A stretch of 63,537 bases of DNA, filler included, from Folioceros fuciformis (Eukaryota), in assembly GCA_049999805.1 (NCBI GenBank). It is 6 parts of 6 records of this genome, joined end to end, with 100 filler letters (N's around TTAATTAATTAA, not from the genome) between each part and the next. Parts side by side here need not be neighbours in the genome. Positions count along the whole stretch, not along the records: positions 24,303 to 41,162 come from JBNGIO010005246.1; 5 more parts are not named here. One strand, 5' to 3'. The notes below the pieces were generated by a model. The model was not told where the DNA came from. It worked only from the letters and a program-made list of their open reading frames with translations, and did not search any database. How positions within the stretch are numbered: the first letter of the stretch is position 1; each line of letters opens with the position of its first letter. Below are positions 1 through 63,537 of the stretch, in pieces. The position numbers were made by a program, and so were the translations under genes.

Positions 1-3000
1 TCATTTACTCATCCGTACAGAGTACTGGTCCTTTGGATGTAAGGCAAACTTACATCTCGGGCGTGGGGTTGAGGGGAACAGTTATTAACAATCCTGCCAC
101 GTTCTACATCAATGCCCGTGACTCATTTGGCAATTCTAAAAATGATCCTGGAAGTTTTGGTGAGCCCTTCCGGGTCCGACTTTGCAAGTCGGGACTCTGC
201 AATCTAGGAATGATAACTGTTGTTGACAAGCACAACTGGGGGGGAAGGTATGGTGTAACGTATGTGACTCCTGAGCCTGGTAACTACTCGGTTTATGTGT
301 CATGGTTTGGAAAGGATGTGAAAGGTAGCCCTGCATTCGTGCCTGTTTTGGACTCCATAGGCATGAGAGTTCTTGATGCTTCCAAGTTTATAATCTGTGG
401 GGGATTTCCTTTTGTGGACACTTGCCCTGGACTTTTTGGTTCTGTTGCCAATGAGGAGACTATCATCAGTCTGGATGCGGCGGATGAAAACGGCATTCCA
501 CTGTATGCTGGCGGGGCCGTGCTCAATCTGATTATTGACCCCCCGCCATATTCTGGTAGTGTGCAAGATTTGGAGAATGGAACGTATATAGTATCCTATG
601 TCATCAATGTGGCTGGAAACTACAACCTGACGCTCAAGATTGATGACACGGCATTCCTGAATCAGTCTCTCACAGTATTGCCTGGAGCAACAAGCTCGAA
701 AACCACCCGGCTGTCTGCGCAAATACCACGTTCATGCTCGGTTGGGACTGTTTTCTCAAGCCTGATTATTCCTGTGGATGAGTGGCTGAATGAGCAGGTA
801 TATACATCATCCTATCCTTTGTCAAATGACAAGTTCTCATTGGTGGCTACACCTAGCACGGGAGAGCTTGCATACGGGATAACATCCGTGGCTGCCAATG
901 GCTCCCTGATTGCCTCCCTGACCGTCACAAGGGCTGGAGCTTACAACGTGTCATGCACACTTAATGGCGAACCTCTATCAGGTTAGCATTTTTCTCAACG
1001 AGTCCTGTTAGACTGAGCTGATTTCTGTCAATAAGATGAAGGCATCCAATGAGTTAATGCGTGTTTGTGATCTCAGGTTCCAGTTGGATGCCGGTGGACT
1101 TCTACCCTGGGCCTCCTGTGGCCCACAAGAGTACAGTTCGCTTCCGCCCAGAAACTGTAGCAGGTGCATTGGGCAGCATAACAATCTATCTTCAAGATTC
1201 CTATGGAAACGAGCTAAGTGAAGGAATCAATTGCAATGCCACAGTGTCCAGCATTGACTCTGGTGTAGAACTGAGTCCTCCAGTCTGCGCGACATCATCC
1301 TCTTCCACCTTAGAACTGCTGTTTAACATCACTGAAGCTGGAATATACAACGTAAGCTTCATCACTGTTGATGATTCTGGACTTGGTGCTGCATTTTACT
1401 GCAATGTCACGGTTGTAGCAGATCAACCCTCAGCAGACACATCTACTGTAGTGGGAGGACAGGGGCTTACTAGTACAGTTAGCGGAGCTGAAAGTGTCAT
1501 GCTAATTACATGCCTGGACAAATGGAACAACACATGCTCAGGGGATACGTCACGCGCATTTGTTGTTGTTTTGGAGACGGAAACACTTCCACCTGTTTAT
1601 CCGACAATTTCATCTAATAGCACCTCCCAGGATGGAACGTTGGAGTTGGTGGCAAATTACAGTGCCCTCTATCCTGGAAATTATTGTTGTCGGATCTTAA
1701 TAGGAGACAGAGATTTGAATGGCAGCCCTTTCATTGTGACTGCCCCTATTCTTCCATCGTCTGCAGAGAACTCGTTTGCGGTCATGGACTCTTTTGGTGG
1801 AAGACTGAATACCTCTCTGTCAAGTGCAACTTTGGTGGCAGGCAGTGTTGGCAAGCTGAAAGTGTTCATTCGAGATGTTCGTGGAAATATGCAAGACAAG
1901 TCAGTCATTGACACACTTGATGTTAGATTCTATGCTGATCCTTCAGGTTAGTGACTGTGCTTCTTTGCACCATTTCACAAGGCCACAACAAGTGATCAGT
2001 TCTAAGCATATGACTTACGTTCTTTGAACAGATGGACGCAGTAGAAGATTGCTTGTGATAAGACTTTAGATTGTTCGTTGTGATAAGACTCTGTTGAGAT
2101 TGACTGATAATTCCATTGCAGGACTTCCTGCTACATACCCAGCTGACTCTTTTCCTTCTTATGGCTACCGAGGACGTGGGGATGGAACGTATGAGGTCAC
2201 TTTTTCGGCTACGATGGCAAAGTGCTTTGATTCAGAGTTGGGTGCTCATTTTGATCTCCCATATTTTCTTACAATCAGCTTGGTCTACGGGAATGGCACA
2301 TCCCATCAGATATCTGGCAGCCCATTCAAGTATCGGCTTATCCCTAGTGAAGTGAATGTAGCAAAGACTGAGATTATCCTGGGACAGCAATGGGCAGATG
2401 GTCACGGTTTAAATTGGAGGGTCGACATACTACCAAAAGATGCCTTTGGGAATATTGGGAGGTTTGTGCCAGCCCTAAATGTATCAGCAGCTGTACACCC
2501 TGCTTACGAAGACAGGATTGCCTCGTCAGACGGTAGGTGACCTCGTAAAACTTGTCAGTGACTTAACGTTGTGAAGTGGCTGGGCGTGGTTGTAACTTGT
2601 TGGCTTTTTGCCTTGTGTCACATTATCCAGGTAAGGCGGAACAGCAATCGAAGAAAATGTGGTCAGCTCTATCTTTGGAAGACAGTAAGCTTTTCCTGGA
2701 GAACACGTCTTCAGGATATGCAGAGTTTCGTGACCTTCAGATATTAAGCAGCGGAGAAATGCTGGCGGAATATATTGCGGCACCTCCACTCATTGTGGAT
2801 AACTATGACGGGACATACACTCTCACCTTTTCTGTTATGGTTGCAGGATTCTATAACGTATCTTTGTTCATAAATGATCATCTCATCGGAGGACCATGGG
2901 TCACCCTGTGTTACTACAGAGTTGATGCAGGTCCTGTTGATGTCACTCGAATAAGGCCCAGTGGACAGGGCCTTGGGGACAACCTCACAATAGCAGGGCA

Positions 3001-6000
3001 GCCAAGTTCAATATTGCTACAACTCAGTGACAAGTTTGGCAATTTGTTGTCTGTCCCAAGTGAGAAATCTGCTGGTTACATTACTTACTTGGCAGCAAAA
3101 ATCAGTATCCGTCAGGTGAACAAAAATGGATTTGTTGACTACCATGGTCAAGATGCAAGTGCCTTCGCAAACATATCAACAGATGGAACTGGTGCCATTT
3201 GGTTATACTATCAACCATTGAAGAGTGGCCAGTTGTTCCTCGACTTGAGTTTCACGTCGAACCTCACACACTCGAAGGTTGTAGGGAGTCCTTTCGTTGG
3301 CAACGTTCTGCCTGGGGGTGTCCTTCCAGGCAACTGTATTGCTCGTGGATGTGGGTTAACTTCGGTTCTTGTTTGTACCAAACTGGCCTGCCCAAGCAAT
3401 CCCATCTTACTTCAGGTTCAGGATGGCCTAAATAATGTCCAAGGTTCTGATATTTATCCTGCCGTTTGCAAAGATTTGTCCATAACTGCTGATCCTAGTC
3501 TGGAGTTTAGCACTATTGTCCCCTTCAATGGACTATGCCTAGTCACGTACATAGCTAGGCAGGTATCTGTTGTAAATGTTTCCATCGAGTACGCTGGAAT
3601 CCCAATCGCTTTCAGCCCCTTTCAAGTTGTTGTCCGACCCAATGTGGGAGTCACTTCTCCGGAGAGGTGTGTAGCTACTGGCATCTTGGGGGGAATTATT
3701 GTTGCGGGCCAGATTGTAGCTATTAATGTGCAGTTGGTGGATGCGAATGGTGTCGCTTTGTTTCACAGTCCAGATCTCGGTAACAGCTTTGTAAGCTTGT
3801 CTCTAATCAACAGCAGCAATTTGGGTTCTTCGTCCCCTAGTTTTACATCACTGGATAATGGAAATGGAACTTTTTCTTTAGAGTTTCTGGCACAGAGTAC
3901 TGGACTGTATCATTTTAACATACTTGTTGGTGTGAAACAAATTCCGTTGGGCGGAAATAGAAATGGCTACACTCTACAGGTGCATCTTTTAAGTTTAATG
4001 ATGCATGATTGCTCTAAGTTGCCTCCCTTTTGAGAAACTTTGGCAGTATAAAATTTTCACAGCTTTCAAGCTTCATAATCAATGACTGCTGTGGACTGCC
4101 CTCCTTCTGATTAATCTCAGCACTATCAAATTTAACAAAATGTTGCGACAACAGCTTGACCAGACTCTGCCTGCAGGTGGTTTCAGGTCCCACGCTCGTA
4201 GAGAACACAGGTGTCAGGCTGGCGAGCAATTTAGCTGCCTACAGATCAGGCATAGATGAAATAATCATTGAAGTCCAGCCAGTGGACAGTTTTGGTAATC
4301 TGCAGGATTATATCGTCAGCTCCTTGGATTTTTTTGAGGCACAAATTTTGCAGCCAAATAGTGAGACTTTATACTCACCTCTGGTCCTCAGTTCTGGCAC
4401 CACCCTTTCTGGAATCCCGTATTATTTTTGGGTGCTGGAGTTTGTGCCTGTGCAAGCAGCGTTTGAAGGTGACCCTTGCGTGACAGCGTTCTGTTGAGAT
4501 GTACTCGCTCGTGTCTTTTGGTGGGTTCTCGAAGAAAGCTCAAAAAGACACGGTACCCCCTGCTGTTCACAGGTAGCCTTTACACGTTTAATTTTTTGTC
4601 GAGTAATGGGTCATCAACGGAATTGGTCCCTTCAAAAATCTCAGTTGTAACGTCTCCAGGAGTGCCATATATTCCAAATACTCAGGTATGCATTGGATGT
4701 ATTCATACCCTGAAAGCTTTTCACAAAGTGGCAACTGAAGCGTCATCCAAACGGTGTCCCAACGCAATTGCTTGTTGTCACTTCATCAAATGTGATGAAT
4801 TGTTTAGGGTAGAGCTTATGACACAGACAAGCACAGATACGTTCAAGTTCTGTTGACAGCTGTCTTTGACTCAGGTACTTGGTGAAGGGGCATCCATGGC
4901 ATTGGCAGGAGTTTTGACAACGTTTTTGGTACACCTCTACGATGAATTTGACAACCACATTACAAATTTCTCAGAGATTGCTGAGACTAAAATTTCTTTT
5001 AGTCTAAGGAGCTCTGTGCAGCAGAAATGCAGAGTTGTTTTTTGGCCAGCAGGTGCTATTTGCACATATGTTGCTCAAGCAAGTGGAATATACACTTTGG
5101 ATGTGACAGTTCGAGACTTGGGGACCAAACGGTTCCCTAACCTGCTTGTTGGTGCTGGCCCAGTGTTCACACCCTTCTGCAAAGCGTCTGGTGATGGAGT
5201 GGGTGGAGGTGCTCCCATCTATGCAGGCCTGTCAACCAGGTTAGCTGGGTTAATATAAGAAAAGAGCAGGGGTTCGCTAGTGGATCCTAATGCACAGAGA
5301 CAAAGGCATGCGTATGATGCATTGTGGTGACTGTGAGCCTTGCCTCTTGTCTTCATGTACACACAGGTTCACGATTGAGGTGTATGATGTACTTAACAAC
5401 ACCATATTAGATGCGGGAAGCTTGTTCAATGTGCTTCTTGAAAGTTTGGAAGATGTGAATGATCGATACTTTCAGCCAGATCCTATGTTCCCTTTGTGGA
5501 CGGGATCAGATTACGAAGTGTACTACACTCCTAGGATCGCTGGGTGGTCCTTGTTACATGTGACTAGAAGTTTTATGAATATCTCGGGTTCTCCGTTTTT
5601 TATTAAGGTTGCTGCTAGTAGTGTTGTGATTCGCAGTTTGCATGCTGTACCAAGCGGGCTGGACTTGACATTGTACCTTATTTTGCTGGTGGTCAGGTAC
5701 TTCCAGGTCCGGTGAGTGCGTTCACCTCAACAGTTGACCAAGCATCACTTGGACCATGTGTTTCTGGGGAGACCCATAATATCACTCTTCAGTCGAGAGA
5801 TAGTTCTGGAAACGTACGCCTATCAGATTCCGATGTGTTTCATATCACTAAAATTGTTGAGACTGCTCCAGACGAGTGGGCATCCGCTACGATGACCAGT
5901 CTTGGTCGTGGACTCTATGGGTTTAGCTATCTTTGTGTTCGTGCTGGTTCTAGCGAAGCACAGCCAAATGCTACTCAAATTGTGATCAAATACGGGGAGC

Positions 6001-9000
6001 TCGAGGTTGTAAACGTGGAACTTGCTGTCATTCCCGCTTCTGTTGATCTTTCAAAATGCACTGTAACTTTGAATGGCCACCGACATGCTATCACCATCAG
6101 CGAACCTGGTACCATATTGATAGTCAGCAGAGACTGGGCAGGGAACAGACTCTGGGGAGAGGCACTCAACTTTTGGGCGGTTCTGAAAACCGGTGACAGT
6201 AACGTAACTGCAACATTGAATGATACAATGGATGGCGCGTACCTACTGTCTTATACTCATACAGTCAGTGGCAATCACACTATTCTGGCCTTTCTTGATG
6301 AAGAGCTATTTTTCCAGGATTATGTTGTGGTTTACCCTGCTGATGCTGATGCTGAGAGTACAAAATTAATCTTCAATCCAAGTGGCTATACGGTTGGGAC
6401 CTGCCTCTTCCATATTCAGCTCTTTGACCAGTTTCATAACAACGTTTCAATTGATGCTCTGGTACGCTCAGGGCTGATGCTGATTGTAGCATCAGAAGAC
6501 ATCCCTCCAATTTTCGCTACCCCCAACCCTGTTGTTAACAGCAATGGATCACAATACGATGTGATTTTCACGACAAATCGTACAGGGGTTGTGCAAGTCC
6601 GGGTCAATGTCCTAGGGAAAACTGTCAGAGATCCTGATAACTTAGCTTTTCGTACACAAGTCCTGCCCGGCGATCCGGATCCTAGCAGATTTGTTCTTTT
6701 CGGAGCTGGCATCAAATCTGGTGGAATAGTGAATCAGGTATGTCATGTGTGGAAAAGTTGTGAAACCTGCCCTTGCAAGAGCTTTTCTGTTTTCCTTGTC
6801 TGGATTTCTGCTCTGTCGGGACAGGATCTCTTCAGTTTCTGACAAGAGCTTGCCGGTGTTATCTGATAGGCCACCCTTTTCTATGTCCGCATTAAGGATT
6901 CATTTAATAATACCGTGTTGACATGGCCTTCGAAGATCTTAACTGCTGCATTCAGTCCAGCGTTAGCTGTGACCAGCCCTCCTATCGTTGTGCAGATTGG
7001 TAATGGGACAGCTCAGGTTTCTTATGTGCCTGTCCTCACCATGGCAAACTTGGCAGTTTCCTTCATGTATGATGGGAAGGTGGTTGGACCTACGAGGTAA
7101 TTATCCAGTCATACAACAGCAGCCTGTGTCCGAATAGCAACCTTTGTTTTTATGGCGGTTCTAACATGATCTGTCTTGGCCCAGGTATGTGAGGGTGAAG
7201 TCGCAGGTTGGGTCATGGTCTGTGAAAGACAGTGTTGCCCTTGATTCTCTCGGAGTACCTATCGATCCATTACAACCGGTATTGGGAGTGGTTGGCACTG
7301 ACTTAATTCTGAGTATCCAGCCCCGAGATGCTGATGGCATCGATTTGCCTGGATCTCCAGACCCAGGCACTGTTGCATTTGCTGTTAGAATTGGAGACAG
7401 ATCATTCCCTGTTGGGCCAACGGAAAAGGGACCTTTTGGATTTATCGTGAATCTTTTGGTGTCTCAAAAGTATGTTGTGGAGATAACGTCCCTTGACGGC
7501 AGCATATCCATCAAAAACAGCGGATTTGTGGTGTTCCTCGTCCCTGGTCCTTCTCACCCTGCCAGGACTTTGTATCTGAAATCTGTGTCAACGGTTCTAA
7601 CCTATGCACCAGACACTTATACAGCAGACACGTTGTACAAGGAGGGTATGATGTTTCATGAGAATGATATCATTCAAGTAGGCGATGAGCTAGCTATTAC
7701 TCTGGTTCCATGTGACGAGTTTGGTAATCCCAAACTTTTCCAGCGGATAGAAGGTGGGGACGCATTCACTGCGCGAGCAGACCATGTTCCCAGTTCTTCC
7801 CTGAGCAGTTCCTCAGTCACGGTGAATAGTAGTGGTGCATTTCATGTTCTGTATTTCACACCGCGATTTGGAGGGATCTATGAATTGTCCATCTTCTTAA
7901 ATGGTGTACAAGTAAGAGCATTTTCCTTAGCAGTGGAGTCCTCCCGTATTGATCTCTCAGAATTTGTCTTGCGGCCGGTGGACGACATGGAAGCCGGGAG
8001 GCTTTTTGTTTTAGAGCTGGTAAACTATCTAGCTCCTCCGAGGTCTTTCCCATGTCATTGATTGCTTTTGAGAATGTTGATGCAGCTCGTGTTTTGTGCT
8101 TTCTGATGTATGTATGTATTTATGGCAGCATTACAACGGTGTCGACATCATTTCTAACTTGACTAAGCATCTATTTGTCGAGTTTCATTCCCCTGTGAGC
8201 GGTCTAAAGTTTTCAGCTGCCATGGAACCTACAGACAAGAGTTTCTCCTTCTCCATCTCAACCGTTATAACAGTTGCAGATGTCTATGACGTTATGCTTA
8301 TCGATTCTCAAACACAAATCACTGGAGAGGGTCCCTTGCCTACAGTAGTGGGATCAGTGCTGGTTGTTCCTGGAGATATTTCGAATTCGACCAGTACAGT
8401 AAATGTATCCCCTTCCTTCACTCGTGCGGGTGACGAAATTTTAGTCTCGGTAATAGGAAGAGATGTCTGTGGGAATTTGAACTGTTCTTTGCCGTCAGTT
8501 CTATCAAGTCCCCATTACTCACTGCAAGTGGACTTCGGCTGTACTGAGAATGCCTCTACGACTTTACAACTCTATTCTAAACCCAGGGAGTACTCTGGTT
8601 CTATTCGTTTCACTCCAACAAATCCTGGGTTGGTTGACATATCCATCAACTGGGTTGACACAGTCATAGAGGTTCAGATTGATGTCCTGAGTTATCATTC
8701 TCCTACTCTCATCGGTGCCATATTGTCCAATAATCTCAACAGAATAAAGGTCTTGTTTGACGAAGACACGGATAGTGGTAGGCTGGACTTTCCGAAGCCT
8801 ACGCATTGGATTTTCTGAATGTTCCGGGCTGCTTAGACTTTTGAGGACTTTGGTTGGGGCCATTTCTGTGCAGGCTATTTCAGTGGATCGTTCAACCTCA
8901 GTGGCGCAGATAGATGTGCAGCTTTTCTCGATGCGTCTGTTCTCCCAAAGCTCGGCTCAAACCCGTTGTGCACTTTCTATGATCCTAGGACTCTAATCAT

Positions 9001-12000
9001 TTCACTAGGATATGCTGCTCAAATTCTTGCTGGTGATTCCGGCTCCGGTGACTACATCACCATCAAGAGTGGCAGCATCTTTAATGCCGAGGGTAATACT
9101 GCTCCACTGTGGTTTTAGAAGTTGATCTGGAAAACTGCCTGGCATGCAGTGCCATTCATTGCAAACTCTTGGAAGAAAGCCAATGTTTGATGTGATGGTT
9201 GATGGTGACAAGCAGGTACTTCTGATCCTGTGAAAGGACAGGTCCCCTTGCAGCAGCCGAACAGTCCTGTTTCACCTGTTGCAAACCTCATTTGCCCAAC
9301 TTCAATTGGCCCCTGTGACCCCCTATTCCTGGATGCGTCAGCTTCATCTGGGTCAGGGGGACGTAACATGATATTCTCATATTCAGTACAGGGCTCTGGT
9401 GACCAAAGTATAGTAAATATTGTGAGAGCCATGTTGAGGAACACCCCTTCAGATCAAATGTGTGTTACGCTTGAGCCAGGCACTCTTCAGCAGGGTGAGA
9501 TCTATAAGTTCACAGTGACTGTGGTCAACTTTAGAGGAGACTCGGCCAGCACCTCCAGGAGTGTGAAGGCGACTGCAAGTCCGGTCCCTTTACTTTCCAT
9601 CTTCGGGTCTGATCAGGTGATGAATGAGGGATACTCTTGTACTGGTCCTCTACGCATTGAGCAGGTCGGGAAGTTGGTAGCAAATGTAACTCTGACCTTG
9701 TCATGGCTATCTGAAGCAGATCCGCATTGGCACCCGTTCTGAACTGATTCAAATTGAAGCAATTGGGACTCTTCCTTCCTCCAAGTCTGTTGATATATCT
9801 GGAAGATGCATTAATGGTTCTAGCACTGCTGCGGCTCTGTCCTCAACACTCGGTTATCAATGGTCACAGTCAGCAGGAAAACTACTTGACCTGAATGCCA
9901 CAATTGTCAATGAGCGTGTTTTGAGCATACCAGGGAGTCAGTTTGATACGGACAGTACCTATGCATTTATGGTTACATGCTACTTTGTTGGCTTCCCTTC
10001 ATCACAATCGACAGCCGAGATAAGTCTAGCCATAAAGTCTTCTTCCCTGTTATTGAGAATTATTGGTGGAAGTAGAAGTGTCAACTCATCTGAAAGCTTT
10101 ACGTTGGAAGCAGTGGTAATTGATCCAGATGATTCTGTAGATCCCTATGGCCTTCCTTACCAGATAAAGTATACCTGGAGGTGCGAACCTGATTTGGGGC
10201 CAAATGCCTTGTTCTTGTTTGAGAAGCAACCATCTAATGATTATGGAAGAATCATAACTGTACCTGCAGGAGTACTTGGCACTGGGACATACAACTTTTC
10301 GGTATTGACCCCTTGTAGTCTGCATGCATTATTTCAGTCTGTTGGCAATGTGTGCTAACAACCACACTTCTTCTTCCTCCTCCTCCTCTTCTTCTTCTTC
10401 TTCTTGTTTTTGTTTTTGTTTTTGTTTTTGTAGGTGACTGTGGACAAGGAACCATTAACTGAAGGAAGAACTGGAGTGACTGCATCATCCATTATTGATG
10501 CCAGTCCTTCTAATGTGCTCTCGGTATCTTTGGTTCTCCAGAATGCAGCACAATTTGCACACGGCATGTCCAGTGCTCAGCAGGTTATGCTGTGGTGTCT
10601 TTCCGATGGGCACGATTTCACTTGGTCCATCGAGTCAGGAACTGACAGGCGGACGTTTTCAGATATTACAGCTACTGCCGAGGGACAGGGTAGTCTTTTC
10701 CTTCCTCCGAACACATTAGTCGGAGGTGCTTCATATGCTGTCCTCTGTTCTGCCAAGTCAGAGGATGCTCAGGGTGTTGCGAAGGTTCACTTCTCAACGT
10801 GGTTTGATCCGTCTGGAGGCACTGTAACCCTAACCAGAGATCCACCTGATGGACCTGACATAGCTGGGCAGACACTTTATACGTTGGTGGCTTATGGATG
10901 GACGCAGGGTGAGGGGCAAGGAGCGCTACAGTACGAGTTCAGGTACATCACTGATAACAACACACAAACGGTCATCCAGCCTCTTTCGACAGTGAACTCA
11001 GCATTTGACTTCGTTGTCAGAGCTGGGTCGGTCACCTTCCAAGTCTATGTGGCAAATCCTGGCCTAATATCTGTCAGAAGTGAAGATGCTCCTCAGGGTA
11101 CCCTGTATCAGCTGCCAAGCATAATTGTGATGAACTCAGAATCCACAGGCACATCCTCTAAGGACACCAGGCGAAGTCTTGTGTCAGTGAATTCCCCAAA
11201 TCTTTTGTTGGGTAAGATTTTCATTGCAAGGGAGAGTGAAAAGCAATATTACAGTGCACTTCAGGTAATGGAGGTTTTCGGTTCAGAGTATATCGGGGAA
11301 GGTTCACTGAACTGCTCTCGTGATCCAAGCGTTGCCGAGGTGGTAAATGACATGCTCAGCATGATCTCTACCACAGACCCCCGGTACCCTCCCCCTTTTT
11401 TGAGTGACACAGTCTCATCAGGCACAGGACCTTATACAGCTCTTGCAGTCGCCTGTGCATACAGCAAGATTCTTGGCAGCCCAGGAAACATCGGCGACAA
11501 TGAACTCCACGCATCCTTAGGGATAATGGTCGACAAACTGCAGCAAGTTGCTCTTCATCGGCTTAATGTGCCATCTGTTTCAGGTGATAATGAGGTTTCA
11601 GTTTGTGCTTTCCGCATACATAATGCCCTGATTGTGAATGCCTTACCATGTACATATGTACCTGCCGTACTTGTGATGGCAGGGCAACCGTACAACCCCT
11701 GCTACTTTGATGCGGTTGATACCCTTCTGAATGCCATACATGCAGGGTGCACTGTGACCAGGGGCAGTCTCATGCATTTAGCCTCAAAAATGCCGATCCT
11801 TCTGGCACAGATTGTGGCAAACAGCGTCGGGTTCGGTGTGCAGTCTCCAAGCTATGTTTTCCGTCCAAGCTTCTCCCTTCTCTCCGCCCACAAACAGGTG
11901 TACGGAGAAGTTGCAACAGTCAACTTCACTGGAAGTGTCCAAAACTTCAAATTTGAAGTAGTTCATTCAACCCAGTTCCGAGGCAGTCTGAGCGCTGCTG

Positions 12001-12463
12001 TGGCATGCTTTCCATCTTTTTCACCCCTGTCAGCCGGAGAATGGATAACTGCCTACTTTTACAGGGATTTGCTGGCAATTCTCGAGGTGTGTGACTTTGC
12101 ATTACTGGGTCCAGAGGCCGGCCTCTCCCAAGTCGTCTCCTTACTTGTGTCCTTCACCAACCTAGTAGCTCCTCTCAACGACACCTTCAAAATCCTCCAC
12201 TTCACAAATGGCACTCTCAGTTTGGATGGCTTCACGGAAAGCAACTACAGGGATGGCACAGTGTCACTGCAGTTGATCAATCTCACTACAGATTATAACA
12301 CTTCATCTAGGCTGGTGCTAGCTCAGGTTGCTAGCCATGCATCAACCACCTTCTCATCAGGGATGCATAGCATCCTGTTACCTGGATTTGCTCTACTCGG
12401 GCTGCTGTGTTGGTGAACTTTCGTCGTGAACAGGATCTTCCGCTACAACCCGCAACTAGATGA
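1..12463 (+). CDS. Giant multi-exon filamin/Ig-like repeat + PKD/REJ-domain protein (5' truncated, >3460 aa)
   Basis: Consecutive + ORFs join in phase via GT-AG introns. Exons: <1-981, 1077-1946, 2122-2532, 2631-3979, 4177-4468, 4573-4685, 4875-5239, 5367-5607, 5697-6737, 6870-7096, 7185-8019, 8129-8777, 8874-9092, 9216-9616, 9720-10301, 10434-11583, 11683-12326, 12434-12463 (3466 codons from position 3). Many filamin-type motifs (RDSFGN, D..NGTY.VSY..AG.Y, I.GSPF). REJ-like motifs: CDPLFLDASASSGSGGR, IIGGSRSV..SFTLEA..IDPD..YTWRC, PSGGTVT..GWT..LQYEFRY. Confidence 0.85.
10366..10430 (+). repeat. Compound microsatellite (CTT/CCT)n-(GTTTTT)n in an intron polypyrimidine tract
   Basis: Directly visible just before the acceptor at 10433. 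Confidence 0.9.
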
Positions 12464-13035
12464 GATCAGGTCAGTCCCGTCCTTGTGCTCACTTTCTGGA
12501 GAAACGACTTCACAACCTTTGAGTCTCTTTGCCGGTGTCTTGAAGAAATATCGTGTGTGTTCCTGGAGTCCTTGCCTGGGGTCTCGAAGAAAAATCGTGT
12601 GTGCACTTCACACCATTTGGCTAGTGATCGCGACGCGAAGCTTTGAAAGAAGTGGAAGATGCTTGTAGGCAGGCAGTAAAATGATGTGGCAATTTTGTTT
12701 GTATGGATCACCCAGCACATTCTTATTGGCTCATGGTGAATTACATGGGCAATTTTAATTGGCAAATGGTACTTTTTAATATTTTTACTCATCTAAGTCA
12801 AAACGATTAAGGTGCATAGATTAAATATTATTTTTTATGTTAATATTATATTATATGATGGGATTATTTTCCTTTTTTTTTACTCATCTGTAGAAATATT
12901 TCCTTTTTTCCATTAATGTTACCTTTCTTAATAGAACTCTCCACTATGGGTTTTATCCTCAAAAGCTAATATTTATTGTTACTACTTGCTCACTAGTCAT
13001 GTATTGTCACTTTACGTAAACCCTAATACCTTACT

Positions 13036-13160
13036 ACTTCAAGCTTAGTATTGGATCAAAGGTGTTTGCCTCTATCTTGCAACTGTTTGTACTTTTTCAA
13101 GCTTAGTATGGATCAAGGGTGCTCGCATCTATATTGCAAGTGTTTGTACTTTTTCAACTT
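13036..13160. repeat. Imperfect ~60-bp tandem duplication
   Basis: ttcaagcttagta(t)ggatcaa..gtg...tctat.ttgcaa.tgtttgtactttttcaa occurs twice in tandem. Confidence 0.8.
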
Positions 13161-13421
13161 TTGCCCTCTATTTTGTTGTACATACGTAGGGTTTTCTTTT
13201 CTNNNNNNNNNNNNNNNNNNNNNNNNNNNNNNNNNNNNNNNNNNNNNNNNNNNNNNNNNNNNNNNNNNNNNNNNNNNNNNNNNNNNNNNNNNNNNNNNNN
13301 NNTCCGATTGTTTCTACTACTAATATTATAGGATTAATATTGTTATCGTGAAGTCGGAAGGGAGATTTAGGGCTAAGCTTTTTGATAAGAGGATTACGAG
13401 TTTCTAAATTGTATCCATAAC

Positions 13422-14555
13422 ATGAAGAGACCTTGTGACAACTCCTTGCCTAAGGCTTGCCCAAAGCAAAGGAGGATAGATTTGGTACCTAATAATATAG
13501 GGTCCAAAGATGAGGAAAATGTTAATTATAAGAATAGTCCTATGGAAGAATTTGAAGCACTTGAAGCACTCGAAGGATCCCAAAACATGGAGGAAGGTCT
13601 CGAAAAATCCAAAAACATGGAGGAAGGTCTTGAAAAACTCAAACTTGGAGAATCAACGCCTCCAAAGCGAGGTCGCGGACGCCCCAAAGGATCCAAAAGT
13701 AAAAGAAAATATATTTCAGAATTGGAATCCAAAAACATGGAGGAAGGTCTTGAAAAACTCAAACTTGGAGAATCAACACCTCCAAAGCGAGGTCGCGGAC
13801 GCCCCAAAGGATCCAAAAATAAAAGGAAATATATTTCAGAATTGGAAGGAGGAGTTGTGAAGAAGAATTTTAACAACATGGAAATCAAAACAAATGGAAG
13901 AGTGTACCACACAAGGGCTCACACTCGTGCTATGCTAGAAAGGGAGAGGAGTATGATTCCATCAACAGCCTCACAAATAACTCGTGCTGTGCTTGAAAGG
14001 CAAAAGAGTATGGCTCCATCAATAGCCGTAGAACTCGTGAACAAGACCCCACCAAATATGTCACAATACTTTGGTGTAAATGATGTTCCAACAAGAGAAG
14101 TAAATCAAACAACCATGTGGGTTTATTTTTTACAAAATGAATTGAATGAATGTATCATTCGGTTCCCTTGGGAAACAATGGACAAGGCCAGACCATATTT
14201 CTACAATGCCGGGCAAAATATGTCACAACAATCTCTTGTGAATGAAGCTCAAAATTGTGAGATGAGACAAGAGAATCAACTTTCAAATGAGCAATGTCCA
14301 TTGGACAAGTTAGACGTTCTTATGAATCACAATGCTTCATTAGAAGAAGTGAATCGATTTTCATGCGAGTGGAATTCCTTGGATGAATTGAATGTACAAG
14401 CATTCGAGGACAAGACTTTACAAGAAACAATTTCTCAAACTATTGAGAACAAAACATTGGAAGAAGAGACCCAATGGATTGACACTTTCCTTCGTAGACC
14501 AGAAAATTTTGTTAGCGATGATGTGTACCGGATCTTTGAGTTAGGAAAAGACTAA
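13422..14555 (+). CDS. AT-hook protein (two PPKRGRGRPKGS motifs), possibly transposon-associated or pseudogenised
   Basis: 377-aa ATG ORF with a near-exact 120-bp (40-aa) internal duplication, each copy carrying an RGRP AT-hook. AT-rich. The frame stays open for ~30 codons after the TAA. Confidence 0.55.
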   Translation: MKRPCDNSLPKACPKQRRIDLVPNNIGSKDEENVNYKNSPMEEFEALEALEGSQNMEEGLEKSKNMEEGLEKLKLGESTPPKRGRGRPKGSKSKRKYISELESKNMEEGLEKLKLGESTPPKRGRGRPKGSKNKRKYISELEGGVVKKNFNNMEIKTNGRVYHTRAHTRAMLERERSMIPSTASQITRAVLERQKSMAPSIAVELVNKTPPNMSQYFGVNDVPTREVNQTTMWVYFLQNELNECIIRFPWETMDKARPYFYNAGQNMSQQSLVNEAQNCEMRQENQLSNEQCPLDKLDVLMNHNASLEEVNRFSCEWNSLDELNVQAFEDKTLQETISQTIENKTLEEETQWIDTFLRRPENFVSDDVYRIFELGKD

Positions 14556-14910
14556 GACTTTAAAGAGAATAACATCCTCTTCGAGTTTGATGGAGTACAA
14601 AATCGAATTCATGTTATCATTTCACCACAACTATATTTTGTTTGGGTGATAGTCTTTTACGTTGACCTCTTATTCTAAAAACTAGGTAATGGCCATGTTG
14701 TTTGTAGTATAGTCATTAAAAAATCTACACAAAAAGAAACTTCAAATTTTGATGAAACTCTGTTTTTTTTTTCTTAGGTATTGACTACTACAACCGTATG
14801 AGAAGTGCTTTGGAGATTGGATGTTTGTTTTTCATTGCTAAGAATTCAAATACATATATAGGAGGCGGGGACAAGCAAGAAGTTGGTGTCCCTTGTCCAA
14901 CAACCTTGGT

Positions 14911-15476
14911 TGTTGGACCGTTAAGTGTCCGTTGAAGTTAAAGTTATTTCCTAAGCTATGTACTTATCCCTGTCTTGTTACTTGTTAATCTAGGTTTTAA
15001 AATATCTAATCATGTTTTATTTAACAGCTATCCTTCACCGGCTATCTATCACGTTACAAAGTCACTCAAGGTACCTTCTGGACCGGTTCCCGCTGTCTCG
15101 TCCAGCTATGGCTGAAGGCGGCTTCGTTCCCGGTGGCTTCACACACGGACTGGCCATCGTTGCGCGTGTGTCATTCTCCCCCACTTAGGATGGCTAGGTC
15201 CTCCTAGCCGGTCTACTTGGGGCCTCGGGAAGCTGTCATCTGAGCCCGCAAGTGAGGGAAGCGGTTGCAAAACGCTGCGGGTTCCCAAGTCGCAGCATTG
15301 TCTGGTTCGCCCGTCCAGGCCACTAGGAAGTCAGACACACAATAGGATCGGAGTTGGCGGTCGCGGTGCTGGAGGATACGGTGGGGCTGGTGAGGGCCAA
15401 AACTTGGCGGGTGTTCTAGGGTTTCCAAACCAGAGCTGTCTGGGATGGCAGGACTGGCAAGGGCGAGGTGCTGGAT
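14911..15476 (-). mobile_element. Ty3/Gypsy chromovirus 3' end: chromodomain, polypurine tract, start of 3' LTR
   Basis: Minus strand encodes PHRILQHR..FLVAWTGEPDNAATWEP (chromodomain), then AAGTGGGGGAGAA (PPT) directly followed by TGACAC at 15173. The LTR end near 14911 is tentative. Confidence 0.7.
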
Positions 15477-15576
15477 NNNNNNNNNNNNNNNNNNNNNNNN
15501 NNNNNNNNNNNNNNNNNNNNTTAATTAATTAANNNNNNNNNNNNNNNNNNNNNNNNNNNNNNNNNNNNNNNNNNNN
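15477..15576. other. Artificial scaffold linker (N44-TTAATTAATTAA-N44)
   Basis: Six-frame stop 12-mer at 15521-15532 between N runs. Confidence 0.95.
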
Positions 15577-16598
15577 GACAATGTTGGAGGCAGGCGCAGG
15601 CTGCATTGTACCCCCACTGTGCCAGGATCCAACCGAGCTCCTGCGACAAATACAGCGACAAAAAAGATACAAGGTAAGGACGAGAGAATCTCCAATCCAC
15701 GACCTGGCTCAGCAGCTTAAGCACAGTGCGGAGCGCAGGGGTGAAAGAAGGGCGCGGAAACACGCTTTAAAACGCTGCGGCAAGTTGCCAGGACTATCTA
15801 CAGAAGACAGGACGCGGGGGGGACACGCGGAGGACGCGGATGGACAAACTGGAACTATTCAAACAAGTGTCCAAGGCAGATGTCAGAGAAATCTGATTCT
15901 GGATCATTTATTCTAATTGAAACCGGAGCATTTTCTTAAAACAAGTCGACAATGTCACACGCGGCGTACGCGTGAAGGGGGGACGTACAAAAGCCTCGGG
16001 GAAGGCCCTTTATAACCCTGGCATGACCACTACAGTATTATATTATAGTATTAAATTCTAGACCACAAATCCTTAGGCGCTGTCATAAGCCCTAGCACAT
16101 TATAGAGGAAAAAGCTATGCTACAAGCCATTCTAAGGGCGAAAAACGAGCCAATCATCTTGATCATTAGCCTTGACTCCAATAGAGGATGGAGAGCTCAG
16201 GCACTACATGTAAAATAAAGATTGCACAAACTGGTTATACTTGGTTATAGAAAGGATCTTAGTGAAACCATCCATCCATAAGCATGGAAGTTGCTATGTG
16301 CAGGGAAAATCAATGACACATCTTCTACTTTCTAACAAACATAATAGGGGGTCTCAAATGTCGACCAAGTTCAACCATATACGGGCGTGGGTAGAAGCCT
16401 AAGTTCACACAAGAGGCCACCCAAGAACTGAAAACATGAACTTTGAAACCATCCGAACTACATCACAGTCGGGATTTGGGATCAACCTAACTTACATCGA
16501 ACGCAACTGAAGCGATTGGTGTGGCACCAAATTTGAAATAGCTACTCACATGATTCATCCCTCACCTTCTACTCCCAACTACCATCAGTCTTCACCAC

Positions 16599-17921
16599 TT
16601 GAAGCTATGGTACGACCCTTGTCATTGTTCCCATGAGGAGTGCATCTACTACTGCTCGTGCAATCCCAAGCAGTTCCTCCGGCTTCCACAAAGCTCAAGA
16701 AGGAGCATTACGCTCTTATTTGTGATTACCTTGAGGAGCCTGAAAATTTCAGTGCCCTCTTTGGAGAAGCAAAGAAGACTCGTATGGGAGGTCGCATCTA
16801 CTAAAAAGATGGCGTTTGCAGTGATGGCTTCTATCCTCCAACTCCACGGGTTTCCTTCGATGGATGGAGCACACCTCTTCAAGCGTGTAAGACATTATTT
16901 GGACAACTTGAAGAAAGCTTATGCTCTCCATAACAACACCGGGGGTGGGTTAATAACAGAAGAGGTGGCACAAGGTCTCACACTTAGTGAGAAATCGAAG
17001 AAGATCTATCCTTTTTACGAGTGTACGAATGCCCTCTTTGGGCAGAGACCAAACATGCAACTGCCAGCTATTTTGGATCATGGATTGTCAGAGCATTTTT
17101 CCGAGGTGGGTTCATATATTGCTTTTCCGAGCTCCTTCATAAATATCTAGTGTACATGAGCTGCAAGTACCCACCACACTCTATTTCTTTCAGTATCATG
17201 GTATTAGGCTTTCCATTCGTCAGGCTTTCCATCAAGCTTTCGTTATATCTAAGGTCAGTGCCATTCTTTGTTGGTTCTTGCACAAACAGATGTAGGGTTT
17301 AAGAATGGGTTGGAGGATTATCCTGCAACATTTCCTTTCTCACAATAGGAAGAAGAAGAAGATGCACAGTTGTAACCACCACCACCTCACCAACATCATC
17401 ACCAAGGAACACCTCCCTTGACTCTAGCAACTTCCAGTGATACCAACTCGGAGCAATCTTCACCCATGCCATCCATGACTACCAACTCGGAACAACCTAG
17501 ATCTAAGGTGACACCTAACCCTGACCTAGACTCCAACCACCAGCGCAAAGCAAACATAGCTGCCTAGTATGTGGAGAATTCCAAGGCAATTGTGGAGTTG
17601 CTAAGAGACATGTTGTAAGCATCGATCCAATGAAGAGACCAGGAAATGAAGTTGTGAAGGGTAGATCTGGATATGCGTCGAGATGAATTGATAGCACGAC
17701 ACCAAGCTCAATTGTTGAAGCTTGCTCACCAAATGGATATTTCCCGCTTCATTGCAAAGAAGGCCAACAAGCGGGTAAAACTACAAGCAAAAGCTAAAAA
17801 TAGGCAACACAAGTTGAAATTAGCTTCTCATGAGCGGCAACATCGCTCTACGGGCCACCTTCAGCTCAAAAACACAAAAGTCAGAGGAAGAGATTGGCAA
17901 ATTTTTGAAGTCTATGTTTGA
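16599..17921 (+). pseudogene. Harbinger-associated Myb/SANT-like accessory ORF remnant
   Basis: KKMAFAVMA..NTGGGL..E..L.EK.KK.YPFYE..NALFGQRPN followed by a coiled-coil tail; broken by stops and frameshifts. Confidence 0.55.
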
Positions 17922-18379
17922 GGTAGGTCTCTAGGTTTGCCAACAATCTGCATATAAAGCACTTGATCCTTCGCTTTTGTCTAACATGAACATTTTCAGT
18001 TCCTATATTTTATAAAAGCCTAGATGACAATAATTTGACAGAGCTATGGTTGAAGAGCATCTAAGATTTCAAAAGTGGCATGTAGGAGTGCACTTCCTTT
18101 GTAGATCTCAATGACAGCTTTCATTCAAATGTTCATGTGTCTTGTTTGGTTTTCTATAGAGACTAAAATTGGACATTATAGTTGCTGGTTTTAAAACATT
18201 ACATTACACTTGCTAAGATCCATGTTATTCCATTCAAGCACTCATGTGACAACGTCAAAAGATAGCAACAAAGTACATGGTTTCGACAGATGTCATACTA
18301 TTGTTTACTTACTTTAACTATGGTGGAGAAATCCTCGTGGATGCCTATGAAACTCAAACACTACTTGCATAATTGCCCC

Positions 18380-19800
18380 TTTGAATGCTCTTCCACCAAC
18401 ACAGGCATCGGCTTCACTTCTAGGTGCAGCATCTTGAGGATTAGCAATCTCGTTGACCTATACAAGGGACAGTAGCATGTCCTTTTCTGTTCACCAGTCT
18501 TGTCTACTTATCATATAGTTTGCACAAGAATGCACACACTTTAACCCACTTTTCTAGTCACCTATGGTCTAATGTTGTCTTTCATTGCATACAGTCTTGT
18601 CTACTTATCATATAGTTTGCATAGGAATGCACACACTTTAACCCACTTTACTAGTCACCTATGGTCTAANNNNNNNNNNACACTTTAACCCACTTTACTA
18701 GTCACCTATGGTCTAATGTGGTCTTTCATTGCATACAGTCTTGTCTACTTATCATATAGTTTGCATAGGAATGCACACACTTTAACCCACTTTACTAGTC
18801 ACCTATGGCCTAATATGGTCTTTCATTTCATACAAAATTCTCTCAGATTGTACCATCTAGGTTTCAAAATTCCTATGTAATGCCCGTTGATGTATCTCAC
18901 TTTAACGATACAGATGTTGAAGTCCACTTTATCCTGGTCACCAAATGTATTCTTGTATGAAGCAATAAGGTAGGGAGCATTGACATATCCTGAATCACCT
19001 AGGAGATATTGTCCATGCTCAAAGACATGGTGCTCATTGACATGCTTCCCAAGCCTGCTTCCTCAAAGACACATAATATCTATGCAGGATCTAGGATAGC
19101 CTGCAAACCACAATAAAATACTGAAGTTAAAGGTTGGAGATGGAAGTATGGCAAACAAGATTCCCAATTAGGCAAGTTTAAAGTGAGATGTACCTATTGA
19201 GATGTATAAGATTCCACGTTATCTGTCACAGAAAACCTGCACATTCATTGAGTATCTTGGCCTTGTGATCATAAAAAAACTAACCTTCATTTTTTGAACC
19301 TTGCGCTAACGGCAAGGTGGTGCTCTTTATGAGGCCCACACATCTTGAGAAGCCTCTACGGCCAAAATTTGGTTCAATTGCCCGTCTCTGAGTAGGAGAA
19401 GGTTATACTAAGAAGGAATCCTGTGTGGACTCAAGGGCCACGATGCATTTGTGGGTAAAATTAATGTCCCTACCAACACTGAAAGCCCACTAGTGCAAAA
19501 CGTGATTGATTGCCACCCCACTGCTGGTATAGCCCAATTTGTCCAAGCATATGGCCAATTGAATTGACTCTAGAGTTTGTGGCATGAAACTGTTGTTTAG
19601 AAATACCTCATTGTCTTTTATTATCTCCACAAATGTGAAAAAGGTAGCTATCCTTCTCCATACGCACTGCCAAAACAAGTGAGAGGGAATCTCTAGATAT
19701 AAAAACTGCTGTTTCAAATCTTTGCTAGTAGGTAAGATTTGGCGAGGTACAACATACCGTTATTATTCATCAAGAACAAAGCTTTCAAATAATTGACTTG
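18380..19800 (-). pseudogene. HARBI1/DDE_Tnp_4-type transposase remnant
   Basis: Minus strand reads RGFSRCVGLI (~19330-19360) and FEHGQYLLGDSGYVNAPYLI (~18960-19025); multiple stops. Confidence 0.75.
18495..18835. repeat. ~97-bp tandem repeat (at least 3 copies, interrupted by a 10-N gap)
   Basis: cagtcttgtctacttatcatatagtttgca...cattgcata starts at 18495, 18592 and 18736. Confidence 0.9.
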
Positions 19801-21861
19801 CAGCCTCATCGAAGGTGGTTGTTGATGTATAGAGTGTAGGTGGAGGCATAGGTGGTTGTTGATGTATAGAGTGTAGGTGCAGGCATACATGTTACAGGCA
19901 ACATATCTAAGGAGGGGAGCTGAAGTGAGAGTGAGTCATTCAGATTGTTTAAATGAGTGATGAGAAAGGATGGGACCTCCACATCTTGTAGGATATCACA
20001 CTCCAAACTTGAACAAATATCATCTATCAATGTCTAGCAATGACTAACGGTTAGCATTAGAAGAGGACTAAGAACTAGGGATAAGAATCATATATGAGAC
20101 TTTTCACATAGGTTGGCATTAGAAGGGGACTAAGAAGTAGGCATAAATATGAGAATCACATATCAGATTTGTCGCATACGTAAGACGTAAGTTCGTTGTG
20201 TGGCAATGACAGCCATAAAATTGTTCTCGCTTGGTGGATGTGAACCCTAAAATGTTTTTGAATTACACTCAAACTGGACTCGGCCAAAGGCCGAGTTCCA
20301 AAACTTTATTTGGGGTACCTCCCTAGGTACCCCAAGTCTGAAACGCCCCACTTGGACTATGTTTGAGACCCGCTAACGATGTTGAATGTTGGTATGTTTC
20401 ACTTGATTGTCAATATACAAAGGTGTAGGCATTGTTGGAGGATGGCCAAACTCTTGTAATAGGAGACACAAACAACCTTTAGTAAGATATGGTGTAAACA
20501 TATATTTTGCCTCCAACAACCTTAAGTAAGATACAATGTAGACATATACTTTACCTCCAATGGAGACACAGCAATAAAATCTTGTGTCTCATACAATTTA
20601 AGTTCATCGAAAGAAAACAAGTACATAAATGTCTAGAAGAAGAGCAACACAAAATTTTATGTTCAAGTTGTTATCAAAATAGACAAAAAATCTTCTGTTC
20701 ATAAGATTCAAGTTGTTATAAAAAATCGACAAGAATCGACAAAAAATATGTATCAACGAGGGTATCCATTTAAGGGGCATGCACTTGAGGCAAGTGAGGA
20801 AGCTGGTTGTTTGCGTTCGTAGGAATGTATAGAGAGACAGAATCCAAATTAGCAGTAATAACATAACTATTCTCCACTTAAAAAACAAGACCAATATCCA
20901 AATCTCAGAAAACAAATATGGATCAATCATCGAAAGTGGGTAATATTGACAGAAACAGATCATCTACAGTGATAATAAAGACAGAAACAGATGTAAATGA
21001 AGAGGGTACAAAGGACGGAAACTGATGACAACTGACGTAATTCATTTGAGGTATCATCGGCGATTCGACCGTCACCGCCTACTATCTGTTGCTGTGAGAT
21101 GGAACATGGAGTGGGAAGATCTTATGAAATGGAGAGTACCTTATATAGTAGTTTCCTACTGATGAATGTCCGGTATCCTTCACACAGCGCAAGCTCCAAC
21201 ATGGATCGTCCGGCGACTTGCCCAGCTTCGGGATCCAAAGATCCAGGCGAAAGCAAGCGCAAAAACAGTTAGCCCAGGTAAGGACACATCTCAGACTGTC
21301 TTTACAGAACATACTGCAACAGCGTGTGATCGGTAAGAGAAACAGAAACTTCGAATTATCTACAAAGAGTCTTTACAATTCTACCTCACTGCTCTGGATG
21401 GAGCGGCAATCTTGTTAACAGGGTTCGGCCCAGCAGAACCATCAGGAACTGACCTTGGTAAGTATCAGGGAGCCAAGAGTTCAAAGATCTACAGGTGCAA
21501 GACACCAAAATTCAGTCACCTTCGACGAGCGCTCCCCGACAACCATGGAGCGCTCCTCTTGCGAAAGAGAAAGAGACCGGGATAACACTGGGAAGGATCG
21601 CTTAAGAGACCTAACATCCCCTAAAATGTGGAAGAGTTTCTCCAGTCCGAGGTGCCTGTAGCAACTGCATACAGCCTTGACTACATTACTTCCCACACTT
21701 TAAATATCACGCTAAGAAAAAACCCTTGGCTAGAACCTGAATTCGAGAGGTCCGTCTTTCCAAAGAATCTTATTCCTATACGAATTACTGAGTTTCTGAC
21801 ACATCCAGTTGAATCAGCAGCCGTATCAGCTGTATCACCTTCCCCTCGGATGTTTTAAGGA

Positions 21862-23974
21862 CTACTCATCAACCGTTCCGCCCACAGACTCGGCAGGAGT
21901 GATGTCACTCCCCTCTGCATAGTTGCTGTTCTCCTTGAGACCATCACAGCTAGCATTATTATCACCCTTAGTGCCTTCAACCATGGCTTTGAATTTCACC
22001 AGATACTTGGTTACCTCTTCAAGGTTTTGTTCGAGCTCCGACACTCGCCTTGTTTTCTCCTTCAGTTTTCGCTCTGTCTCCTCCAGGCGTGCCTTCAGCT
22101 CATCCCTCTCCTTCTCCACGCTTCTTGGTTGCGCTTTGCTCTGTATCACCGTTCGGGGAAGGGAATTAGCCCAACATCAAACTCAAATATTCACGCAGAT
22201 AGACAGATGCAGTCCCTGACTCATCAGTTCAGATGTATTGATCAGAAAATAGTGGCAGAGGAAATTATGTGCAAGAGGGACATGCGCTCGTTCCCAAGTA
22301 GTAGAAGACCATGAGGGTAACCAACATGCGACAGATATAGCAAATATTCTGGACAAAAATCAGACGCTGCAGCTATCCGGAAGTGATGATAGGTGGGGAA
22401 TCCACTGCAAACGACAAAACAAGCTGTAGTACGGACACTGACAAGCATGACCCCTAAAGGATTCCATAAATTCAGACTTAGCCCACCAACATTGACAAAA
22501 TATTTCAAGAACAGTAAGTCCCATGCCTAGGAATGCTTCAACTCTGGTTTGCCATTGGGGTCAGTTAGGAAACATGTGGTCCAGAATGCTTCAAGGAAGC
22601 TGGGTCCATCTTCCCTAGCGATCCAAGCTTTCCACATGTGCTAGTTGCATCCAAGCAATTTCTTGTACTGCAAAGAGAAGAAAGCAATGAACACAAATAA
22701 ATACCTAAAGCATAGATAGTATGATAACCTGGTAGAAGATATGATGTGTTCTCATCAAAGCTAAAACTGTAGTTCAACTCTGTAAAAGCACACCGAGTCC
22801 TACACACATTACACTCTCCCCAAGACACCTATCAGCATGGCAGCAACCATGAACGTGAACGACACACAATGCAAAAAGGCTGCAAGGGAGGACACATCCC
22901 GAACGCACGACGTTGGTCCATCAAGGCCCGGGACAGCTGGACCCATGCCATACAACAGCACACAGCGCTGCCCGTAACTACAGTCTCCATCCCACAAAAA
23001 CGACCCCCCTAAACAAGAAAACTAGGAAAGTAGTGAGTGTGAAAGGCAGGGAACGCAGTGGACAACAACGTGAAAAGACACACCTCATCAAGGAAATCCT
23101 GCTTGAGATGGCTATCTCGGCGATCAAGAGCTTCATTCATTGCCGCTTCCGCTGCCTTTTTGGCAGCCTCGGCTTCGGCTCTTGCCTCTTCCGCAATCCG
23201 CAGAGCTGCGACAGCCTGGGCTGCAGCGAGCCCAGCTGCAACCTCAGCAGCTGTGGCTCGCTCATTCGACGCCCTGGCCCTTTCCTCCGCACTAGTTAGA
23301 TTAACTTGCCACAAGCCGACGTCCGCGTCCCCGTCCGCACCCTGCACGGACTCCGCCTCCGTCTCCACATCCACGTCCACATCGGCTTCCGCCTCGAAGC
23401 CCCCACCGTGTCCATTCCGCACTTGATCTGCCCCCTTCCAGTCGCTCCGCCACTCCATATCCCTCTCCCGCGAGGTGCTCTCCCCGCTGATGGAGTACTT
23501 GACACTACCATGCCTCTTAACCCCGACATGCTGCTGCAACTGGCATGGCTCCCGCCTCCGCACACCGAGGCATCCTCCCCCGCTGTCGGAGGTCGTCTTG
23601 TCCGCAGATCCAGCGGACAAACTACTACTACTCTCTACCTTATCGTCCCGGCCCCCCTGCTGCAGCCTGCCGATGCAGTCGGAGTCCTCGTCCACCAGCA
23701 CGTGCAATGCCACGGACTCCGCCAAAGCTGCGCCTTCCTCATCCAGCCGCTGCTCCTCCTCCTTCCTCCGCTGCTTCTTCTTCTCCAGCTCCGTTCTGAT
23801 GGCGGCGGCCGTGGCAAGAGCCTTCTCCAGCCGCCGCTTCTTCTTCTCCGCCTGCTTCAGCCGATCCCGCTCCTCCTTCGCCTGCTTCTTCTTCTCCTTC
23901 CTCGAGCTCGTCACCGTAGGGAAGGGCACGGAGCCCGGGCTCGGCCCTGGGGCTCCACTCTCCACCACAGGCAT
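21862..23974 (-). CDS. Uncharacterised plant coiled-coil protein (exons 23974-23084 and 22140-21862)
   Basis: Blocks KKKRRLEKALATAAAIRTELEKKKQ..EEQRLDEEGAALAESVALHVL and AAEVAAGLAAAQAVAALRIAEEAR resemble a conserved plant family (from memory). GAG|GT donor and CAG|AGC acceptor are in phase. Exon 2 is a coiled coil. Confidence 0.75.
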
Positions 23975-24202
23975 CCTCCCCGCAACCCTGACATCAAACT
24001 GCGCCAATTCCCTGCCCGCAGATGCTCCACGGGATCCAAACCCTCATTGCCTACCTCCACCAAAACGTTTAGCAAGAAAGCAAGAACGCCCTCCCCACCT
24101 CCGCCCCGGGCCCCCACCCGAGATCTCCTCCCTCCACAAGCGAATGTTTGCAATTGGCGCATACACTGGCCCCCTTCCCTCCCTAATTACGCTTCCCCAT
24201 AT

Positions 24203-24302
24203 NNNNNNNNNNNNNNNNNNNNNNNNNNNNNNNNNNNNNNNNNNNNTTAATTAATTAANNNNNNNNNNNNNNNNNNNNNNNNNNNNNNNNNNNNNNNNNN
24301 NN
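24203..24302. other. Artificial scaffold linker
   Basis: TTAATTAATTAA at 24247-24258 between N runs. Confidence 0.95.
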
Positions 24303-25106
24303 AGCCTATCTCTTAGTGCTGCCTCTGCAACACCCAACCTTCTCGGATCGCAGCTGTCTCCTGGGTTGGATGGTGGACGATTTCCGCCTCTTCATCCAAT
24401 CTCCAGCGCGCCACAGTCTCCTCCAGTACAGTATCTTAGTCCCCAACAAGCGGATTGTTGATGTGGTGAAATCAAGCTGGAAAATTCTCCCAACCTGGCA
24501 ATGCAACGAACCACAAGAACCTCTAGGAGACAAAGACACAGCAGGGACGAAGTNNNNNNNNNNNNNNNNNNNNNNNNNNNNNNNNNNNNNNNNNNNNNNN
24601 NNNNNNNNNNNNNNNNNNNNNNNNNNNNNNNNNNNNNNNNNNNNNNNNNNNNNCTACATATATAGGCAAAAACCCCCAGGAGTTCTCGATGAAGTGTCCA
24701 CCCGTATCGATGGTGGGCACTTTATAATCCTACTTTCCTTGATTTATGATTTTTATGTATTTTCTAATATCTTCTAATATAAATCTGCTATCTATATATG
24801 CGGCATAGCACCGCGCCTTTCATGCACAACCATGCATATAGGTTGCATGCGCCATGACACATCACCTGCCACATGTCCACATACATCACATGTCATCCTT
24901 CATCTCCATATGCATGCATACATGGCACACATGCATATATGGCATACATGTCATGTGCAGGCCATCCATGGGCCATGTACATGACATCATCAAGCACTTC
25001 AGCATCAGGGCTTATGCCTGAGATGCTCCAGTCAGTATCTAGTCATTTCAGCATTCAGGGCTTATGCCCAGGATGCTCTAGTCAGTATCCAGTCATAGAG
25101 TCTTAG

Positions 25107-26911
25107 GTGCTCTGTTTCCCATACAGCAACAGCATGACAGCCACATACTCCAAGCTACACCGCTGCCGCGTGTGTATGGATGGACAATTGTTTCTCCTCA
25201 TTGCAGAGTGTATGCCAAGTGTTGAAGTGTACCATTTGCCAGACTCTTACACAAAGGAGGAAATTTTCATGGACTATAAGCGGAAAATGAGCAAAGCAGA
25301 ACAATACAACATTTTGTACTCTTACTTTTGTCAGCTATGGGCCTCGCACTTCCCAAAAGTGCGCATTCCAAAAACCAACAGATTTTCCTTGTGTTCTACG
25401 TGCGATTATTTGAAGAGAAACATTCGCTTTGAAACAGATAAACAAAAACAAGGTTTGAATTAGTTTTTTGGGTTTTGATTCTTAATTACGTGATGTCTGT
25501 TGCACATGTTCCTAGTTTGGCAGTTTAAGGTGACACAGGGAGTGTGCCGGTATACCGGCGCACTCCCGCTGGGTCAGGCCAAGTGCGCCGGTCTACCGAC
25601 GCATTTTTTTAGATGCATGAGAAAAAGTGCTGGTAGACTACCACTCTTCTCATGATCTAGATGGGTTGGGCCTGTATACCAACACACTACTGAGGACTTT
25701 GCTGGAGTGTGCCGGTATATCGGTGCACTCCCACAACCCAAAAGTGAGATTCCTCATTTTGTGCGACTTCCAAAGGACTTGGCGGACGTTGACCTTATCG
25801 ACGTCTATGTTGTGGGATGCATGGTGTACAATAGCACAATGTCGCTTGAGCTTTTCATAGAGTATGGAAATATACGGAACGACGCGAACTTAACGATTTC
25901 TATTATCCAGAATGTGATTCACGCGTATGTTGGACTACTTCTAGGAGTTATGTACTTGCAGCTGGACAACACGGCAAGAGAGAACAAAAATGCTTTGCTT
26001 TTTTCATATCTGAATATGTTAGTGGAGAAAGGAATCTTCAAGAAGGTGAAGGTGGGGTTTTTACTAGTGGGCCACACTCACGACTAGGTGGACCAGATGT
26101 TCTCTCGGTTTTGATGGCTTTAGGAAGGAAAGAAGCACTGACTTTACCTGCACTCATTGCTGTTATGTAGAGTTCTTATACACCTACGCCAGAAGTGCAT
26201 GAAGTGAAGGAGGTCCCAGACTTCCGGCGATTTGTGTGGCCTATACTTTACAGAAAAGCTGGTTATCAGAATGTATCAACTGTTCACCCACTACATAATA
26301 TTTTGTTCCAACACCAGTTCAAGATCACAAGAGAGAGCCGAGGTGAACGGGGCTTTATAACAGTGATGCGCGGGAAGCAATATTGTACAAACGAATTTTG
26401 GTCGCCAGATGAGGGTATCGAGTTTCTGAAGCATATTCCGGACACAGATATCAAAGCTGCTCCATTTCTACATCTACAATCCAGGAGCAAAAGACAGAGG
26501 ACAGTTCCGGACAATGTTGTTGAATATCATATGGCACAAATCAGATCAAAATTGGAGATGCGATTAGGACAACACTTAGGACCAGGTGAGAACTTGTGGT
26601 GGGATGGGTTTTGGGCAAAGCAAGAGGCTATCGTGCATTCAATAAACTCCAGTGTAGACAGAGACCTTGATTCTCCTTGGCGGTGGTATAATCGAGAGGC
26701 GGCAGAATTATTGAACGCACTCGTAATTATACCAGAAAAAATCGTTGTTCAAAATTGATGCATCCGCGAGATTCCCAGAAGAAACATGTATATGGGGGCA
26801 TACCATAGGGAGACGGACCTCAATGACAACCGCGAAAGTTTGAACGGGGATATAACCAAAATAGAAAAAGGGCATATGATTGCAGTCCCTTGCAAGACTG
26901 ACGAAGACAAT
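25107..26911 (+). mobile_element. DUF7869/Sola-like DDD transposase pseudogene
   Basis: LWASHFPKVRIPK..RFSLCSTC, then YLQLDNTARENKN and FLLVGHTHD*VDQMFSRF with in-frame stops. The central part is missing where the palindromic element sits. Confidence 0.7.
25538..25732. mobile_element. MITE-like element built of palindromic GTGYGCCGGTATACCGGCGCAC units
   Basis: Near-perfect 30-bp palindrome at 25538-25567, a similar one at 25704-25732, and three degenerate copies between. Confidence 0.55.
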
Positions 26912-27743
26912 NNNNNNNNNNNNNNNNNNNNNNNNNNNNNNNNNNNNNNNNNNNNNNNNNNNNNNNNNNNNNNNNNNNNNNNNNNNNNNNNNNNNNNNNN
27001 NNNNNNNNNNNAGAAGAGATGATTTTACCACATAAAGCTCCGCTAAGTGGGTTACGTGGTGGTCACAAACGCCAAAACCAGGTTCCCTCCCGAACGAGGA
27101 CTCTCATTCGCAGAAACCTATACGTCCTCAATCGCGACCAGGATACACTGTCGCCTGAAAATAATAAAAACTTGTTAGACGTTTAGATAAAAGTGTTAAG
27201 AACAAACTGGTATGATAATTTTTGTATGTAGCACCAGACAAGTTTCGTTTTCCACTTGCCATACATGTGCCTTTGGCAAAGTGCGCCGATCAACCAGTGC
27301 ACTTTACCAAAGGGTGCAACGGTTCCTGCTTGTTTCGTGCCGGTTCACAGGAGTTCTATTTCGCCACCGTTTCTGGAAAATATAGATATATATTGACAAG
27401 TGATAATTTTGAAGAATAGGGTCACTTGATATGAGGTATAGCTCAAACACTTAGGACTTTACATGGAATTGGATAACGCATAAATTACGCGATACCCGTC
27501 ATATTACGAGGTTTTGTAATGTATTTGAATGCAATGACACCCGCAAATTTGCTAGTACTTTTGAAACAATTGATGATTACGTTTAGACTCAACACTCTTT
27601 TAGGCCACATTTTGGGTTCTCCTATCAAAAATGCGTGAAAATGCGGATATTTGACATAAGTTTTCAGCGTAAAAATCTCTTGAAGCCCGAAATGGTGGAA
27701 TACACCCATCTGGGTCGGACCTTGTTATATCTATAGTCTCTCC

Positions 27744-29260
27744 TCATTGGACCTTCATATATCTTATAAAGTCTCCTTCACTTGTTCCCCACTTGTCATA
27801 AAAATTGTGTAGCATACTTCTTCCTATGGAAACACATTGTGAAAATGTGCTTGCCATTGTGACATACATAATATCCCCTAGCTCTGCCCATATTGAAATT
27901 CGATTACTTTGTAAGTGCACTTTCTTCAACAAATTCTGTCTCCACACTTTTCGTACATGCCACAAGCATAATAATATAGGCATATTATGATTCCACACTG
28001 AACAAATAGCAAAAATCTTTACCTGACAATCATCAACAAGGAATGAACTAGGTGTCCAATCCTTGTTGATCTTTTCAACCTTCTTCCATAAAGCTGAAAG
28101 CCACCTGACAAGTGACTCAGTAGTAGCATCTTTTGTAATAGCCCATGCTACTAGAACATCGTTCAAGTAATGGTCAAAACCCATCACAATGAATAAGTGG
28201 TAGCAATTGCTGTTCAACCCAAAAGTTGTATCCACAGCTAGTATATTACCATTCCCGTAAAGCAACATGCAATTTAACATAAAAGGAGTTTGAATACCCA
28301 AAGCAAAAGGTTGATTCTCGCTTGATTGGTGGAAGACTATAGACACATTTTGCTCCAACCACAGGGACACTAATGTGGCATCATCCGGAGCTAGCTGCCA
28401 TTCACCAACTTCAACTTGTGTAAGTATATTGTGAACATTATATCTTTGCATATAATACACCTCTGTCTGATTGTTGATTCGAGCATATAATGCATCGGCA
28501 TCAAGATGCATTAGTTCATAAATAGGAACTTTGCAATATAGGCAATGCCTGATCCAATCCTTCTTTTTCTATGAAAGCTATGCTGCTTTGACATCACCAG
28601 GTAAGCCTTCGTACCTAGGCCCATGACATATAGCATTTGAAAGGTCAATATGCCTATGTTCCAAAAGACCAATCTCACCAACCGTAGGCCACACGAGAAA
28701 TTTCTTCACCCTAAAATTTGCTTGGCAACCATGCTTTGCACTCCCTCCATGGAGGACCTTATACTTAGCTGTATTAGCACCACGTGATACTCCCACCTCC
28801 TTTTGGCGAAAGTCTTCCGAGCCGAAAGAATACCAATACTTGCAAGCCAGCCTCACAATGTTAATGTATCCCTAAGTAATTAAACAATTTGCATACTTCA
28901 AACCTTCTTACGTAACATATGATGCAGTTGTATGCACTGTCGGTACTGTAGGGCGAGGTAAACTCCTTGGCCTCTTCGAAGTTTACCCCGGCCTCTTAGA
29001 ATCCTTCTTGTTGAAGTTCGTAGGATGGGAACTTATAGCACTCATTCCCCCAATAAAGTCTTCCACTCTAGAAAAGAGTATGTGAGCCACCTTCAATAAA
29101 GTCTTCCACTCTAGAAAAGAGTATGTGAGCCACCTTCAATAAAGTCTCCCACTCTAGAAAAGAGTATGTGAGCCACCTTCAATAAAGTCTCCCACTCTAG
29201 AAAAGAGTATGTGAGCCACCTTCACATGTTTTTGCTGCTCTGGTGACCTAGAATAGTCAT
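27744..29260 (-). mobile_element. Mutator-like (MULE) transposase pseudogene
   Basis: LAVDTTFGLN..HLFIVMGFD..VAWAI..FLVDD..LLCLWHVRKVW (MULE DDE core). Upstream GCQANFRVK..H.D..ICHG and VAHILFSRVEDFI. Broken by stops and truncated. Confidence 0.8.
29051..29223. repeat. 43-bp tandem repeat x4 inside the MULE 5' coding region
   Basis: caataaagtc(t/c)..actctagaaaagagtatgtgagccacctt starts at 29051, 29094, 29137 and 29180. Confidence 0.92.
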
Positions 29261-29612
29261 ATTAAGAAGAAACCCAATTTATGTGAGCCACCATTACATG
29301 TTTTTGCTGCCCTGGTGCCTTAGAATGGTCATATTGAGAAGAAACCTAGTTTAGGTCAGCATGGTTAAATAACCCTAATTTAGGAAGTTGCACCACAAAA
29401 GGTGTGTTAGTTGGTAACTCTTCTAAATTAATTCAAGAACTCAAATCTATATTATTATCCGTAAATGATATTCCCAAAGAGAAAAAAACCCTAACCCTAA
29501 TATCAACCTTTAACCAAAATCCTTATCCCTAATCAGAAGAGCGCTTGAAAGAAAAGATTGAACATGCCGCACTAAACTCGTATCTCACGTTATGCAAATG
29601 ACGGGAGTTCAC

Positions 29613-29716
29613 ATACCATAAGCTTGTGAGCTAGGATGCACTTATACCATAAGCTTGTGNNNNNNNNNNTGTGAGCTAGGATGCACTTATACCATAAGCT
29701 TGTGAGCTAGGATGCA
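29613..29716. repeat. ~31-bp tandem repeat spanning a 10-N gap
   Basis: ataccataagcttgtgagctaggatgcactt repeated. Confidence 0.85.
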
Positions 29717-30209
29717 GTTGGAGCCTTAACCAAGGGTGCACTTGGAGCCTTGAAAAAGTATTATTAGTAACGTGTAAGCAGGTAGGGACGAATAGCTTTC
29801 TCATATCCCGTGTTAGTGGTGATGTATCACACGGGCGTCAAAACTTTTGGCCACCTGTTCGGATTATGCATGCTCACCATAGCATGTGATGGGCAAGGAC
29901 ATACAGAGGCACATGTCGTGGCCGTGGAGGGCCGTGCGGACACACACGTGCTGGCCATTAACATGTCGTGGCCGTGGAGGGCCGTGCGGACATACACGTG
30001 CCGGCCTTAATGGCCATCGGGTATCCATTGGCAAGCCTTTGAGGCCTGACCTTAGCCATGCCCACCGTGTTTTGGCCCAGCGCCCAGCAAAATGGCCAAC
30101 CCAGGACCAGCTGATTGGTCGACACTCAAACTCACTCCACCCTAATCTTGAGGGTACCATGACCCATGGGTTCCCGTATGATGGGCATGTGGCGGAAGGC
30201 TCTCACACC

Positions 30210-30385
30210 CCTCAATTATCCGGTTATACGGATGCCAATTGGGGTGAGACGTGGACTAAAAGAAATCAACCTCCAGATTTACACTGATGTTGTGCAATAC
30301 TGCCATCGACAGGGGTTCGAAGAGACAAACCGCCATAGCCCTTTCTTCCACGGAATCGAAATACATGGCAGCTTCTGGTTCTTTT
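30210..30385 (+). mobile_element. Ty1/Copia RNase H fragment
   Basis: LSGYTDANWG and, in another frame, SKRQTAIALSSTESKYMAAS. Confidence 0.75.
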
Positions 30386-30652
30386 GAGCACCAGCACATT
30401 TCCTCGTATGGTTTTCCCTAACCAGTAAAAAATGCCTCGGGCAAGAATTCTCCAGGCCGTGGGCCGCTCTCGTCACCTGGTGGACGTGCCTCTTAAACAG
30501 AATCACGCCGGGCAGCCAACACCTCGCCACACAATCCTCTTCCCAAGGTGTGTCCGATTTATAATTGTTCAACCATTCCCTTGCACGAGGCCCCCAGACG
30601 TCCGCTTCCAGGCTTGTCGGCATATCACATTGGGCAAGGCAGCAGGCTGACA

Positions 30653-33437
30653 TCAAGAATCGTCTCCACAAGAACATACCCCATCCTTAAACTGATGGAC
30701 TCGGTGAGCATCCCGGATCACGATCTCTCGCTGTTCAACCCTGGAGACGATCTTGGTACCGCTATGGCAATGTTTGCACATTCGAAGATTTTTAGTGATC
30801 AGAAGTGGTGTGCCAGAATGTGTATTAAGCAGACCAAAGGCTAAGGCCAGTTTCTCAGCATGTCCACAGAGAGCATCCTCTCTCTCATCACCTGCAACTG
30901 GCATCACCAATCCTGGATGAAGAACGCTTCCCTGCTCCAGCTTTTGATTTAGACTGCGCAGCTTGGAAGAAATATTATCCGTCTTGTCTCCCACAACAAA
31001 TTCATAGACACGCTTCTCCACTTCAATGATTGCCTTTGCAGGCTTCTTTTGAGCACCAGCAGATTTCCTCATCTGGTCTATCATGTTTGCTTCCTCCCAC
31101 CTGCCAGCATCTGCATACATATTCGACATGAGCATATAGCTAGCAGCCTGTTGAGGTTCATGTTTCAATAGCTGATTGAAGCAGCACCTTCCAAGTTCCA
31201 CATTCCCATGCTTTCTGCACGCAGTTAGCAAAGACGTCCAACCCACACTGTCATGCCTAAACGGCATGCTTCGCAGAAAATGTTCCGCATCATACAAGTA
31301 GCCTGCACGGCCCATAACGTCAACCATGCAGTTGTAGTGCTCAACCGAGGGAGTGAAACCATATGTTTCTGTCATTGCTTTAAAATATTGCTGAGCTGCA
31401 TTCACCAAGCCCACATGACTGCAGGCTGCAAGAAGGGATGTGAATGTCTTCGCATCAGGTTCAATGTCACGTTGTCGCATCTCCTCGAAACAGCGGATGG
31501 CCATTTGACACTCGTTCTGCTGACCATAGCCGTGAATCAGTGCTGTCCATGTTGCAACATCTCTATCTGGCAACCTATCAAACACACACTGTGCCTCAAC
31601 CAGGCTCCCAAATTCAGCATACATGTGCACCAAGGTGTTACCAATCAGGATGTCGGCCTCAAGCCCTCTTTCAAGGATCTGCACATGAATCTGCCTACCC
31701 TGTTCTCTAGCCCCAGAGCTGGCTAACAGTTTCAGAATGCTGACATATGTCACTAAGTCCGGGGCAATCCCCTCATCGCGCATGCTCATGAATAAATCTA
31801 GAGATTGTTGATGGAGCCCTGCCTGAGCGTACCCAGCTATCATGGCATTCCACGCCACCACGTCCTTGATGACCAGCTTGTCGAACACTGTGCGAGCATC
31901 CCCAAAACTCCCACACTTGGCATACATGTCAACCATGGAGCTGGCGACAAATGGGTCTGCGTCCAAACCTAGTTCTCGAATATGCGCACATATTCTCTCT
32001 CCCTCCTGCACGGCACCTACACTGCTACATGCTTTCAGAATGCTCACAAATGTGATCTGATCTGGCATTGTGCAGGTCTGCAGCATGAAGCTGTAAATCA
32101 TCAGAGCCTCATGCCCATACCCATGCTGAGCATATCCAGCAATCATTGTATTCCATGTAACCACATCTTTGGTTGACAATCTATCAAACATGCTGCGAGC
32201 CTCTTCCAAGCTCCGGCATTTTGCATACATGTCCACAAGGGTGTTACCCATGGAGACATAAGCTTCTTCAAGACCTCGCTCGAGAACATGAGCGTGAATC
32301 TCCTTGCCTTTCTGCAATGCCCCAGTCCTCGCACACGCTTTAAGGATGGACACAAAAGTGACCTTGTTAGCTGCTGTCGTACCAGCATTTTGCATCCTCT
32401 CGTAGAGACTAAGGGCTTCTTGCCCTTGCCCATGCTGAGCATAGGCAGAAATCATGGCACTCCAAGTCACCACATTCTTGGACGGCAACCTGTCAAAAAC
32501 TTTGCGAGCCTCAGCGACACTTCCACATTTAGCATACATGTCCACTAGGGTATTGGCAACAGACAGATGTGAACAGAAACTACTGTTAAGGACATCTGCG
32601 TGAACCATCTTCCCCGACGCCAAATCCCCTGTGCTAGCACAAGCTTTAAGAACCGCTACAAGAACATGATTAGTGGGCTTGGCATCTGCCTGCCGCATCT
32701 TCTTGTACAGATGCACAACGTCCTTCGCCTGCCCGTGTTCACCATGGGCTAATATGATAGAATCCCACATGAACGTGTCTGGTACTGGTATTTTCTTGAA
32801 AACTTTGCTTGCTTCCAGCAGATTCCCATGGGATGCATACATGCGGATGACATGGTTGGCTACAAAAGAATTGCAGTCGTACCCAGTCATCACTGAGAAG
32901 GCATGTATCCGTCTCCCAACGTCCCAATCCTTCTTCTCAATGCTCTTTTTGAGCAAATGGAACAGCATCTGTACGGATACACCACTTCTCCGCACGTACA
33001 GACTCTCCACTGCTTGGAAGGCCTCCTCAAGCCTTCCTTTGTCGCAATGCTCCTTCCAGACTGGAGACTCTGATGAGCCCTCATCCCTGCAGATCCTGCA
33101 TAGCCCAAAAATCAATTGTCACGGCAACCATGTCTGCTCTCTGCACTCCATGCCTCATGCTACAGGGTACGTCCTATAGTTGGATCAACCTTCAGGGCAA
33201 AAAAATGAAATCATGCAGTGGCCAGAAAGGGGATCAATACCTGGCAGACGTTTCAACAACACATCCATCGTGGCCACGGACTGCACTGTAGGCCGGCTCT
33301 AGCTCAGGCACTGGGTATGTTGCTGTGAGCATGTGTAGCAGGCATCTCATGTGAAGGATCCTGTGACCAGCCTTGTTCAACCGAAGGAAAGTTAAAGTTC
33401 CGGAGTGCACAGTGTGGCGGTAACCCGGCGCCAGCAT
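30653..33437 (-). CDS. PLS-class PPR protein with E1/E2 and a DYW:KP-type deaminase domain (organellar RNA editing factor)
   Basis: Exons 33437-33241 and 33095-30653 (phase-2 GT-AG intron; 879 aa). About 17 P/L/S motifs, then KKPAKAIIEV..FVVGD, LCGHAEKLALAFGL, KNLRMCKHCH and HQFKDGVCSCGDDS*. Confidence 0.93.
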
Positions 33438-33797
33438 CGCCCCCGCCCCGAGCTTGCTTTCGTCGATTCAAACCAAACCAATTGGAAAGCGTGAAATCCA
33501 TAATGCGTCTGCAAGAGTTGTTGCAACAGCGAGGCCTTGTCGCGGCCGAAGTCGGGCATCAGACCTTCGGTAGACGTGATGGGATGCTTTTGAGTTACCA
33601 TGGTGTACATCAATGAAATTGGAAACTTCACTCTAATTGGCATAACTAGGGCTATATACCCTGGTTTGTGGGCGGTTAGTCTGCTCTGGAGTCTGTATGA
33701 GCAGTGGGATCGTGATTGCTGAGACAGGGTAGCTGAATTGGCTGAAGTAGAGACATCGGAGGCAAGGCAGTCAGCAAGAGTGCTCGGCTGAAGAGCC

Positions 33798-36112
33798 ATG
33801 AGCAAGCTGGATGGAGCCAGAAAGGCAGCATTCAGTAGTCTTCATCTTTGCAGGAGCTCTGGAGTTGTACTTCCAGAAGTGCTGAACCCGAGTGCGGATT
33901 GTAGCAGACAGGTCCGGGGAATCGCCAACGAGGCCACCACAACCAGGGCAGCAGGAGCCAGCAGATGGTTGCGAGAGACAAGGAAATCGTCCAGGTGCGG
34001 AGGCTTGAGGGGCATCTCACGGGCATCAGCTGAATTATCCAGTTCATGCAGAACATTTGCCTCCTCTGCTGCTATTGCCGCGGCCCCGTCTTCTTCGGTG
34101 GGGCGGTACTTGGCTTATGGGGGACTGTTAGGTGGGAGTGGCCTGCTCACCTACTACACCTTCCATGGCGCAAAGAAGGAGGAGGCCATGCACGAGGAGC
34201 AGACAATCATCAACTGGAGTGGCACGCACGAAGCTTCGACCAGATTTTACTTCCAACCACAGACCTTGCGGCAGCTGGAAAGCATTGTGGAATATTGCCA
34301 TAGGAAGAAGCAGAGAATGAGGCCCGTGGGGACTGGACTTTCCCCGAATGGAATCGGGTTGAGTGATGAGGGCATGGTTAACTTGGAGAAAATGGACAAG
34401 GTCTTGCACGTGGATGCTGAGAAGCGGACTGTGACAGTGCAGGCCGGGGCACAAGTGCAGGACCTTGTGGATGCTCTCCGGCCCCATGGTCTGACCTTGC
34501 AGAACTTTGCTTCCATCAGGCAACAACAGGTTGGAGGTTTCATCCAGGTAAGCAAAGCAATGTGGCTGGGATTGAAAAGGCGTCAGCTTTGGCGAGTTGG
34601 AGGGTGGACGGAAGTGATGTGTTGCTGTCTGTGATACTGCCAGGTGGGTGCCCATGGCACTGGTTCACATATCCCCCCCGTGGATGAGCAAGTCTTGAGC
34701 TTGAAGCTTGTGACGCCAGGGAAGGGAACGCTGGACCTTTCTGCTGAGTCTGATCCAGATCTGTTCCGCCTGGCTCGCTGTGGCCTCGGAGCTCTCGGGG
34801 TTGTTGCTGAAGTAACTCTGCAATGTGTGCCTGCTCATCGTCTCTTGGAGTACACATTTGTGACACACCCAAAGGTCGTCAAGAAGAAGCATACGTAAGA
34901 AGCATGCATGTGTTATGGTGGTAGTGCTTCTGAGGAAGTGTTGAAGCCATAGCTTTAAAAGCCGGGGAAGTGATAGGTCTTGAGGCTGAAGGTGGACACC
35001 ATGTGATTTGCAGGAAATGGCTGCGGGAGAACAAGCATATGAGATACATGTGGATCCCTGATGCAGACTGTGTGGTGGTGGTCCAGTGTAATCCCTGGCC
35101 TGAGGGCAAGGATTTGCCATCCTTCAAGTCCAAGTATACACCCGATGACGCATTGAAGCCTGCCAGAGACCTGTACAGGGAAGCAGCATCCAAGTACCAG
35201 TCCCTGCCTGAGGCATCGGACAGGACCCCTGTGAAAAAACTAGCAGAGGAGGAGTTACAGCAGCTCACATTCACGGAGCTCCGGGACAAGCTGATAGCTT
35301 TGGATCCGCTGAACAGGGATCACATTGTGTCCATCAACAGAGCAGAGGCAGAGTACTGGAAGCGCAGCGAAGGGTACAGGCATGGCTGGAGTGACCAGAT
35401 CTTGGGGTTTGATTGTGGTGGAGCGCAGTGGGTCTCGGAGGTCTGCTTCCACACTGGCACCGTCACCCACCCAGACACGCGAGACCTGACCTTCATGAGG
35501 GAGCTGCTGCACCTCATTCAGAAGGACCGCATGCCTGCCCCAGCGCCCATCGAGCAACGCTGGACTGCACGCAGCTCAAGCTCGATGAGTCCTGCTTCGG
35601 ATGCTGTGCCTGAGTGCATTTTCTCTTGGGTAAGTATGCGGACTTGACCGCAGTATCTTGTAAGACTGGCCTCAGTCTTTAGAGACTCTTACGTCCTCAT
35701 GTCTGTGCTCTTTTGGCGGTTTAGGTCGGAATCATAAACTACCTTCCCACTGAAGACGACATGCAAAGAGCTGCCATTACCAGGAAGTTCTTTGAGTACC
35801 GCAAAGCTGCAGAGCAGCAGCTCTGGGATAGATTTGGAGCCTACGAACATTGGGCCAAAATTGAGGTATGTGACTCATGCTAGAATCATCTCGCTTGCCT
35901 AAGGAGGAGGAGACTGGTGCCGGAACTGACGATGGATTATTGCTCCCTGACCGGCCTTGTAGATCCCGGAGGACGAGGAGTCGCTGAAATCGCTTAGGGA
36001 AAAGTTGCGAAGGCGATATCCTGTTGATGATTTCAATAAAGCTCGCAAGGAGCTTGACCCCCACAACATTCTAGCCAACAGACTTGTAGATCAGCTATTT
36101 CCACTAGTCTAG
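33798..36112 (+). CDS. GLDH: L-galactono-1,4-lactone dehydrogenase, mitochondrial
   Basis: Exons 33798-34547, 34644-34894, 35014-35629, 35725-35865, 35963-36112 (635 aa). Motifs NWSGTHE, GLSPNGIG, QNFASIRQQQVGGFIQVGAHGTG, PAPIEQRW, EHWAKIE, ELDPHNIL. N-terminal presequence plus a short TM segment. Confidence 0.96.
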
Positions 36113-36638
36113 CGTAGGATGACAAAATTCTAAACTTAGTAGGTGAATGTGAAAGTCTAAAAAATCCCGGACAAAACGTATTGCCATTCTTCGGCCCCCA
36201 ACCAAGAAAAAAGTTTCACCTACACACGATCTTTTCCCTCCCTAGGAGTTTACCACGTCGTGGCGGACTAGATTGCACGAACTTCGTACAAATTGTAAGC
36301 GAAAAAGAAAGACGACGCCCTACTCTACGCACGGCATACCAGTGATAAATTAAGACGGGCTGACGAGATATATACAGCTGAAATGCAGCTTCACAGCTCA
36401 ACTCTGTTCTCCTGCTGTGAGATCCTGGAATAAGAGAAAGGAGGAGATCCTCAACTCCTCCAAGATGTCAATCTTATCTCAATTTACCCCACAAGGACGG
36501 CTTCATGAGCAACCTGAGCTGCACCTGGACAAGGCAGTAAACAGGTCGAACCCACTGGAGGTGATATCTACCTTCCGACAGCAGAAATGGCGCATCACAT
36601 GGATGAACGCTGGTCACCTCTGGCCACAGCAGGCACAT

Positions 36639-39024
36639 TTAATCATCAAGATCACTTTCATGCCCGTCATCCCTTCGATGAGATTTCTTTGAGCCACTCT
36701 TCTTCGCCTTCTTGTCTTTCTTTTCCTTGAGCCTTCTTTTCTTCTCTGCCATGTCCACCCACTTGTAGTCACTGGGAATAAGGAAAGGATCAACTTCGTC
36801 ATCAGGACAATCATCATGCGGTCCAGTGGTACTTTGAGGTTGAGATCCCCTGATCCATGAAAACCAGGAACTTGAAGATGGAGGCGGTATGTCCCCCTCC
36901 TTGATAGTTTTAGATTCTTGAAAGTGTCCAGGGCTTGAGAGAGGAGTGGAGAACTCTTCAGATGGGCGCAACTCCTCAAACTTGGTGAACGTCACGAACA
37001 GTCTGATCGTAGGAACGACCGGGATGGCAATCTGCAAGATCAACGACCAAAGTTGAGAATTAAGGCCAGGACAAAGTGGTGCCTCGCATGAGGGCAATAT
37101 CCTGTACCAACAAATACTCAATGGTCAACAGAAACAAGCACCCAAAGGTTTTGTATGATGACGCAGAGTGCATACTGACCTTGACTGGGAAGGTCCCTGC
37201 TGGGAGCTTGGTGGTGAGGAGTTCTCTAAGGCGCCGAACTGCTTTTACCTTGTTTGCTAAGATATCCAGCAGTGGCAGCAACTCCTCAGATTTCAGTGGG
37301 AAATCTGGCGTCAACCAAAGGACAGGCCTCAGTCCCTTCTTGTACTCACTTTCACTCCCTGGCTCACTGCCAGCACCTTTCCTCCTGCGTCCAGCCTCTT
37401 TAGCTGATCGTCTGCTGCTCTCCTTGCCTTTCCTGTAGATGACAGCCTCGTCTGCACTGACATTAGAGTTTCTTTCCCTGGCCTTTCTGTAAGCCATAGC
37501 CTCTTCTGCTGTGAAACTAGAGTGCCGTTCCTTAGCTTTCCTCATTGTCAAAGTATCTTCAGCACTAAAGTTTGAAGGCCTTCGATCAGCGGACCGCCGA
37601 GTAAGTTCTTTGCCAGGCTTTTTTGAGGGATTCCTCCAACCAGGATCCGAACTAGTGCCTCCAAAATCAAAACCCCTGTCCCGACTTGGGGACTCCCTAG
37701 AAAAGGATGATCTTTTCCCGTCCCCTTTCTTTTTACCCCAGCCAAACCAGCCTTTCTTCTCCTCCTTGTTGCTAACTGGCCCTCCCCTGGGAGTTCCACC
37801 AAGAGGAGTGGTCGCACCATTCTGCTCAGGGCTAAGACGGTGATCATACCCGTTTTCACTACCCGCATAATCGAAGCCTCTCTCATCATCGTACGCCCCA
37901 TATCGAGTTCCCGGCCTATCACTCTCAAAGCCGGCCTCAGAATCATAATCAGCATTTTCACTCTTTAAGGCAACCTCCAGCTGCCGTTTCTCCTCCTCTG
38001 TGAGCAAGTCTCCATAATCCTCATCTAATTCATCTGGCCTCTCACCCTCTGTAGCGAAGAGTTCCTCGTCAGTCATAGCACCTGGGACCCGCCGGGATCG
38101 TACGCTGACCTGCACGTGATGCATATCATAGATCTTGGCCTTCCAGGCCCCGACCATCTCCGTCCTCTCCTGGCGCCTCCAAGTTAAATGCGAGATGAGC
38201 TCAGCTTGTGTCACATCGATGCCAGGCCTGAACATATTTGTCTGGGACATAGCAGCCACTTCCTGTGCTATTTCTGCTTCAGAGGGCTGAATGCCAGCCC
38301 CTTCTAAAGCATTGGTAACCTCTTTCTCCTTGTGAGTGAGAACCACTAGAGAGCCAGAGGGTAATTTCCCGTCCTCGCTACCATCCCCCAAGAACAAGAA
38401 ACTCTGATCCGACCGATGGATCCTGAAACCATCGAAGCCAGCAAGAGTCATATCAGCCCGCAGATTAGAGCCTCGCTTCCAAATCCGATAGGTGTCGGAC
38501 GGCGCAATTCGTCCTATGAACGGGATGACAGAGCTCTCAAAGTGAAAAGTGAGTTCCATATAAAAGTCCCGCATCCGGCGCATAGTGGCCGTCACACGGG
38601 GAAGCCGGCGACACCACTTAGCCCAAGCCATAGGTTGGTAATGCCTCGTGATGATCATGGCAATTCCCTCTTCCCTAGCACACACAGCTTCCTGCAACGC
38701 ACTCCAGCCATTCTCATTCTGCAAACTAAAATCCGCGCCTGCCGTCATCAGCATTTCCACTGCCACAGCGTCGCCCAACCTCACTGCCAAGTGCAAGGGC
38801 GTTTCCCTGCCCGGCACATCCCTCCTGTCAACCACGGCCGAGATGGTTTCGGCCCGCTGCTCGGCGGCGATGGACTCCGACTCTGTCACCACTTCCCCCG
38901 CCTTGGCAGGGCGCGGCAAGCCGGTGAGAATTCTGTGCAGCCCGCTGTAATCTCTTCTGGCCACAGCATAGTGCACGGGACTGTGGCCATACACGGCCGC
39001 TTCCTCCAACGACAGCTGCGCCAT
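36639..39024 (-). CDS. ANKRD13: Ankyrin repeat domain-containing protein 13 family (ankyrin + GPCR-chaperone domain)
   Basis: Exons 39024-37180 and 37031-36639 (745 aa). Motifs ETPLHLAV, GWSALQEA, APSDTYRIWKRGSNLRADMTLAGFDG, LWLTPDFPL..ELLPLLDILA, GTFPVK|IAIPVVPTI, DPFLIPSDY. Confidence 0.93.
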
Positions 39025-40277
39025 GGTCGCAAGTGTGGAACACCCAAACCTAGCACATGTGCGGCAGCCAACACCCCGGCCAAGCTCGAACCGACCAGAC
39101 CAGAAATTGCTACACCCTGCGCCGCAGCTCTACGTTCCGAGCCAACTCCTCCAGCTAGAGGACATCAAGGCTGCGCAAGACGGCAATGAGGCCACATTAG
39201 ACAAACAGACAACCGCGTCAATCCACGACAGCGTAGCAGCCACCTCCAGGAAAGCGATGCATGCGCCACAAACCCTCACCCGCAGCAGAGATGGCAGAAC
39301 TCAAAGCCATGTCCTCCTAGCCCAGCGGCGGCGCTGGTACCCCCGTCATCCCCAGGGAACCGCAGAGCGGCACCAGAGAAGTTGAAATTACGAGCCCGGT
39401 CTAGAATCAGAAACGCCTGTGGAAACCTGCCATCAGTGCACATCCGAAACCTCCGACCAAGGAGCCAGTCCTCCAATCTGCATCATACCCTAACTCCTAC
39501 CGCACCGGGAATGCTCTCCCGCTCCAATCCCTCCCTCCCTCCCTTTACTNNNNNNNNNNNNNNNNNNNNNNNNNNNNNNNNNNNNNNNNNNNNNNNNNNN
39601 NNNNNNNNNNNNNNNNNNNNNNNNNNNNNNNNNNNNNNNNNNNNNNNNNCTCCCTCGTCACACACCCTTGCCGCAGCTGCGCCAAGCTTAACAAGAGACA
39701 ATCTCGAATGACGAGCGAAATTGCTTCCGGCTCCGACGGCGGCCCGAGCCTCACCTCTCCGCCACCTCGGGATCTCCAAATGCTGCTCTAGCGAAGGGGA
39801 ACCTGTGCAACAGCAAAAGGAGGCGAGGAGCAGAGACGCCCGTCTGAGGCCGGCAAGCCGAGGCCTGCCGCTCCTGACTCAATCCCGCTACCGGGGCACC
39901 GCAAGAGCAGACATATCACCGACAGTGCAGCAGCGAGCACACAGAAGTGAGAGACGAGGAAGGCCGGGCGCAGCAGCTGGGCAGCCGGAGGAGAACGTCC
40001 ACCATGGCCGATGAAAGGCGCTCTGGCTGGCGCGGGCGGCAGGCTGGCTGTGGCTGCGGGCTATGCCTGGGACCCGCACCACCCAGGAGAGAGCGAGAAC
40101 GAGGGCGTCCGCCTTTCCCTTGCCTTCACCTGCTCCATTTTGGCTCTCATCTCGACTGGGCCTGCAGTCTGCAGAGGCTGGGGCTGGGGCTGGGGCTGGC
40201 GTATCCTTCTGGCGTGGTTTTGACGCATGCCGTCACTCCTGGAGTCTGCCTGACTGACTGACTTCCTTCTTCCAGGG

Positions 40278-40327
40278 CCGGGACTGGGGCCGGGGCCGGG
40301 GCCGGGCCGGACTGGGTCGGGTCGGGT
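40278..40327. repeat. GGGCC/GGGTC-rich short repeats upstream of ANKRD13 (site II-like promoter motifs)
   Basis: Repeated gggcc/gggtc units; regulatory role is inferred from position only. Confidence 0.4.
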
Positions 40328-41054
40328 TATGAAGTCCCTGGGAAGCTGGGTGGATGGCGTCAGAGAAAAACAAGGGGGGCTGCTTCCGTCTCCGGAAACC
40401 AACAAAGGTTTATTCCTTCCCGCTTGCCTTTAACGTTCACCTAAATACGCAAACCGGGGAAGGGATGTTCTAGAATGCCCGTCAGGATGCCAGTTGCGCA
40501 ACGGAACGTGTGAATCCATCCCGTTAAAGGTGGGGCCGCGAGCATTCAAAGTTCGTATTTTGGGAGGGAATTTGAAAGCGAGCGAGGCACGCCTTCGGCC
40601 GCCTTGCCCGCTTTATGACCTTCCTTCCCCTCGCGTCTTCGATGTCCCCGCCCCCCTAACCCCTACCCCCCCTTGCCATCAGCTTTAGAACATGCATATT
40701 TTACCCTTAGCTTCTTGTCTTTCAGACTTGATCTTCTGCATGTGCTTTGTCCTATCAATGCATCACTTTCATTCCCAAGCTTGGTAAGTGAAGCCCATAA
40801 ATTTGTTTGTTTGGGCTCTCAAACGAAGAGCTGAAGTGTAGGGCTCACAAACAACAACTACTGTACACACATATGGAAAAGGGTACTGAAAGATATGTTT
40901 GCCATGGTCGAAATTAGAGCACTCCATCTCTATCCAGCATGGATAGAGATGGAGTAAGCAAAATTTGAAAGCGAGTGGGAAGCACGACATCACATAGGTA
41001 GAGGCCGAGGGGGCAGAGGACAGAAGGCAGTCATCAATTGGGGTCCGTCTTTCA

Positions 41055-41102
41055 TTCAGTTCAGTTCAGTTCAGTTCAGTTTGGTTTGGTTTGGTTTGGT
41101 TT
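41055..41102. repeat. Compound microsatellite (TTCAG)n(TTTGG)n
   Basis: Directly visible. Confidence 0.9.
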
Positions 41103-41162
41103 CCGTTACGCGCCTGTTTTTATACAACCACATGATTCGTGGCATTCGATTTTGGGGAGAGG

Positions 41163-41262
41163 NNNNNNNNNNNNNNNNNNNNNNNNNNNNNNNNNNNNNN
41201 NNNNNNTTAATTAATTAANNNNNNNNNNNNNNNNNNNNNNNNNNNNNNNNNNNNNNNNNNNN
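41163..41262. other. Artificial scaffold linker
   Basis: TTAATTAATTAA at 41207-41218. Confidence 0.95.
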
Positions 41263-41455
41263 GATATATATATATATTGTCTTAAACATTAACCTATAGA
41301 TTAGGTCAAGTAGACTGTGGTCGTTTAGGTTAATGGAGGTGACCTTTAGCCAAGCGTCACCTAGAATGGTATTAAGACTTTTTTGTTTGTTGACATTTGT
41401 TGTTCAATTTATCTACCAAGAGATTAAGCAAGTATTCTAGCTTCCACTCGACAAT

Positions 41456-44108
41456 TTACATTTTGAAGCGAGCGCTCAAGAGTTGCTTGACCTCTGCCAG
41501 CATTTCAAAGTTGTTTGCTGCAAGAATAAGGTCGTCAACATAGAGAGCAAGGACCACAAAGTGGGGGCCTCGAGACAGCTTGTATACGTTGCCGTCGGCT
41601 GTGCTCTGGGGAAAGAAGATGCTCAGGAGGTAGGCGTGCATGGTGGTATACCAAACCCGGCCACTTTGCTTAAGGCCATAGATACACTTTCTCAGCCTTA
41701 GGACTTTGCCTGGGTGTTGCTTGCTGACATAGCCTTCAGGCATATTCATGTAGAGCTCCTCGTCCATATTGCCGTAAAGAAAAGCAATCTTCACGTCCAT
41801 TTGCTGGAGCTCGAGGTCGAGCTCAACAGCAAGGGCAAGCAAAATCCGGATGGATTGAGCACGTACCATTGGAGAAAAGGTCTCATGATAGTCGAGGCCT
41901 TTAACTTGGGAGAACCCACGAGCCACCATGTGAGCTTTGAAGTGGGCTACCTGGCCTTGGGCATTCAACTTTAGCTTGAACGTCCATTTACATGAGATGG
42001 GCTTCCTCCCAAGGGGCGGGTCGACTAGCTCCTAAGTTTTGAGCTGAACCAAACTCTAGTATTCATCCTTCATTGCGAGCCGCCACTNNNNNNNNNNNNN
42101 NNNNNNNNNNNNNNNNNNNNNNNNNNNNNNNNNNNNNNNNNNNNNNNNNNNNNNNNNNNNNNNNNNNNNNNNNNNNNNNNNNNNNNNGGAGGATGCCGTC
42201 CTTAACATCCGAGTTGGCATCCACTATGTCAAGAGTGCGGGGGTCACCGTCCTCCAGAGGGAAGCTTGATAAAGGGTCTGAGTCAAGGGGAGCTGGGTCC
42301 TTGGCTGAGGCGGCTCCCTCTGAAGCTGGCTTAGCAAGCTCCATGAAGGTAACAGTCTGTGCAAGGGTGATGTTGTAGGTATCAAGGTCTACGAGTTTGT
42401 AGGCCTTGGTAGATTCAATGTAGCCTACAAAAATCAGCTTCCTTGCACTGTCCTCTAACTTGCGCTGCTTTTGTGCAGGGATGTGGGCGAAAGCTAATCC
42501 AAAAACCCGCAGGTGTTGAATACTTGGCTTCCGTTTCCAGAATACCTCGTATGGAGTGCGGGTGAGTGACGGGGTTGTGATGATCCGGTTCAAGGTGTAT
42601 GTGGCAGCCACTATGGCTTCAGCCCAGAAGCCCTGCGGAAGACTAGACCACAAGAGCATGCTTCAAGTCATGGAGAGGAGCGTCTGGTTCTTACACTCAG
42701 CAACCCCCTTTTGCTGCGAGGTGTATGGAACACTGAGTTGTCTTTGGATTCCTCGCTCGAGCAAGAAAGCATCAAACTCATTGTTTACAAACTCGCTCCC
42801 ATTGTCGCTTCGTAGGGTTTTCAGCAAGTTGCCCGTCTGACGCTCTACGGCAAGTAGCCAGTCCTTAAAATAAGCGAATGTGTCCCTCTTCAGGTGCATG
42901 GGGAAGGTCCACGAGTATCTGTTGAAGTCGTCGGTGAGGGTGAGATAGTAGATTGCCCCTCCCAAAGATGGAGTGTGAATCCTTCCCGATTTGTTAGCGT
43001 GGACCAGCTCCAGCACTAACTTTGCCCTCTGCGCATGTTTGGGAAATGGCGACTCCTTTTGCTTTGCAAGCACACATGGATCGCAAATAGGAAGGTGCCG
43101 GAAGCATCTTGGCAGAGGTTCCTTATATAGGTCCTGTGATGACATTGAGATCAACTTATTCTTGTTGATGTGACCAAGCCTAGTATGCCGGACTTAAGGA
43201 GGGCTGTTCAGCAGTGAAGACAAGGGGCTCCTATCTGCTTTCCAAGGTGAGCGTATAAAGTCCATCTTGAAGGATGGCTTTTAACATGCATAGGTCAGAG
43301 TTAGCTGGCCTGTAGAAACAGCAAGAGTCACGCGAGAACAGTATCTCCAGGGTACCGTGTCGCATGAGCTGATTAAGGGAAACAAGGTTCTTCCCCATTT
43401 GTGGAACATAAAGCACAGGCTTTAGGGTAAGTGTTGATCCGTTAGGTAAGGGGAACTCGCAAGTCCCTTGTCCAAGTATGGGTAGACTTTATTTGTTCTG
43501 CTCATCTCCCAAGAGCACTCTTTCTCTGATAGGACGTGTGTCCAGCTTGGAGAACAGAGTGTTGTCATTGCAAATATGAGCGGTGGCTCCACTGTCAAGG
43601 TACCACCCTCTGTCTTGCTGTGGCTGAGTATTGAAGCACACAGTGAGAATCTTGATCGTCTTTGTCTCCTTAGATACTGCTTTGCCTTTGACAGCTACAC
43701 TTGAGGTCTGGCGCAGGCCAAGCTTTTGTAGGTCTCCGGCCTTTTTCTTGCGGCATTCTCGTGCCCAGTGGCCAGGTGTGCCGCACCAATTGCAGTTACC
43801 TGCCCGGCGTGGTGGAGCTGAGGTCGACTCACCCTTGGAGGTAGTGGCCTGCTTCCCCTTGAGTTTCCTGGGCTTAAAACGAACAGCGAGTGCCTTATCT
43901 ACCTTGGGCTTGGACCCTCCTGCAGAATTGAGGCGGCTTTATTCGTGTTGTTAAAGGGCACCGATGATTTCCTCCACTGTTGGAGAGGAGGTGGATCCAG
44001 GGGTGCCGCGAGTTGACACAAGCACCAGGCTAGTGACAGTGTTGGTAGGAGGCCGGCAGACTCATGAGCAGTTGAGCAGTAGTGTCGCTCTCAATGAAGT
44101 GAGGGGCT
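41456..44108 (-). mobile_element. Ty1/Copia LTR retrotransposon internal region (gag end, protease, integrase, RT), degenerate
   Basis: Gag LLMSLPASY, Zn knuckle CNWCGTPGHWAREC, protease WYLDSGATAHICND, integrase LRSDNGSEF and PYTSQQKGVAE, RT QMDVKIAFLYG, IYGLKQSGR and LYVDDLI. Stops and frameshifts present. Confidence 0.93.
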
Positions 44109-44110
44109 GT

Positions 44111-47100
44111 TGTGTTCCAAAATCTAGGAGTGAAACGTGAGGGTGAAGGGATGAAGGGTTGAAAAGCTGAAGTGCTGGAGTAGAGATTTGAAGTACCGGA
44201 GTAGAGATTTGAAGTGCTGGAGTGTGGAGTTGGTGTGCTGAGGTGAGGAGCTTAGGTGCTAAAGTTCTCAATCAGCTGCTGAGGTGGCTAGCATTTAGGG
44301 CTGAGAGTGGAGGCCAAGGCTAGGGCTGGGACCTCCTCTCAGTTGCTGAGGTGGCTGATACTTGGAGCTGTAAGTGGGAGCTGAAGATGATGCTGGAGTT
44401 CTCATTCAGCTGGAGCTATGGTTGGTGTTGAAGACAGGGCTAAGGATTCTAATTTTTTTTGCTGTAGTGAGGCTAGGGCTAGGAGTCGGCTGATAGATTG
44501 GGTTAGATTAGGGCAGTGTGGGAAGATTGTAGAAAACCTTGACACTAGTTCACTCCCTTCGGAGCGAATCATAATACTACAACGATAATAAGGGAAAGTG
44601 TGGCCCTTTGGTGGTTCTTGGGTGCAAGAAACCACTCCACATTTTGGCGCCGTTGCCGGGGAGTGACATTGTTGTCAAGGTTTGGAGAGGACTGACCTAG
44701 ATAGGGGACTGTACAAGGGAGTGTGGTAGGGTTGTTGGATGCCCTGCATAGGTGCTGAAGATTTCAACTCCGGCTATGAAGTGGGAGCTCAAGCTCAAGC
44801 AAGGAGGCAGCAACAAGCATTGGAGTGTGAGCAAAGGGCAGCAAAAATGGAGCTAAGGAGGGCACAGCCAAGGCATACACTAGCAAGGAGGAGGAGAGGG
44901 GCAAGCAACTAGCAGATCTTGGGGGAATCAATCACGTTGGAGCAAGACCCTCAACTTTCAGCTATTGGGGGGAAGCCTAATCCAGGGCAACCTAATCCAA
45001 GTCTGCTCCTTGGTCGTCATCCTGGACTGGGGCAGGTGATTAGGAGTGCAAGGGCTGAAGGATTCAGCAACATCAGCCCAACTCCAGTTGCTGGAGCTGT
45101 TGGATCTACAACTGTAGTGGTGAGTGCAGGCACCATGGCGGCCCCAACTGTTGCAATGTCCACCAAGCAGTTGTACCCCTTGTATGAGGAGAAGAAGGGG
45201 TATGAGGACCTGGATGAATTTGTGGAGAGGTTTGAGCAATTGACCCTTGCTAACAAGGAATCAGCGAATGCACAGCACATCCAATTGTTCTATGGTGTAC
45301 TGCGTGGAGGGCCTGCCAAGTGGTACAGGAGGGAGTACCTCAAGGCTGGCACATTTCCAGCAACTTTTGATGTGTTGAAGAGGGCCTTTTGTGAGCGGTT
45401 CAGGGGGATAAATGTAGAGGGCTACGTGTTGTCCAAGCTGGAGGCCTTGAGGAGGAGGAGGAAGGAGACCTTGTAGGCCTATGTGGAGAGGTTCCACAAC
45501 CTGCGGGATTTCTGTGGACCTCATTCAGACTTACAGGCCATTAGGTGGTTCGCTGGAGGCTTAGGATCAAGGATGGGGAGCCATGTGAAATTGTTCGCAG
45601 AAAAAGATGTGGACAGGGCTATAAGGGTAGCCCTCAATTATGAGGAGTCTCATTCGTGGGGCAAAGGGAGATCCAAGAAGGAGAAGGAGAGAGTGAGGGA
45701 GAAGGACACGAAGAAGAACAGGCCTAGGAAGGGGAAAAAGAAGAGGGAGTCATCTTCCTTGGATGAAGATTCCTCCGAGGAGAGCGATTCTTCAAAAGAA
45801 TCAGCAGTAGAGACCTCTTCATCTTCAGCAGGGGACAGCCTGGAGGAGGAGTCCTCGGAGGACGAGGCTGTCAAGAAAAGACTGAAGAAGAAGGAGAAAG
45901 AGGTGGCTAGGCGGAAGAAGGAAGCAAGGAAGGCAAAGGATCTGGCCAAGGCCAAGCAAGAGGTGGCTAGTGCCAAGAGGGAGGTGGAGCAGGTCAAGAA
46001 AGAGGCTGAGGCTACAGCCAAGAAAGTGGAGCAGCAGGAGTCCAAGATGGAGGAGATGATGAGCAAGTTTGAGAAGTTTCACCTCCATGCTGTCAAGGAA
46101 CATGAGAGAAGGAGGGCTACAACTAGTGGCAGGGCTAACTTGTTTTGCTCCATTTGTGGTGAGCAAGGCCACACCAAGACCCATTGTTAAGGGGCCAAGG
46201 TGCATTTGCTGGCCTGTGAAGGGGAAGAAGAGGATTGGCCGGTGGAGGACTCCTACCAAATTCAGGGGTTTTCCCAAGGGCAGCAATATTCCAAGACAGC
46301 CCATCCTTCCATTCTTCGAAATCCTATGGGCACGGGTGGTCATAGCAACCAGGTGGGGAGAGTTGCTGGTCAAGCAGCGGGGGTTGTCCAATGCTATAAT
46401 TGTCGGAGGTTTGGACACTATGCCAATAGCTGTCCATCAGCAACTAGGCAGGCCAATGGAGACTACGATAGGTTGTGCCATGACTGCAAATGGCAGGGGC
46501 ATGTGGCGGGCAGCGTGCTTTGTCAGAACCCTAGGAAGAGCGTGAGGATTGCCCAGCCAGCGGTGACAGGGGTGCTGCAAGCAGCACCTCAAGGGGCTGC
46601 AACGGCCATGCACGTGGAGGACGCCCTCATGGCTGTTTGGGAGGAGGCCGAGGCCAAGGTGCTTAAGGGGCTGGAAGGGCTGGACAGCACTAAGGAGGGT
46701 TACTATGGGGAGGCTGCAGCCATGGCGGTATGTACCCGCAGTGGGAAGAGAAGGTGAAGGCAGCGGGGTGCCAAGAAGAAGGGGAAGGAAGTGGAATCTA
46801 CTGCAGGATTGGAGGAGGAGAAGGGCACCCCAAATGTGGAGGAATTAGGTTGAGAGGAAGGAGACCAGGAAGGGCAGACCCCCGAGGAAAAATCAAGGGC
46901 TGGAGAGGGAGCAGCCCCAGCAAAGGGGGGAAACCTGGAATTTCCTCCAGATGTGAGGGGAGAGGTGCTGGACATGATCCAGGAGGAGTTGGATAGGGCA
47001 GCAAAGGAGTCAGCACCCGTGGCTGCAAGTCTGCCACCTAGGGAGGTGGCAGCGGTGACCAAAGGCACCAATGGGGCTGTCTAGAAGCCATTTGATTTGG

Positions 47101-47758
47101 CTGGAGCCATCATGGACCAGCAATTTGCTGTTACCTTTGGTCAGCTCCTGAAGGATAACCCTAAATATCAACAGCAGGTCCGGAAGGCGTTGTAGGAGGC
47201 CCAACCCAAGAGGAGGAAGAGGCTACCTAAATCAGGGCCAAGGCTGTTGGCTCCCATGGTCAACATGGTGTCCATGGTGGACCAAGGACCGGCTGAACTG
47301 TAGGTGGAGATTGCAGGCTGCGTGATTAAGAGGGTGCCGCTGGATATAGGTTCAGGGGTGAATATTATGATGGAAGATACCACCAAGAAACTCAGATTGG
47401 AGATCGAGCACACAACCAAGGTCTTGAGGTTGGCCAATATGTCCAGAATGCAGCCAGTGTGGGAGCTGAGAGGGGTAACCACAACCATAGGGACCATTCC
47501 CTACCTTCTCGATTTTGTGGTCATTCAGCACAAGGCACCAGGCTACGACATCTTGCTGGGAAGGACTTGGCTGTACGGATTGAGGTGCAGGCTGTCATGG
47601 GGGAGGAAGGAGGTGGCTTTCAAACCACTTGAATGGGACCCCAAGACAAAGGAGGGTAGGATCTGTTTGAGCTGGAGCCGGGATGTCTACCTCGGTGAGA
47701 CCCCAACGGACACGGAGGGTTACACATCCGTGGGGGACACAACTGATTTGGAGGAGGG
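44111..47758 (+). mobile_element. Ty3/Gypsy element (5' LTR, PBS, gag, protease) inserted in the Copia gag, 3' truncated
   Basis: LTR TGTG..CACA at ~44111-44641 followed by the PBS. Gag DLDEFVERFE..LRGGPAKWY..F..LKRAFCERF with three Zn knuckles; protease VPLDIGSGVNIM..ILLGRTWL. Several premature stops. Confidence 0.88.
44645..44662 (+). promoter_or_regulatory. Primer-binding site TGGCGCCGTTGCCGGGGA (tRNA-Asp type, as in Athila-like elements)
   Basis: Lies 3 nt after the LTR-terminal CA; starts with TGG, complementary to the tRNA CCA end. Confidence 0.85.
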
Positions 47759-47858
47759 NNNNNNNNNNNNNNNNNNNNNNNNNNNNNNNNNNNNNNNNNN
47801 NNTTAATTAATTAANNNNNNNNNNNNNNNNNNNNNNNNNNNNNNNNNNNNNNNNNNNN
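47759..47858. other. Artificial scaffold linker
   Basis: TTAATTAATTAA at 47803-47814. Confidence 0.95.
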
Positions 47859-48041
47859 GGGGGTCGGAACCACGCAAGTCGAGGCCTCGAACGGCTCTTT
47901 GCCTCGGGCCAGGACCTGAAGAATGCCTGTGCGCAGGTCATGTGTTTCCAGTACTCGGGGGTTTTATGTACATATACTGCGGTGCTGCACTGACTGCACG
48001 GAGTACTCTGCCCTTCGAGGTGGTAACACACCGGCTATGGG

Positions 48042-49533
48042 ATGGAGAACGGATTGTGTAAGCGTGTCACGTGTACTGATTGTCCATGTCTGCCGCGCCT
48101 GACCTCCAACGAGACGTTGTCCCCGGATCACGTGAAAACCACTCCATACTGGACGGTGTCCAGGGATGCAACGGCGGAGGCATTGTCAGAAGTGAAGGAG
48201 ATGCTCCAGGATGCAGTGCAGGAGATCATTTGCTTGAAAAAGAAATTGGAGCATGAGCGAATGCAGAATGAGGTCTCCGAAGACAGATGCAGACTGCTGG
48301 ACATGAAACGACGGCATTACAAAGCAGAGTGCCGCAGGCTGGAGCACGACCTGGAGGAGCTCAAATTCGAGCAACAGACGGAAGCAGGTGCGTGGCAGAA
48401 ACACTGGGAGGAGGTCCATAACGAATGCGAGATGCTGCGGACCGAGATCTACGCCCTTCAGACCGGCACTAGCATGATTCTCCACCCTTTGAAAGAGTCC
48501 TTGTCGGCGCAGAGTTACGTGGCTTCTCCTGAGGGACCGAGTAGGCTGCTCACTGTCTACTCCGGCGCCTACTCCTTCTCGGTGAATACGTTCCGAGTTA
48601 TGGCGAACAGCATAAAGTTTCGACTGGCTGGCGTCAGCAGGTCATTGGCTCGTGCTGTTGGTCATCCAGTGGACATTGCGCTGGACGCTGTAGGACTGTC
48701 GGACGGGAAATATGCCATGCACACACGCGTTTCAGAGATACTGTTCAAAGGTTTCGAGGACGAAAGCTTCACCATCCCAGAATGCCTGGTGCCGGAGGTG
48801 AACAGGGACAATAGACGGGATATTTATCTCAATCAGGTCCGGGAGCTGGGGACTTTACAGGATGAGGAACAGGTGATGACGAACTTCCACTACCTAGTTC
48901 AACAGTGTTTTCATACAGTCTCAAAAACAGAGCCCACAAGATTGATTCCCGAATTGTGTCCCACCAGTTGCACTAAAGTCGGGCTCTGCGGATGTGGAAG
49001 AGCAACATTCATGTGCTTCTGCCGAAGACAACTTCACCGGCTGGCTAAGTTCTTGAAACCTCAGCATGCTTTCTGGAGTCATGCAGCGGAGGAANNNNNN
49101 NNNNNNNNNNNNNNNNNNNNNNNNNNNNNNNNNNNNNNNNNNNNNNNNNNNNNNNNNNNNNNNNNNNNNNNNNNNNNNNNNNNNNNNNNNNNNNAGTAAG
49201 TTCACCTTCTTGATCCGTTCACAAACTTTGCATACTTCAAAGCATATTCGTCGAGATGGTGAAAGTTGGAACCACGAGATGCGGAAGCAGTAATGTCACA
49301 AAGTGGTGCTGGTTGAGCTGCAGGTGAAGAGGGGGTGTATCTTCGACCCCGACTACATGGCTTTCGCCTACGAGGATCCTGAGGTCACTTCCCAAGGAGT
49401 GGTCGAATCTACAATCATACCAGGATTTTACATAGGCGAAGTTGTTGTCAGAAGCCAAGTTTACGTGCGTCATGCTGTGATACGGGAAGCAGATACTGTG
49501 AGCAAAGAATTCCTATCAACGAATCAAGACTGA
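48042..49533 (+). CDS. IRK-interacting protein / GIL1-like coiled-coil protein (spans an assembly gap)
   Basis: N-terminal coiled coil, middle ILFKGFEDESF..FMCFC, and a C-terminal exon VKRGCIFDPDYM..V..TIIPGFYIGEVVVRSQVYV typical of IRKI/GIL1. Exon structure around the gap at 49095-49194 is unresolved. Confidence 0.7.
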
Positions 49534-50081
49534 AGCATTTGATCACACATTATTTACACATGATTTAGGGTAGCTTCCTATCAACCTCACACAAGGAACG
49601 GAACAAGAATACTGACAGCAACTGGAAAACACACTTCACTTGGAAACAGATTGCCCCACTCCCTGTCCTTCTTTGTAAAAACACGTAGTCACTGCAGATT
49701 GTTGCGGGGTAGCTATAGGAGTTGGCTTGACGTGGACGCAGGTCATCTAGGTGGTCATATCAGCGTAACCGATGATGTACTCAGTGTTATGGTTCAAGGG
49801 TAAAGGCTTACTCAGGGAGCAACATCGCTGGAAGTGAAGATTCAAATCTTGTTCAGCCTTCCCCCATGATCTTGATCGATATTTCCATACGCGGTGTCGC
49901 AGCAACTAACGTGAGAACTATCAGTGTCTCTGCGAGCGACAGGAACTGGCTGCCTGCCGGTGCGGACAGTGTGTGTGCCTACTCCACCGAATCAACCCAT
50001 CCTACAGTCAAAATATGCAACATCATGATCACCACAATCGAGATATCCAACCTCAAATTTACGGTTACCAGCATCGAAAAA

Positions 50082-50440
50082 TCTAAGCTCGAATCCAGGC
50101 TTCCCAGCATCGACATATTCAACCTCGAATCAATCCTGTAGCCAAAGCTGGCCAGAAGCTGGCTCTCCACCGGTGCGGGGTGTCGTAGTTCTACGACACC
50201 CCGCATCCACTCTACCAAATCCATCCTCTCTACCATGAACATATTCATCCTCGAATCCATCCTGTAGCCCAGACTAGCCTAACCAGGAGCTGGCTCTCCA
50301 CCGGTGCGGGCTGTCGTAGTAGTTGTAGTAGGACCTACTCCACCAAACCCTTCCTTTCTACCATCAAAAAAACCAATCTCGAATCCATGATGGCCATCAT
50401 CAAAACTCCAATCTCAATCCATCCTGCAGCCCAGGCTGAC
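50082..50440. repeat. Degenerate ~130-bp tandem repeats
   Basis: ctcgaatc.atcctgtagcc...agctggctctccaccggtgcggg..gtcgtagt at ~50122 and ~50250, with partial copies on either side. Confidence 0.65.
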
Positions 50441-52306
50441 CTTGGAAAGCTGAACGCATAGCTCGCCAATCATCTATCGCTCCGCAATTGCTGATGCCCC
50501 CAATGTCAAAGTACCGCACGTCGAAGCCACAGCTGAGCTGACATACACTGCTCCGGGATTGCTACAGTCCTTCCCCATGTCCCTTCAGCCTGTCCAGGCT
50601 CCTGAAATCGGTTCGGTATGGAAGCACTTGGGCCGCAAACGGCAGCCGAGGAATGCCTCCTGCTACAAAGAAATATGTACGACTGATGGCGTGAAACTGA
50701 TAGCAAATTGCAAACAGGCTGGTCTGGACACACATATTGCCTTCCCTGGAAATCGGGTGTGCCAAGGTCGCACACACCCCGGACTTCACAGACACGAAAC
50801 CTAAAAGCCTAAAGGGCAACAATTTCAGACGTTGCGAAATCCGTTGCGCGCAGCACCTTGAACCCGCGGAAGAAACCCCCCGGTGATGAGGATCGTATCT
50901 GATTCAGGCTGTAGTGGATCTTCAGACCAGAATCCCCACATAATCCAGGTGCATGAAACATAAGCCCTGAACTTCGACGCTGACGATGTTCGAAATTGGC
51001 GCCAAAAGGGATGGCCGCCAGTGGTCAGTTTCATCCCCGCATCTGGCCCGCGAATCTGGGTCCGAGATCCAGCCCGACAACTTCCACGAACACCATCTCA
51101 GCACAGGATGGGATGACACGGTTGGTTGCAGGAATGAACGCGGCCGCCACCACCGCCTCTTTCCAACTCAGCATGTACTGTACATACATACATAGCTGCA
51201 GTTTAGCTGGCCCCGCCAAAATAGAGGCACCGCCAAAGTAGAGACACCGCTGAAGAAATAGGAAGCGGAAATACATCAACTGTTCGTGAGTGAAAGGCCA
51301 CCCTGTAAAGTCGTGCACGATTCACACCGTGGCGGGGGCGTGGCAGGAGGGCGCCCCATCTCAATAGGAGGGAATCAGGATTTACACCCTACTCGCTGCC
51401 CAGGCGCACGGAACCTGGGCTAACTCGACCCTCCAGTAACGCAGCTCCCAAGCCTGCGAATGCAGGCAGGGACAACGGCAGTAACATGACTTTGCCTGAA
51501 AGGATCACACCTGACCAGGTGCATGGAACTGGAGCTACTCCAGATTTGGACAGCCCTTGGTTAATGGGTGTAGCTTTCATGCGCCTGCCAGGCCTGATGA
51601 GTCTGGGTAACAGTGGCCAGGTCCTCGGAAGGTTGGGAAAGGATAAGGATTTGGTGTGGCTTTATCGAAGGTGCTAGAGCTGGACGGATAGACAGCATAT
51701 CCGGAGCATCCAGCCTTTGTCACAAGGGATCCAGAGCGAGATACCAAGATATTAATATTTTGCAAGGGGGTGTCGGGTGCGGATAACTTCATACATACTG
51801 TACATATCTACTAATCCCGATCCTAATCCTAATCCTAATCCGAGATCCCGTGCACTAGAGTCGGGAAGATAACGTGTCCATCCCTCACAGTGTTGTGGTC
51901 GACGAGGCCATGAGCTGTCAGTCACAAAAGAAGGTAACGCAACGTGCTGCTGCTGCTCAGAAACCAGGTGCAGGACCCTGGGGCCTCGGCCCAGTTCGCT
52001 GGCCACGTCAAGCACGCGGACTGGAGCTGCCCACACTTGGCTTGCCGGTTCACCACGAGGCACGCTGCCTTTCCCCTATTTAATGGCCTGACTCGCCAAT
52101 CGGTTCAACGTATGTTTGTTTTCGTCTTGTCTCGTATCGCCTCGTCTCTGCTCTTCTCTTCTCTGCTCTCTGTGAACGAGATTTTCTCTTCTGTCACCCC
52201 GCACTACAGGTTCCCTTTCCCCTCAGCGCGTTCCCCTGCCCCGCGCGTTTTCGTGCGACTCGCTCATTCGATCCCGGGGGTGGAGTCGCGGTTTGCGCTG
52301 CGAGAT

Positions 52307-52660
52307 ATGGCCCATTGCAAGGAGGGTGCGCCGTCCGGGGCCCCGGGACGGAACGTGATTGCAGTAAAGAGCTGGAGCAAAGCGCAGCCGGCCGCGGAGG
52401 AGGGCCCTGTGAAGCTCTCCTGCCGCCGGCTCCACGTCAAGGAGACGTTCATGTTTGCACCAGCCTACGCGCATCCGGATGCTAACTCTTCGCCGAAGGC
52501 GAGGACGTTCGAGCTCTGCTTGAGGGACTATGAACCGCACTATGTGATTCCGAAGGTAGTGGAGCAGGAATCGTTCTGGATGTCGTTCGTGAGGGACAGA
52601 TTGCAGTGGTTCAATAGCCTCATGTTCAGATGGAACAGCTCCTATGTCGTGATCCACTGA
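52307..52660 (+). CDS. Hypothetical 117-aa protein
   Basis: GC3-rich ATG ORF, upstream TATTTAA at ~52077 and a candidate 5'-UTR intron (GTATGT ~52110 to CAG 52209). No recognisable domain. Confidence 0.5.
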   Translation: MAHCKEGAPSGAPGRNVIAVKSWSKAQPAAEEGPVKLSCRRLHVKETFMFAPAYAHPDANSSPKARTFELCLRDYEPHYVIPKVVEQESFWMSFVRDRLQWFNSLMFRWNSSYVVIH

Positions 52661-52840
52661 GCGTGGCGGGAGTTAGGCATCGTTCCTGCCTCAAAGCCTT
52701 CTTCCACCAAGCTCGTTCCTCAAGATCTGCGGGTCGTGGTTGTCCATGACAGGCGGATTTCTGGAACTCTAGCACCAATTCACAGGATCATGCTGCTCCG
52801 AGCTTCGAGCGAACATTATTGCGAGCGCGATCCGATAATG

Positions 52841-55343
52841 CTACTCTTCGTCCAGATGTTTCCTATGAGCTTGCGCACAAGCTGTGCTACAGTAAGAGTA
52901 AGAGTACCTTGTGAAAGGCACTTTGCCCGACAAAGATATTCCACAGTAAGAGCAAGGATCCAACGGAGACTGCGCCTGCGAATCTCCACTCCCGCCAGCA
53001 TTATCCAGGCCTGAAGCTCGACGTCTCCTCTCCGCGGCAGCAACTCGCATTTCCCGCTCCCGAGCAACCGCATTCAATAGGGCCTGAAGTACCCCAACCG
53101 AGTTAGACGTTGCCAGAATGATCACCAAGTCCACAAATCTTTTGGACGGCGCTCACCTGTTCATATGCCACTGGCTTTTGAGCAGCAATTCTTTTGTCCT
53201 TCCCAGCTCCATGCCGGACCTCTTTTGTAGCTGCAGCTGCCAACTCTGCGGCTGCCTTCGCCTCAGCCNNNNNNNNNNNNNNNNNNNNNNNNNNNNNNNN
53301 NNNNNNNNNNNNNNNNNNNNNNNNNNNNNNNNNNNNNNNNNNNNNNNNNNNNNNNNNNNNNNNNNNNNCGCCTGCAAAACCATGACCATAGCGCATATTC
53401 AACTACCGAGACCTAGACATTACACAAATACTCTAAACACATTCTGCAGTACCTGCTTCGCAGCCTGAGTAGCTTCCATCTCATCTGTGAGCGGGCTTGG
53501 AACACTGGCCGCATGCCAATCCCACTTATCTGGATACTCGGCCATAAATCTGCGGAAAACATTCCTCGTTTCCTTGTTCGCAGCGAGGGAGTATGGAGTT
53601 CTACCTCTTCCTTCTTTGGCACAAGGGTCGGCCCCTGATCTTAAAAGCTCCAAAACAGAATCTGTATTCCCAGATTTTGCTGCTTCGTGCAGGGCAGATA
53701 GACTGTCATCATTTGCTGTTTCCCGTAATTCCTCATTGTTCCTCGTCTCACTATGCTCTGCTTCTCTTTCAGAAGCTTGTCTGGAATTGTCAGCTCCTGT
53801 GCCAACCTTCAGTGCCACCTTTTTTTTACTCCCAGCTTCAACTTTTTCTGTCTTCGTACCTCCTTCCGAACTACTGGACCCCTTGTATTCCAAAGACGCA
53901 AGCATTTGAAAGACTCTTCTTGCTTCTTTGAAGGTAGGCCTGCGTGTTGTGAAGGGGATAGTCCGTACTCTCCGATCGCTTCTGCTCAGTGCAGCATCCT
54001 CACCACCAAAGAACGACTGACTATCGGACGAAGGAGCATGGACAAATATCATAGACGCTTCTCGAAGATGACTCTTCCATCTGGAAAGCAAATCTTGAAT
54101 GTCCTGCACGACATGAGAGGTGTCACAAATTCGCAAGGTCAGCATCCCAGCAGAGTCACTTCCTGATCGTGCATCAGCATCAGCTGGCCCAGTCAGCATG
54201 AACAAGGGATCCAACTTACCTTCTGCAGAGCCTTTTCATTGTAACGTCGAAGAGAGGCACCGGCAGATTTTGGTGCTCTGCCAGAGGCATCCTTCGTGGA
54301 CTGTCTTCCACCAGCTTTGGATCTCACAACATATCTGCAAACCATTTAATGAAAACGGAGCAGGCTTCCCAAATGTCACACAGGGGCGGCACCCTGTCAT
54401 AGACAGCTCCTACAAGATTGGAGGAACTACCTGTGAAAAGTCTGATGCGCAACAACTTCTCCACTTACAATGTTCGCCACTACACCAGCAAAATGCCCTC
54501 CGTTGGCAAGCAGAACCACCCAAACTTGTTGAGGCTGAGGGCCCTTCAGAACTCTCAACCTCCGTTCAAGCTCTCCATCAGAAACCGACAGCCCATCCGG
54601 ATCGTCATCTGCATACCCTTTTTCTCCTTGCAGAACCTCCTTCTCTGTGACCAGCACAGCACGCCACACAGACACCACTTGCCCTGAATTTTGCAGCAAG
54701 AACGAAATGTGGACTCTCCTGCTAACACCCACCCTAGGTTTCCTTTCACCCTCATCATCCTCAGAGTCATCGGCGTCAGACCCTGAAATGCTGGACATAT
54801 CATCGTTGGCACGCTGATGTTCGTTCTGCGCAAAAATCTCGAATTCCTCCTCACTTAACCCCGCTTTCCCATGTCCCTTCCGCTTGACCTGCAGAACAAC
54901 AAAAAATTCAAGCACATGCACACATGCGCTCCATCATGCCGACACTGGACACTGAGCTCCACAGAGCGACTTACGTTAAGCCGATGGAAATCAGACTTGA
55001 AATGGGACCTCTGCTGATCCAGACCCAAGAAAACGGAGTCGCAAGTCATACATGTCCAACGGTTCATCCCGTCCCCCTGCTCGGCTTCCCCCGACTCCAT
55101 CCTCGCCCCAGCAACGTCCACGACGCCAATCTTCTGCTCCTGAGCTGCCGCCGCGTTTTGCTCATCATCTTGATCCACCTGCTGCTCCTGCTCCTGCTCA
55201 GTGGGTGCTATTCCAGATGCTGCACCTCCTAATTCGGGAGACAGACTGTCCTCGCAATGTATCACCGCAGAATCGAAGAAATCATGGCTCACGGTGCATA
55301 CATCGTTGGACCTGGCAAGGTGATGCTGTGCATTGCGCCCCAT
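52841..55343 (-). CDS. VMS1: Vms1/ANKZF1 ribosome-quality-control peptidyl-tRNA release factor
   Basis: Exons 55343-54975, 54888-54431, 54334-54220, 54103-53453, 53371-53157 (gap inside), 53083-52841. C2H2 zinc finger (CMTC..QRSHFKSDFHRLN), VLRF1 domain (GGHFAG..HQTFHRYVVRSKAGGRQS..SAGASLRRYNE), ankyrin repeats and C-terminal CSYCG..YCSTACAQAH. Confidence 0.93.
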
Positions 55344-55683
55344 CACGCTCTCGCAACAAACCTGTGCCGCTTGCAAGCACCTAAATTGGACGCAGTGGAT
55401 GCTGTGGAGCACCTCTCGGCAAAGCCCCTAGAAATGCATTCCATAAGGCGCGCAACAACTAGATCCCGAATAAGTATGTACCTTTACGCGATTCAGAATT
55501 TACAGCTATACAGGGTATAATGAAATCGATATTTTAACAGCGGAACCGAAAACCTACACACGTATGTACTTAGTTTCCGGTTGACCTAGTGCCGAATAAC
55601 AGTCCTCGTCCTCTCCCCTACTTCGTGTCGGACGCTATCAGAGCCAAGCGCCGCGGAATCGAGCAAGGGCCGCACCGTCCGCG

Positions 55684-56452
<769 letters not shown>

Positions 56453-57120
56453 TTACAGCGAGCGTAGCGAGTATGTCCCTGAGAAAGTTGTGGACGAGCA
56501 ATTATGGGCACCTCTTGTGATGACTGTCAACATTTTGACACCGTTTTTTGAAAGGAGGAAAGCTGTCTTTTAGCTTCGATTTGTGCAAGTGCACACCTGT
56601 TGTGCCTATAATTTCAAACTCCGATGTCTTGATCCGCAAAACACGTATGATGGGACATGGATATGTGCTGAAGTCGGAAACGAGAACGCTCCTCCCCGCC
56701 GGAGGCCAAGGGCTGAAGGCCGAAACGAGTCTGTCTGACTGCTCTCATGAACTCGCGTACGAATTGGATCGGAATCTGTCGTCGATGGGATGGGCGCCTC
56801 GAGGTGGCCACCACGGAGGCTAAAGAGCTGCAGAACCACAGGTGAACGAGCCTGTGTACGATTTACCAGTTAAAAGCAAGACAGAGTCATTCAACCTTGC
56901 ATGCATAACTCCTACATAAACTTCAAGAAGAGTGGTACGGTCAATGTCTATTTATCAGAATATTTAGTATACATCCTTGTAAAAGTTCACTAAAACATAT
57001 CATATGTAGATTAACTTAATTTTAATTATATCACTTATTATTTATATTTATATTTATTTATATATTTATTTATATACATTACTACAATACATATATACAT
57101 TACTAAAATTTAATTATATT

Positions 57121-58838
57121 TTAATCTTCAGAGACAAATATGATTTGTCCAGGTTGAGACCAATGGCAAACGCTCAATGCCCCGGGCTTGCCATTCAATA
57201 TCCTCAAGGCTACATGTTTTGGGTTCCACTTACTTGTATCTGTGTGACATACTGCAATATTGGTGATGGTAAATCCAGGTTTCGTTGTAGACTCTAATGT
57301 GACGGCATACAACTTGTCCGTAGAACTAGAATGACAAAATGCCGTCAAAAATGGGAAGACTGCAGGATGACAAATTCCATGCTTGGATCCCACCCCAGCC
57401 TTGAGTTCCACCTTTGTTACTTTGAATGCACCTTTGCTGATGAGTTTGTCATTAGCTTCAAGAGTTGTGCTTACTAGTGGTGTAATAGCATTTGCATTCG
57501 TTGGGTTTGATAACACGAGGCCAAAAAAGTCAGCCATATCTTCCAGTGATGAGATGCATCCCTTGAACTCTCCTTGATTTTTGGACGTTCTATGATGTTG
57601 GCAAAGTTGTGCAGTTGTTTTCATAGACTTGGCCATGTAGGACTTGGTGGGGATGTGGAATTCCTCTAGAAAGTGAGGAACATTTTTCTCTTCAACAGAT
57701 CCAAAGGCTTGAACCAAGGCACGAGGAAGGAATGTCTTTGGATAAGCACTTTGCTTCAAGGAAGAAAACCTCCACGCCGGTACTTCATGTATGTTGTATA
57801 TGCCAGTGGAAGTAACCAAATCAGATTCACGAAACCAAAAGGATCGTGCTGCTTCATCTTTCACATTATCACGAGCTTCCTTCTTGGATGAACTTGTATG
57901 GACATCCATGTTGTTCATTTCCATGATGTTCATATCATTCATTTCCATGATGTTCATGTCATTCATTTCCATGACATTCATGTCATTCATTTCCATAGGG
58001 TTCATATCATTCATTTCCATGACGTTCATGTCATTCATTTCCATGATATCTTGCTCATTGGCTACCTTGATGTTACCATTGTCCATCTCCATGAGCTCAT
58101 TGTTGCTCATTTGTAACTCATCTCCTTGATTCATTTCCATGACATCCATCCCCATGTCCATACCCATGAAGTTGATGTCTTGGAACATGTTCATATTCAT
58201 CATATCATTCATATCCATATCCATCATCATGAACATAAACATCATCATATCCATGTCCATATTCATCATGAATTCCATCATTTCCAAAGGCATCATATCC
58301 GGTCCCATATCTGACATCAACATCATCATCATGAAATTACTCTCCGTAATTTGGGCACTTGGAACATTCATATTGTCCAACTTGTTGTTGCACATGGAGT
58401 TGGTCAATGAGCAAAACTGAGCGGCAACTGTTTTATCACGCAACAAAGCCTTGTTCTCAATCAAGTTCTTGAAGTCTTGAACTTGGGTTTCACTTAAGTG
58501 TGATGCCAAGTATTCCCAAGCTTGTGGAATATTGGTACTCATTTTCTCCCTCCAGTAGCTTAATACAGTTGGGTTGATACTGCTAGTTCGCACATCCAAA
58601 AGCCTTCTAGCAGTGTATGGTTGAGTCTTGATGGAAAGACATTGAATTGTGAAAGTAGCCTAGACAATGAAGAGACAAACAAGTTCAAGCTTTCTTGAAC
58701 AACATAGAAAAACACATAGCACAAAATGAAGGAGATTTACACACATCCATAAACCAAACACATCACACTAAACATGACACAACTTCTACTCACCAAAATC
58801 AACAAAAGCATGAAAAATTGTCCTCCAATGGTGGCCAT
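57121..58838 (-). CDS. Secreted BURP-domain protein with a Met-rich repetitive region
   Basis: Exons 58838-58794 and 58659-57121 (527 aa). Signal-peptide-like MATIGGQFFMLLLILATFTIQCLS. BURP domain FWFRESDL..FLPR..GEFKGCISSLEDMADF..CH-x10-CH..CHTDTSKWNPKH..VCHW. Confidence 0.92.
57901..58044 (-). repeat. 24-bp coding minisatellite encoding MEMN(D/N)M(N/D)(V/P/I) x6
   Basis: attcatttccatga..ttcat.tc units visible directly. Confidence 0.92.
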
Positions 58839-61152
58839 GATTCGTGGGATGAAAAGTAACTGTCAATACATAATCATTCTAACATTAGATAGGGAGCACA
58901 CAATATCAAACCTTGTAAACCACTGAGAGAGTGAATTAAATATAAATCAATAGAAGCACACATCTAATTGTACATAACATTGCTAAAACATTCTAAACAT
59001 CAAAGAACCAGTAGGCAAGATTGTGTACCAGTGAGTGAGAAAGTGACAAGCTTTGAAGAATGAAAGCACAAGTTCTCAATCTAAAAGTCTTAAGCTCAAA
59101 GAAGATTTGAACTGGGATGCTTGTCTAATGCAGAGACGTTCTCGTTATAATGGTTGACAATCAAACAAGACAAATGCTTATGACAACATCAAGTCGTTGG
59201 CAATTCAACCAAAAAATGGATCTCACAACATATTCTACAATACGCATGGTGTTAAAGTTCAGATGACACATGTTATTGTGCTATATGAGCTTATGAGAAC
59301 ATCATGCTCATCATAGCATTCATACTTTACAAAAATCTGAATAATAAACTAAATTAAATTATAATAATAGTAATATAAAATAAATAATTATATAAAATAA
59401 TATTTTACAGATATTTTTCAGGAAAAAATTTTCTTGGTAGTTGAACATAAAATGTTAATAGTGTGATGATGACTCAAGCTTATGAAAAACTAACACGTGA
59501 TTCGTGAATCTGGGCACATGGACATATCATAGTTGACTTTACTTCTGATAGTTGACTTTAATTTTAAAAATTATTTCAGGTTACGTTACCATGGAAAATT
59601 ATTGAAGCACATATGTCAACTATTTATCATAATGGTTGACTTGTGAGATTTATATTATTTTTAATAAATAAGATAAAGTATTTTACTTTTTGGATTTTCA
59701 ATAGATACAAAACGACTTACCAGAAGTGCACTCTAGACCTTTCTAAGAATATTTCAACCCCAATAATTGAAGATTGCTTGTACCTATAGTATTTCCCAAA
59801 AGATGGTAACGTTACGTCTTCGATTTCACAATGGCTTAACCCCAAGACCTTTTCAATTTTTAAGGTTAAGACAAATTATGAAAGCATGAGATATTTAGGA
59901 GGAAGATCAACAGAATTAATATTATATAATATTTAATTTAAAATTAGTATGAATTATGGTATTATTGTGTGTGGAGTGTATGGATTAATACGGAAATCAC
60001 ATAAAAATTGATTTGTATCAAATTATTAAACGAAGAAATAAAGACATCATGAAGGAAAAGGATAGTTGAATCCGTCGCCCTTAAGACAAAGGGAACAAGT
60101 TTTGGAGGAGGAGATCAAAGGTTGAAGGACTAAACATTGATGCTGCCTATCTTAGAACTACTTTTAGTGCCTAGGATATGAAAGTAGAGATTTAGTCAAA
60201 TTATAAGAGTTAAATTACATTGGGTAGTTTTTTTAGAATGATGTTCGAAAGGGGTTGTTCCTCTAATCTTTGGAGTAGATGGGACTTTCCATCTCTTCTT
60301 CCATAATAAAAGATTTTTCTTTTTTTTTTTCCATAAGCAAGTTAAAAATTGGAAACATCAATTCAACATGAAGTCATATATATTCATTTAAAAACTAACA
60401 ATTTCCATTATTCTTGACTACCTTTACTTTAGGCACCCCCATCTAAGTGCTAATCCAATCTGATTGAGGTGTAGGATGCTAAAACATAATTATATTAATT
60501 CATCATAAGATAAAAATCTACATTTGTTCTGCCTTCCTTGTGACCGTATGTTTTTACACCATTTTTCCATTATTTACCTTGTTATTATGTAATCCTGTTA
60601 TTATGTCAAGACATCCTTGATCAGACTTGGACGTTAATTACATCAATAAAGCTTGACTTCCTGTTTACCTTCTCGTCGACTTCACATAACGGGGATAGAT
60701 TTCCAGTTTTGTTGGCAAAAGGCGAAGGAAGGAATAGAAGTTACAAGTGCAACCGCACTGGGTTGGTTGATGGTTGTACGGCGAGGAACGGAATCGATCG
60801 CCGACTTGGGCCTCGATGCGACATCACGGGCCATCAAGAGACTATGAGAGCAGCGCAGCCAGGGAGTGAGGGGGCAAAGGAGTGCACTAGTGTACGATTA
60901 CCAGACGGCCTTAATGGCGACAGGTATTGACGTTCAGGCCGTTCCTTCAACAACCAGCTCCGCCATCTCCAGCGACTCCACCAGAACGCAACTCCAACTA
61001 GAAAAATACATTACTGCTTACCAGATCATTAAACTAAGCCTCCACTCTCTCGCTTCTGCGTGCGGTTCTTATCAGCAGCTGCTTGGGACTTGTCGTCAAT
61101 GGGAGCTTCAGAATCGTGTCTGGGAAGGTCCTGACAGGAGCCTGAGAATACG

Positions 61153-61608
61153 ATGAAGCCCCGGACTGATGTGCAGCTGGTGGTGGAGCACAAGAACGGC
61201 ACGGTCGTGGGCACCACGGCTATCGTGGTGGATCGAGATTCTCCAGATGTATTGTCGGAGCTGCGGTGCAGGTTGATACACAGCATGCCAGACCTGGTGC
61301 CGCACGATCTTCGCACGCGGGTGGGGGTTGACGAGAGTTCCGTGAAGGTGGAGTACAAAGACCGGAGTGGACGGNNNNNNNNNNNNNNNNNNNNNNNNNN
61401 NNNNNNNNNNNNNNNNNNNNNNNNNNNNNNNNNNNNNNNNNNNNNNNNNNNNNNNNNNNNNNNNNNNNNNNNNNTGGCTCACATCCGAATACGTGGAGGG
61501 GAGTCGCGTGTGGGAGCGACTCGGGAACCGGTGCTGAGAATTACGGTCGATGGCAACACCTGGAAAGAGCGGACAGTGCTGCAGGCGGCCGGGGGGGAGA
61601 GCAGATGA
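61153..61608 (+). CDS. Hypothetical protein, possibly PB1/ubiquitin-like fold (contains an assembly gap)
   Basis: GC3-rich ORF after a candidate 5'-UTR intron (donor GTATTG ~60923, acceptor 61137). VKVEYKDRSG weakly recalls the PB1 Y.D..GD motif. Confidence 0.4.
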   Translation: MKPRTDVQLVVEHKNGTVVGTTAIVVDRDSPDVLSELRCRLIHSMPDLVPHDLRTRVGVDESSVKVEYKDRSGRXXXXXXXXXXXXXXXXXXXXXXXXXXXXXXXXXXAHIRIRGGESRVGATREPVLRITVDGNTWKERTVLQAAGGESR

Positions 61609-61673
61609 CGTCTCGGTGCGCCAAGGTTACGTCTCGATCTGGAAGCTCCCACTCTACGGGAGCAACGCCGGGG

Positions 61674-61773
61674 NNNNNNNNNNNNNNNNNNNNNNNNNNN
61701 NNNNNNNNNNNNNNNNNTTAATTAATTAANNNNNNNNNNNNNNNNNNNNNNNNNNNNNNNNNNNNNNNNNNNN
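61674..61773. other. Artificial scaffold linker
   Basis: TTAATTAATTAA at 61718-61729. Confidence 0.95.
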
Positions 61774-61857
61774 AGGCAGCCCCAGCAAGTCGCTCAGCAT
61801 TTGACGCACTTAAGCCTCGGGTTTGGGGTTTGAGGGTGTGGAAGTCAAACTTCAGAA

Positions 61858-62183
61858 GGACATAACGGCCGCAATTCTGCTTGTCTGCCTTAGATCTACA
61901 TACCAACAGATTTGTCTTGTAGAGGCAAACATTTTGGTATGTTTTGCGCTTACTTTTGAGCTGATTCCAGAGACTGATCTTAGATTTTCAGTGTGGATCA
62001 GATCACTGCAAGAGGAGGACATAACGGCCGCAATTCTGCTTGGCTCCCTTTGATCTACATACCAACAGATTTGTCTTGTAGAGGCAAACATTTTGGTATG
62101 CTTTGTGCTCACTTTTAAGCTGATTCCAGGGACTGATCTTAGATTTTCATTGCGGATCAGATCACTGCAGGAAGAGGGACATG
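61858..62183. repeat. ~159-bp tandem duplication
   Basis: ggacataacggccgcaattctgcttg...gatcagatcactgca starts at 61858 and 62017. Confidence 0.9.
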
Positions 62184-63115
62184 GCTGATCATGGATGCCT
62201 TGGGGAGGGGTAGATTTCTTGTTCCCTCATGACTCCAAGAAAGTTGTGTTTCTTTGCTTTATGATCACAGCTACATCTGCCCAGCAAGCCTAGGGAATTG
62301 AGATTTTCCAGGGGTAGGATTTTCCCAAACTAGGATTATCTGGATAGGGAGTAGCTAAGCTTTGCTCACACTCATTCAGACTGTGGGGGGCAGCTGTAAG
62401 CTGCGACCAGACGCGGCATGAAGGGAGGCCACCATCGGATATTTGGGAGGAGCTAACCCTCATTTCTTGGTGACATTTTGTCGAGAGGCACGTGTGGTTT
62501 GTTGGAACCACATGTTTAGGGGCTTGTTTTGCCTTTGAGAACAGGGGCTTGATTTGGGGGCCAGCAACAGCCAGTAGAAGCCTGAAGGTACTATGGGTAC
62601 AGCTGAAGCAGTGTGTGGCGTCCCAGCGAGAGTCACTTCCCCGGGCCCGGTGTTGTCAATTGCAGCACAGCACCTCACTGTTTTTGCCAAGCACCAGCTG
62701 TAGGTGTAACAGGGGTGCATGGGGTATGCAACCAGATCAGTAAGAGGCTATCCTACGTTACCAATTGAGGAGTCGAGACATTCCTATTAGGGCATCACCG
62801 GAGTGTGCACAGCGGAGAAGATGGGCAACTCGACGACGCCAACTTGCAAGTGAAGAAGACTTGAGAGAGGACTTGGAACCAGCAACATCCGTTGGGCAAC
62901 TCAGCTGGTCACCCCTCTTAGACTTGGGCAAGATTGTTGTGCCAACTAGCTCAAATTTAGGGGGTCAGCTAGTTTGTCACGAGGAACCTGAACAACAAGG
63001 GTCTCTCTATTCACAGCAGTCATTTGTGAGGTCACAGCAAACACATCCGGGGTTTGCTGGGTCTGTCCTTGGTGTAGGGTAAGGCAAGGGTGACCTGTGT
63101 GAAGGGTTAGACACC

Positions 63116-63537
63116 ATGGAGGGTGGTTCATCAGGGCTTAGGCCGGAGAAATTCTCAGGCAGACCAAGCACCCAATCCTTAAGGGACTTTCGCTTGTTCA
63201 TCAATGCAGTCATCGGCAGGGTGAAGTTCAAACATGGTGCTGCCTACAACCACCAGTACATGTTTGAACAGTTGTCCACCTACTTAGCAGATGAGGCATT
63301 GGATTTGTATGAGGCTCACCAGGCTGAGCTGTCGGGCACAATTGCCACTCCTAACCCAGCCCATCACTCGGCTCTACAGTTGGCATATAATGCCAAACTG
63401 GCAGCAGCCATTAACGACCATCAGGCGGAGATTGTAGCCAAGACCATCTCCGCCACCACACCACCTCCAACGATGGTGAATTTGACACTAGCAGAGCGGG
63501 CTACTGCCACAGCTGGTGTGCAAGAGTTTCTACACAC
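63116..63537 (+). mobile_element. Gag-like ORF of an LTR retroelement (3' truncated)
   Basis: Open from ATG to the window end: MEGGSSGLRPEKFSG..SLRDF..QLSTYLADEALDLYE, resembling gag capsid N-termini (P.KFSG / L...AL..Y). Confidence 0.5.

What the first reader, a model, noticed from the sequence alone, without database searches (positions are those of the whole stretch)
1..12463. Giant (>3460 aa) filamin/Ig-repeat + REJ protein: possible gamete or flagellar adhesion receptor
Seen: an intact in-phase model of at least 18 exons, with a long array of filamin-type repeats rich in N-x-S/T sites and Cys (suggesting an extracellular location) followed by a REJ-like module. No GPS, PLAT or multi-TM channel part is visible. 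Established: filamin-repeat ectodomains occur in the gamete adhesion protein GEX2 (FUS1 has related Ig-like repeats); REJ modules occur in sea-urchin sperm receptors for egg jelly and polycystin-1. Inference: this fusion could be a motile-sperm or egg surface protein of a flagellate-sperm plant.
Basis: partly seen in the sequence, partly recalled or inferred. Interest (0 to 1): 0.75.

Follow-up and report, generated by a model that had tools for sequence, protein, structure and literature searches.

The report
Giant plant Ig-repeat REJ surface protein
This is an intact gene from a non-seed land plant for a very large, probably cell-surface glycoprotein built like the outer part of animal polycystin-1 or the sea-urchin sperm receptor for egg jelly, a type of protein not yet studied in land plants.

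Summary
Window 1-12416 (+) carries one uninterrupted multi-exon reading frame. My model has 17 exons, 16 of 16 introns GT-AG, and 3490 aa, with the 5' end cut by the window edge. Pfam finds Filamin repeats and a REJ module above the curated cut-offs. A repeat profile built from the protein itself finds 18 clear filamin-type Ig repeats, room for about 24.

New here:
- Behind REJ, the predicted fold is a helical bundle plus a beta-sandwich. It matches adhesion-GPCR GAIN domains (BAI3, E 5e-6) but has no GPS/HL-T motif.
- The protein ends in a 14-17-residue hydrophobic tail that looks like a GPI-anchor signal.
- There is no PLAT domain and no multi-pass membrane part.
- N-glycosylation sequons are twice the number expected (57 against 29.4).

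So it resembles a polycystin-1/SpREJ1-type ectodomain without the channel-like half.

Relatives are very rare: 9 hits among 1.84 billion representative proteins. The only named one is a Marchantia paleacea hypothetical protein. There is no sign of retention across angiosperms.

The gamete-receptor idea stays an untested analogy: I had no expression data and no N-terminus. I call it a new variant of a known kind, of moderate to high interest.

The parts
1..12416 (+). Gene body, 5'-truncated by the window edge. 17 exons: 3-981, 1077-1946, 2122-2532, 2631-3979, 4177-4468, 4573-4685, 4860-5239, 5367-5607, 5697-6737, 6870-7096, 7185-8019, 8129-8777, 8874-9092, 9216-9616, 9720-10301, 10434-11583, 11683-12416. 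Stop TGA at 12414-12416. 3490 aa are visible.
   Evidence: Chain search and manual refinement. All 16 introns are GT-AG and the spliced frame has no stop.
3..8777 (+). Array of filamin-type Ig-like repeats (exons 1-12, aa 1-2462). 18 repeats are clearly detected. Gaps in the map leave room for about 24.
   Evidence: Pfam Filamin is above its cut-off in 4 of 15 ORF pieces. A profile built iteratively from the protein's own repeats gives 18 domains with i-Evalue <1e-12 (circular, used for counting only). Exon 1 matches Dictyostelium gelation factor 1wlh_A at E 1.2e-11. P0010 is collinear with exons 1-4.
8874..11133 (+). REJ module (exons 13-15 and the first ~233 codons of exon 16). The part supported by Pfam runs from about 9362 to 10974.
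   Evidence: REJ PF02010 scores 37.5, 34.9 and 17.9 bits on exact exons. tblastn of the M. paleacea REJ protein P0001 aligns to 8582-12164. hhalign to the REJ part of P0007 gives prob 94.4, E 8.5e-8. AF2 predicts beta-strands for residues 26-233 of the ORF.
11196..12329 (+). GAIN-like region. The helical subdomain is at about 11196-11825, interrupted by intron 16. The beta-sandwich subdomain is at about 11850-12329. It holds the family-conserved CF..SPL and CDF(A/V) motifs but no HL-T.
   Evidence: The AF2 model (pLDDT 60.9) has helices at 255-464 and strands at 473-632. Foldseek matches BAI3 GAIN+HormR 4dlo_B at rank 2 (E 5.2e-6, TMt 0.41, 336 columns) and BAI2 8oek at rank 28. No Pfam GPS or GAIN hit at E<=10.
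11584..11682 (+). In-frame 99-nt intron 16 (CAG|GTGATA ... GGCAG|GG) with no stop codon.
   Evidence: Homologues P0001 and P0004 lack these 33 residues, and P0002 diverges exactly at this point. The splice sites were read. The AF2 model has pLDDT <50 across residues 378-421.
12363..12413 (+). C-terminal hydrophobic tail (17 aa, 14 of them strongly hydrophobic). It follows a Ser/Thr/Gly/Ala-rich linker. It looks like a GPI-attachment signal or a tail anchor with no cytoplasmic domain.
   Evidence: Sequence read. The AF2 model is unstructured at 637-660. No GPI predictor was available, so this is inference.
10302..10433 (+). Intron 15, containing CTT and GTTTTT simple repeats.
   Evidence: Homologue alignment places the junction at ...YNFS|VTVDKEP.

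Best explanation
The gene encodes a giant secreted, membrane-tethered glycoprotein. It is laid out like the ectodomain of polycystin-1 or of the sea-urchin sperm receptor SpREJ1, but it has no channel-like membrane half.

Layout, from the outside in:
- A rod of about two dozen filamin-type Ig repeats. At roughly 4 nm per Ig domain (recalled figure), this would reach on the order of 100 nm.
- A REJ module.
- A GAIN-like domain that has lost the autoproteolytic GPS motif.
- A short Ser/Thr-rich linker.
- A hydrophobic C-terminal tail that most likely directs GPI anchoring.

Proposed working: the Ig rod presents binding surfaces far from the cell and can bear or transmit tension. The REJ/GAIN-like stalk sits next to the membrane. 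Because there is no cytoplasmic part, the protein must act either by adhesion alone or through a partner in the same membrane.

Shown here: gene integrity, the Filamin and REJ domains, sequon enrichment, the lack of PLAT and TM domains, and the rarity of relatives.

Inferred: the GAIN-like fold (from a low-confidence model), the GPI anchor, the extracellular location, and the adhesive or mechanical role.
For: - The frame is intact over 17 exons and 3490 codons.
- Filamin and REJ are above the Pfam cut-offs.
- There are 18 clear Ig repeats.
- There are 57 sequons against 29.4 +/- 4.6, and 0 of 2000 shuffles reached 57. Short-range Cys pairs sit inside the repeats (sequence).
- After REJ, AF2 predicts a helical bundle and then a beta-sandwich in the window protein. 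The same order appears in the M. paleacea homologue.
- Foldseek matches BAI3 and BAI2 GAIN domains at E 5.2e-6 and 8.3e-5, TMt 0.41 and 0.40.
- The relative P0007, which I judged alga-like by eye (no call names its taxon), has REJ, then about 365 aa, then a Pfam GPS motif (28.8 bits) and a hydrophobic stretch that I read as a TM segment. This shows the REJ-GAIN/GPS order within the 9-hit relative set.
- The hydrophobic C-terminal tail comes directly before the stop codon.
- PKD1-family background comes from passages of PMC1934368: REJ, GPS, 1-11 TM; SpREJ1 and SpREJ2 have only one or two TM.
Against: - The N-terminus is missing, so no signal peptide can be shown.
- The GAIN assignment rests on one model of mean pLDDT 60.9 and TM-scores of about 0.4.
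- The repeat with the M. paleacea homologue (pLDDT 57.0) gave only Ig/FnIII arrays and complement/alpha-2-macroglobulin-type chains, plus two S-layer proteins and one nuclear-pore entry, among the top-ranked chains listed. No GAIN entry was among them.
- No GPS or GAIN family is found by Pfam at E<=10.
- Profile comparison to P0007 aligns only the REJ part.
- A family profile finds nothing significant among PDB sequences.
- The hydrophobic tail is not seen in homologues P0001 and P0004, which end in Pro-rich or basic tails. Those gene models may be wrong, or they may be paralogues.
- No GPI predictor was run.
Confidence: 0.6

Rival explanations
1. One reading: a sperm, egg or flagellar surface receptor for gamete recognition or adhesion in a plant with swimming sperm. 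It would be the plant counterpart of SpREJ1/PKDREJ combined with a FUS1/GEX2-type Ig array.
For: - REJ proteins are tied to male gametes in several distant lineages. Sea-urchin SpREJ1 sits on the acrosomal and flagellar membrane (PMC1934368 passages). A male-gamete-specific REJ+GPS protein in Ectocarpus is under positive selection (PMC4700764 passages). REJ-like GGC proteins lie at the male gamete attachment site in Cryptosporidium (preprint 10.64898/2026.10.13.757955 passages).
- Ig-array adhesins FUS1 and GEX2 mediate gamete adhesion in green plants (PMC12069490 and 10.1101/2021.09.03.458930 passages).
- The Ig region scores 0.96 to clusters carrying Filamin and Ig_GEX2_N.
- Relatives are very few, and the one named relative is a liverwort.
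- The low identity between relatives (28-31% to M. paleacea) would fit a fast-evolving protein.
Against: - I saw no expression or localisation data of any kind.
- Rarity in databases may partly reflect poor annotation of a 17+-exon giant gene.
Confidence: 0.25
2. A vegetative extracellular-matrix or cell-wall to plasma-membrane tether. Examples would be a role in rhizoids, mucilage or substrate adhesion, or in wall-integrity mechanosensing, with no special role in gametes.
For: - The architecture is the same as for the best explanation.
- GPI-type tails are common on plant wall-associated proteins (established knowledge, recalled).
- The M. paleacea homologue carries a poly-proline stretch typical of hydroxyproline-rich wall glycoproteins after the GAIN-like region.
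- In polycystin-1, the Ig-like repeats and REJ are discussed as elastic, force-bearing elements (PMC1934368 passage).
Against: - A general wall-integrity function would be expected to persist in seed plants. Yet only 9 relatives were found in the exhaustive search.
- I saw no expression data either way.
Confidence: 0.25
3. It is the bryophyte-grade orthologue of GEX2, lengthened by extra repeats.
For: - Ig_GEX2_N PF23616 scores 29.4 bits (cut-off 27) in one ORF piece and 38.2 bits in homologue P0010.
- The Atlas feature neighbours carry Filamin plus Ig_GEX2_N.
Against: - In 3 other pieces Ig_GEX2_N is below its cut-off. In two of the four pieces with an Ig_GEX2_N hit (1 and 4), a stronger Filamin hit covers the same residues, so at least these look like cross-hits within one Ig clan.
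- GEX2 and FUS1 are described as single-pass proteins with seven Ig-like domains (PMC12069490 passage). This protein has 18 or more repeats plus REJ plus a GAIN-like region, and no TM segment with a cytoplasmic tail.
- No GEX2 sequence was available to compare directly.
Confidence: 0.05
4. A cytoplasmic filamin-like actin cross-linker, or a dead gene or assembly artefact.
For: - Filamin repeats were first known from cytoplasmic actin cross-linkers. The best solved match is Dictyostelium gelation factor.
- The window is a stitched pseudo-scaffold.
Against: - The REJ module is described in ectodomains of membrane proteins (passage).
- Sequons are twice the expected number.
- The 237 extra N-terminal residues of homologue P0010 show no actin-binding family.
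- 3490 codons stay open across 16 canonical introns.
- The stretch 1-12463 has no gap.
Confidence: 0.03

Closest known systems
Polycystin-1 (PKD1) ectodomain
   Same: The order of parts matches: a long tandem array of Ig-like repeats, then a REJ module, then a GAIN-type domain next to the membrane. It is heavily glycosylated. REJ is above the Pfam cut-off and there is a GAIN-like fold match.
   Different: - The Ig repeats are filamin type, not PKD type.
- There are no LRR, WSC, lectin or LDL-A modules in the visible part.
- There is no GPS HL-T motif, no PLAT domain and no 11-TM region.
- It ends in a short hydrophobic tail.
Sea-urchin SpREJ1 (suREJ1) sperm receptor for egg jelly
   Same: [quoted passage not shown] Both are heavily glycosylated.
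   Different: - SpREJ1 carries C-type lectin and EGF modules rather than an Ig array.
- SpREJ1 has a GPS.
- SpREJ1 is far smaller: 210 kDa per the paper, against more than 370 kDa of polypeptide here (my estimate from 3490 aa).
GEX2 / FUS1 gamete adhesion proteins
   Same: The ectodomain is made of filamin/invasin-class Ig-like repeats. There are marginal Ig_GEX2_N hits. The nearest Atlas clusters carry Filamin plus Ig_GEX2_N.
   Different: - GEX2 and FUS1 have seven Ig-like domains, a single-pass TM segment and a cytoplasmic tail (PMC12069490 passage).
- They have no REJ or GAIN-like part.
- GEX2 is kept in angiosperms, whereas the C-terminal module of this protein has only 9 relatives.
Chlamydomonas MST1 (mastigoneme subunit, anchored on PKD2)
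   Same: Both are green-lineage extracellular glycoproteins built from tandem Ig-like domains. MST1 is linked to the polycystin system and ends in a polyproline helix (PMC10602792 passages). The M. paleacea homologue has a poly-Pro stretch after the GAIN-like region.
   Different: - MST1 has nine Ig plus six Sushi domains and no REJ.
- No sequence comparison with MST1 was made here.
- The window protein itself has no poly-Pro tail.
Marchantia paleacea hypothetical protein Mapa_000092 (P0001), the closest named sequence
   Same: It is collinear with window 8582-12164: last Ig repeat, REJ and the GAIN-like region. Identity is 28-31%, E 3.2e-48. Its REJ scores 105.6 bits.
   Different: - It is only 1190 aa as annotated, with no long Ig array, so it is probably a truncated model or a paralogue.
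- It has a Pro-rich, basic C-terminus instead of a hydrophobic tail.

Membership tests
PKD1 / REJ protein family (polycystin-1, PKDREJ, SpREJ) | REJ module (Pfam PF02010) | tested here: met
   38.6 and 33.5 bits (cut-off 25) on ORF pieces. 37.5 and 34.9 bits on exact exons 15 and 16, and 17.9 bits on exon 14.
PKD1 / REJ protein family (polycystin-1, PKDREJ, SpREJ) | GPS motif with an HL-T autoproteolysis site upstream of the first TM | tested here: not met
   No GPS PF01825 hit at E<=10 on exon 17, exon 16 or homologue P0004. No HLT is seen in the beta-sandwich sequence. Relative P0007 does have GPS at 28.8 bits.
PKD1 / REJ protein family (polycystin-1, PKDREJ, SpREJ) | PLAT/LH2 domain after the first TM | tested here: not met
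   No PLAT hit. The CDS stops at 12416, directly after the hydrophobic tail.
PKD1 / REJ protein family (polycystin-1, PKDREJ, SpREJ) | Multi-pass (up to 11 TM) membrane region | tested here: not met
   A Kyte-Doolittle 19-residue scan finds no TM-like segment apart from beta-strand regions of Ig repeats and the 14-17-aa C-terminal tail. The ORFs at 12417-13200 look non-coding. A 100-N gap at 13203 leaves a small doubt.
PKD1 / REJ protein family (polycystin-1, PKDREJ, SpREJ) | Six conserved cysteines of the REJ module | not tested
   Several Cys are conserved between the window protein and P0001. No reference REJ alignment was available to map the six positions.
GAIN domain (adhesion GPCR / PKD1 type) | Helical subdomain A followed by beta-sandwich subdomain B | tested here: inconclusive
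   AF2 gives helices 255-464 and strands 473-632, but mean pLDDT is 60.9. Foldseek matches BAI3 4dlo_B (E 5.2e-6, TMt 0.41) and BAI2 8oek (E 8.3e-5, TMt 0.40). The replicate with P0001 shows the same secondary-structure order but no GAIN entry among the top-ranked chains listed.
Filamin-repeat (PF00630) Ig array proteins | Filamin/ABP280 repeat HMM matches | tested here: met
   86.1, 63.7, 44.6 and 28.9 bits (cut-off 26.9) in 4 of 15 pieces; 21.3 bits in a fifth. Gelation factor 1wlh_A matches at E 1.2e-11.
True filamins (actin cross-linkers) | N-terminal calponin-homology actin-binding domain, cytoplasmic location | not testable with these tools
   The 5' end lies outside the window. Homologue P0010 adds 237 N-terminal residues with only Filamin and Ig_GEX2_N hits, but it may itself be truncated.
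GEX2 / FUS1 gamete adhesion family | GEX2 N-terminal Ig-like domain (PF23616) | tested here: inconclusive
   29.4 bits (cut-off 27) in 1 of 15 pieces. 25.4, 23.7 and 17.1 bits in three others. In pieces 1 and 4 a stronger Filamin hit covers the same residues.
GEX2 / FUS1 gamete adhesion family | Seven Ig-like domains, a single-pass TM and a cytoplasmic tail | tested here: not met
   There are 18 or more repeats, a REJ module and a GAIN-like part, and no cytoplasmic tail. The family definition comes from a PMC12069490 passage.
GPI-anchored surface proteins | N-terminal signal peptide | not testable with these tools
   The 5' end of the gene is outside the window.
GPI-anchored surface proteins | C-terminal signal: small omega-site residues, a short polar spacer and a hydrophobic tail at the very C-terminus | tested here: inconclusive
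   Read by eye only: a Ser/Thr/Gly/Ala-rich stretch, then 14 hydrophobic residues ending at the stop codon. No GPI predictor was on hand. The tail is not conserved in P0001 or P0004.

The most novel reading that the evidence does not exclude
Plants with swimming sperm keep a polycystin-1/SpREJ-type ectodomain protein (Ig rod, REJ and an uncleavable GAIN-like domain, lipid-anchored) that seed plants with pollen-tube delivery have lost. It sits on the sperm or egg surface as the receptor for the partner gamete or for archegonial mucilage. If so, REJ-based gamete recognition would be an ancient eukaryotic device shared by animals, brown algae, apicomplexans and land plants.
Probability: 0.2. Interest if true: 0.8.

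Novelty: new variant of a known kind. Interest (0 to 1): 0.58.

Why it matters
REJ-module proteins are central to sperm-egg signalling in sea urchins and mammals, and to kidney disease through polycystin-1. They have recently been tied to male gametes in brown algae and Cryptosporidium.

I found no paper on a land-plant REJ protein:
- None of the 32 papers holding 'REJ domain' has a land-plant title.
- surfaced none.
- A survey of plant filamin-domain genes describes only proteins with 1-2 filamin domains (PMC9777546 passages).

This gene gives plant reproductive biology a concrete, testable candidate. Orthologues could be knocked out in Marchantia or moss. It also offers a natural 'ectodomain-only' version of the polycystin-1 design for asking what the Ig-REJ-GAIN stalk does without a channel partner. 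If expression turns out to be vegetative, it would still be an unusual giant wall-membrane tether limited to non-seed plants.

Tried and rejected
1. Whole-length homologue search. Single-exon queries were used instead, so full-length relatives above 3300 aa or 2245 aa could not appear there. The exhaustive scan has no length limit and found none.

The taxa of P0002-P0009 stay unknown.

3. Sequence-level proof of GAIN/GPS all came out negative:
- Pfam at E<=10.
- hhalign of the family against P0007, which aligned only REJ.
- The family profile against PDB sequences, where the best hit had E 0.92.

4. Replicating the GAIN fold hit with the full M. paleacea homologue. The model was poor (pLDDT 57.0, pTM 0.31). 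The top-ranked Foldseek matches listed were Ig/FnIII arrays and complement/alpha-2-macroglobulin-type chains, plus two S-layer proteins and one nuclear-pore entry, with no GAIN entry.

5. First automatic gene models chose wrong junctions at exons 6/7, 7/8, 14/15 and 15/16, and missed intron 16. These were corrected from splice sites and homologues.

6. Literature searches linking REJ or polycystin with bryophyte or fern sperm found nothing relevant. The 'rej' word-start search was polluted by 'reject'.

7. The organism was not identified to species. The neighbouring ANKRD13 gene gives 83% identity to an unnamed protein and 60-66% to bryophytes, lycophytes and ferns alike.

8. Collections not used:
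- Genome contigs holds only bacteria and archaea, so it was not used.
- No supplementary files were read. Expression tables in supplements of bryophyte antheridium and sperm transcriptome papers could bear on the gamete claim.


Full report
**What is in the sequence**

The + strand from the first bases of the window to 12416 holds a chain of long open frames separated by short interruptions.

- A splice-site plus codon-usage chain search gave a first model. I then corrected it by hand at five places, using splice-site inspection and alignment to homologues.
- The result has 17 exons. All 16 introns are GT-AG, 88-197 nt long (mean 121).
- The CDS is 10,473 nt, giving 3490 codons with no internal stop and ending at TGA 12414-12416.
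- The gene starts outside the window. Homologue P0010 is collinear with exons 1-4 and has 237 more residues upstream, so the real protein is longer.
The 33 residues it would encode are absent from P0001 and P0004. P0002 diverges exactly there, and the AF2 model is disordered across it.
- Junctions of exons 5-8 have no homologue support and are the least sure.
- The stretch contains no N.

**Domains**

Pfam was run on 15 ORF pieces.

- Filamin PF00630 scores 86.1, 63.7, 44.6 and 28.9 bits (cut-off 26.9) and 21.3 bits in a fifth piece.
- REJ PF02010 scores 38.6 and 33.5 bits (cut-off 25) and 17.0 in a third piece.
- Ig_GEX2_N scores 29.4 bits (cut-off 27) in one piece and is below the cut-off in three. 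In pieces 1 and 4 a stronger Filamin hit covers the same residues.
- On exact exons, REJ scores 37.5, 34.9 and 17.9 bits.
- A profile grown from the protein's own repeats finds 18 clear repeats between aa 12 and 2429. That method is circular and was used only for counting. The gaps in the map leave room for about 24 repeats.
- Exon 1 matches Dictyostelium gelation factor among solved structures (E 1.2e-11).
- The language-model atlas puts the Ig region next to Filamin/Ig_GEX2_N/Invasin_D3 clusters (0.96). It puts the C-terminal ORF next to REJ clusters (0.79-0.81, which is a lead only).

**The part after REJ**

AF2 was run on the 660-aa last ORF with a 10-row alignment (mean pLDDT 60.9, pTM 0.54).

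- It predicts beta-domains at residues 26-233, a helical bundle at 255-464 and a beta-sandwich at 473-632. The last 24 residues are unstructured.
- Foldseek against the PDB lists the BAI3 GAIN+HormR crystal structure at rank 2 (E 5.2e-6, prob 1.00, TMt 0.41, 336 columns) and BAI2 HormR-GAIN at rank 28 (E 8.3e-5, TMt 0.40). Most other listed hits are FnIII tandems matching the REJ-type beta-domains, with some complement-like chains.
- The order 'REJ, then helical subdomain, then beta-sandwich' is that of the GAIN domain in PKD1-family proteins.
- The relative P0007, which looks algal to me by eye (no call names its taxon), has REJ (100.1 bits), then about 365 residues, then a Pfam GPS motif (28.8 bits) and a hydrophobic stretch that I read as a TM segment.

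Evidence against the GAIN reading:

- No GPS or GAIN family appears at E<=10.
- hhalign to P0007 covers only the REJ part (prob 94.4).
- The family profile finds nothing significant among PDB sequences.
- A second model, of the M. paleacea homologue, was poor (pLDDT 57.0). It shows the same order of secondary structure, but no GAIN entry appears among the top-ranked chains listed.

I therefore call the region GAIN-like at moderate confidence. The HL-T cleavage motif is absent. The plant relatives share the motifs CF..SPL and CD(F/V) in this sandwich.

**The C-terminus and topology**

- The protein ends, directly before the stop, in a 17-residue tail. Fourteen of those residues are strongly hydrophobic, and the tail follows a Ser/Thr/Gly/Ala-rich linker.
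- With no cytoplasmic residues behind it, this looks like a GPI-attachment signal or a bare tail anchor. No predictor was available, and P0001 and P0004 end differently, in Pro-rich or basic tails.
- There are 57 N-glycosylation sequons against 29.4 +/- 4.6 in 2000 shuffles. None reached 57; the maximum was 45.
- Cys residues often lie in close pairs within repeats (sequence).
- No PLAT domain and no multi-pass region exist.
- Downstream, 12417-13200 is AT-richer (GC 0.39) and has only short, non-coding-looking ORFs.

**Relatives and organism**

- An exhaustive phmmer scan of 1.84 billion representative proteins with the C-terminal ORF found 9 proteins at E<=1e-3. Of these, 4 are at E<=1e-10 and 2 at E<=1e-30.
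- They are a 402-aa fragment at 63% identity (P0002), the 1190-aa Marchantia paleacea hypothetical protein Mapa_000092 at 31% (P0001, also the single hit), five short fragments, and two more distant REJ proteins (P0007, P0009).
- The Ig region found P0010 (31% identity, 1493 aa) and a Kelch-filamin protein. That search was limited to proteins of 787-2245 aa.
- Neighbouring genes show a land plant: PPR-DYW and BURP, among others.
- The neighbouring ANKRD13 gene is 83% identical to an unnamed protein. It is 60-66% identical to proteins of a liverwort (Calypogeia, 66%), Sphagnum, Physcomitrium, Diphasiastrum, Selaginella and ferns.
- The source is therefore a non-seed land plant not represented among the named proteins.
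- With so few relatives, retention across angiosperms can be excluded for the REJ/GAIN-like module.

**Interpretation**

The best-supported reading (0.6) is a giant, glycosylated, membrane-tethered surface protein with the layout of a polycystin-1/SpREJ1 ectodomain. It has an Ig rod, a REJ module and a GAIN-like stalk, but no channel-like half and no GPS cleavage. It would work by adhesion or force transmission, or through a partner in the same membrane.

Whether it acts on gametes (0.25) or in vegetative tissue (0.25) cannot be decided here.

- For the gamete reading: REJ proteins recur on male gametes in sea urchins, brown algae and Cryptosporidium (passages read). FUS1 and GEX2 are Ig-array gamete adhesins. 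The family's distribution is restricted.
- Against it: I saw no expression data, and most SpREJ genes are broadly expressed.

It is not a GEX2 orthologue by architecture, and a cytoplasmic filamin or a pseudogene is very unlikely.

**Novelty**

- Among the 32 papers holding 'REJ domain', none has a land-plant title.
- Searches pairing REJ or polycystin with bryophyte or fern reproduction found nothing relevant.
- A survey of plant filamin-domain genes reports only proteins with 1-2 filamin domains (passages).
- Both the REJ module and the Ig-array type are known. What is new is their combination with an uncleavable GAIN-like domain and a lipid-anchor-like tail, in non-seed plants. I therefore rate it a new variant of a known kind.

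Noticed in passing
window 15477-15576, 24203-24302, 41163-41262, 47759-47858, 61674-61773: Five gaps have the form 44 N, TTAATTAATTAA, 44 N. That is a six-frame stop linker, so the window is a pseudo-scaffold of artificially joined contigs. Gene neighbourhood beyond about 13.2 kb is not proven synteny. There are 21 N runs in all, 1360 N.
   Followed up: partly
window 13389-14555 (+): A 388-aa open frame with two tandem copies of a unit carrying an AT-hook-like RGRGRPKGSK motif (motif name recalled). No Pfam family at E<=0.001.
   Followed up: no
window 30653-33118 (-): An intron-less 821-aa PPR protein with E motif and DYW deaminase domain, an organelle RNA-editing-factor type.
   Followed up: no
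window 27744-28568 (-) and 42063-42662 (-): Transposon remnants: a MULE transposase domain, and a retroviral-polymerase SH3-like domain from a retroelement.
   Followed up: no
window 37060-39129 (-): An ANKRD13-type ankyrin protein on a single 689-aa open frame. It was used for placing the organism: 83% to an unnamed protein, 66% to Calypogeia fissa, 60-64% to mosses, lycophytes and ferns.
   Followed up: yes
window 33792-34634 (+), 53420-54235 (-), 57121-58659 (-): Further genes: an FAD_binding_4 oxidoreductase fragment, a bVLRF1-plus-ankyrin protein, and a BURP-domain protein.
   Followed up: no
window 44001-48000: Strong positive GC skew (0.33 and 0.23) with overlapping open frames on both strands. 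The one ORF scanned there (45477-46190) has no Pfam hit.
   Followed up: no
P0001 residues ~1085-1110; P0004 C-terminus: The M. paleacea homologue has a poly-proline stretch after the GAIN-like region, and P0004 ends in a basic Pro/Lys-rich tail. The window protein has a hydrophobic tail instead. The family may use different anchors, or those gene models may be wrong at the 3' end.
   Followed up: partly
window 10302-10433: Intron 15 is filled with CTT and GTTTTT simple-sequence repeats.
   Followed up: no

Follow-up and report, generated by a model that had tools for sequence, protein, structure and literature searches.

U-to-C editing of organelle transcripts is found in hornworts, some lycophytes and ferns, and the DRH, GRP and KP classes of the proteins associated with it were reportedly defined by Gerke et al. 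2020 and Gutmann et al. 2020. The present locus, situated in a stretch of 63,537 nucleotides (filler included) from the Folioceros fuciformis assembly GCA_049999805.1, hereafter the window, raises the question whether it encodes a natural enzyme of this kind: a reading made from the sequence alone had proposed a full-length U-to-C editor candidate of the KP class, with a noteworthy variant DDS terminus and retained zinc ligands and catalytic Glu. The motifs on which this proposal rested (KKPAKAIIEV, HAEKLA, CKHCH, and CSCGDDS followed by a stop codon) were all recovered when the minus strand was read; the strand had not been stated, and the interval given covered the deaminase domain but not the gene, which runs from 33437 to 30653 with one intron (see Table 1).

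A stop-to-stop open frame of 821 codons extends over positions 30653-33118 of the minus strand. Since it offers no methionine before codon 51, an upstream exon was sought. The region 30300-37300 was compared with four public sequencing runs: a DNA assembly from which the window may itself derive (X1), a separate study of the same organism (X3), and the related organisms B (X4) and C (X6). X3 was taken to represent RNA because three GT..AG introns of a neighbouring gene were spliced out in it; its record 9 (3,425 nt) followed the window from 30300 to 33094, continued from 33240 to 33569, and showed 0 differences from it. The same exon joint was common to X4 record 12 and X6 record 17, i.e. to three organisms, while X1 contained the stretch in one piece with the intron retained (record 1). 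The gene consists of two exons with the ATG at 33437 and the stop codon (TGA) at 30653, minus strand; the spliced frame encodes a protein of 879 residues, and an in-frame stop precedes the first ATG. As had been claimed, the product is full length at these 879 residues, but only once the previously unseen first exon is added. Its first 40 residues contain neither Asp nor Glu, which fits the presumed function of the exon 1 presequence in organelle targeting. The neighbouring gene codes for L-galactono-1,4-lactone dehydrogenase (GLDH), with only 51-62% identity to all named matches from ferns, seed plants, liverworts and mosses; the genes of the region are tightly packed and their introns short.

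Table 1. Features of the two-exon gene; positions refer to the window.
Feature	Position	Strand	Basis
5' untranslated part (at least)	33438..33569	-	X3 record 9 reaches 33569; in-frame stop upstream of first ATG
Exon 1 coding part, ~66 residues, presumed organelle-targeting presequence	33241..33437	-	Exon joint seen in RNA contigs from three organisms; computed frame
Intron, 145 nt, GT..AG	33096..33240	-	Absent from X3/X4/X6 contigs, present in X1 DNA; splice letters read
PLS-type PPR tract (P1-L1-S1 triplets, then P2-L2-S2), RNA recognition	31250..33067	-	Pfam PPR, PPR_1, PPR_2, PPR_3; register by eye
E1 and E2 motifs	31049..31249	-	Pfam E_motif (E 2.7e-14) at residues 637-698 of the 821-codon frame
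DYW:KP deaminase-like domain, 131 residues	30656..31048	-	Pfam, PDB sequence matches, profile +52.4 bits
KKPAKAIIEV	31048-31019	-	Sequence
HAEKLA	30862-30845	-	Sequence
His811-Ala812-Glu813 (zinc His, KP-type Ala for Ser, catalytic Glu)	30854..30862	-	Aligned to OTP86 HSE
Lys834 (Lys88 in KP numbering, K713 of KP6, K915 of OTP86)	30791..30793	-	Counted from C-terminus
Met838-Cys839-Lys840-His841-Cys842-His843	30764..30781	-	KP Met, two catalytic-zinc Cys, His for usual Asp, second-zinc His
CKHCH	30778-30764	-	Sequence
C-terminal element: His866, Cys873, Cys875 (second zinc), Asp877-Asp878-Ser879, TGA	30653..30697	-	Aligned to OTP86 H947, C954, C956, D958
CSCGDDS and TGA	30676-30653	-	Sequence

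Pfam matches to the 821-codon frame were far beyond chance (DYW_deaminase, E 1.2e-30; E_motif, E 2.7e-14; PPR families, E down to 7e-81). The PLS class is characterized by P, L and S motifs in alternation, with E1 and E2 after them. This order was recognized from Pfam and from motif lengths set by eye (35, 35-36 and 31 residues, then 35, 36, 32, 34 and 33); the 131-residue domain occupies residues 749-879, i.e. the C-terminal end of this PLS-class PPR protein.

Assignment of the domain to the DYW:KP class is based on motifs, a profile test and trees. Among the traits given for the class are the KP box and the Ala or Cys that follows the zinc-binding His (described in parts of PMC11845758), as well as the same Ala/Cys together with a Met before CxxCH (described in parts of PMC9478123). 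In the Folioceros domain, Lys-Pro stands for Pro-Gly in the N-terminal box (KKPAKAIIEV), Ala for Ser after the zinc His (HAEKLA), and Met for Val before CxxCH (LRMCKHCH; M92 in KP numbering), the latter being present in 56 of the 65 HAE/HCE domains surveyed; the counterpart of Lys88 is Lys834 within ITKNLRMC. The deletion of three to four residues in the xHP stretch, a further trait of the class, appears as a four-residue gap after GDK in the comparison with the structures 9kfx and 7o4e; additional single-residue gaps were found against 7o4e (one) and 9kfx (two).

For the profile and tree analyses, the 131-residue domain was searched against 1.84 billion representatives (2,269 matches at E <= 0.001, of which the best 150 were used), and residues 600-821 against a collection of 5.8 billion proteins (154 matches among 793 candidates, of which 120 were used). 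The 263 proteins gathered, 239 with a complete domain and 24 dropped as incomplete, form a set enriched for relatives of the query, not a random one. With the query excluded from both, a KP profile was built from 49 domains and a PG profile from 123; the query scored 200.9 bits with the former versus 148.5 with the latter, and all held-out domains favored the profile of their own class (KP, 15/15, +18.1 to +66.4; PG, 15/15, -26.6 to -59.0). In the FastTree phylogeny of 239 rows, the query belongs to a group (support 96) whose 46 rows include 45 of the HAE or HCE type. An IQ-TREE analysis of 95 rows (all 65 HAE/HCE domains, 20 PG domains drawn at random from 114 ending in DYW, and 10 others) enclosed the query and all 65 HAE/HCE rows within one clade of 68 rows (SH-aLRT 97). 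After removal of the KP box, the position next to His, the Met/Val site and the terminal residues, the nearest rows of the query were still all HAE. When, with the class columns removed, the query was constrained to group with the 20 PG rows, the log-likelihood was lower by 49.35, which the AU test did not reject at 0.05 (p 0.0705), the constraint also grouping the PG rows, unlike the free tree. Judged from motifs, profile and trees, the domain belongs to the DYW:KP class, as had been proposed. The gene is an ordinary further member of a catalogued class: a 2026 survey is reported, in parts of PMC13386178, to have extracted 3,761 KP domains from 68 land plants, and parts of PMC10030945 give over 1,400 PPR genes for hornworts. 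The query's own protein was not among the matches listed from the 5.8-billion-protein collection, the best of which shared 61% identity with it.

Within the class, a tree of 43 proteins, built from the 310 C-terminal residues of each (two of 45 were omitted as too short), resolved two groups. One, a clade of 32 rows (100/100), contained the query together with the proteins ending in DRH and GRP, described as two hornwort variants in parts of PMC9478123; the other, a clade of 11 rows (100/100) without the query, included the named proteins of Ceratopteris and Adiantum. The fern DYW:KP proteins (Ceratopteris richardii, Adiantum) have KP motifs in common with the query and 42-48% identity to its last 222 residues among the matches listed, but differ from it by their separate clade and by ends such as DMF, DSF and DIF. 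The hornwort DRH/GRP proteins came closer, with 53-61% identity over the same residues among the matches listed, the shared PLS-E1-E2-DYW architecture, the KPA box, HAE, and the Met before CxxCH. In contrast to them, however, the query ends in DDS, has CKHCH for CxDCH and a linker between KP box and HAE that is 2-3 residues shorter than in the usual KP domain of 132-133 residues, and is located outside the crown clade of 17 rows (99/98) formed by the DRH- and GRP-ending proteins; by its end and its position it belongs to neither subgroup. The relationship to these hornwort variants nevertheless makes a hornwort source probable, with which the low identities of GLDH and the compact arrangement of the genes agree. 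It was found in an unresolved basal grade with proteins ending in DDL, DKL, DHL, DHR, DHV, DDT, DSI, DRP, DYV and DDS. That this grade represents a third, little-described hornwort-type KP lineage, branching below the DRH+GRP crown, with freely varying ends (DDS, DDL, DDT, DKL, DHL, DHR) and in some members CxHCH, appears quite unlikely.

At the third residue of CxxCH, Asp predominated (PG-like domains, 170 of 174; KP-like domains, 53 of 65); a His at this position was restricted to the query and five relatives (6/65 KP-like, 0/174 PG-like). A single clade of CxHCH proteins was considered and rejected, as three changes would be needed and monophyly was obtained in 4% of the bootstrap trees. 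Mildly unusual in the query are only this His and the place outside the DRH and GRP groups.

Sequence matches in the PDB included a synthetic PPR-DYW protein (9kfx, E 5.3e-35), OTP86 (7o4e, E 2.1e-25; also 7o4f) and DYW1 (7w86, E 2.1e-25), PG-type structures to whose fold family the query belongs by sequence. The query shares with them both sets of zinc ligands, the catalytic Glu, the lysine of the active site and the C-terminal Lys-Asp pair. Aligned to OTP86, for which parts of PMC7611903 assign the roles of the zinc ligands and the catalytic Glu, the catalytic zinc and acid set comprises His811, Glu813, Cys839 and Cys842, and the second (structural) zinc set His843, His866, Cys873 and Cys875; all eight residues of the DYW fold signature (PF14432), HxE(x)nCxxC plus the second zinc site, are present, so that the retention of zinc ligands and catalytic Glu asserted beforehand is correct. 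The query departs from these structures by KPA instead of the PG box, by gaps of 4, 1 and 1 residues before HAE relative to 9kfx (a region read here as the gating region), by the missing terminal Trp that stacks on a His of the second zinc site, and by His in place of D922, the Asp of CxDCH in OTP86 that is said to stabilize the inactive state (PMC7611903, in part). Furthermore, S828 and S893, through which the lysine of inactive OTP86 is held to the glutamate according to the same source, both correspond to Ala in the query, as is usual for KP domains.

Functional comparison is provided by the designer proteins KP1-KP7, consensus constructs with demonstrated U-to-C activity, whereas the query is a natural gene and was likened to them by motifs rather than by alignment. 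It resembles them, especially KP2, KP3 and KP6, in its class, in the counterparts of Lys88 and Met92 and in the Ala of HAE; it also shares the Asp at position -3, present in all subgroups except GRP. U-to-C editing by the designer proteins, and editing in both directions by KP6, are reported in parts of PMC9478123; the activity of natural KP proteins was described as unknown in a passage of PMC11845758 (February 2025), and a limited literature check of titles and abstracts revealed no assay of a natural KP protein.

The locus is a two-exon nuclear gene of a land plant for a PLS-PPR protein with a DYW:KP domain. That this protein acts as an editing factor, with U-to-C as the most likely direction on account of its class, seems rather likely; its import into an organelle, its RNA target and the direction in which it edits are inferred. 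The protein would be imported into plastid or mitochondrion, where the PPR tract would bind one RNA sequence just upstream of the target pyrimidine, and the C-terminal KP domain would change this pyrimidine a few nucleotides downstream of the PPR site. From the fifth and the last residue of each PPR motif, read with the PPR code as generally known, the target is predicted to be roughly U-n-n-Y-A-n-U-U-n-G-U-n-U-G-n-U at positions -21 to -6. The reaction would most probably be reverse editing by the route proposed for the designer KP proteins, with Lys834 attacking the uridine next to Glu813 and the catalytic zinc.

The main competing explanation, unlikely but still to be reckoned with, is an editing factor that, notwithstanding its KP motifs, acts C-to-U or bidirectionally on its native site. 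KP6 possesses both activities, and single substitutions are reported to switch direction (PMC9478123, PMC11845758, each in part); the zinc-Glu deaminase core of the query is complete, and the query is positioned outside the DRH/GRP crown, the basis of the U-to-C-only designs KP2 and KP3. The lysine is ambiguous in this respect: it is described as essential for U-to-C in designer KP proteins (parts of PMC11845758 and PMC11713852), and in KP6 it restrains C-to-U and is required for U-to-C, so that the presence of Lys834 speaks against C-to-U activity; however, since the active-site lysine is conserved in C-to-U (PG) domains as well, Lys834 is in itself no guide to direction. The alanines at both lysine-tethering positions argue in the same sense against the competing explanation, as do the clearly KP-like profile of the whole domain and the residues at positions 116 and 119 (counted from the C-terminus), which are Ala and Val, i.e. 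in the states that shifted KP6 towards U-to-C according to parts of PMC11845758.

Very unlikely, given the following comparisons, is a catalytically dead domain or a decaying gene whose product is a mere RNA binder or inert. The ortholog contigs of organisms B and C were ~6% divergent from the window (X4 record 12, 117 of 1,808 letters) and contained no coding indel and no frameshift over ~2.4 kb, three indels being confined to ~60 nt past the stop codon. Synonymous and replacement counts rest on 40 listed of 516 differences; between 30656 and 31358 the listed differences comprised 9 synonymous and 14 non-synonymous codons in X4, and 7 and 10, respectively, in X6. Neutral change is expected to give replacements and synonymous differences at ~3:1, a ratio taken from general knowledge, and among the listed differences the replacements of the orthologs are fewer than that. 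Decay might be read from the fairly frequent replacements (14 of the 23 codons listed as changed in X4), from the His at the conserved Asp of CxDCH and from the shortened linker. Yet from HAE to the end only 3 (X4) or 2 (X6) listed replacements are opposed by 4 synonymous differences, neither a zinc ligand nor the catalytic Glu has been lost, and correctly spliced transcripts occur in three organisms. The gene is intact, transcribed, spliced and under moderate constraint.

The DDS end, singled out at the outset as a noteworthy variant, lost this status in the wider survey. The 49 HAE-type domains, query included, showed 31 different end triplets (DRH in 9, GRP in 4, DMF in 4, DDS in 2, and DDL, DDT and DKL in one each, among others), and the second DDS belongs to P0176, a protein with 47% identity to the query over 702 residues; the 173 HSE-type domains ended in DYW (114) or DFW (24) in most cases. 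Comparison of the 36-residue tails, the length found after CxxCH in the query as in most relatives, showed that most domains have Asp at position -3, KP-like (44 of 53) as well as PG-like (153 of 167); the final position (-1) was Trp in 154 of the 167 PG-like domains and was filled by 12 different residues among the KP-like ones. In OTP86, as described in parts of PMC7611903, a conserved Lys is the bonding partner of the Asp at -3, the residue between Asp and Trp faces the solvent, and the Trp is stacked on a His that binds zinc; the query retains both Asp877 (-3) and its partner Lys847. A greater diversity of the last three residues in KP proteins is also described in parts of PMC11845758. 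In the organism B ortholog, the only end difference listed, C>T at 30661, turns the second Asp into Asn (DNS), and in organism C the last codons are without difference among those listed. The DDS end is real but unremarkable because of the 31 triplets in 49 HAE-type domains, the second DDS and the DNS ortholog; the end is free to vary in the class, and only the Asp at -3 is conserved. That it is a sequencing or assembly error concealing a true DRH, GRP or DYW end has practically no probability, barring a mistake common to all the runs, and nothing was found in its favor: the independent X3 RNA contig showed 0 differences, the letters are identical in organism C, the one substitution is all that sets organism B apart, and the unrelated P0176 also ends in DDS, others in DDL and DDT.

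For the biology of the family, the DDS end itself changes nothing. If the third hornwort-type lineage did exist, its enzymes might lack autoinhibition or differ in direction from the DRH/GRP types, and could be nearer to the ancestral KP enzyme. Reverse U-to-C editing is chemically puzzling and, according to passages of PMC11845758, has so far been demonstrated only with consensus-designed KP proteins; a natural KP gene that is intact, expressed and conserved in relatives is a reasonable candidate for a native assay, one among more than 1,000 others.

The PPR gene, encoding the DYW:KP editing factor, and the L-galactono-1,4-lactone dehydrogenase gene, whose product catalyzes the final step in plant ascorbate synthesis, are arranged head-to-head, with a gap of approximately 115 nt between the outer ends of their RNA contigs. 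The dehydrogenase is only 51–62% identical to its best named matches (ferns, seed plants, liverworts and mosses). Its gene is convergent with the transcript of the ANKRD13 frame, and a single RNA contig spans both. A MULE/ZSWIM frame, probably a transposon remnant, lies downstream of the PPR gene at a distance of approximately 2 kb. Elsewhere in the window, the filamin/REJ frames look like one very large multi-exon gene; the joint presence of filamin and REJ domains is an unusual combination for a plant.

Features of the window around and beyond the PPR gene
Feature	Position	Strand
Series of long open frames, filamin repeats (E 2.9e-17, 2.7e-11) and REJ domain (E 2.3e-08)	1-12416	+
274-codon open frame, MULE transposase domain (E 8e-11) and ZSWIM RNaseH-like domain	27744-28568	-
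L-galactono-1,4-lactone dehydrogenase gene	33684-37031	+
GT..AG introns of the dehydrogenase gene	34544-34639, 34895-35013, 35629-35723	+
Intron in the RNA contig spanning ANKRD13 frame and dehydrogenase gene	37032-37179	-
Open frame, ankyrin repeats and ANKRD13 C-terminal domain (E 8.1e-94)	37060-39129	-
512-codon open frame, plant-specific BURP domain (E 7.4e-42)	57121-58659	-

The window contains 21 N runs of 10, 44 or 100 letters (1,360 in total), which are scaffold gaps; several of the 44-letter runs are paired, with 12 bases between them. None of the 21 falls within the PPR gene, the closest being located at 29660-29669 and 39550-39649. Over the central PPR repeats (31700-32640), the summed contig depth rose 10- to 100-fold in all four public sequence runs compared, with numerous short partial matches and false joints among the run contigs; this rise stems from the very large size of the PPR family in the organisms concerned and not from the copy number of the PPR gene.

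Five relatives from the protein-database searches (P0005, P0154, P0155, P0161 and P0176) share with the PPR gene product a histidine in place of the near-invariant aspartate of CxDCH. Among the complete domains in the matches listed, this substitution was found in 6 of 65 KP-like (HAE/HCE-type) domains, the query included, versus none of the 174 remaining, PG-like domains. Since the six His-bearing proteins were not supported as a clade, the change from Asp to His may have arisen more than once.

Follow-up and report, generated by a model that had tools for sequence, protein, structure and literature searches.

The DNA analysed is from Folioceros fuciformis (assembly GCA_049999805.1). By window we mean the whole stretch, 63,537 nucleotides with filler included, in which six parts are joined end to end; the gene described here lies in the part from JBNGIO010005248.1 (window positions 47,859 to 61,673). 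It is a BURP gene on the minus strand (58838..57121) with two coding exons and a product of 527 residues, entered in our alignments as P0001. The product follows the modular architecture published for BURP proteins, in which a signal peptide, a short conserved segment and an optional repeat or variable segment precede a C-terminal BURP domain (PMC9121072, PMC6102523). Here these parts are a hydrophobic N-terminus recognised by hydropathy, a conserved N-terminal module, a Met-rich repeat region and the BURP domain. Their coordinates are given in Table 1.

Table 1. Features of the Met-rich BURP gene, in window positions
Feature	Position	Strand	Evidence
5′ UTR exon	59029..59200	-	Transcript contig reaches at least 59200, plus 14 nt further
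5′ UTR intron, 169 nt, GT..AG	58860..59028	-	Contig joint 58859 to 59029
Exon with 5′ UTR end and first 15 codons (start of the hydrophobic, signal-like N-terminus)	58794..58859	-	Sequence, contig, hydropathy
Start codon ATG	58838	-	Gene model
Coding exon a, 15 codons, ending at a GTGAGT donor	58838..58794	-	Sequence
Coding-region intron, 134 nt, GTGAGT..AG, within the part coding for the candidate signal peptide	58660..58793	-	Sequence, contig joint
Coding exon b, 512 codons and TAA stop (57123..57121)	57121..58659	-	ORF, contig
Conserved N-terminal module, YW..P..LS..FC..C, residues 30-95 of P0001	58375..58572	-	Alignment A1, AF2
Met-rich region, residues 124-267, 144 aa	57904..58335	-	Composition, AF2
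Six tandem units of 24 nt / 8 aa, residues 221-268	57901..58044	-	Tandem Repeats Finder, translation
BURP domain (PF03181)	57133..57771	-	Pfam, AF2 model, structure match
Span of the four Cys-His motifs (57372-57367, 57336-57331, 57249-57244, 57168-57163)	57163..57372	-	Sequence

The BURP gene is genuine, transcribed and spliced. A contig of 1724 nt from a public run (X1) joins the exons over two GT..AG introns, and from 57188 to 58658, Met-rich region included, it has 0 differences from the DNA. Within the 5′ UTR exon the two differ at six bases and by two indels at 59129-59144. We presume that X1 is RNA, and the transcript evidence is the splicing of the contig itself. Because this spliced contig carries the Met-rich region unchanged, the region is part of the mature mRNA. 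The preliminary description had named a missing transcript, or removal of the Met region by splicing, as findings that would tell against it, and both points are now answered in its favour. Runs X2 and X3, from other organisms in the same study, gave no match at 80% likeness, which is not evidence of absence.

The nearest recognisable gene is of VLRF1/ankyrin type (53420-54933). The window ORFs scanned include no copper, RiPP-precursor or protease gene near the BURP gene, which is present in the window as a single Met-rich copy; Rfam matched no family over the whole window. The core of copper-response elements is GTAC; it occurs three times in the 2 kb upstream of the gene against about 6.5 expected, and so is not enriched there, a count that carries little weight either way.

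The N-terminus is hydrophobic, with a 9-residue Kyte-Doolittle mean of up to 3.2 (residues 8-16), and is by its hydropathy a candidate signal peptide. In the conserved module that follows, W36, P45, C83 and C90 are invariant in alignment A1 (eight rows, query included), and AF2 models residues 31-90 as helical and with confidence (pLDDT about 89-98).

The C-terminal domain matches Pfam PF03181 over profile positions 17-215 of 216, with an E-value of 7.4e-42 and a score of 143.8 bits where the cut-off is 27, and BURP is the sole Pfam family found in the whole protein at E up to 1. Its four Cys-His (CH) motifs, at residues 445, 457, 486 and 513, are spaced CH-X10-CH-X27-CH-X25-CH, which bears out an earlier statement that the domain is intact with all four. 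This spacing fits the published pattern, CH-X10-CH-X23-27-CH-X23-26-CH-X8-W (PMC6102523), save for X8-F instead of the final X8-W; F holds that position in 6 of the 8 rows of A1, query included. The CH columns are nearly invariant in a 62-sequence alignment (A2), and four CH motifs are present in 132 of 137 retrieved relatives of at least 250 residues. AF2 models the domain with high pLDDT, and the only structure to match this model is 8sy2/8sy3, the copper-dependent BURP cyclase of peanut (Foldseek E 6e-9). With VIA-align, 8sy3_B gives Z 13.5 and rmsd 3.5 over 189 of 200 residues, and the next entry gives Z 3.9. The Met-rich region lies between two matching modelled parts, since the aligned model range (31..512) spans both of its flanks.

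The 144 residues of the Met-rich region include 54 Met (37.5%), 23 Asn, 19 Asp and 13 Glu, and its net charge is about -31. His, Cys, Tyr, Trp, Arg and Thr are absent from it, Lys occurs once, and the only aromatic residue is Phe. The preliminary description had reported a stretch of about 145 residues rich in Met with Asn, Asp and Glu, and repeats lacking Tyr and Trp; it was right on both counts. With only 8 Met in the remaining 383 residues of the protein (2.1%; whole protein 62 of 527, or 11.8%), this Met density is far beyond chance. The region is predicted to be disordered (AF2 pLDDT <50 for residues 96-118 and 143-264), and is therefore probably exposed to solvent. It holds 25 MxM, 23 MxxM and 12 MxMxxM motifs, and such clusters in a flexible segment make it a candidate member of the Mets-motif class of Cu(I)-binding segments, which is a functional class and not a homology family. 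The protein has no Ctr domain in Pfam and no hydrophobic segment beyond the N-terminus, and thus does not belong with the Ctr copper transporters; nor does it belong with the Met-rich seed storage proteins (zeins, 2S albumins), as no prolamin or 2S-albumin Pfam family matched at E up to 1.

The Met array is built by tandem duplication. Near its C-terminal end six 8-residue units, each with an MxMxxM, abut one another with neither spacers nor distinct flanking sequences; five read MEMNDMNx and one MEMNNMDV, so that the count of six terminal repeats given before is upheld with one variant among them. Tandem Repeats Finder gives this array a period of 24 nt, 5.9 copies and 86% matches. Tandem structure appears at periods of 24 and 72 nt (86-88% matches), with weaker periods of 6-24 nt further 5′ on the coding strand. 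Among the six units 8 of the 24 nucleotide columns vary, none of them among the nine Met-codon columns (hypergeometric P 0.009; 0.039 without the free 8th codon). In 2000 composition-preserving shuffles of the region adjacent MM proved depleted (11 against 19.9 +/- 2.8 expected), while MxM (25 against 19.7; fraction 0.05) and MxMxxM (12 against 7.1; fraction 0.029) were enriched. The repeats are recent DNA-level duplications, as their 86% matches indicate, so the six units are not independent, and some of the enrichment in motifs, as well as of the invariance of the Met codons, could go back to one founder unit. Met still makes up 48% of the older, degenerate half (residues 124-183), and only 8 of the 90 non-Met codons lie one step from ATG. 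Base composition is skewed, C making up 10.6% of the Met-rich region but 21.9% of the CDS outside it. With 30 and 10 stop codons in the two alternative frames, the Met frame is the only one that can stay open.

The Met-rich region was absent from all 149 retrieved BURP relatives and from all 13 metagenome loci. These relatives are distant, with identities of at most 36% over the whole protein and 41% within the BURP domain. The metagenome loci came from a scan with alignment A3 (26-41% identity), and upstream of them there are at most 6 Met per 60 residues in any forward frame; a scan with one protein alone produced 78 pattern matches, none of them a relative. Word-indexed protein searches, which covered lengths of 281-896 residues only, yielded 3535 candidates for the whole protein (none at E ≤ 0.001), one match for the BURP part (P0002, 34% identity) and 237 candidates for the Met region (none at E ≤ 10). 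The ESM Atlas returned BURP clusters only for the whole protein and no usable match for the Met part.

In the BURP-domain tree the query stands beside P0006 with support of 87/80, and the variable regions of P0006 and the other nearest rows are short and poor in Met. The surrounding clade of 15 rows (support 100/99) contains Marchantia, Adiantum and Welwitschia entries and unnamed transcripts, and is separate from the seed-plant clade in a tree of sequences other than characterised cyclases. P0009, the only other Met-enriched relative, has 28 Met in 227 residues, with 0 MxM and 1 MxxM. All four His of its CH motifs are lost, so it does not support a hand-off from Met to His. The combination of a Met-rich spacer with a BURP domain is apparently undescribed: in the article texts searched we could not find a Met-rich BURP architecture, and the preliminary description knew of none.

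AhyBURP (8SY2/8SY3), the USP-type cyclase of peanut, shares with the Folioceros protein the fold, the four Cys-His motifs and the order of parts, namely N-terminal segment, variable part and BURP domain. The two sequences resemble each other weakly (phmmer E 9e-5 over 86 residues; 23-26% identity in structural alignments). AhyBURP carries a Tyr/Trp-containing core that is cyclised, whereas the Folioceros variable part is 144 residues dominated by Met, Asn, Asp and Glu. SkrBURP of Selaginella kraussiana, likewise from a non-seed plant, is of similar length to the Folioceros protein (525 residues) and has tandem repeats between N-terminus and BURP domain (PMC11253845). Its cores, compared here by their published description (e.g. 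VLFYPSY), have the Tyr that forms the ether, and the Folioceros repeats have none. PpBURP2, also compared by description with its sequence outside our alignments, is reported as apoplastic, and the Folioceros BURP domain groups with bryophyte-type entries. The same source describes the original, moss BURP as lacking a repeat domain, PpBURP2 having three of the four modules (PMC9121072), in contrast to the large repeat module found here.

Outside the BURP family, the closest match for how the Met-rich region might work is the Met-rich domain of CueO. In CueO of E. coli and Hafnia alvei, as predicted here, a largely disordered Met-rich segment lies beside the substrate copper site of a copper enzyme; the fold and kingdom are unrelated, and the CueO domain is much shorter. 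The ectodomains of Ctr1/COPT have the same motif grammar (MxM, MxxM, MxMxxM), and what separates the Folioceros protein from them is the lack of a Ctr transmembrane domain (Pfam). Ctr ectodomains have far fewer Met, and usually His too; known Met clusters in copper trafficking in general tend to have fewer Met, often together with His. The 10-kDa delta-zein resembles the Folioceros protein in its very high Met content as a plant secretory-pathway protein, with Met at 22.5% of codons (PMC10546030). There is no homology between the two, and the Met of the Folioceros protein is confined to one disordered domain fused to BURP.

We consider a copper function for the Met region plausible by analogy with these systems, and tentatively prefer, at rather less than even confidence, the reading that the array recruits Cu(I), serving as an antenna or buffer joined to the copper site of the BURP domain in the manner of CueO. 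The variable module between the N-terminal segment and the BURP domain would act as a disordered, very acidic, Met-only array of Mets-type motifs, presenting a multivalent, low-affinity thioether surface for Cu(I). It would capture Cu(I) where conditions are acidic and oxidising, in the secretory pathway, vacuole or apoplast, and would either buffer the ion or pass it to the His sites of the BURP domain. Capture with buffering or hand-off is proposed because the array is tethered at both ends beside its own four-histidine copper cleft. At three Met per site its capacity might be a dozen or more Cu(I) ions.

Published work on the separate elements agrees with such a role. MxMxxM is a Met-only motif of hCtr1 that is selective for Cu(I)/Ag(I) and still competent at pH 3.5 (PMC9117721), and N-terminal Mets motifs also occur in plant COPTs, where the Ctr transmembrane domain carries MxxxM-X12-GxxxG (PMC4039008). 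Cu+ binding by the Met-rich domain of CueO is transient, and the domain recruits the ion from strong chelates (PMC11494321); most of the domain is disordered, and it performs better when larger, the HaCueO domain exceeding that of EcCueO by 22 residues and 6 Met (PMC12041951). In AhyBURP the four Cys-His motifs line a cleft with two type II copper centres, and Cu(I) or Cu(II) can be used (PMC11253845). One BURP protein of soybean binds soft metals, Cu2+ among them, and increases tolerance to Cu and Cd (PMC4047006). Against the copper reading, no orthologue with the Met region was found and the nearest tree rows are poor in Met. The unenriched GTAC upstream and the window ORFs, with no copper-related gene nearby, also tell against it, as do the recent origin of the repeats by duplication and the lower Met number, often with His, of the usual Met clusters in copper trafficking. 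The stronger claim, that the array is the first eukaryotic enzyme-tethered, Met-only Cu(I) antenna or reservoir serving its own four-histidine site and convergent with CueO, is a possibility that we regard as unlikely on balance. A bolder variant would have the BURP copper site also oxidise or thioether-cross-link Met, making the repeats a non-aromatic class of BURP substrates.

Several other explanations compete with copper recruitment. The array may be no more than a tolerated low-complexity expansion, in which replication slippage or unequal crossing-over multiplied a unit rich in ATG, GAT and AAT, with no Met-dependent function; the BURP variable module would accept almost any repeat, and the array would persist only by keeping the BURP frame. 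We think this doubtful. The clear 24- and 72-nt tandem structure, the low C content, the single open frame and the absence of the region from relatives and metagenome loci all speak for it, as does the description of the variable region as the most variable part of the BURP family (PMC6102523). Simple (ATG)n slippage is disfavoured, however, since it would yield MM runs and MM is depleted. Nor would mere tolerance lead us to expect Met codons spared by the variable columns, a degenerate half that keeps nearly half its residues as Met with few one-step decay codons, the exclusion of six residue types with a single Lys, or a transcript containing the region in full. As a sacrificial oxidant sink, exposed Met would be converted to sulfoxide and so shield the copper/O2 site, the wall or the vacuole from ROS. 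The 54 Met of a predicted disordered region in a secretory protein would suit this, as would the use of Cu and O2 with radical intermediates by BURP cyclases (PMC11253845). A precedent is MrpX, a Met-rich periplasmic protein that is sacrificed to hypochlorite oxidation and then regenerated by a reductase (PMC4436054), and overexpression of PpBURP2 changed ROS staining in rice (PMC9121072). MrpX-type proteins are, however, paired with a dedicated methionine sulfoxide reductase (PMC4436054), and none was present among the window ORFs scanned (20 + 15). Scavenging without recycling is stoichiometric and costly, and does not need a regular MxMxxM spacing; we judge the sink improbable.

Storage of sulfur and nitrogen, or a precursor of small Met-rich peptides, would mean that the region is removed by cleavage and broken down. 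Certain BURP proteins build up in storage vacuoles, and the Asn and Asp residues, which make up 42 of the 144 here, would be sites for asparaginyl endopeptidase. SALI3-2 is a vacuolar case (PMC4047006). Yet the window holds one copy only, the protein resembles no known storage family (Pfam found BURP alone at E up to 1), and storage does not account for the joining of the region to an intact BURP domain with four CH motifs, so we give this account little credence. The least likely of the rivals is one of those proposed in the preliminary description, a new fused burpitide precursor whose repeats are cores cross-linked through Met sulfur or other non-aromatic chemistry. The repeats do sit in the module that holds the cores of fused burpitide cyclases, such as the eight of the lycophyte SkrBURP, no CH motif is missing from the BURP domain, and the core peptide of AhyBURP overlays the copper cleft in cis (PMC11253845). 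The class is, however, described as defined by cross-links of Tyr/Trp side chains (PMC11253845), and the region has 0 Tyr and 0 Trp; its units abut without the spacers or flanks of separate cores. No Met-based BURP chemistry turned up in the burpitide papers and passages covered, and the query clade (15 rows, 100/99) stands apart from the seed-plant clade in the BURP-domain tree. We therefore regard a burpitide precursor as very improbable. Of the earlier interpretation as a whole, the sequence facts have held, the copper reading stays plausible, and this reading has not been supported.

BURP domains have been shown to be copper-dependent peptide cyclases only since 2022. The fusion of a four-CH BURP domain with about 54 Met in Mets spacing offers a test case for built-in Cu(I) recruitment, an analogous module having recently been shown for the bacterial oxidase CueO. 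If the array is instead a tolerated expansion, it illustrates the extent to which the variable module of BURP proteins can drift; if the bolder variant is true, there is a class of BURP substrates that are not aromatic. At 37.5% Met, against 22.5% for the codons of delta-zein, the region is among the most Met-dense of the plant polypeptide segments compared, a density that may interest work on sulfur-amino-acid nutrition.

A plus-strand ORF over the repeats (57898..58116), with His-rich HFHDVHxI repeats, was considered and rejected as a by-product, because CAT is the reverse complement of ATG and both introns are GT..AG on the minus strand.

The product of the gene is a protein of 527 aa in which BURP (PF03181) is the sole Pfam family, matched over profile positions 17–215 of 216 (E 7.4e-42; 143.8 bits, the family cut-off being 27 bits). 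Four Cys-His motifs fall at residues 445, 457, 486 and 513. Their spacing, X10/X27/X25, lies within the published pattern CH-X10-CH-X23-27-CH-X23-26-CH, which closes with X8-W (PMC6102523); the query closes with X8-F, as do most of its closest relatives. It belongs to the BURP family by every feature tested, and the preliminary description of an intact domain with all four motifs holds. The N-terminal signal peptide is predicted from hydropathy only.

Between a conserved N-terminal module (N-module) and the BURP domain lies the Met region (residues 124–267), 144 aa that include 54 Met (37.5%), 23 Asn, 19 Asp and 13 Glu. It has no Tyr, Trp, Cys or His, and 32 acidic residues against one basic. 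Elsewhere Met accounts for 8 of 383 residues (2.1%). Six 8-residue units close the region, five reading MEMNDMNx and one MEMNNMDV; in the DNA the array has a 24-nt period, 5.9 copies and 86% matches. The earlier reading of about 145 residues with some 54 Met plus Asp, Glu and Asn, ending in six such repeats free of Tyr and Trp, agrees with these counts, one unit being a variant. The antisense frame of the repeats (57898-58116, + strand) reads as a His-rich HFHDVHxI repeat, since ATG on the opposite strand is CAT; the + strand as sense strand here is ruled out by the splice sites, which are oriented on the minus strand.

X1, a public sequencing run whose record does not state RNA, contains 0.81 of 190 sampled words from 57000-58900. 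A 1724-nt contig from this run (word depth 101) matches 57188-58658 with no differences and resumes over 58793-58859, the 134-nt intron being precisely what is missing between the two; a second gap, of 169 nt, separates this piece from 59029-59200. Both gapped pieces have CT..AC ends on the + strand, that is GT..AG on the minus strand, and the contig therefore derives from a spliced minus-strand transcript. The second gap marks an additional intron, in the 5′ UTR. Since 57188-58658 is covered unchanged, the entire Met region is kept in the mature mRNA, so the two doubts raised at the outset, that the gene might lack a transcript or that the region might be spliced out, are both answered. The contig and the window disagree only at 59129-59144 in the 5′ UTR (six base differences plus two 1-base indels, all inside 16 nt), and the covered coding part is free of differences.

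Features of the BURP gene and mobile-element sequences in the window
Feature	Position	Strand	Remark
ATG of BURP gene	58838	minus	start of 15 codons MATIGGQFFMLLLIL, closing at GTGAGT donor
Coding-region intron	58793..58660	minus	134 nt
Long coding exon	58659..57121	minus	TAA at end
5′ UTR intron	58860-59028	minus	169 nt, contig gap in X1
MULE transposase fragment	27744-28568	minus	between genes
Ty1/copia reverse transcriptase with SH3-like domain	41456-42662	minus	between genes

A profile-free search run exhaustively over 1.84 billion representatives gave 691 proteins at E <= 0.001, only six of them at E <= 1e-30; the best hit is 36% identical. The seven best relatives (P0003-P0009) are transcript-derived proteins; the nearest named ones are from, among others, Ginkgo, Adiantum, Welwitschia, Marchantia and Wolffia. 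The eight closest proteins can be aligned along both the N-module (YW..P..LS..FC..C) and the BURP domain, and the big insert occurs in the query only. The highest Met count per 60-aa window is 30 in the query and 1–7 across 149 retrieved hits, except for 11 in P0009. No Met-rich stretch was seen upstream of 13 metagenome BURP loci (26-41% identity), the Met region by itself, as a word-search query, had no match at E <= 10, and the Atlas gave no usable match to it. At two of those loci (L004 and L005) a forward frame upstream of the BURP match reads as a Lys/His/Cys-containing repeat (..KPxCHxxQ/RK.K..), which may or may not share a frame and exon with BURP.

A maximum-likelihood tree of the BURP domain was built from 35 rows, comprising the best full-length hits and the relatives P0002, P0044 and P0084, with the other 115 listed hits omitted. 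The query and the Marchantia protein fall within a 10-row clade (support 98/84), nested in one of 15 rows that also takes in the Adiantum and Welwitschia proteins (100/99). A 20-row clade, mostly of seed plants, stands apart from these two, and a quick tree agrees. P0009 is the sister of the Met-poor P0004, not of the query; its variable region (28 Met in 227 residues) is MP-rich with no MxM and one MxxM, and His is lost from all four CH motifs (C-E, C-R, C-Y, C-T). Its Met enrichment thus arose separately and is of another type. That region is a Ser/Met/Pro/Asn-rich repeat with 11 MP dipeptides, and P0009 may be a BURP protein with no copper site and an odd repeat of its own. Leu takes the place of Cys in CH motifs one and two of P0008 (LH), which would leave it without the disulfide staple known from the peanut BURP cyclase AhyBURP.

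The Met-rich architecture is unique among all sequences retrieved, and is a single gene in a single genome; as a feature it is real, expressed and compositionally extreme. It had been asked whether such a protein was already well described. The literature on BURP domains, burpitides, bryophyte and fern BURP proteins and copper yielded no Met-rich BURP among the matches listed. The moss BURP paper (PMC9121072) describes the original BURP proteins as having no repeat domain, and the burpitide review (PMC11253845) reports no RiPPs of its five classes identified so far in true ferns. Both the family and its modular build are known already; a Met-only module of Mets-motif repeats is new within the reach of our searches.

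An AlphaFold2 model from a 62-sequence alignment (mean pLDDT 71.1, pTM 0.67) is confident for the N-module (residues 31-90, pLDDT about 89-98) and, from around residue 270 on, for the BURP domain (> 85 for the most part). Residues 96-118 and 143-264 have pLDDT < 50, and the repeat part is coil. Foldseek against the PDB found only the peanut cyclase (8sy3/8sy2, E 6e-9), and VIA-align to that enzyme gave Z 13.5, rmsd 3.5 and 189/200 residues over model range 31..512 (next entry, Z 3.9); both modules thus lie at opposite ends of a range matching a known fold. In the model the Met region would form a long flexible loop lying between them. In AhyBURP the core peptide overlays a cleft with four Cys-His motifs and two type II copper centres and reacts in cis (PMC11253845). 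Topology alone would place the Met loop relative to this cleft, a suggestive position adjoining the copper site.

The region could have no function that depends on Met and be a tolerated repeat expansion in the most variable module of the family. We consider this possible though doubtful. When the six units are aligned, 8 of their 24 nucleotide columns are variable, with synonymous GAC/GAT and AAC/AAT among the changes, and none of the nine Met-codon columns is (hypergeometric P 0.009; 0.039 without the free eighth codon). Adjacent MM is depleted: it occurs 11 times against 19.9 +/- 2.8 expected from 2000 shuffles that keep the composition of the region, every one of which had at least 11. MxM (25 against 19.7; 0.05) and MxMxxM (12 against 7.1; 0.029) are enriched over the shuffles. 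Plain (ATG)n slippage should give the reverse. Met still makes up 48% of the older, degenerate half (residues 124-183), and only 8 of 90 non-Met codons are one step from ATG. Drawn from one sequence and a young repeat whose units share ancestry and are non-independent, these four small tests point to some constraint on the Met pattern.

The motif grammar is that of copper-transporter Mets motifs. In human Ctr1, MxMxxM forms the Met-only site selective for Cu(I)/Ag(I), which stays competent at the low pH that disables His sites (PMC9117721), and plant COPTs carry Mets motifs on extracellular N-termini (PMC4039008). The nearest functional precedent comes from the copper oxidase CueO, whose Met-rich domain is a mostly disordered extension next to the substrate copper site and performs better when larger (PMC12041951). 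That domain can be dispensed with when Cu+ is free, but it recruits Cu+ from strongly chelated forms (PMC11494321). Copper, as either Cu(I) or Cu(II), is required by BURP cyclases, which also use O2 (PMC11253845). In vitro, a BURP protein of soybean binds Cu2+ along with other soft metals, and it increases tolerance to Cu and Cd (PMC4047006). On the Mets-motif match, the CueO precedent and the copper use of BURP cyclases we tentatively judge the single most likely function to be that of a tethered antenna or buffer for Cu(I), close to the copper reservoir first proposed. The Met array would capture or buffer Cu(I) beside the protein's own BURP copper site; every step past the sequence features is one we infer. 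Neither the upstream sequence nor the neighbours in the window gave it regulatory or genomic-context support.

Met could instead serve as a sacrificial oxidant sink, for which MrpX (PMC4436054) is the model; this seems unlikely. That the region stores sulfur or gives rise to small Met peptides is more improbable still. A new kind of burpitide core, the other proposal of the preliminary description, is very hard to credit, as Tyr/Trp, class-defining in the review (PMC11253845), is missing from the Met region, and the repeats do not qualify as a fused precursor.

N occurs in 21 runs across the window, 1360 bases altogether. A PPR-DYW gene, a GEX2-like gene and copia and MULE elements mark the sequence clearly as land-plant DNA. 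At 3-6842 (+) and 9696-12416 (+), long open frames with Filamin/GEX2 Ig-like repeats lead into frames that match the REJ domain (E 6e-10, 2e-8), and all of them could belong to a single, very large GEX2-like gene; finding REJ in a plant gene seemed unusual. At 30653-33118 (-) an uninterrupted 821-codon PPR protein with an E motif and a DYW deaminase domain is a candidate organellar RNA-editing factor.
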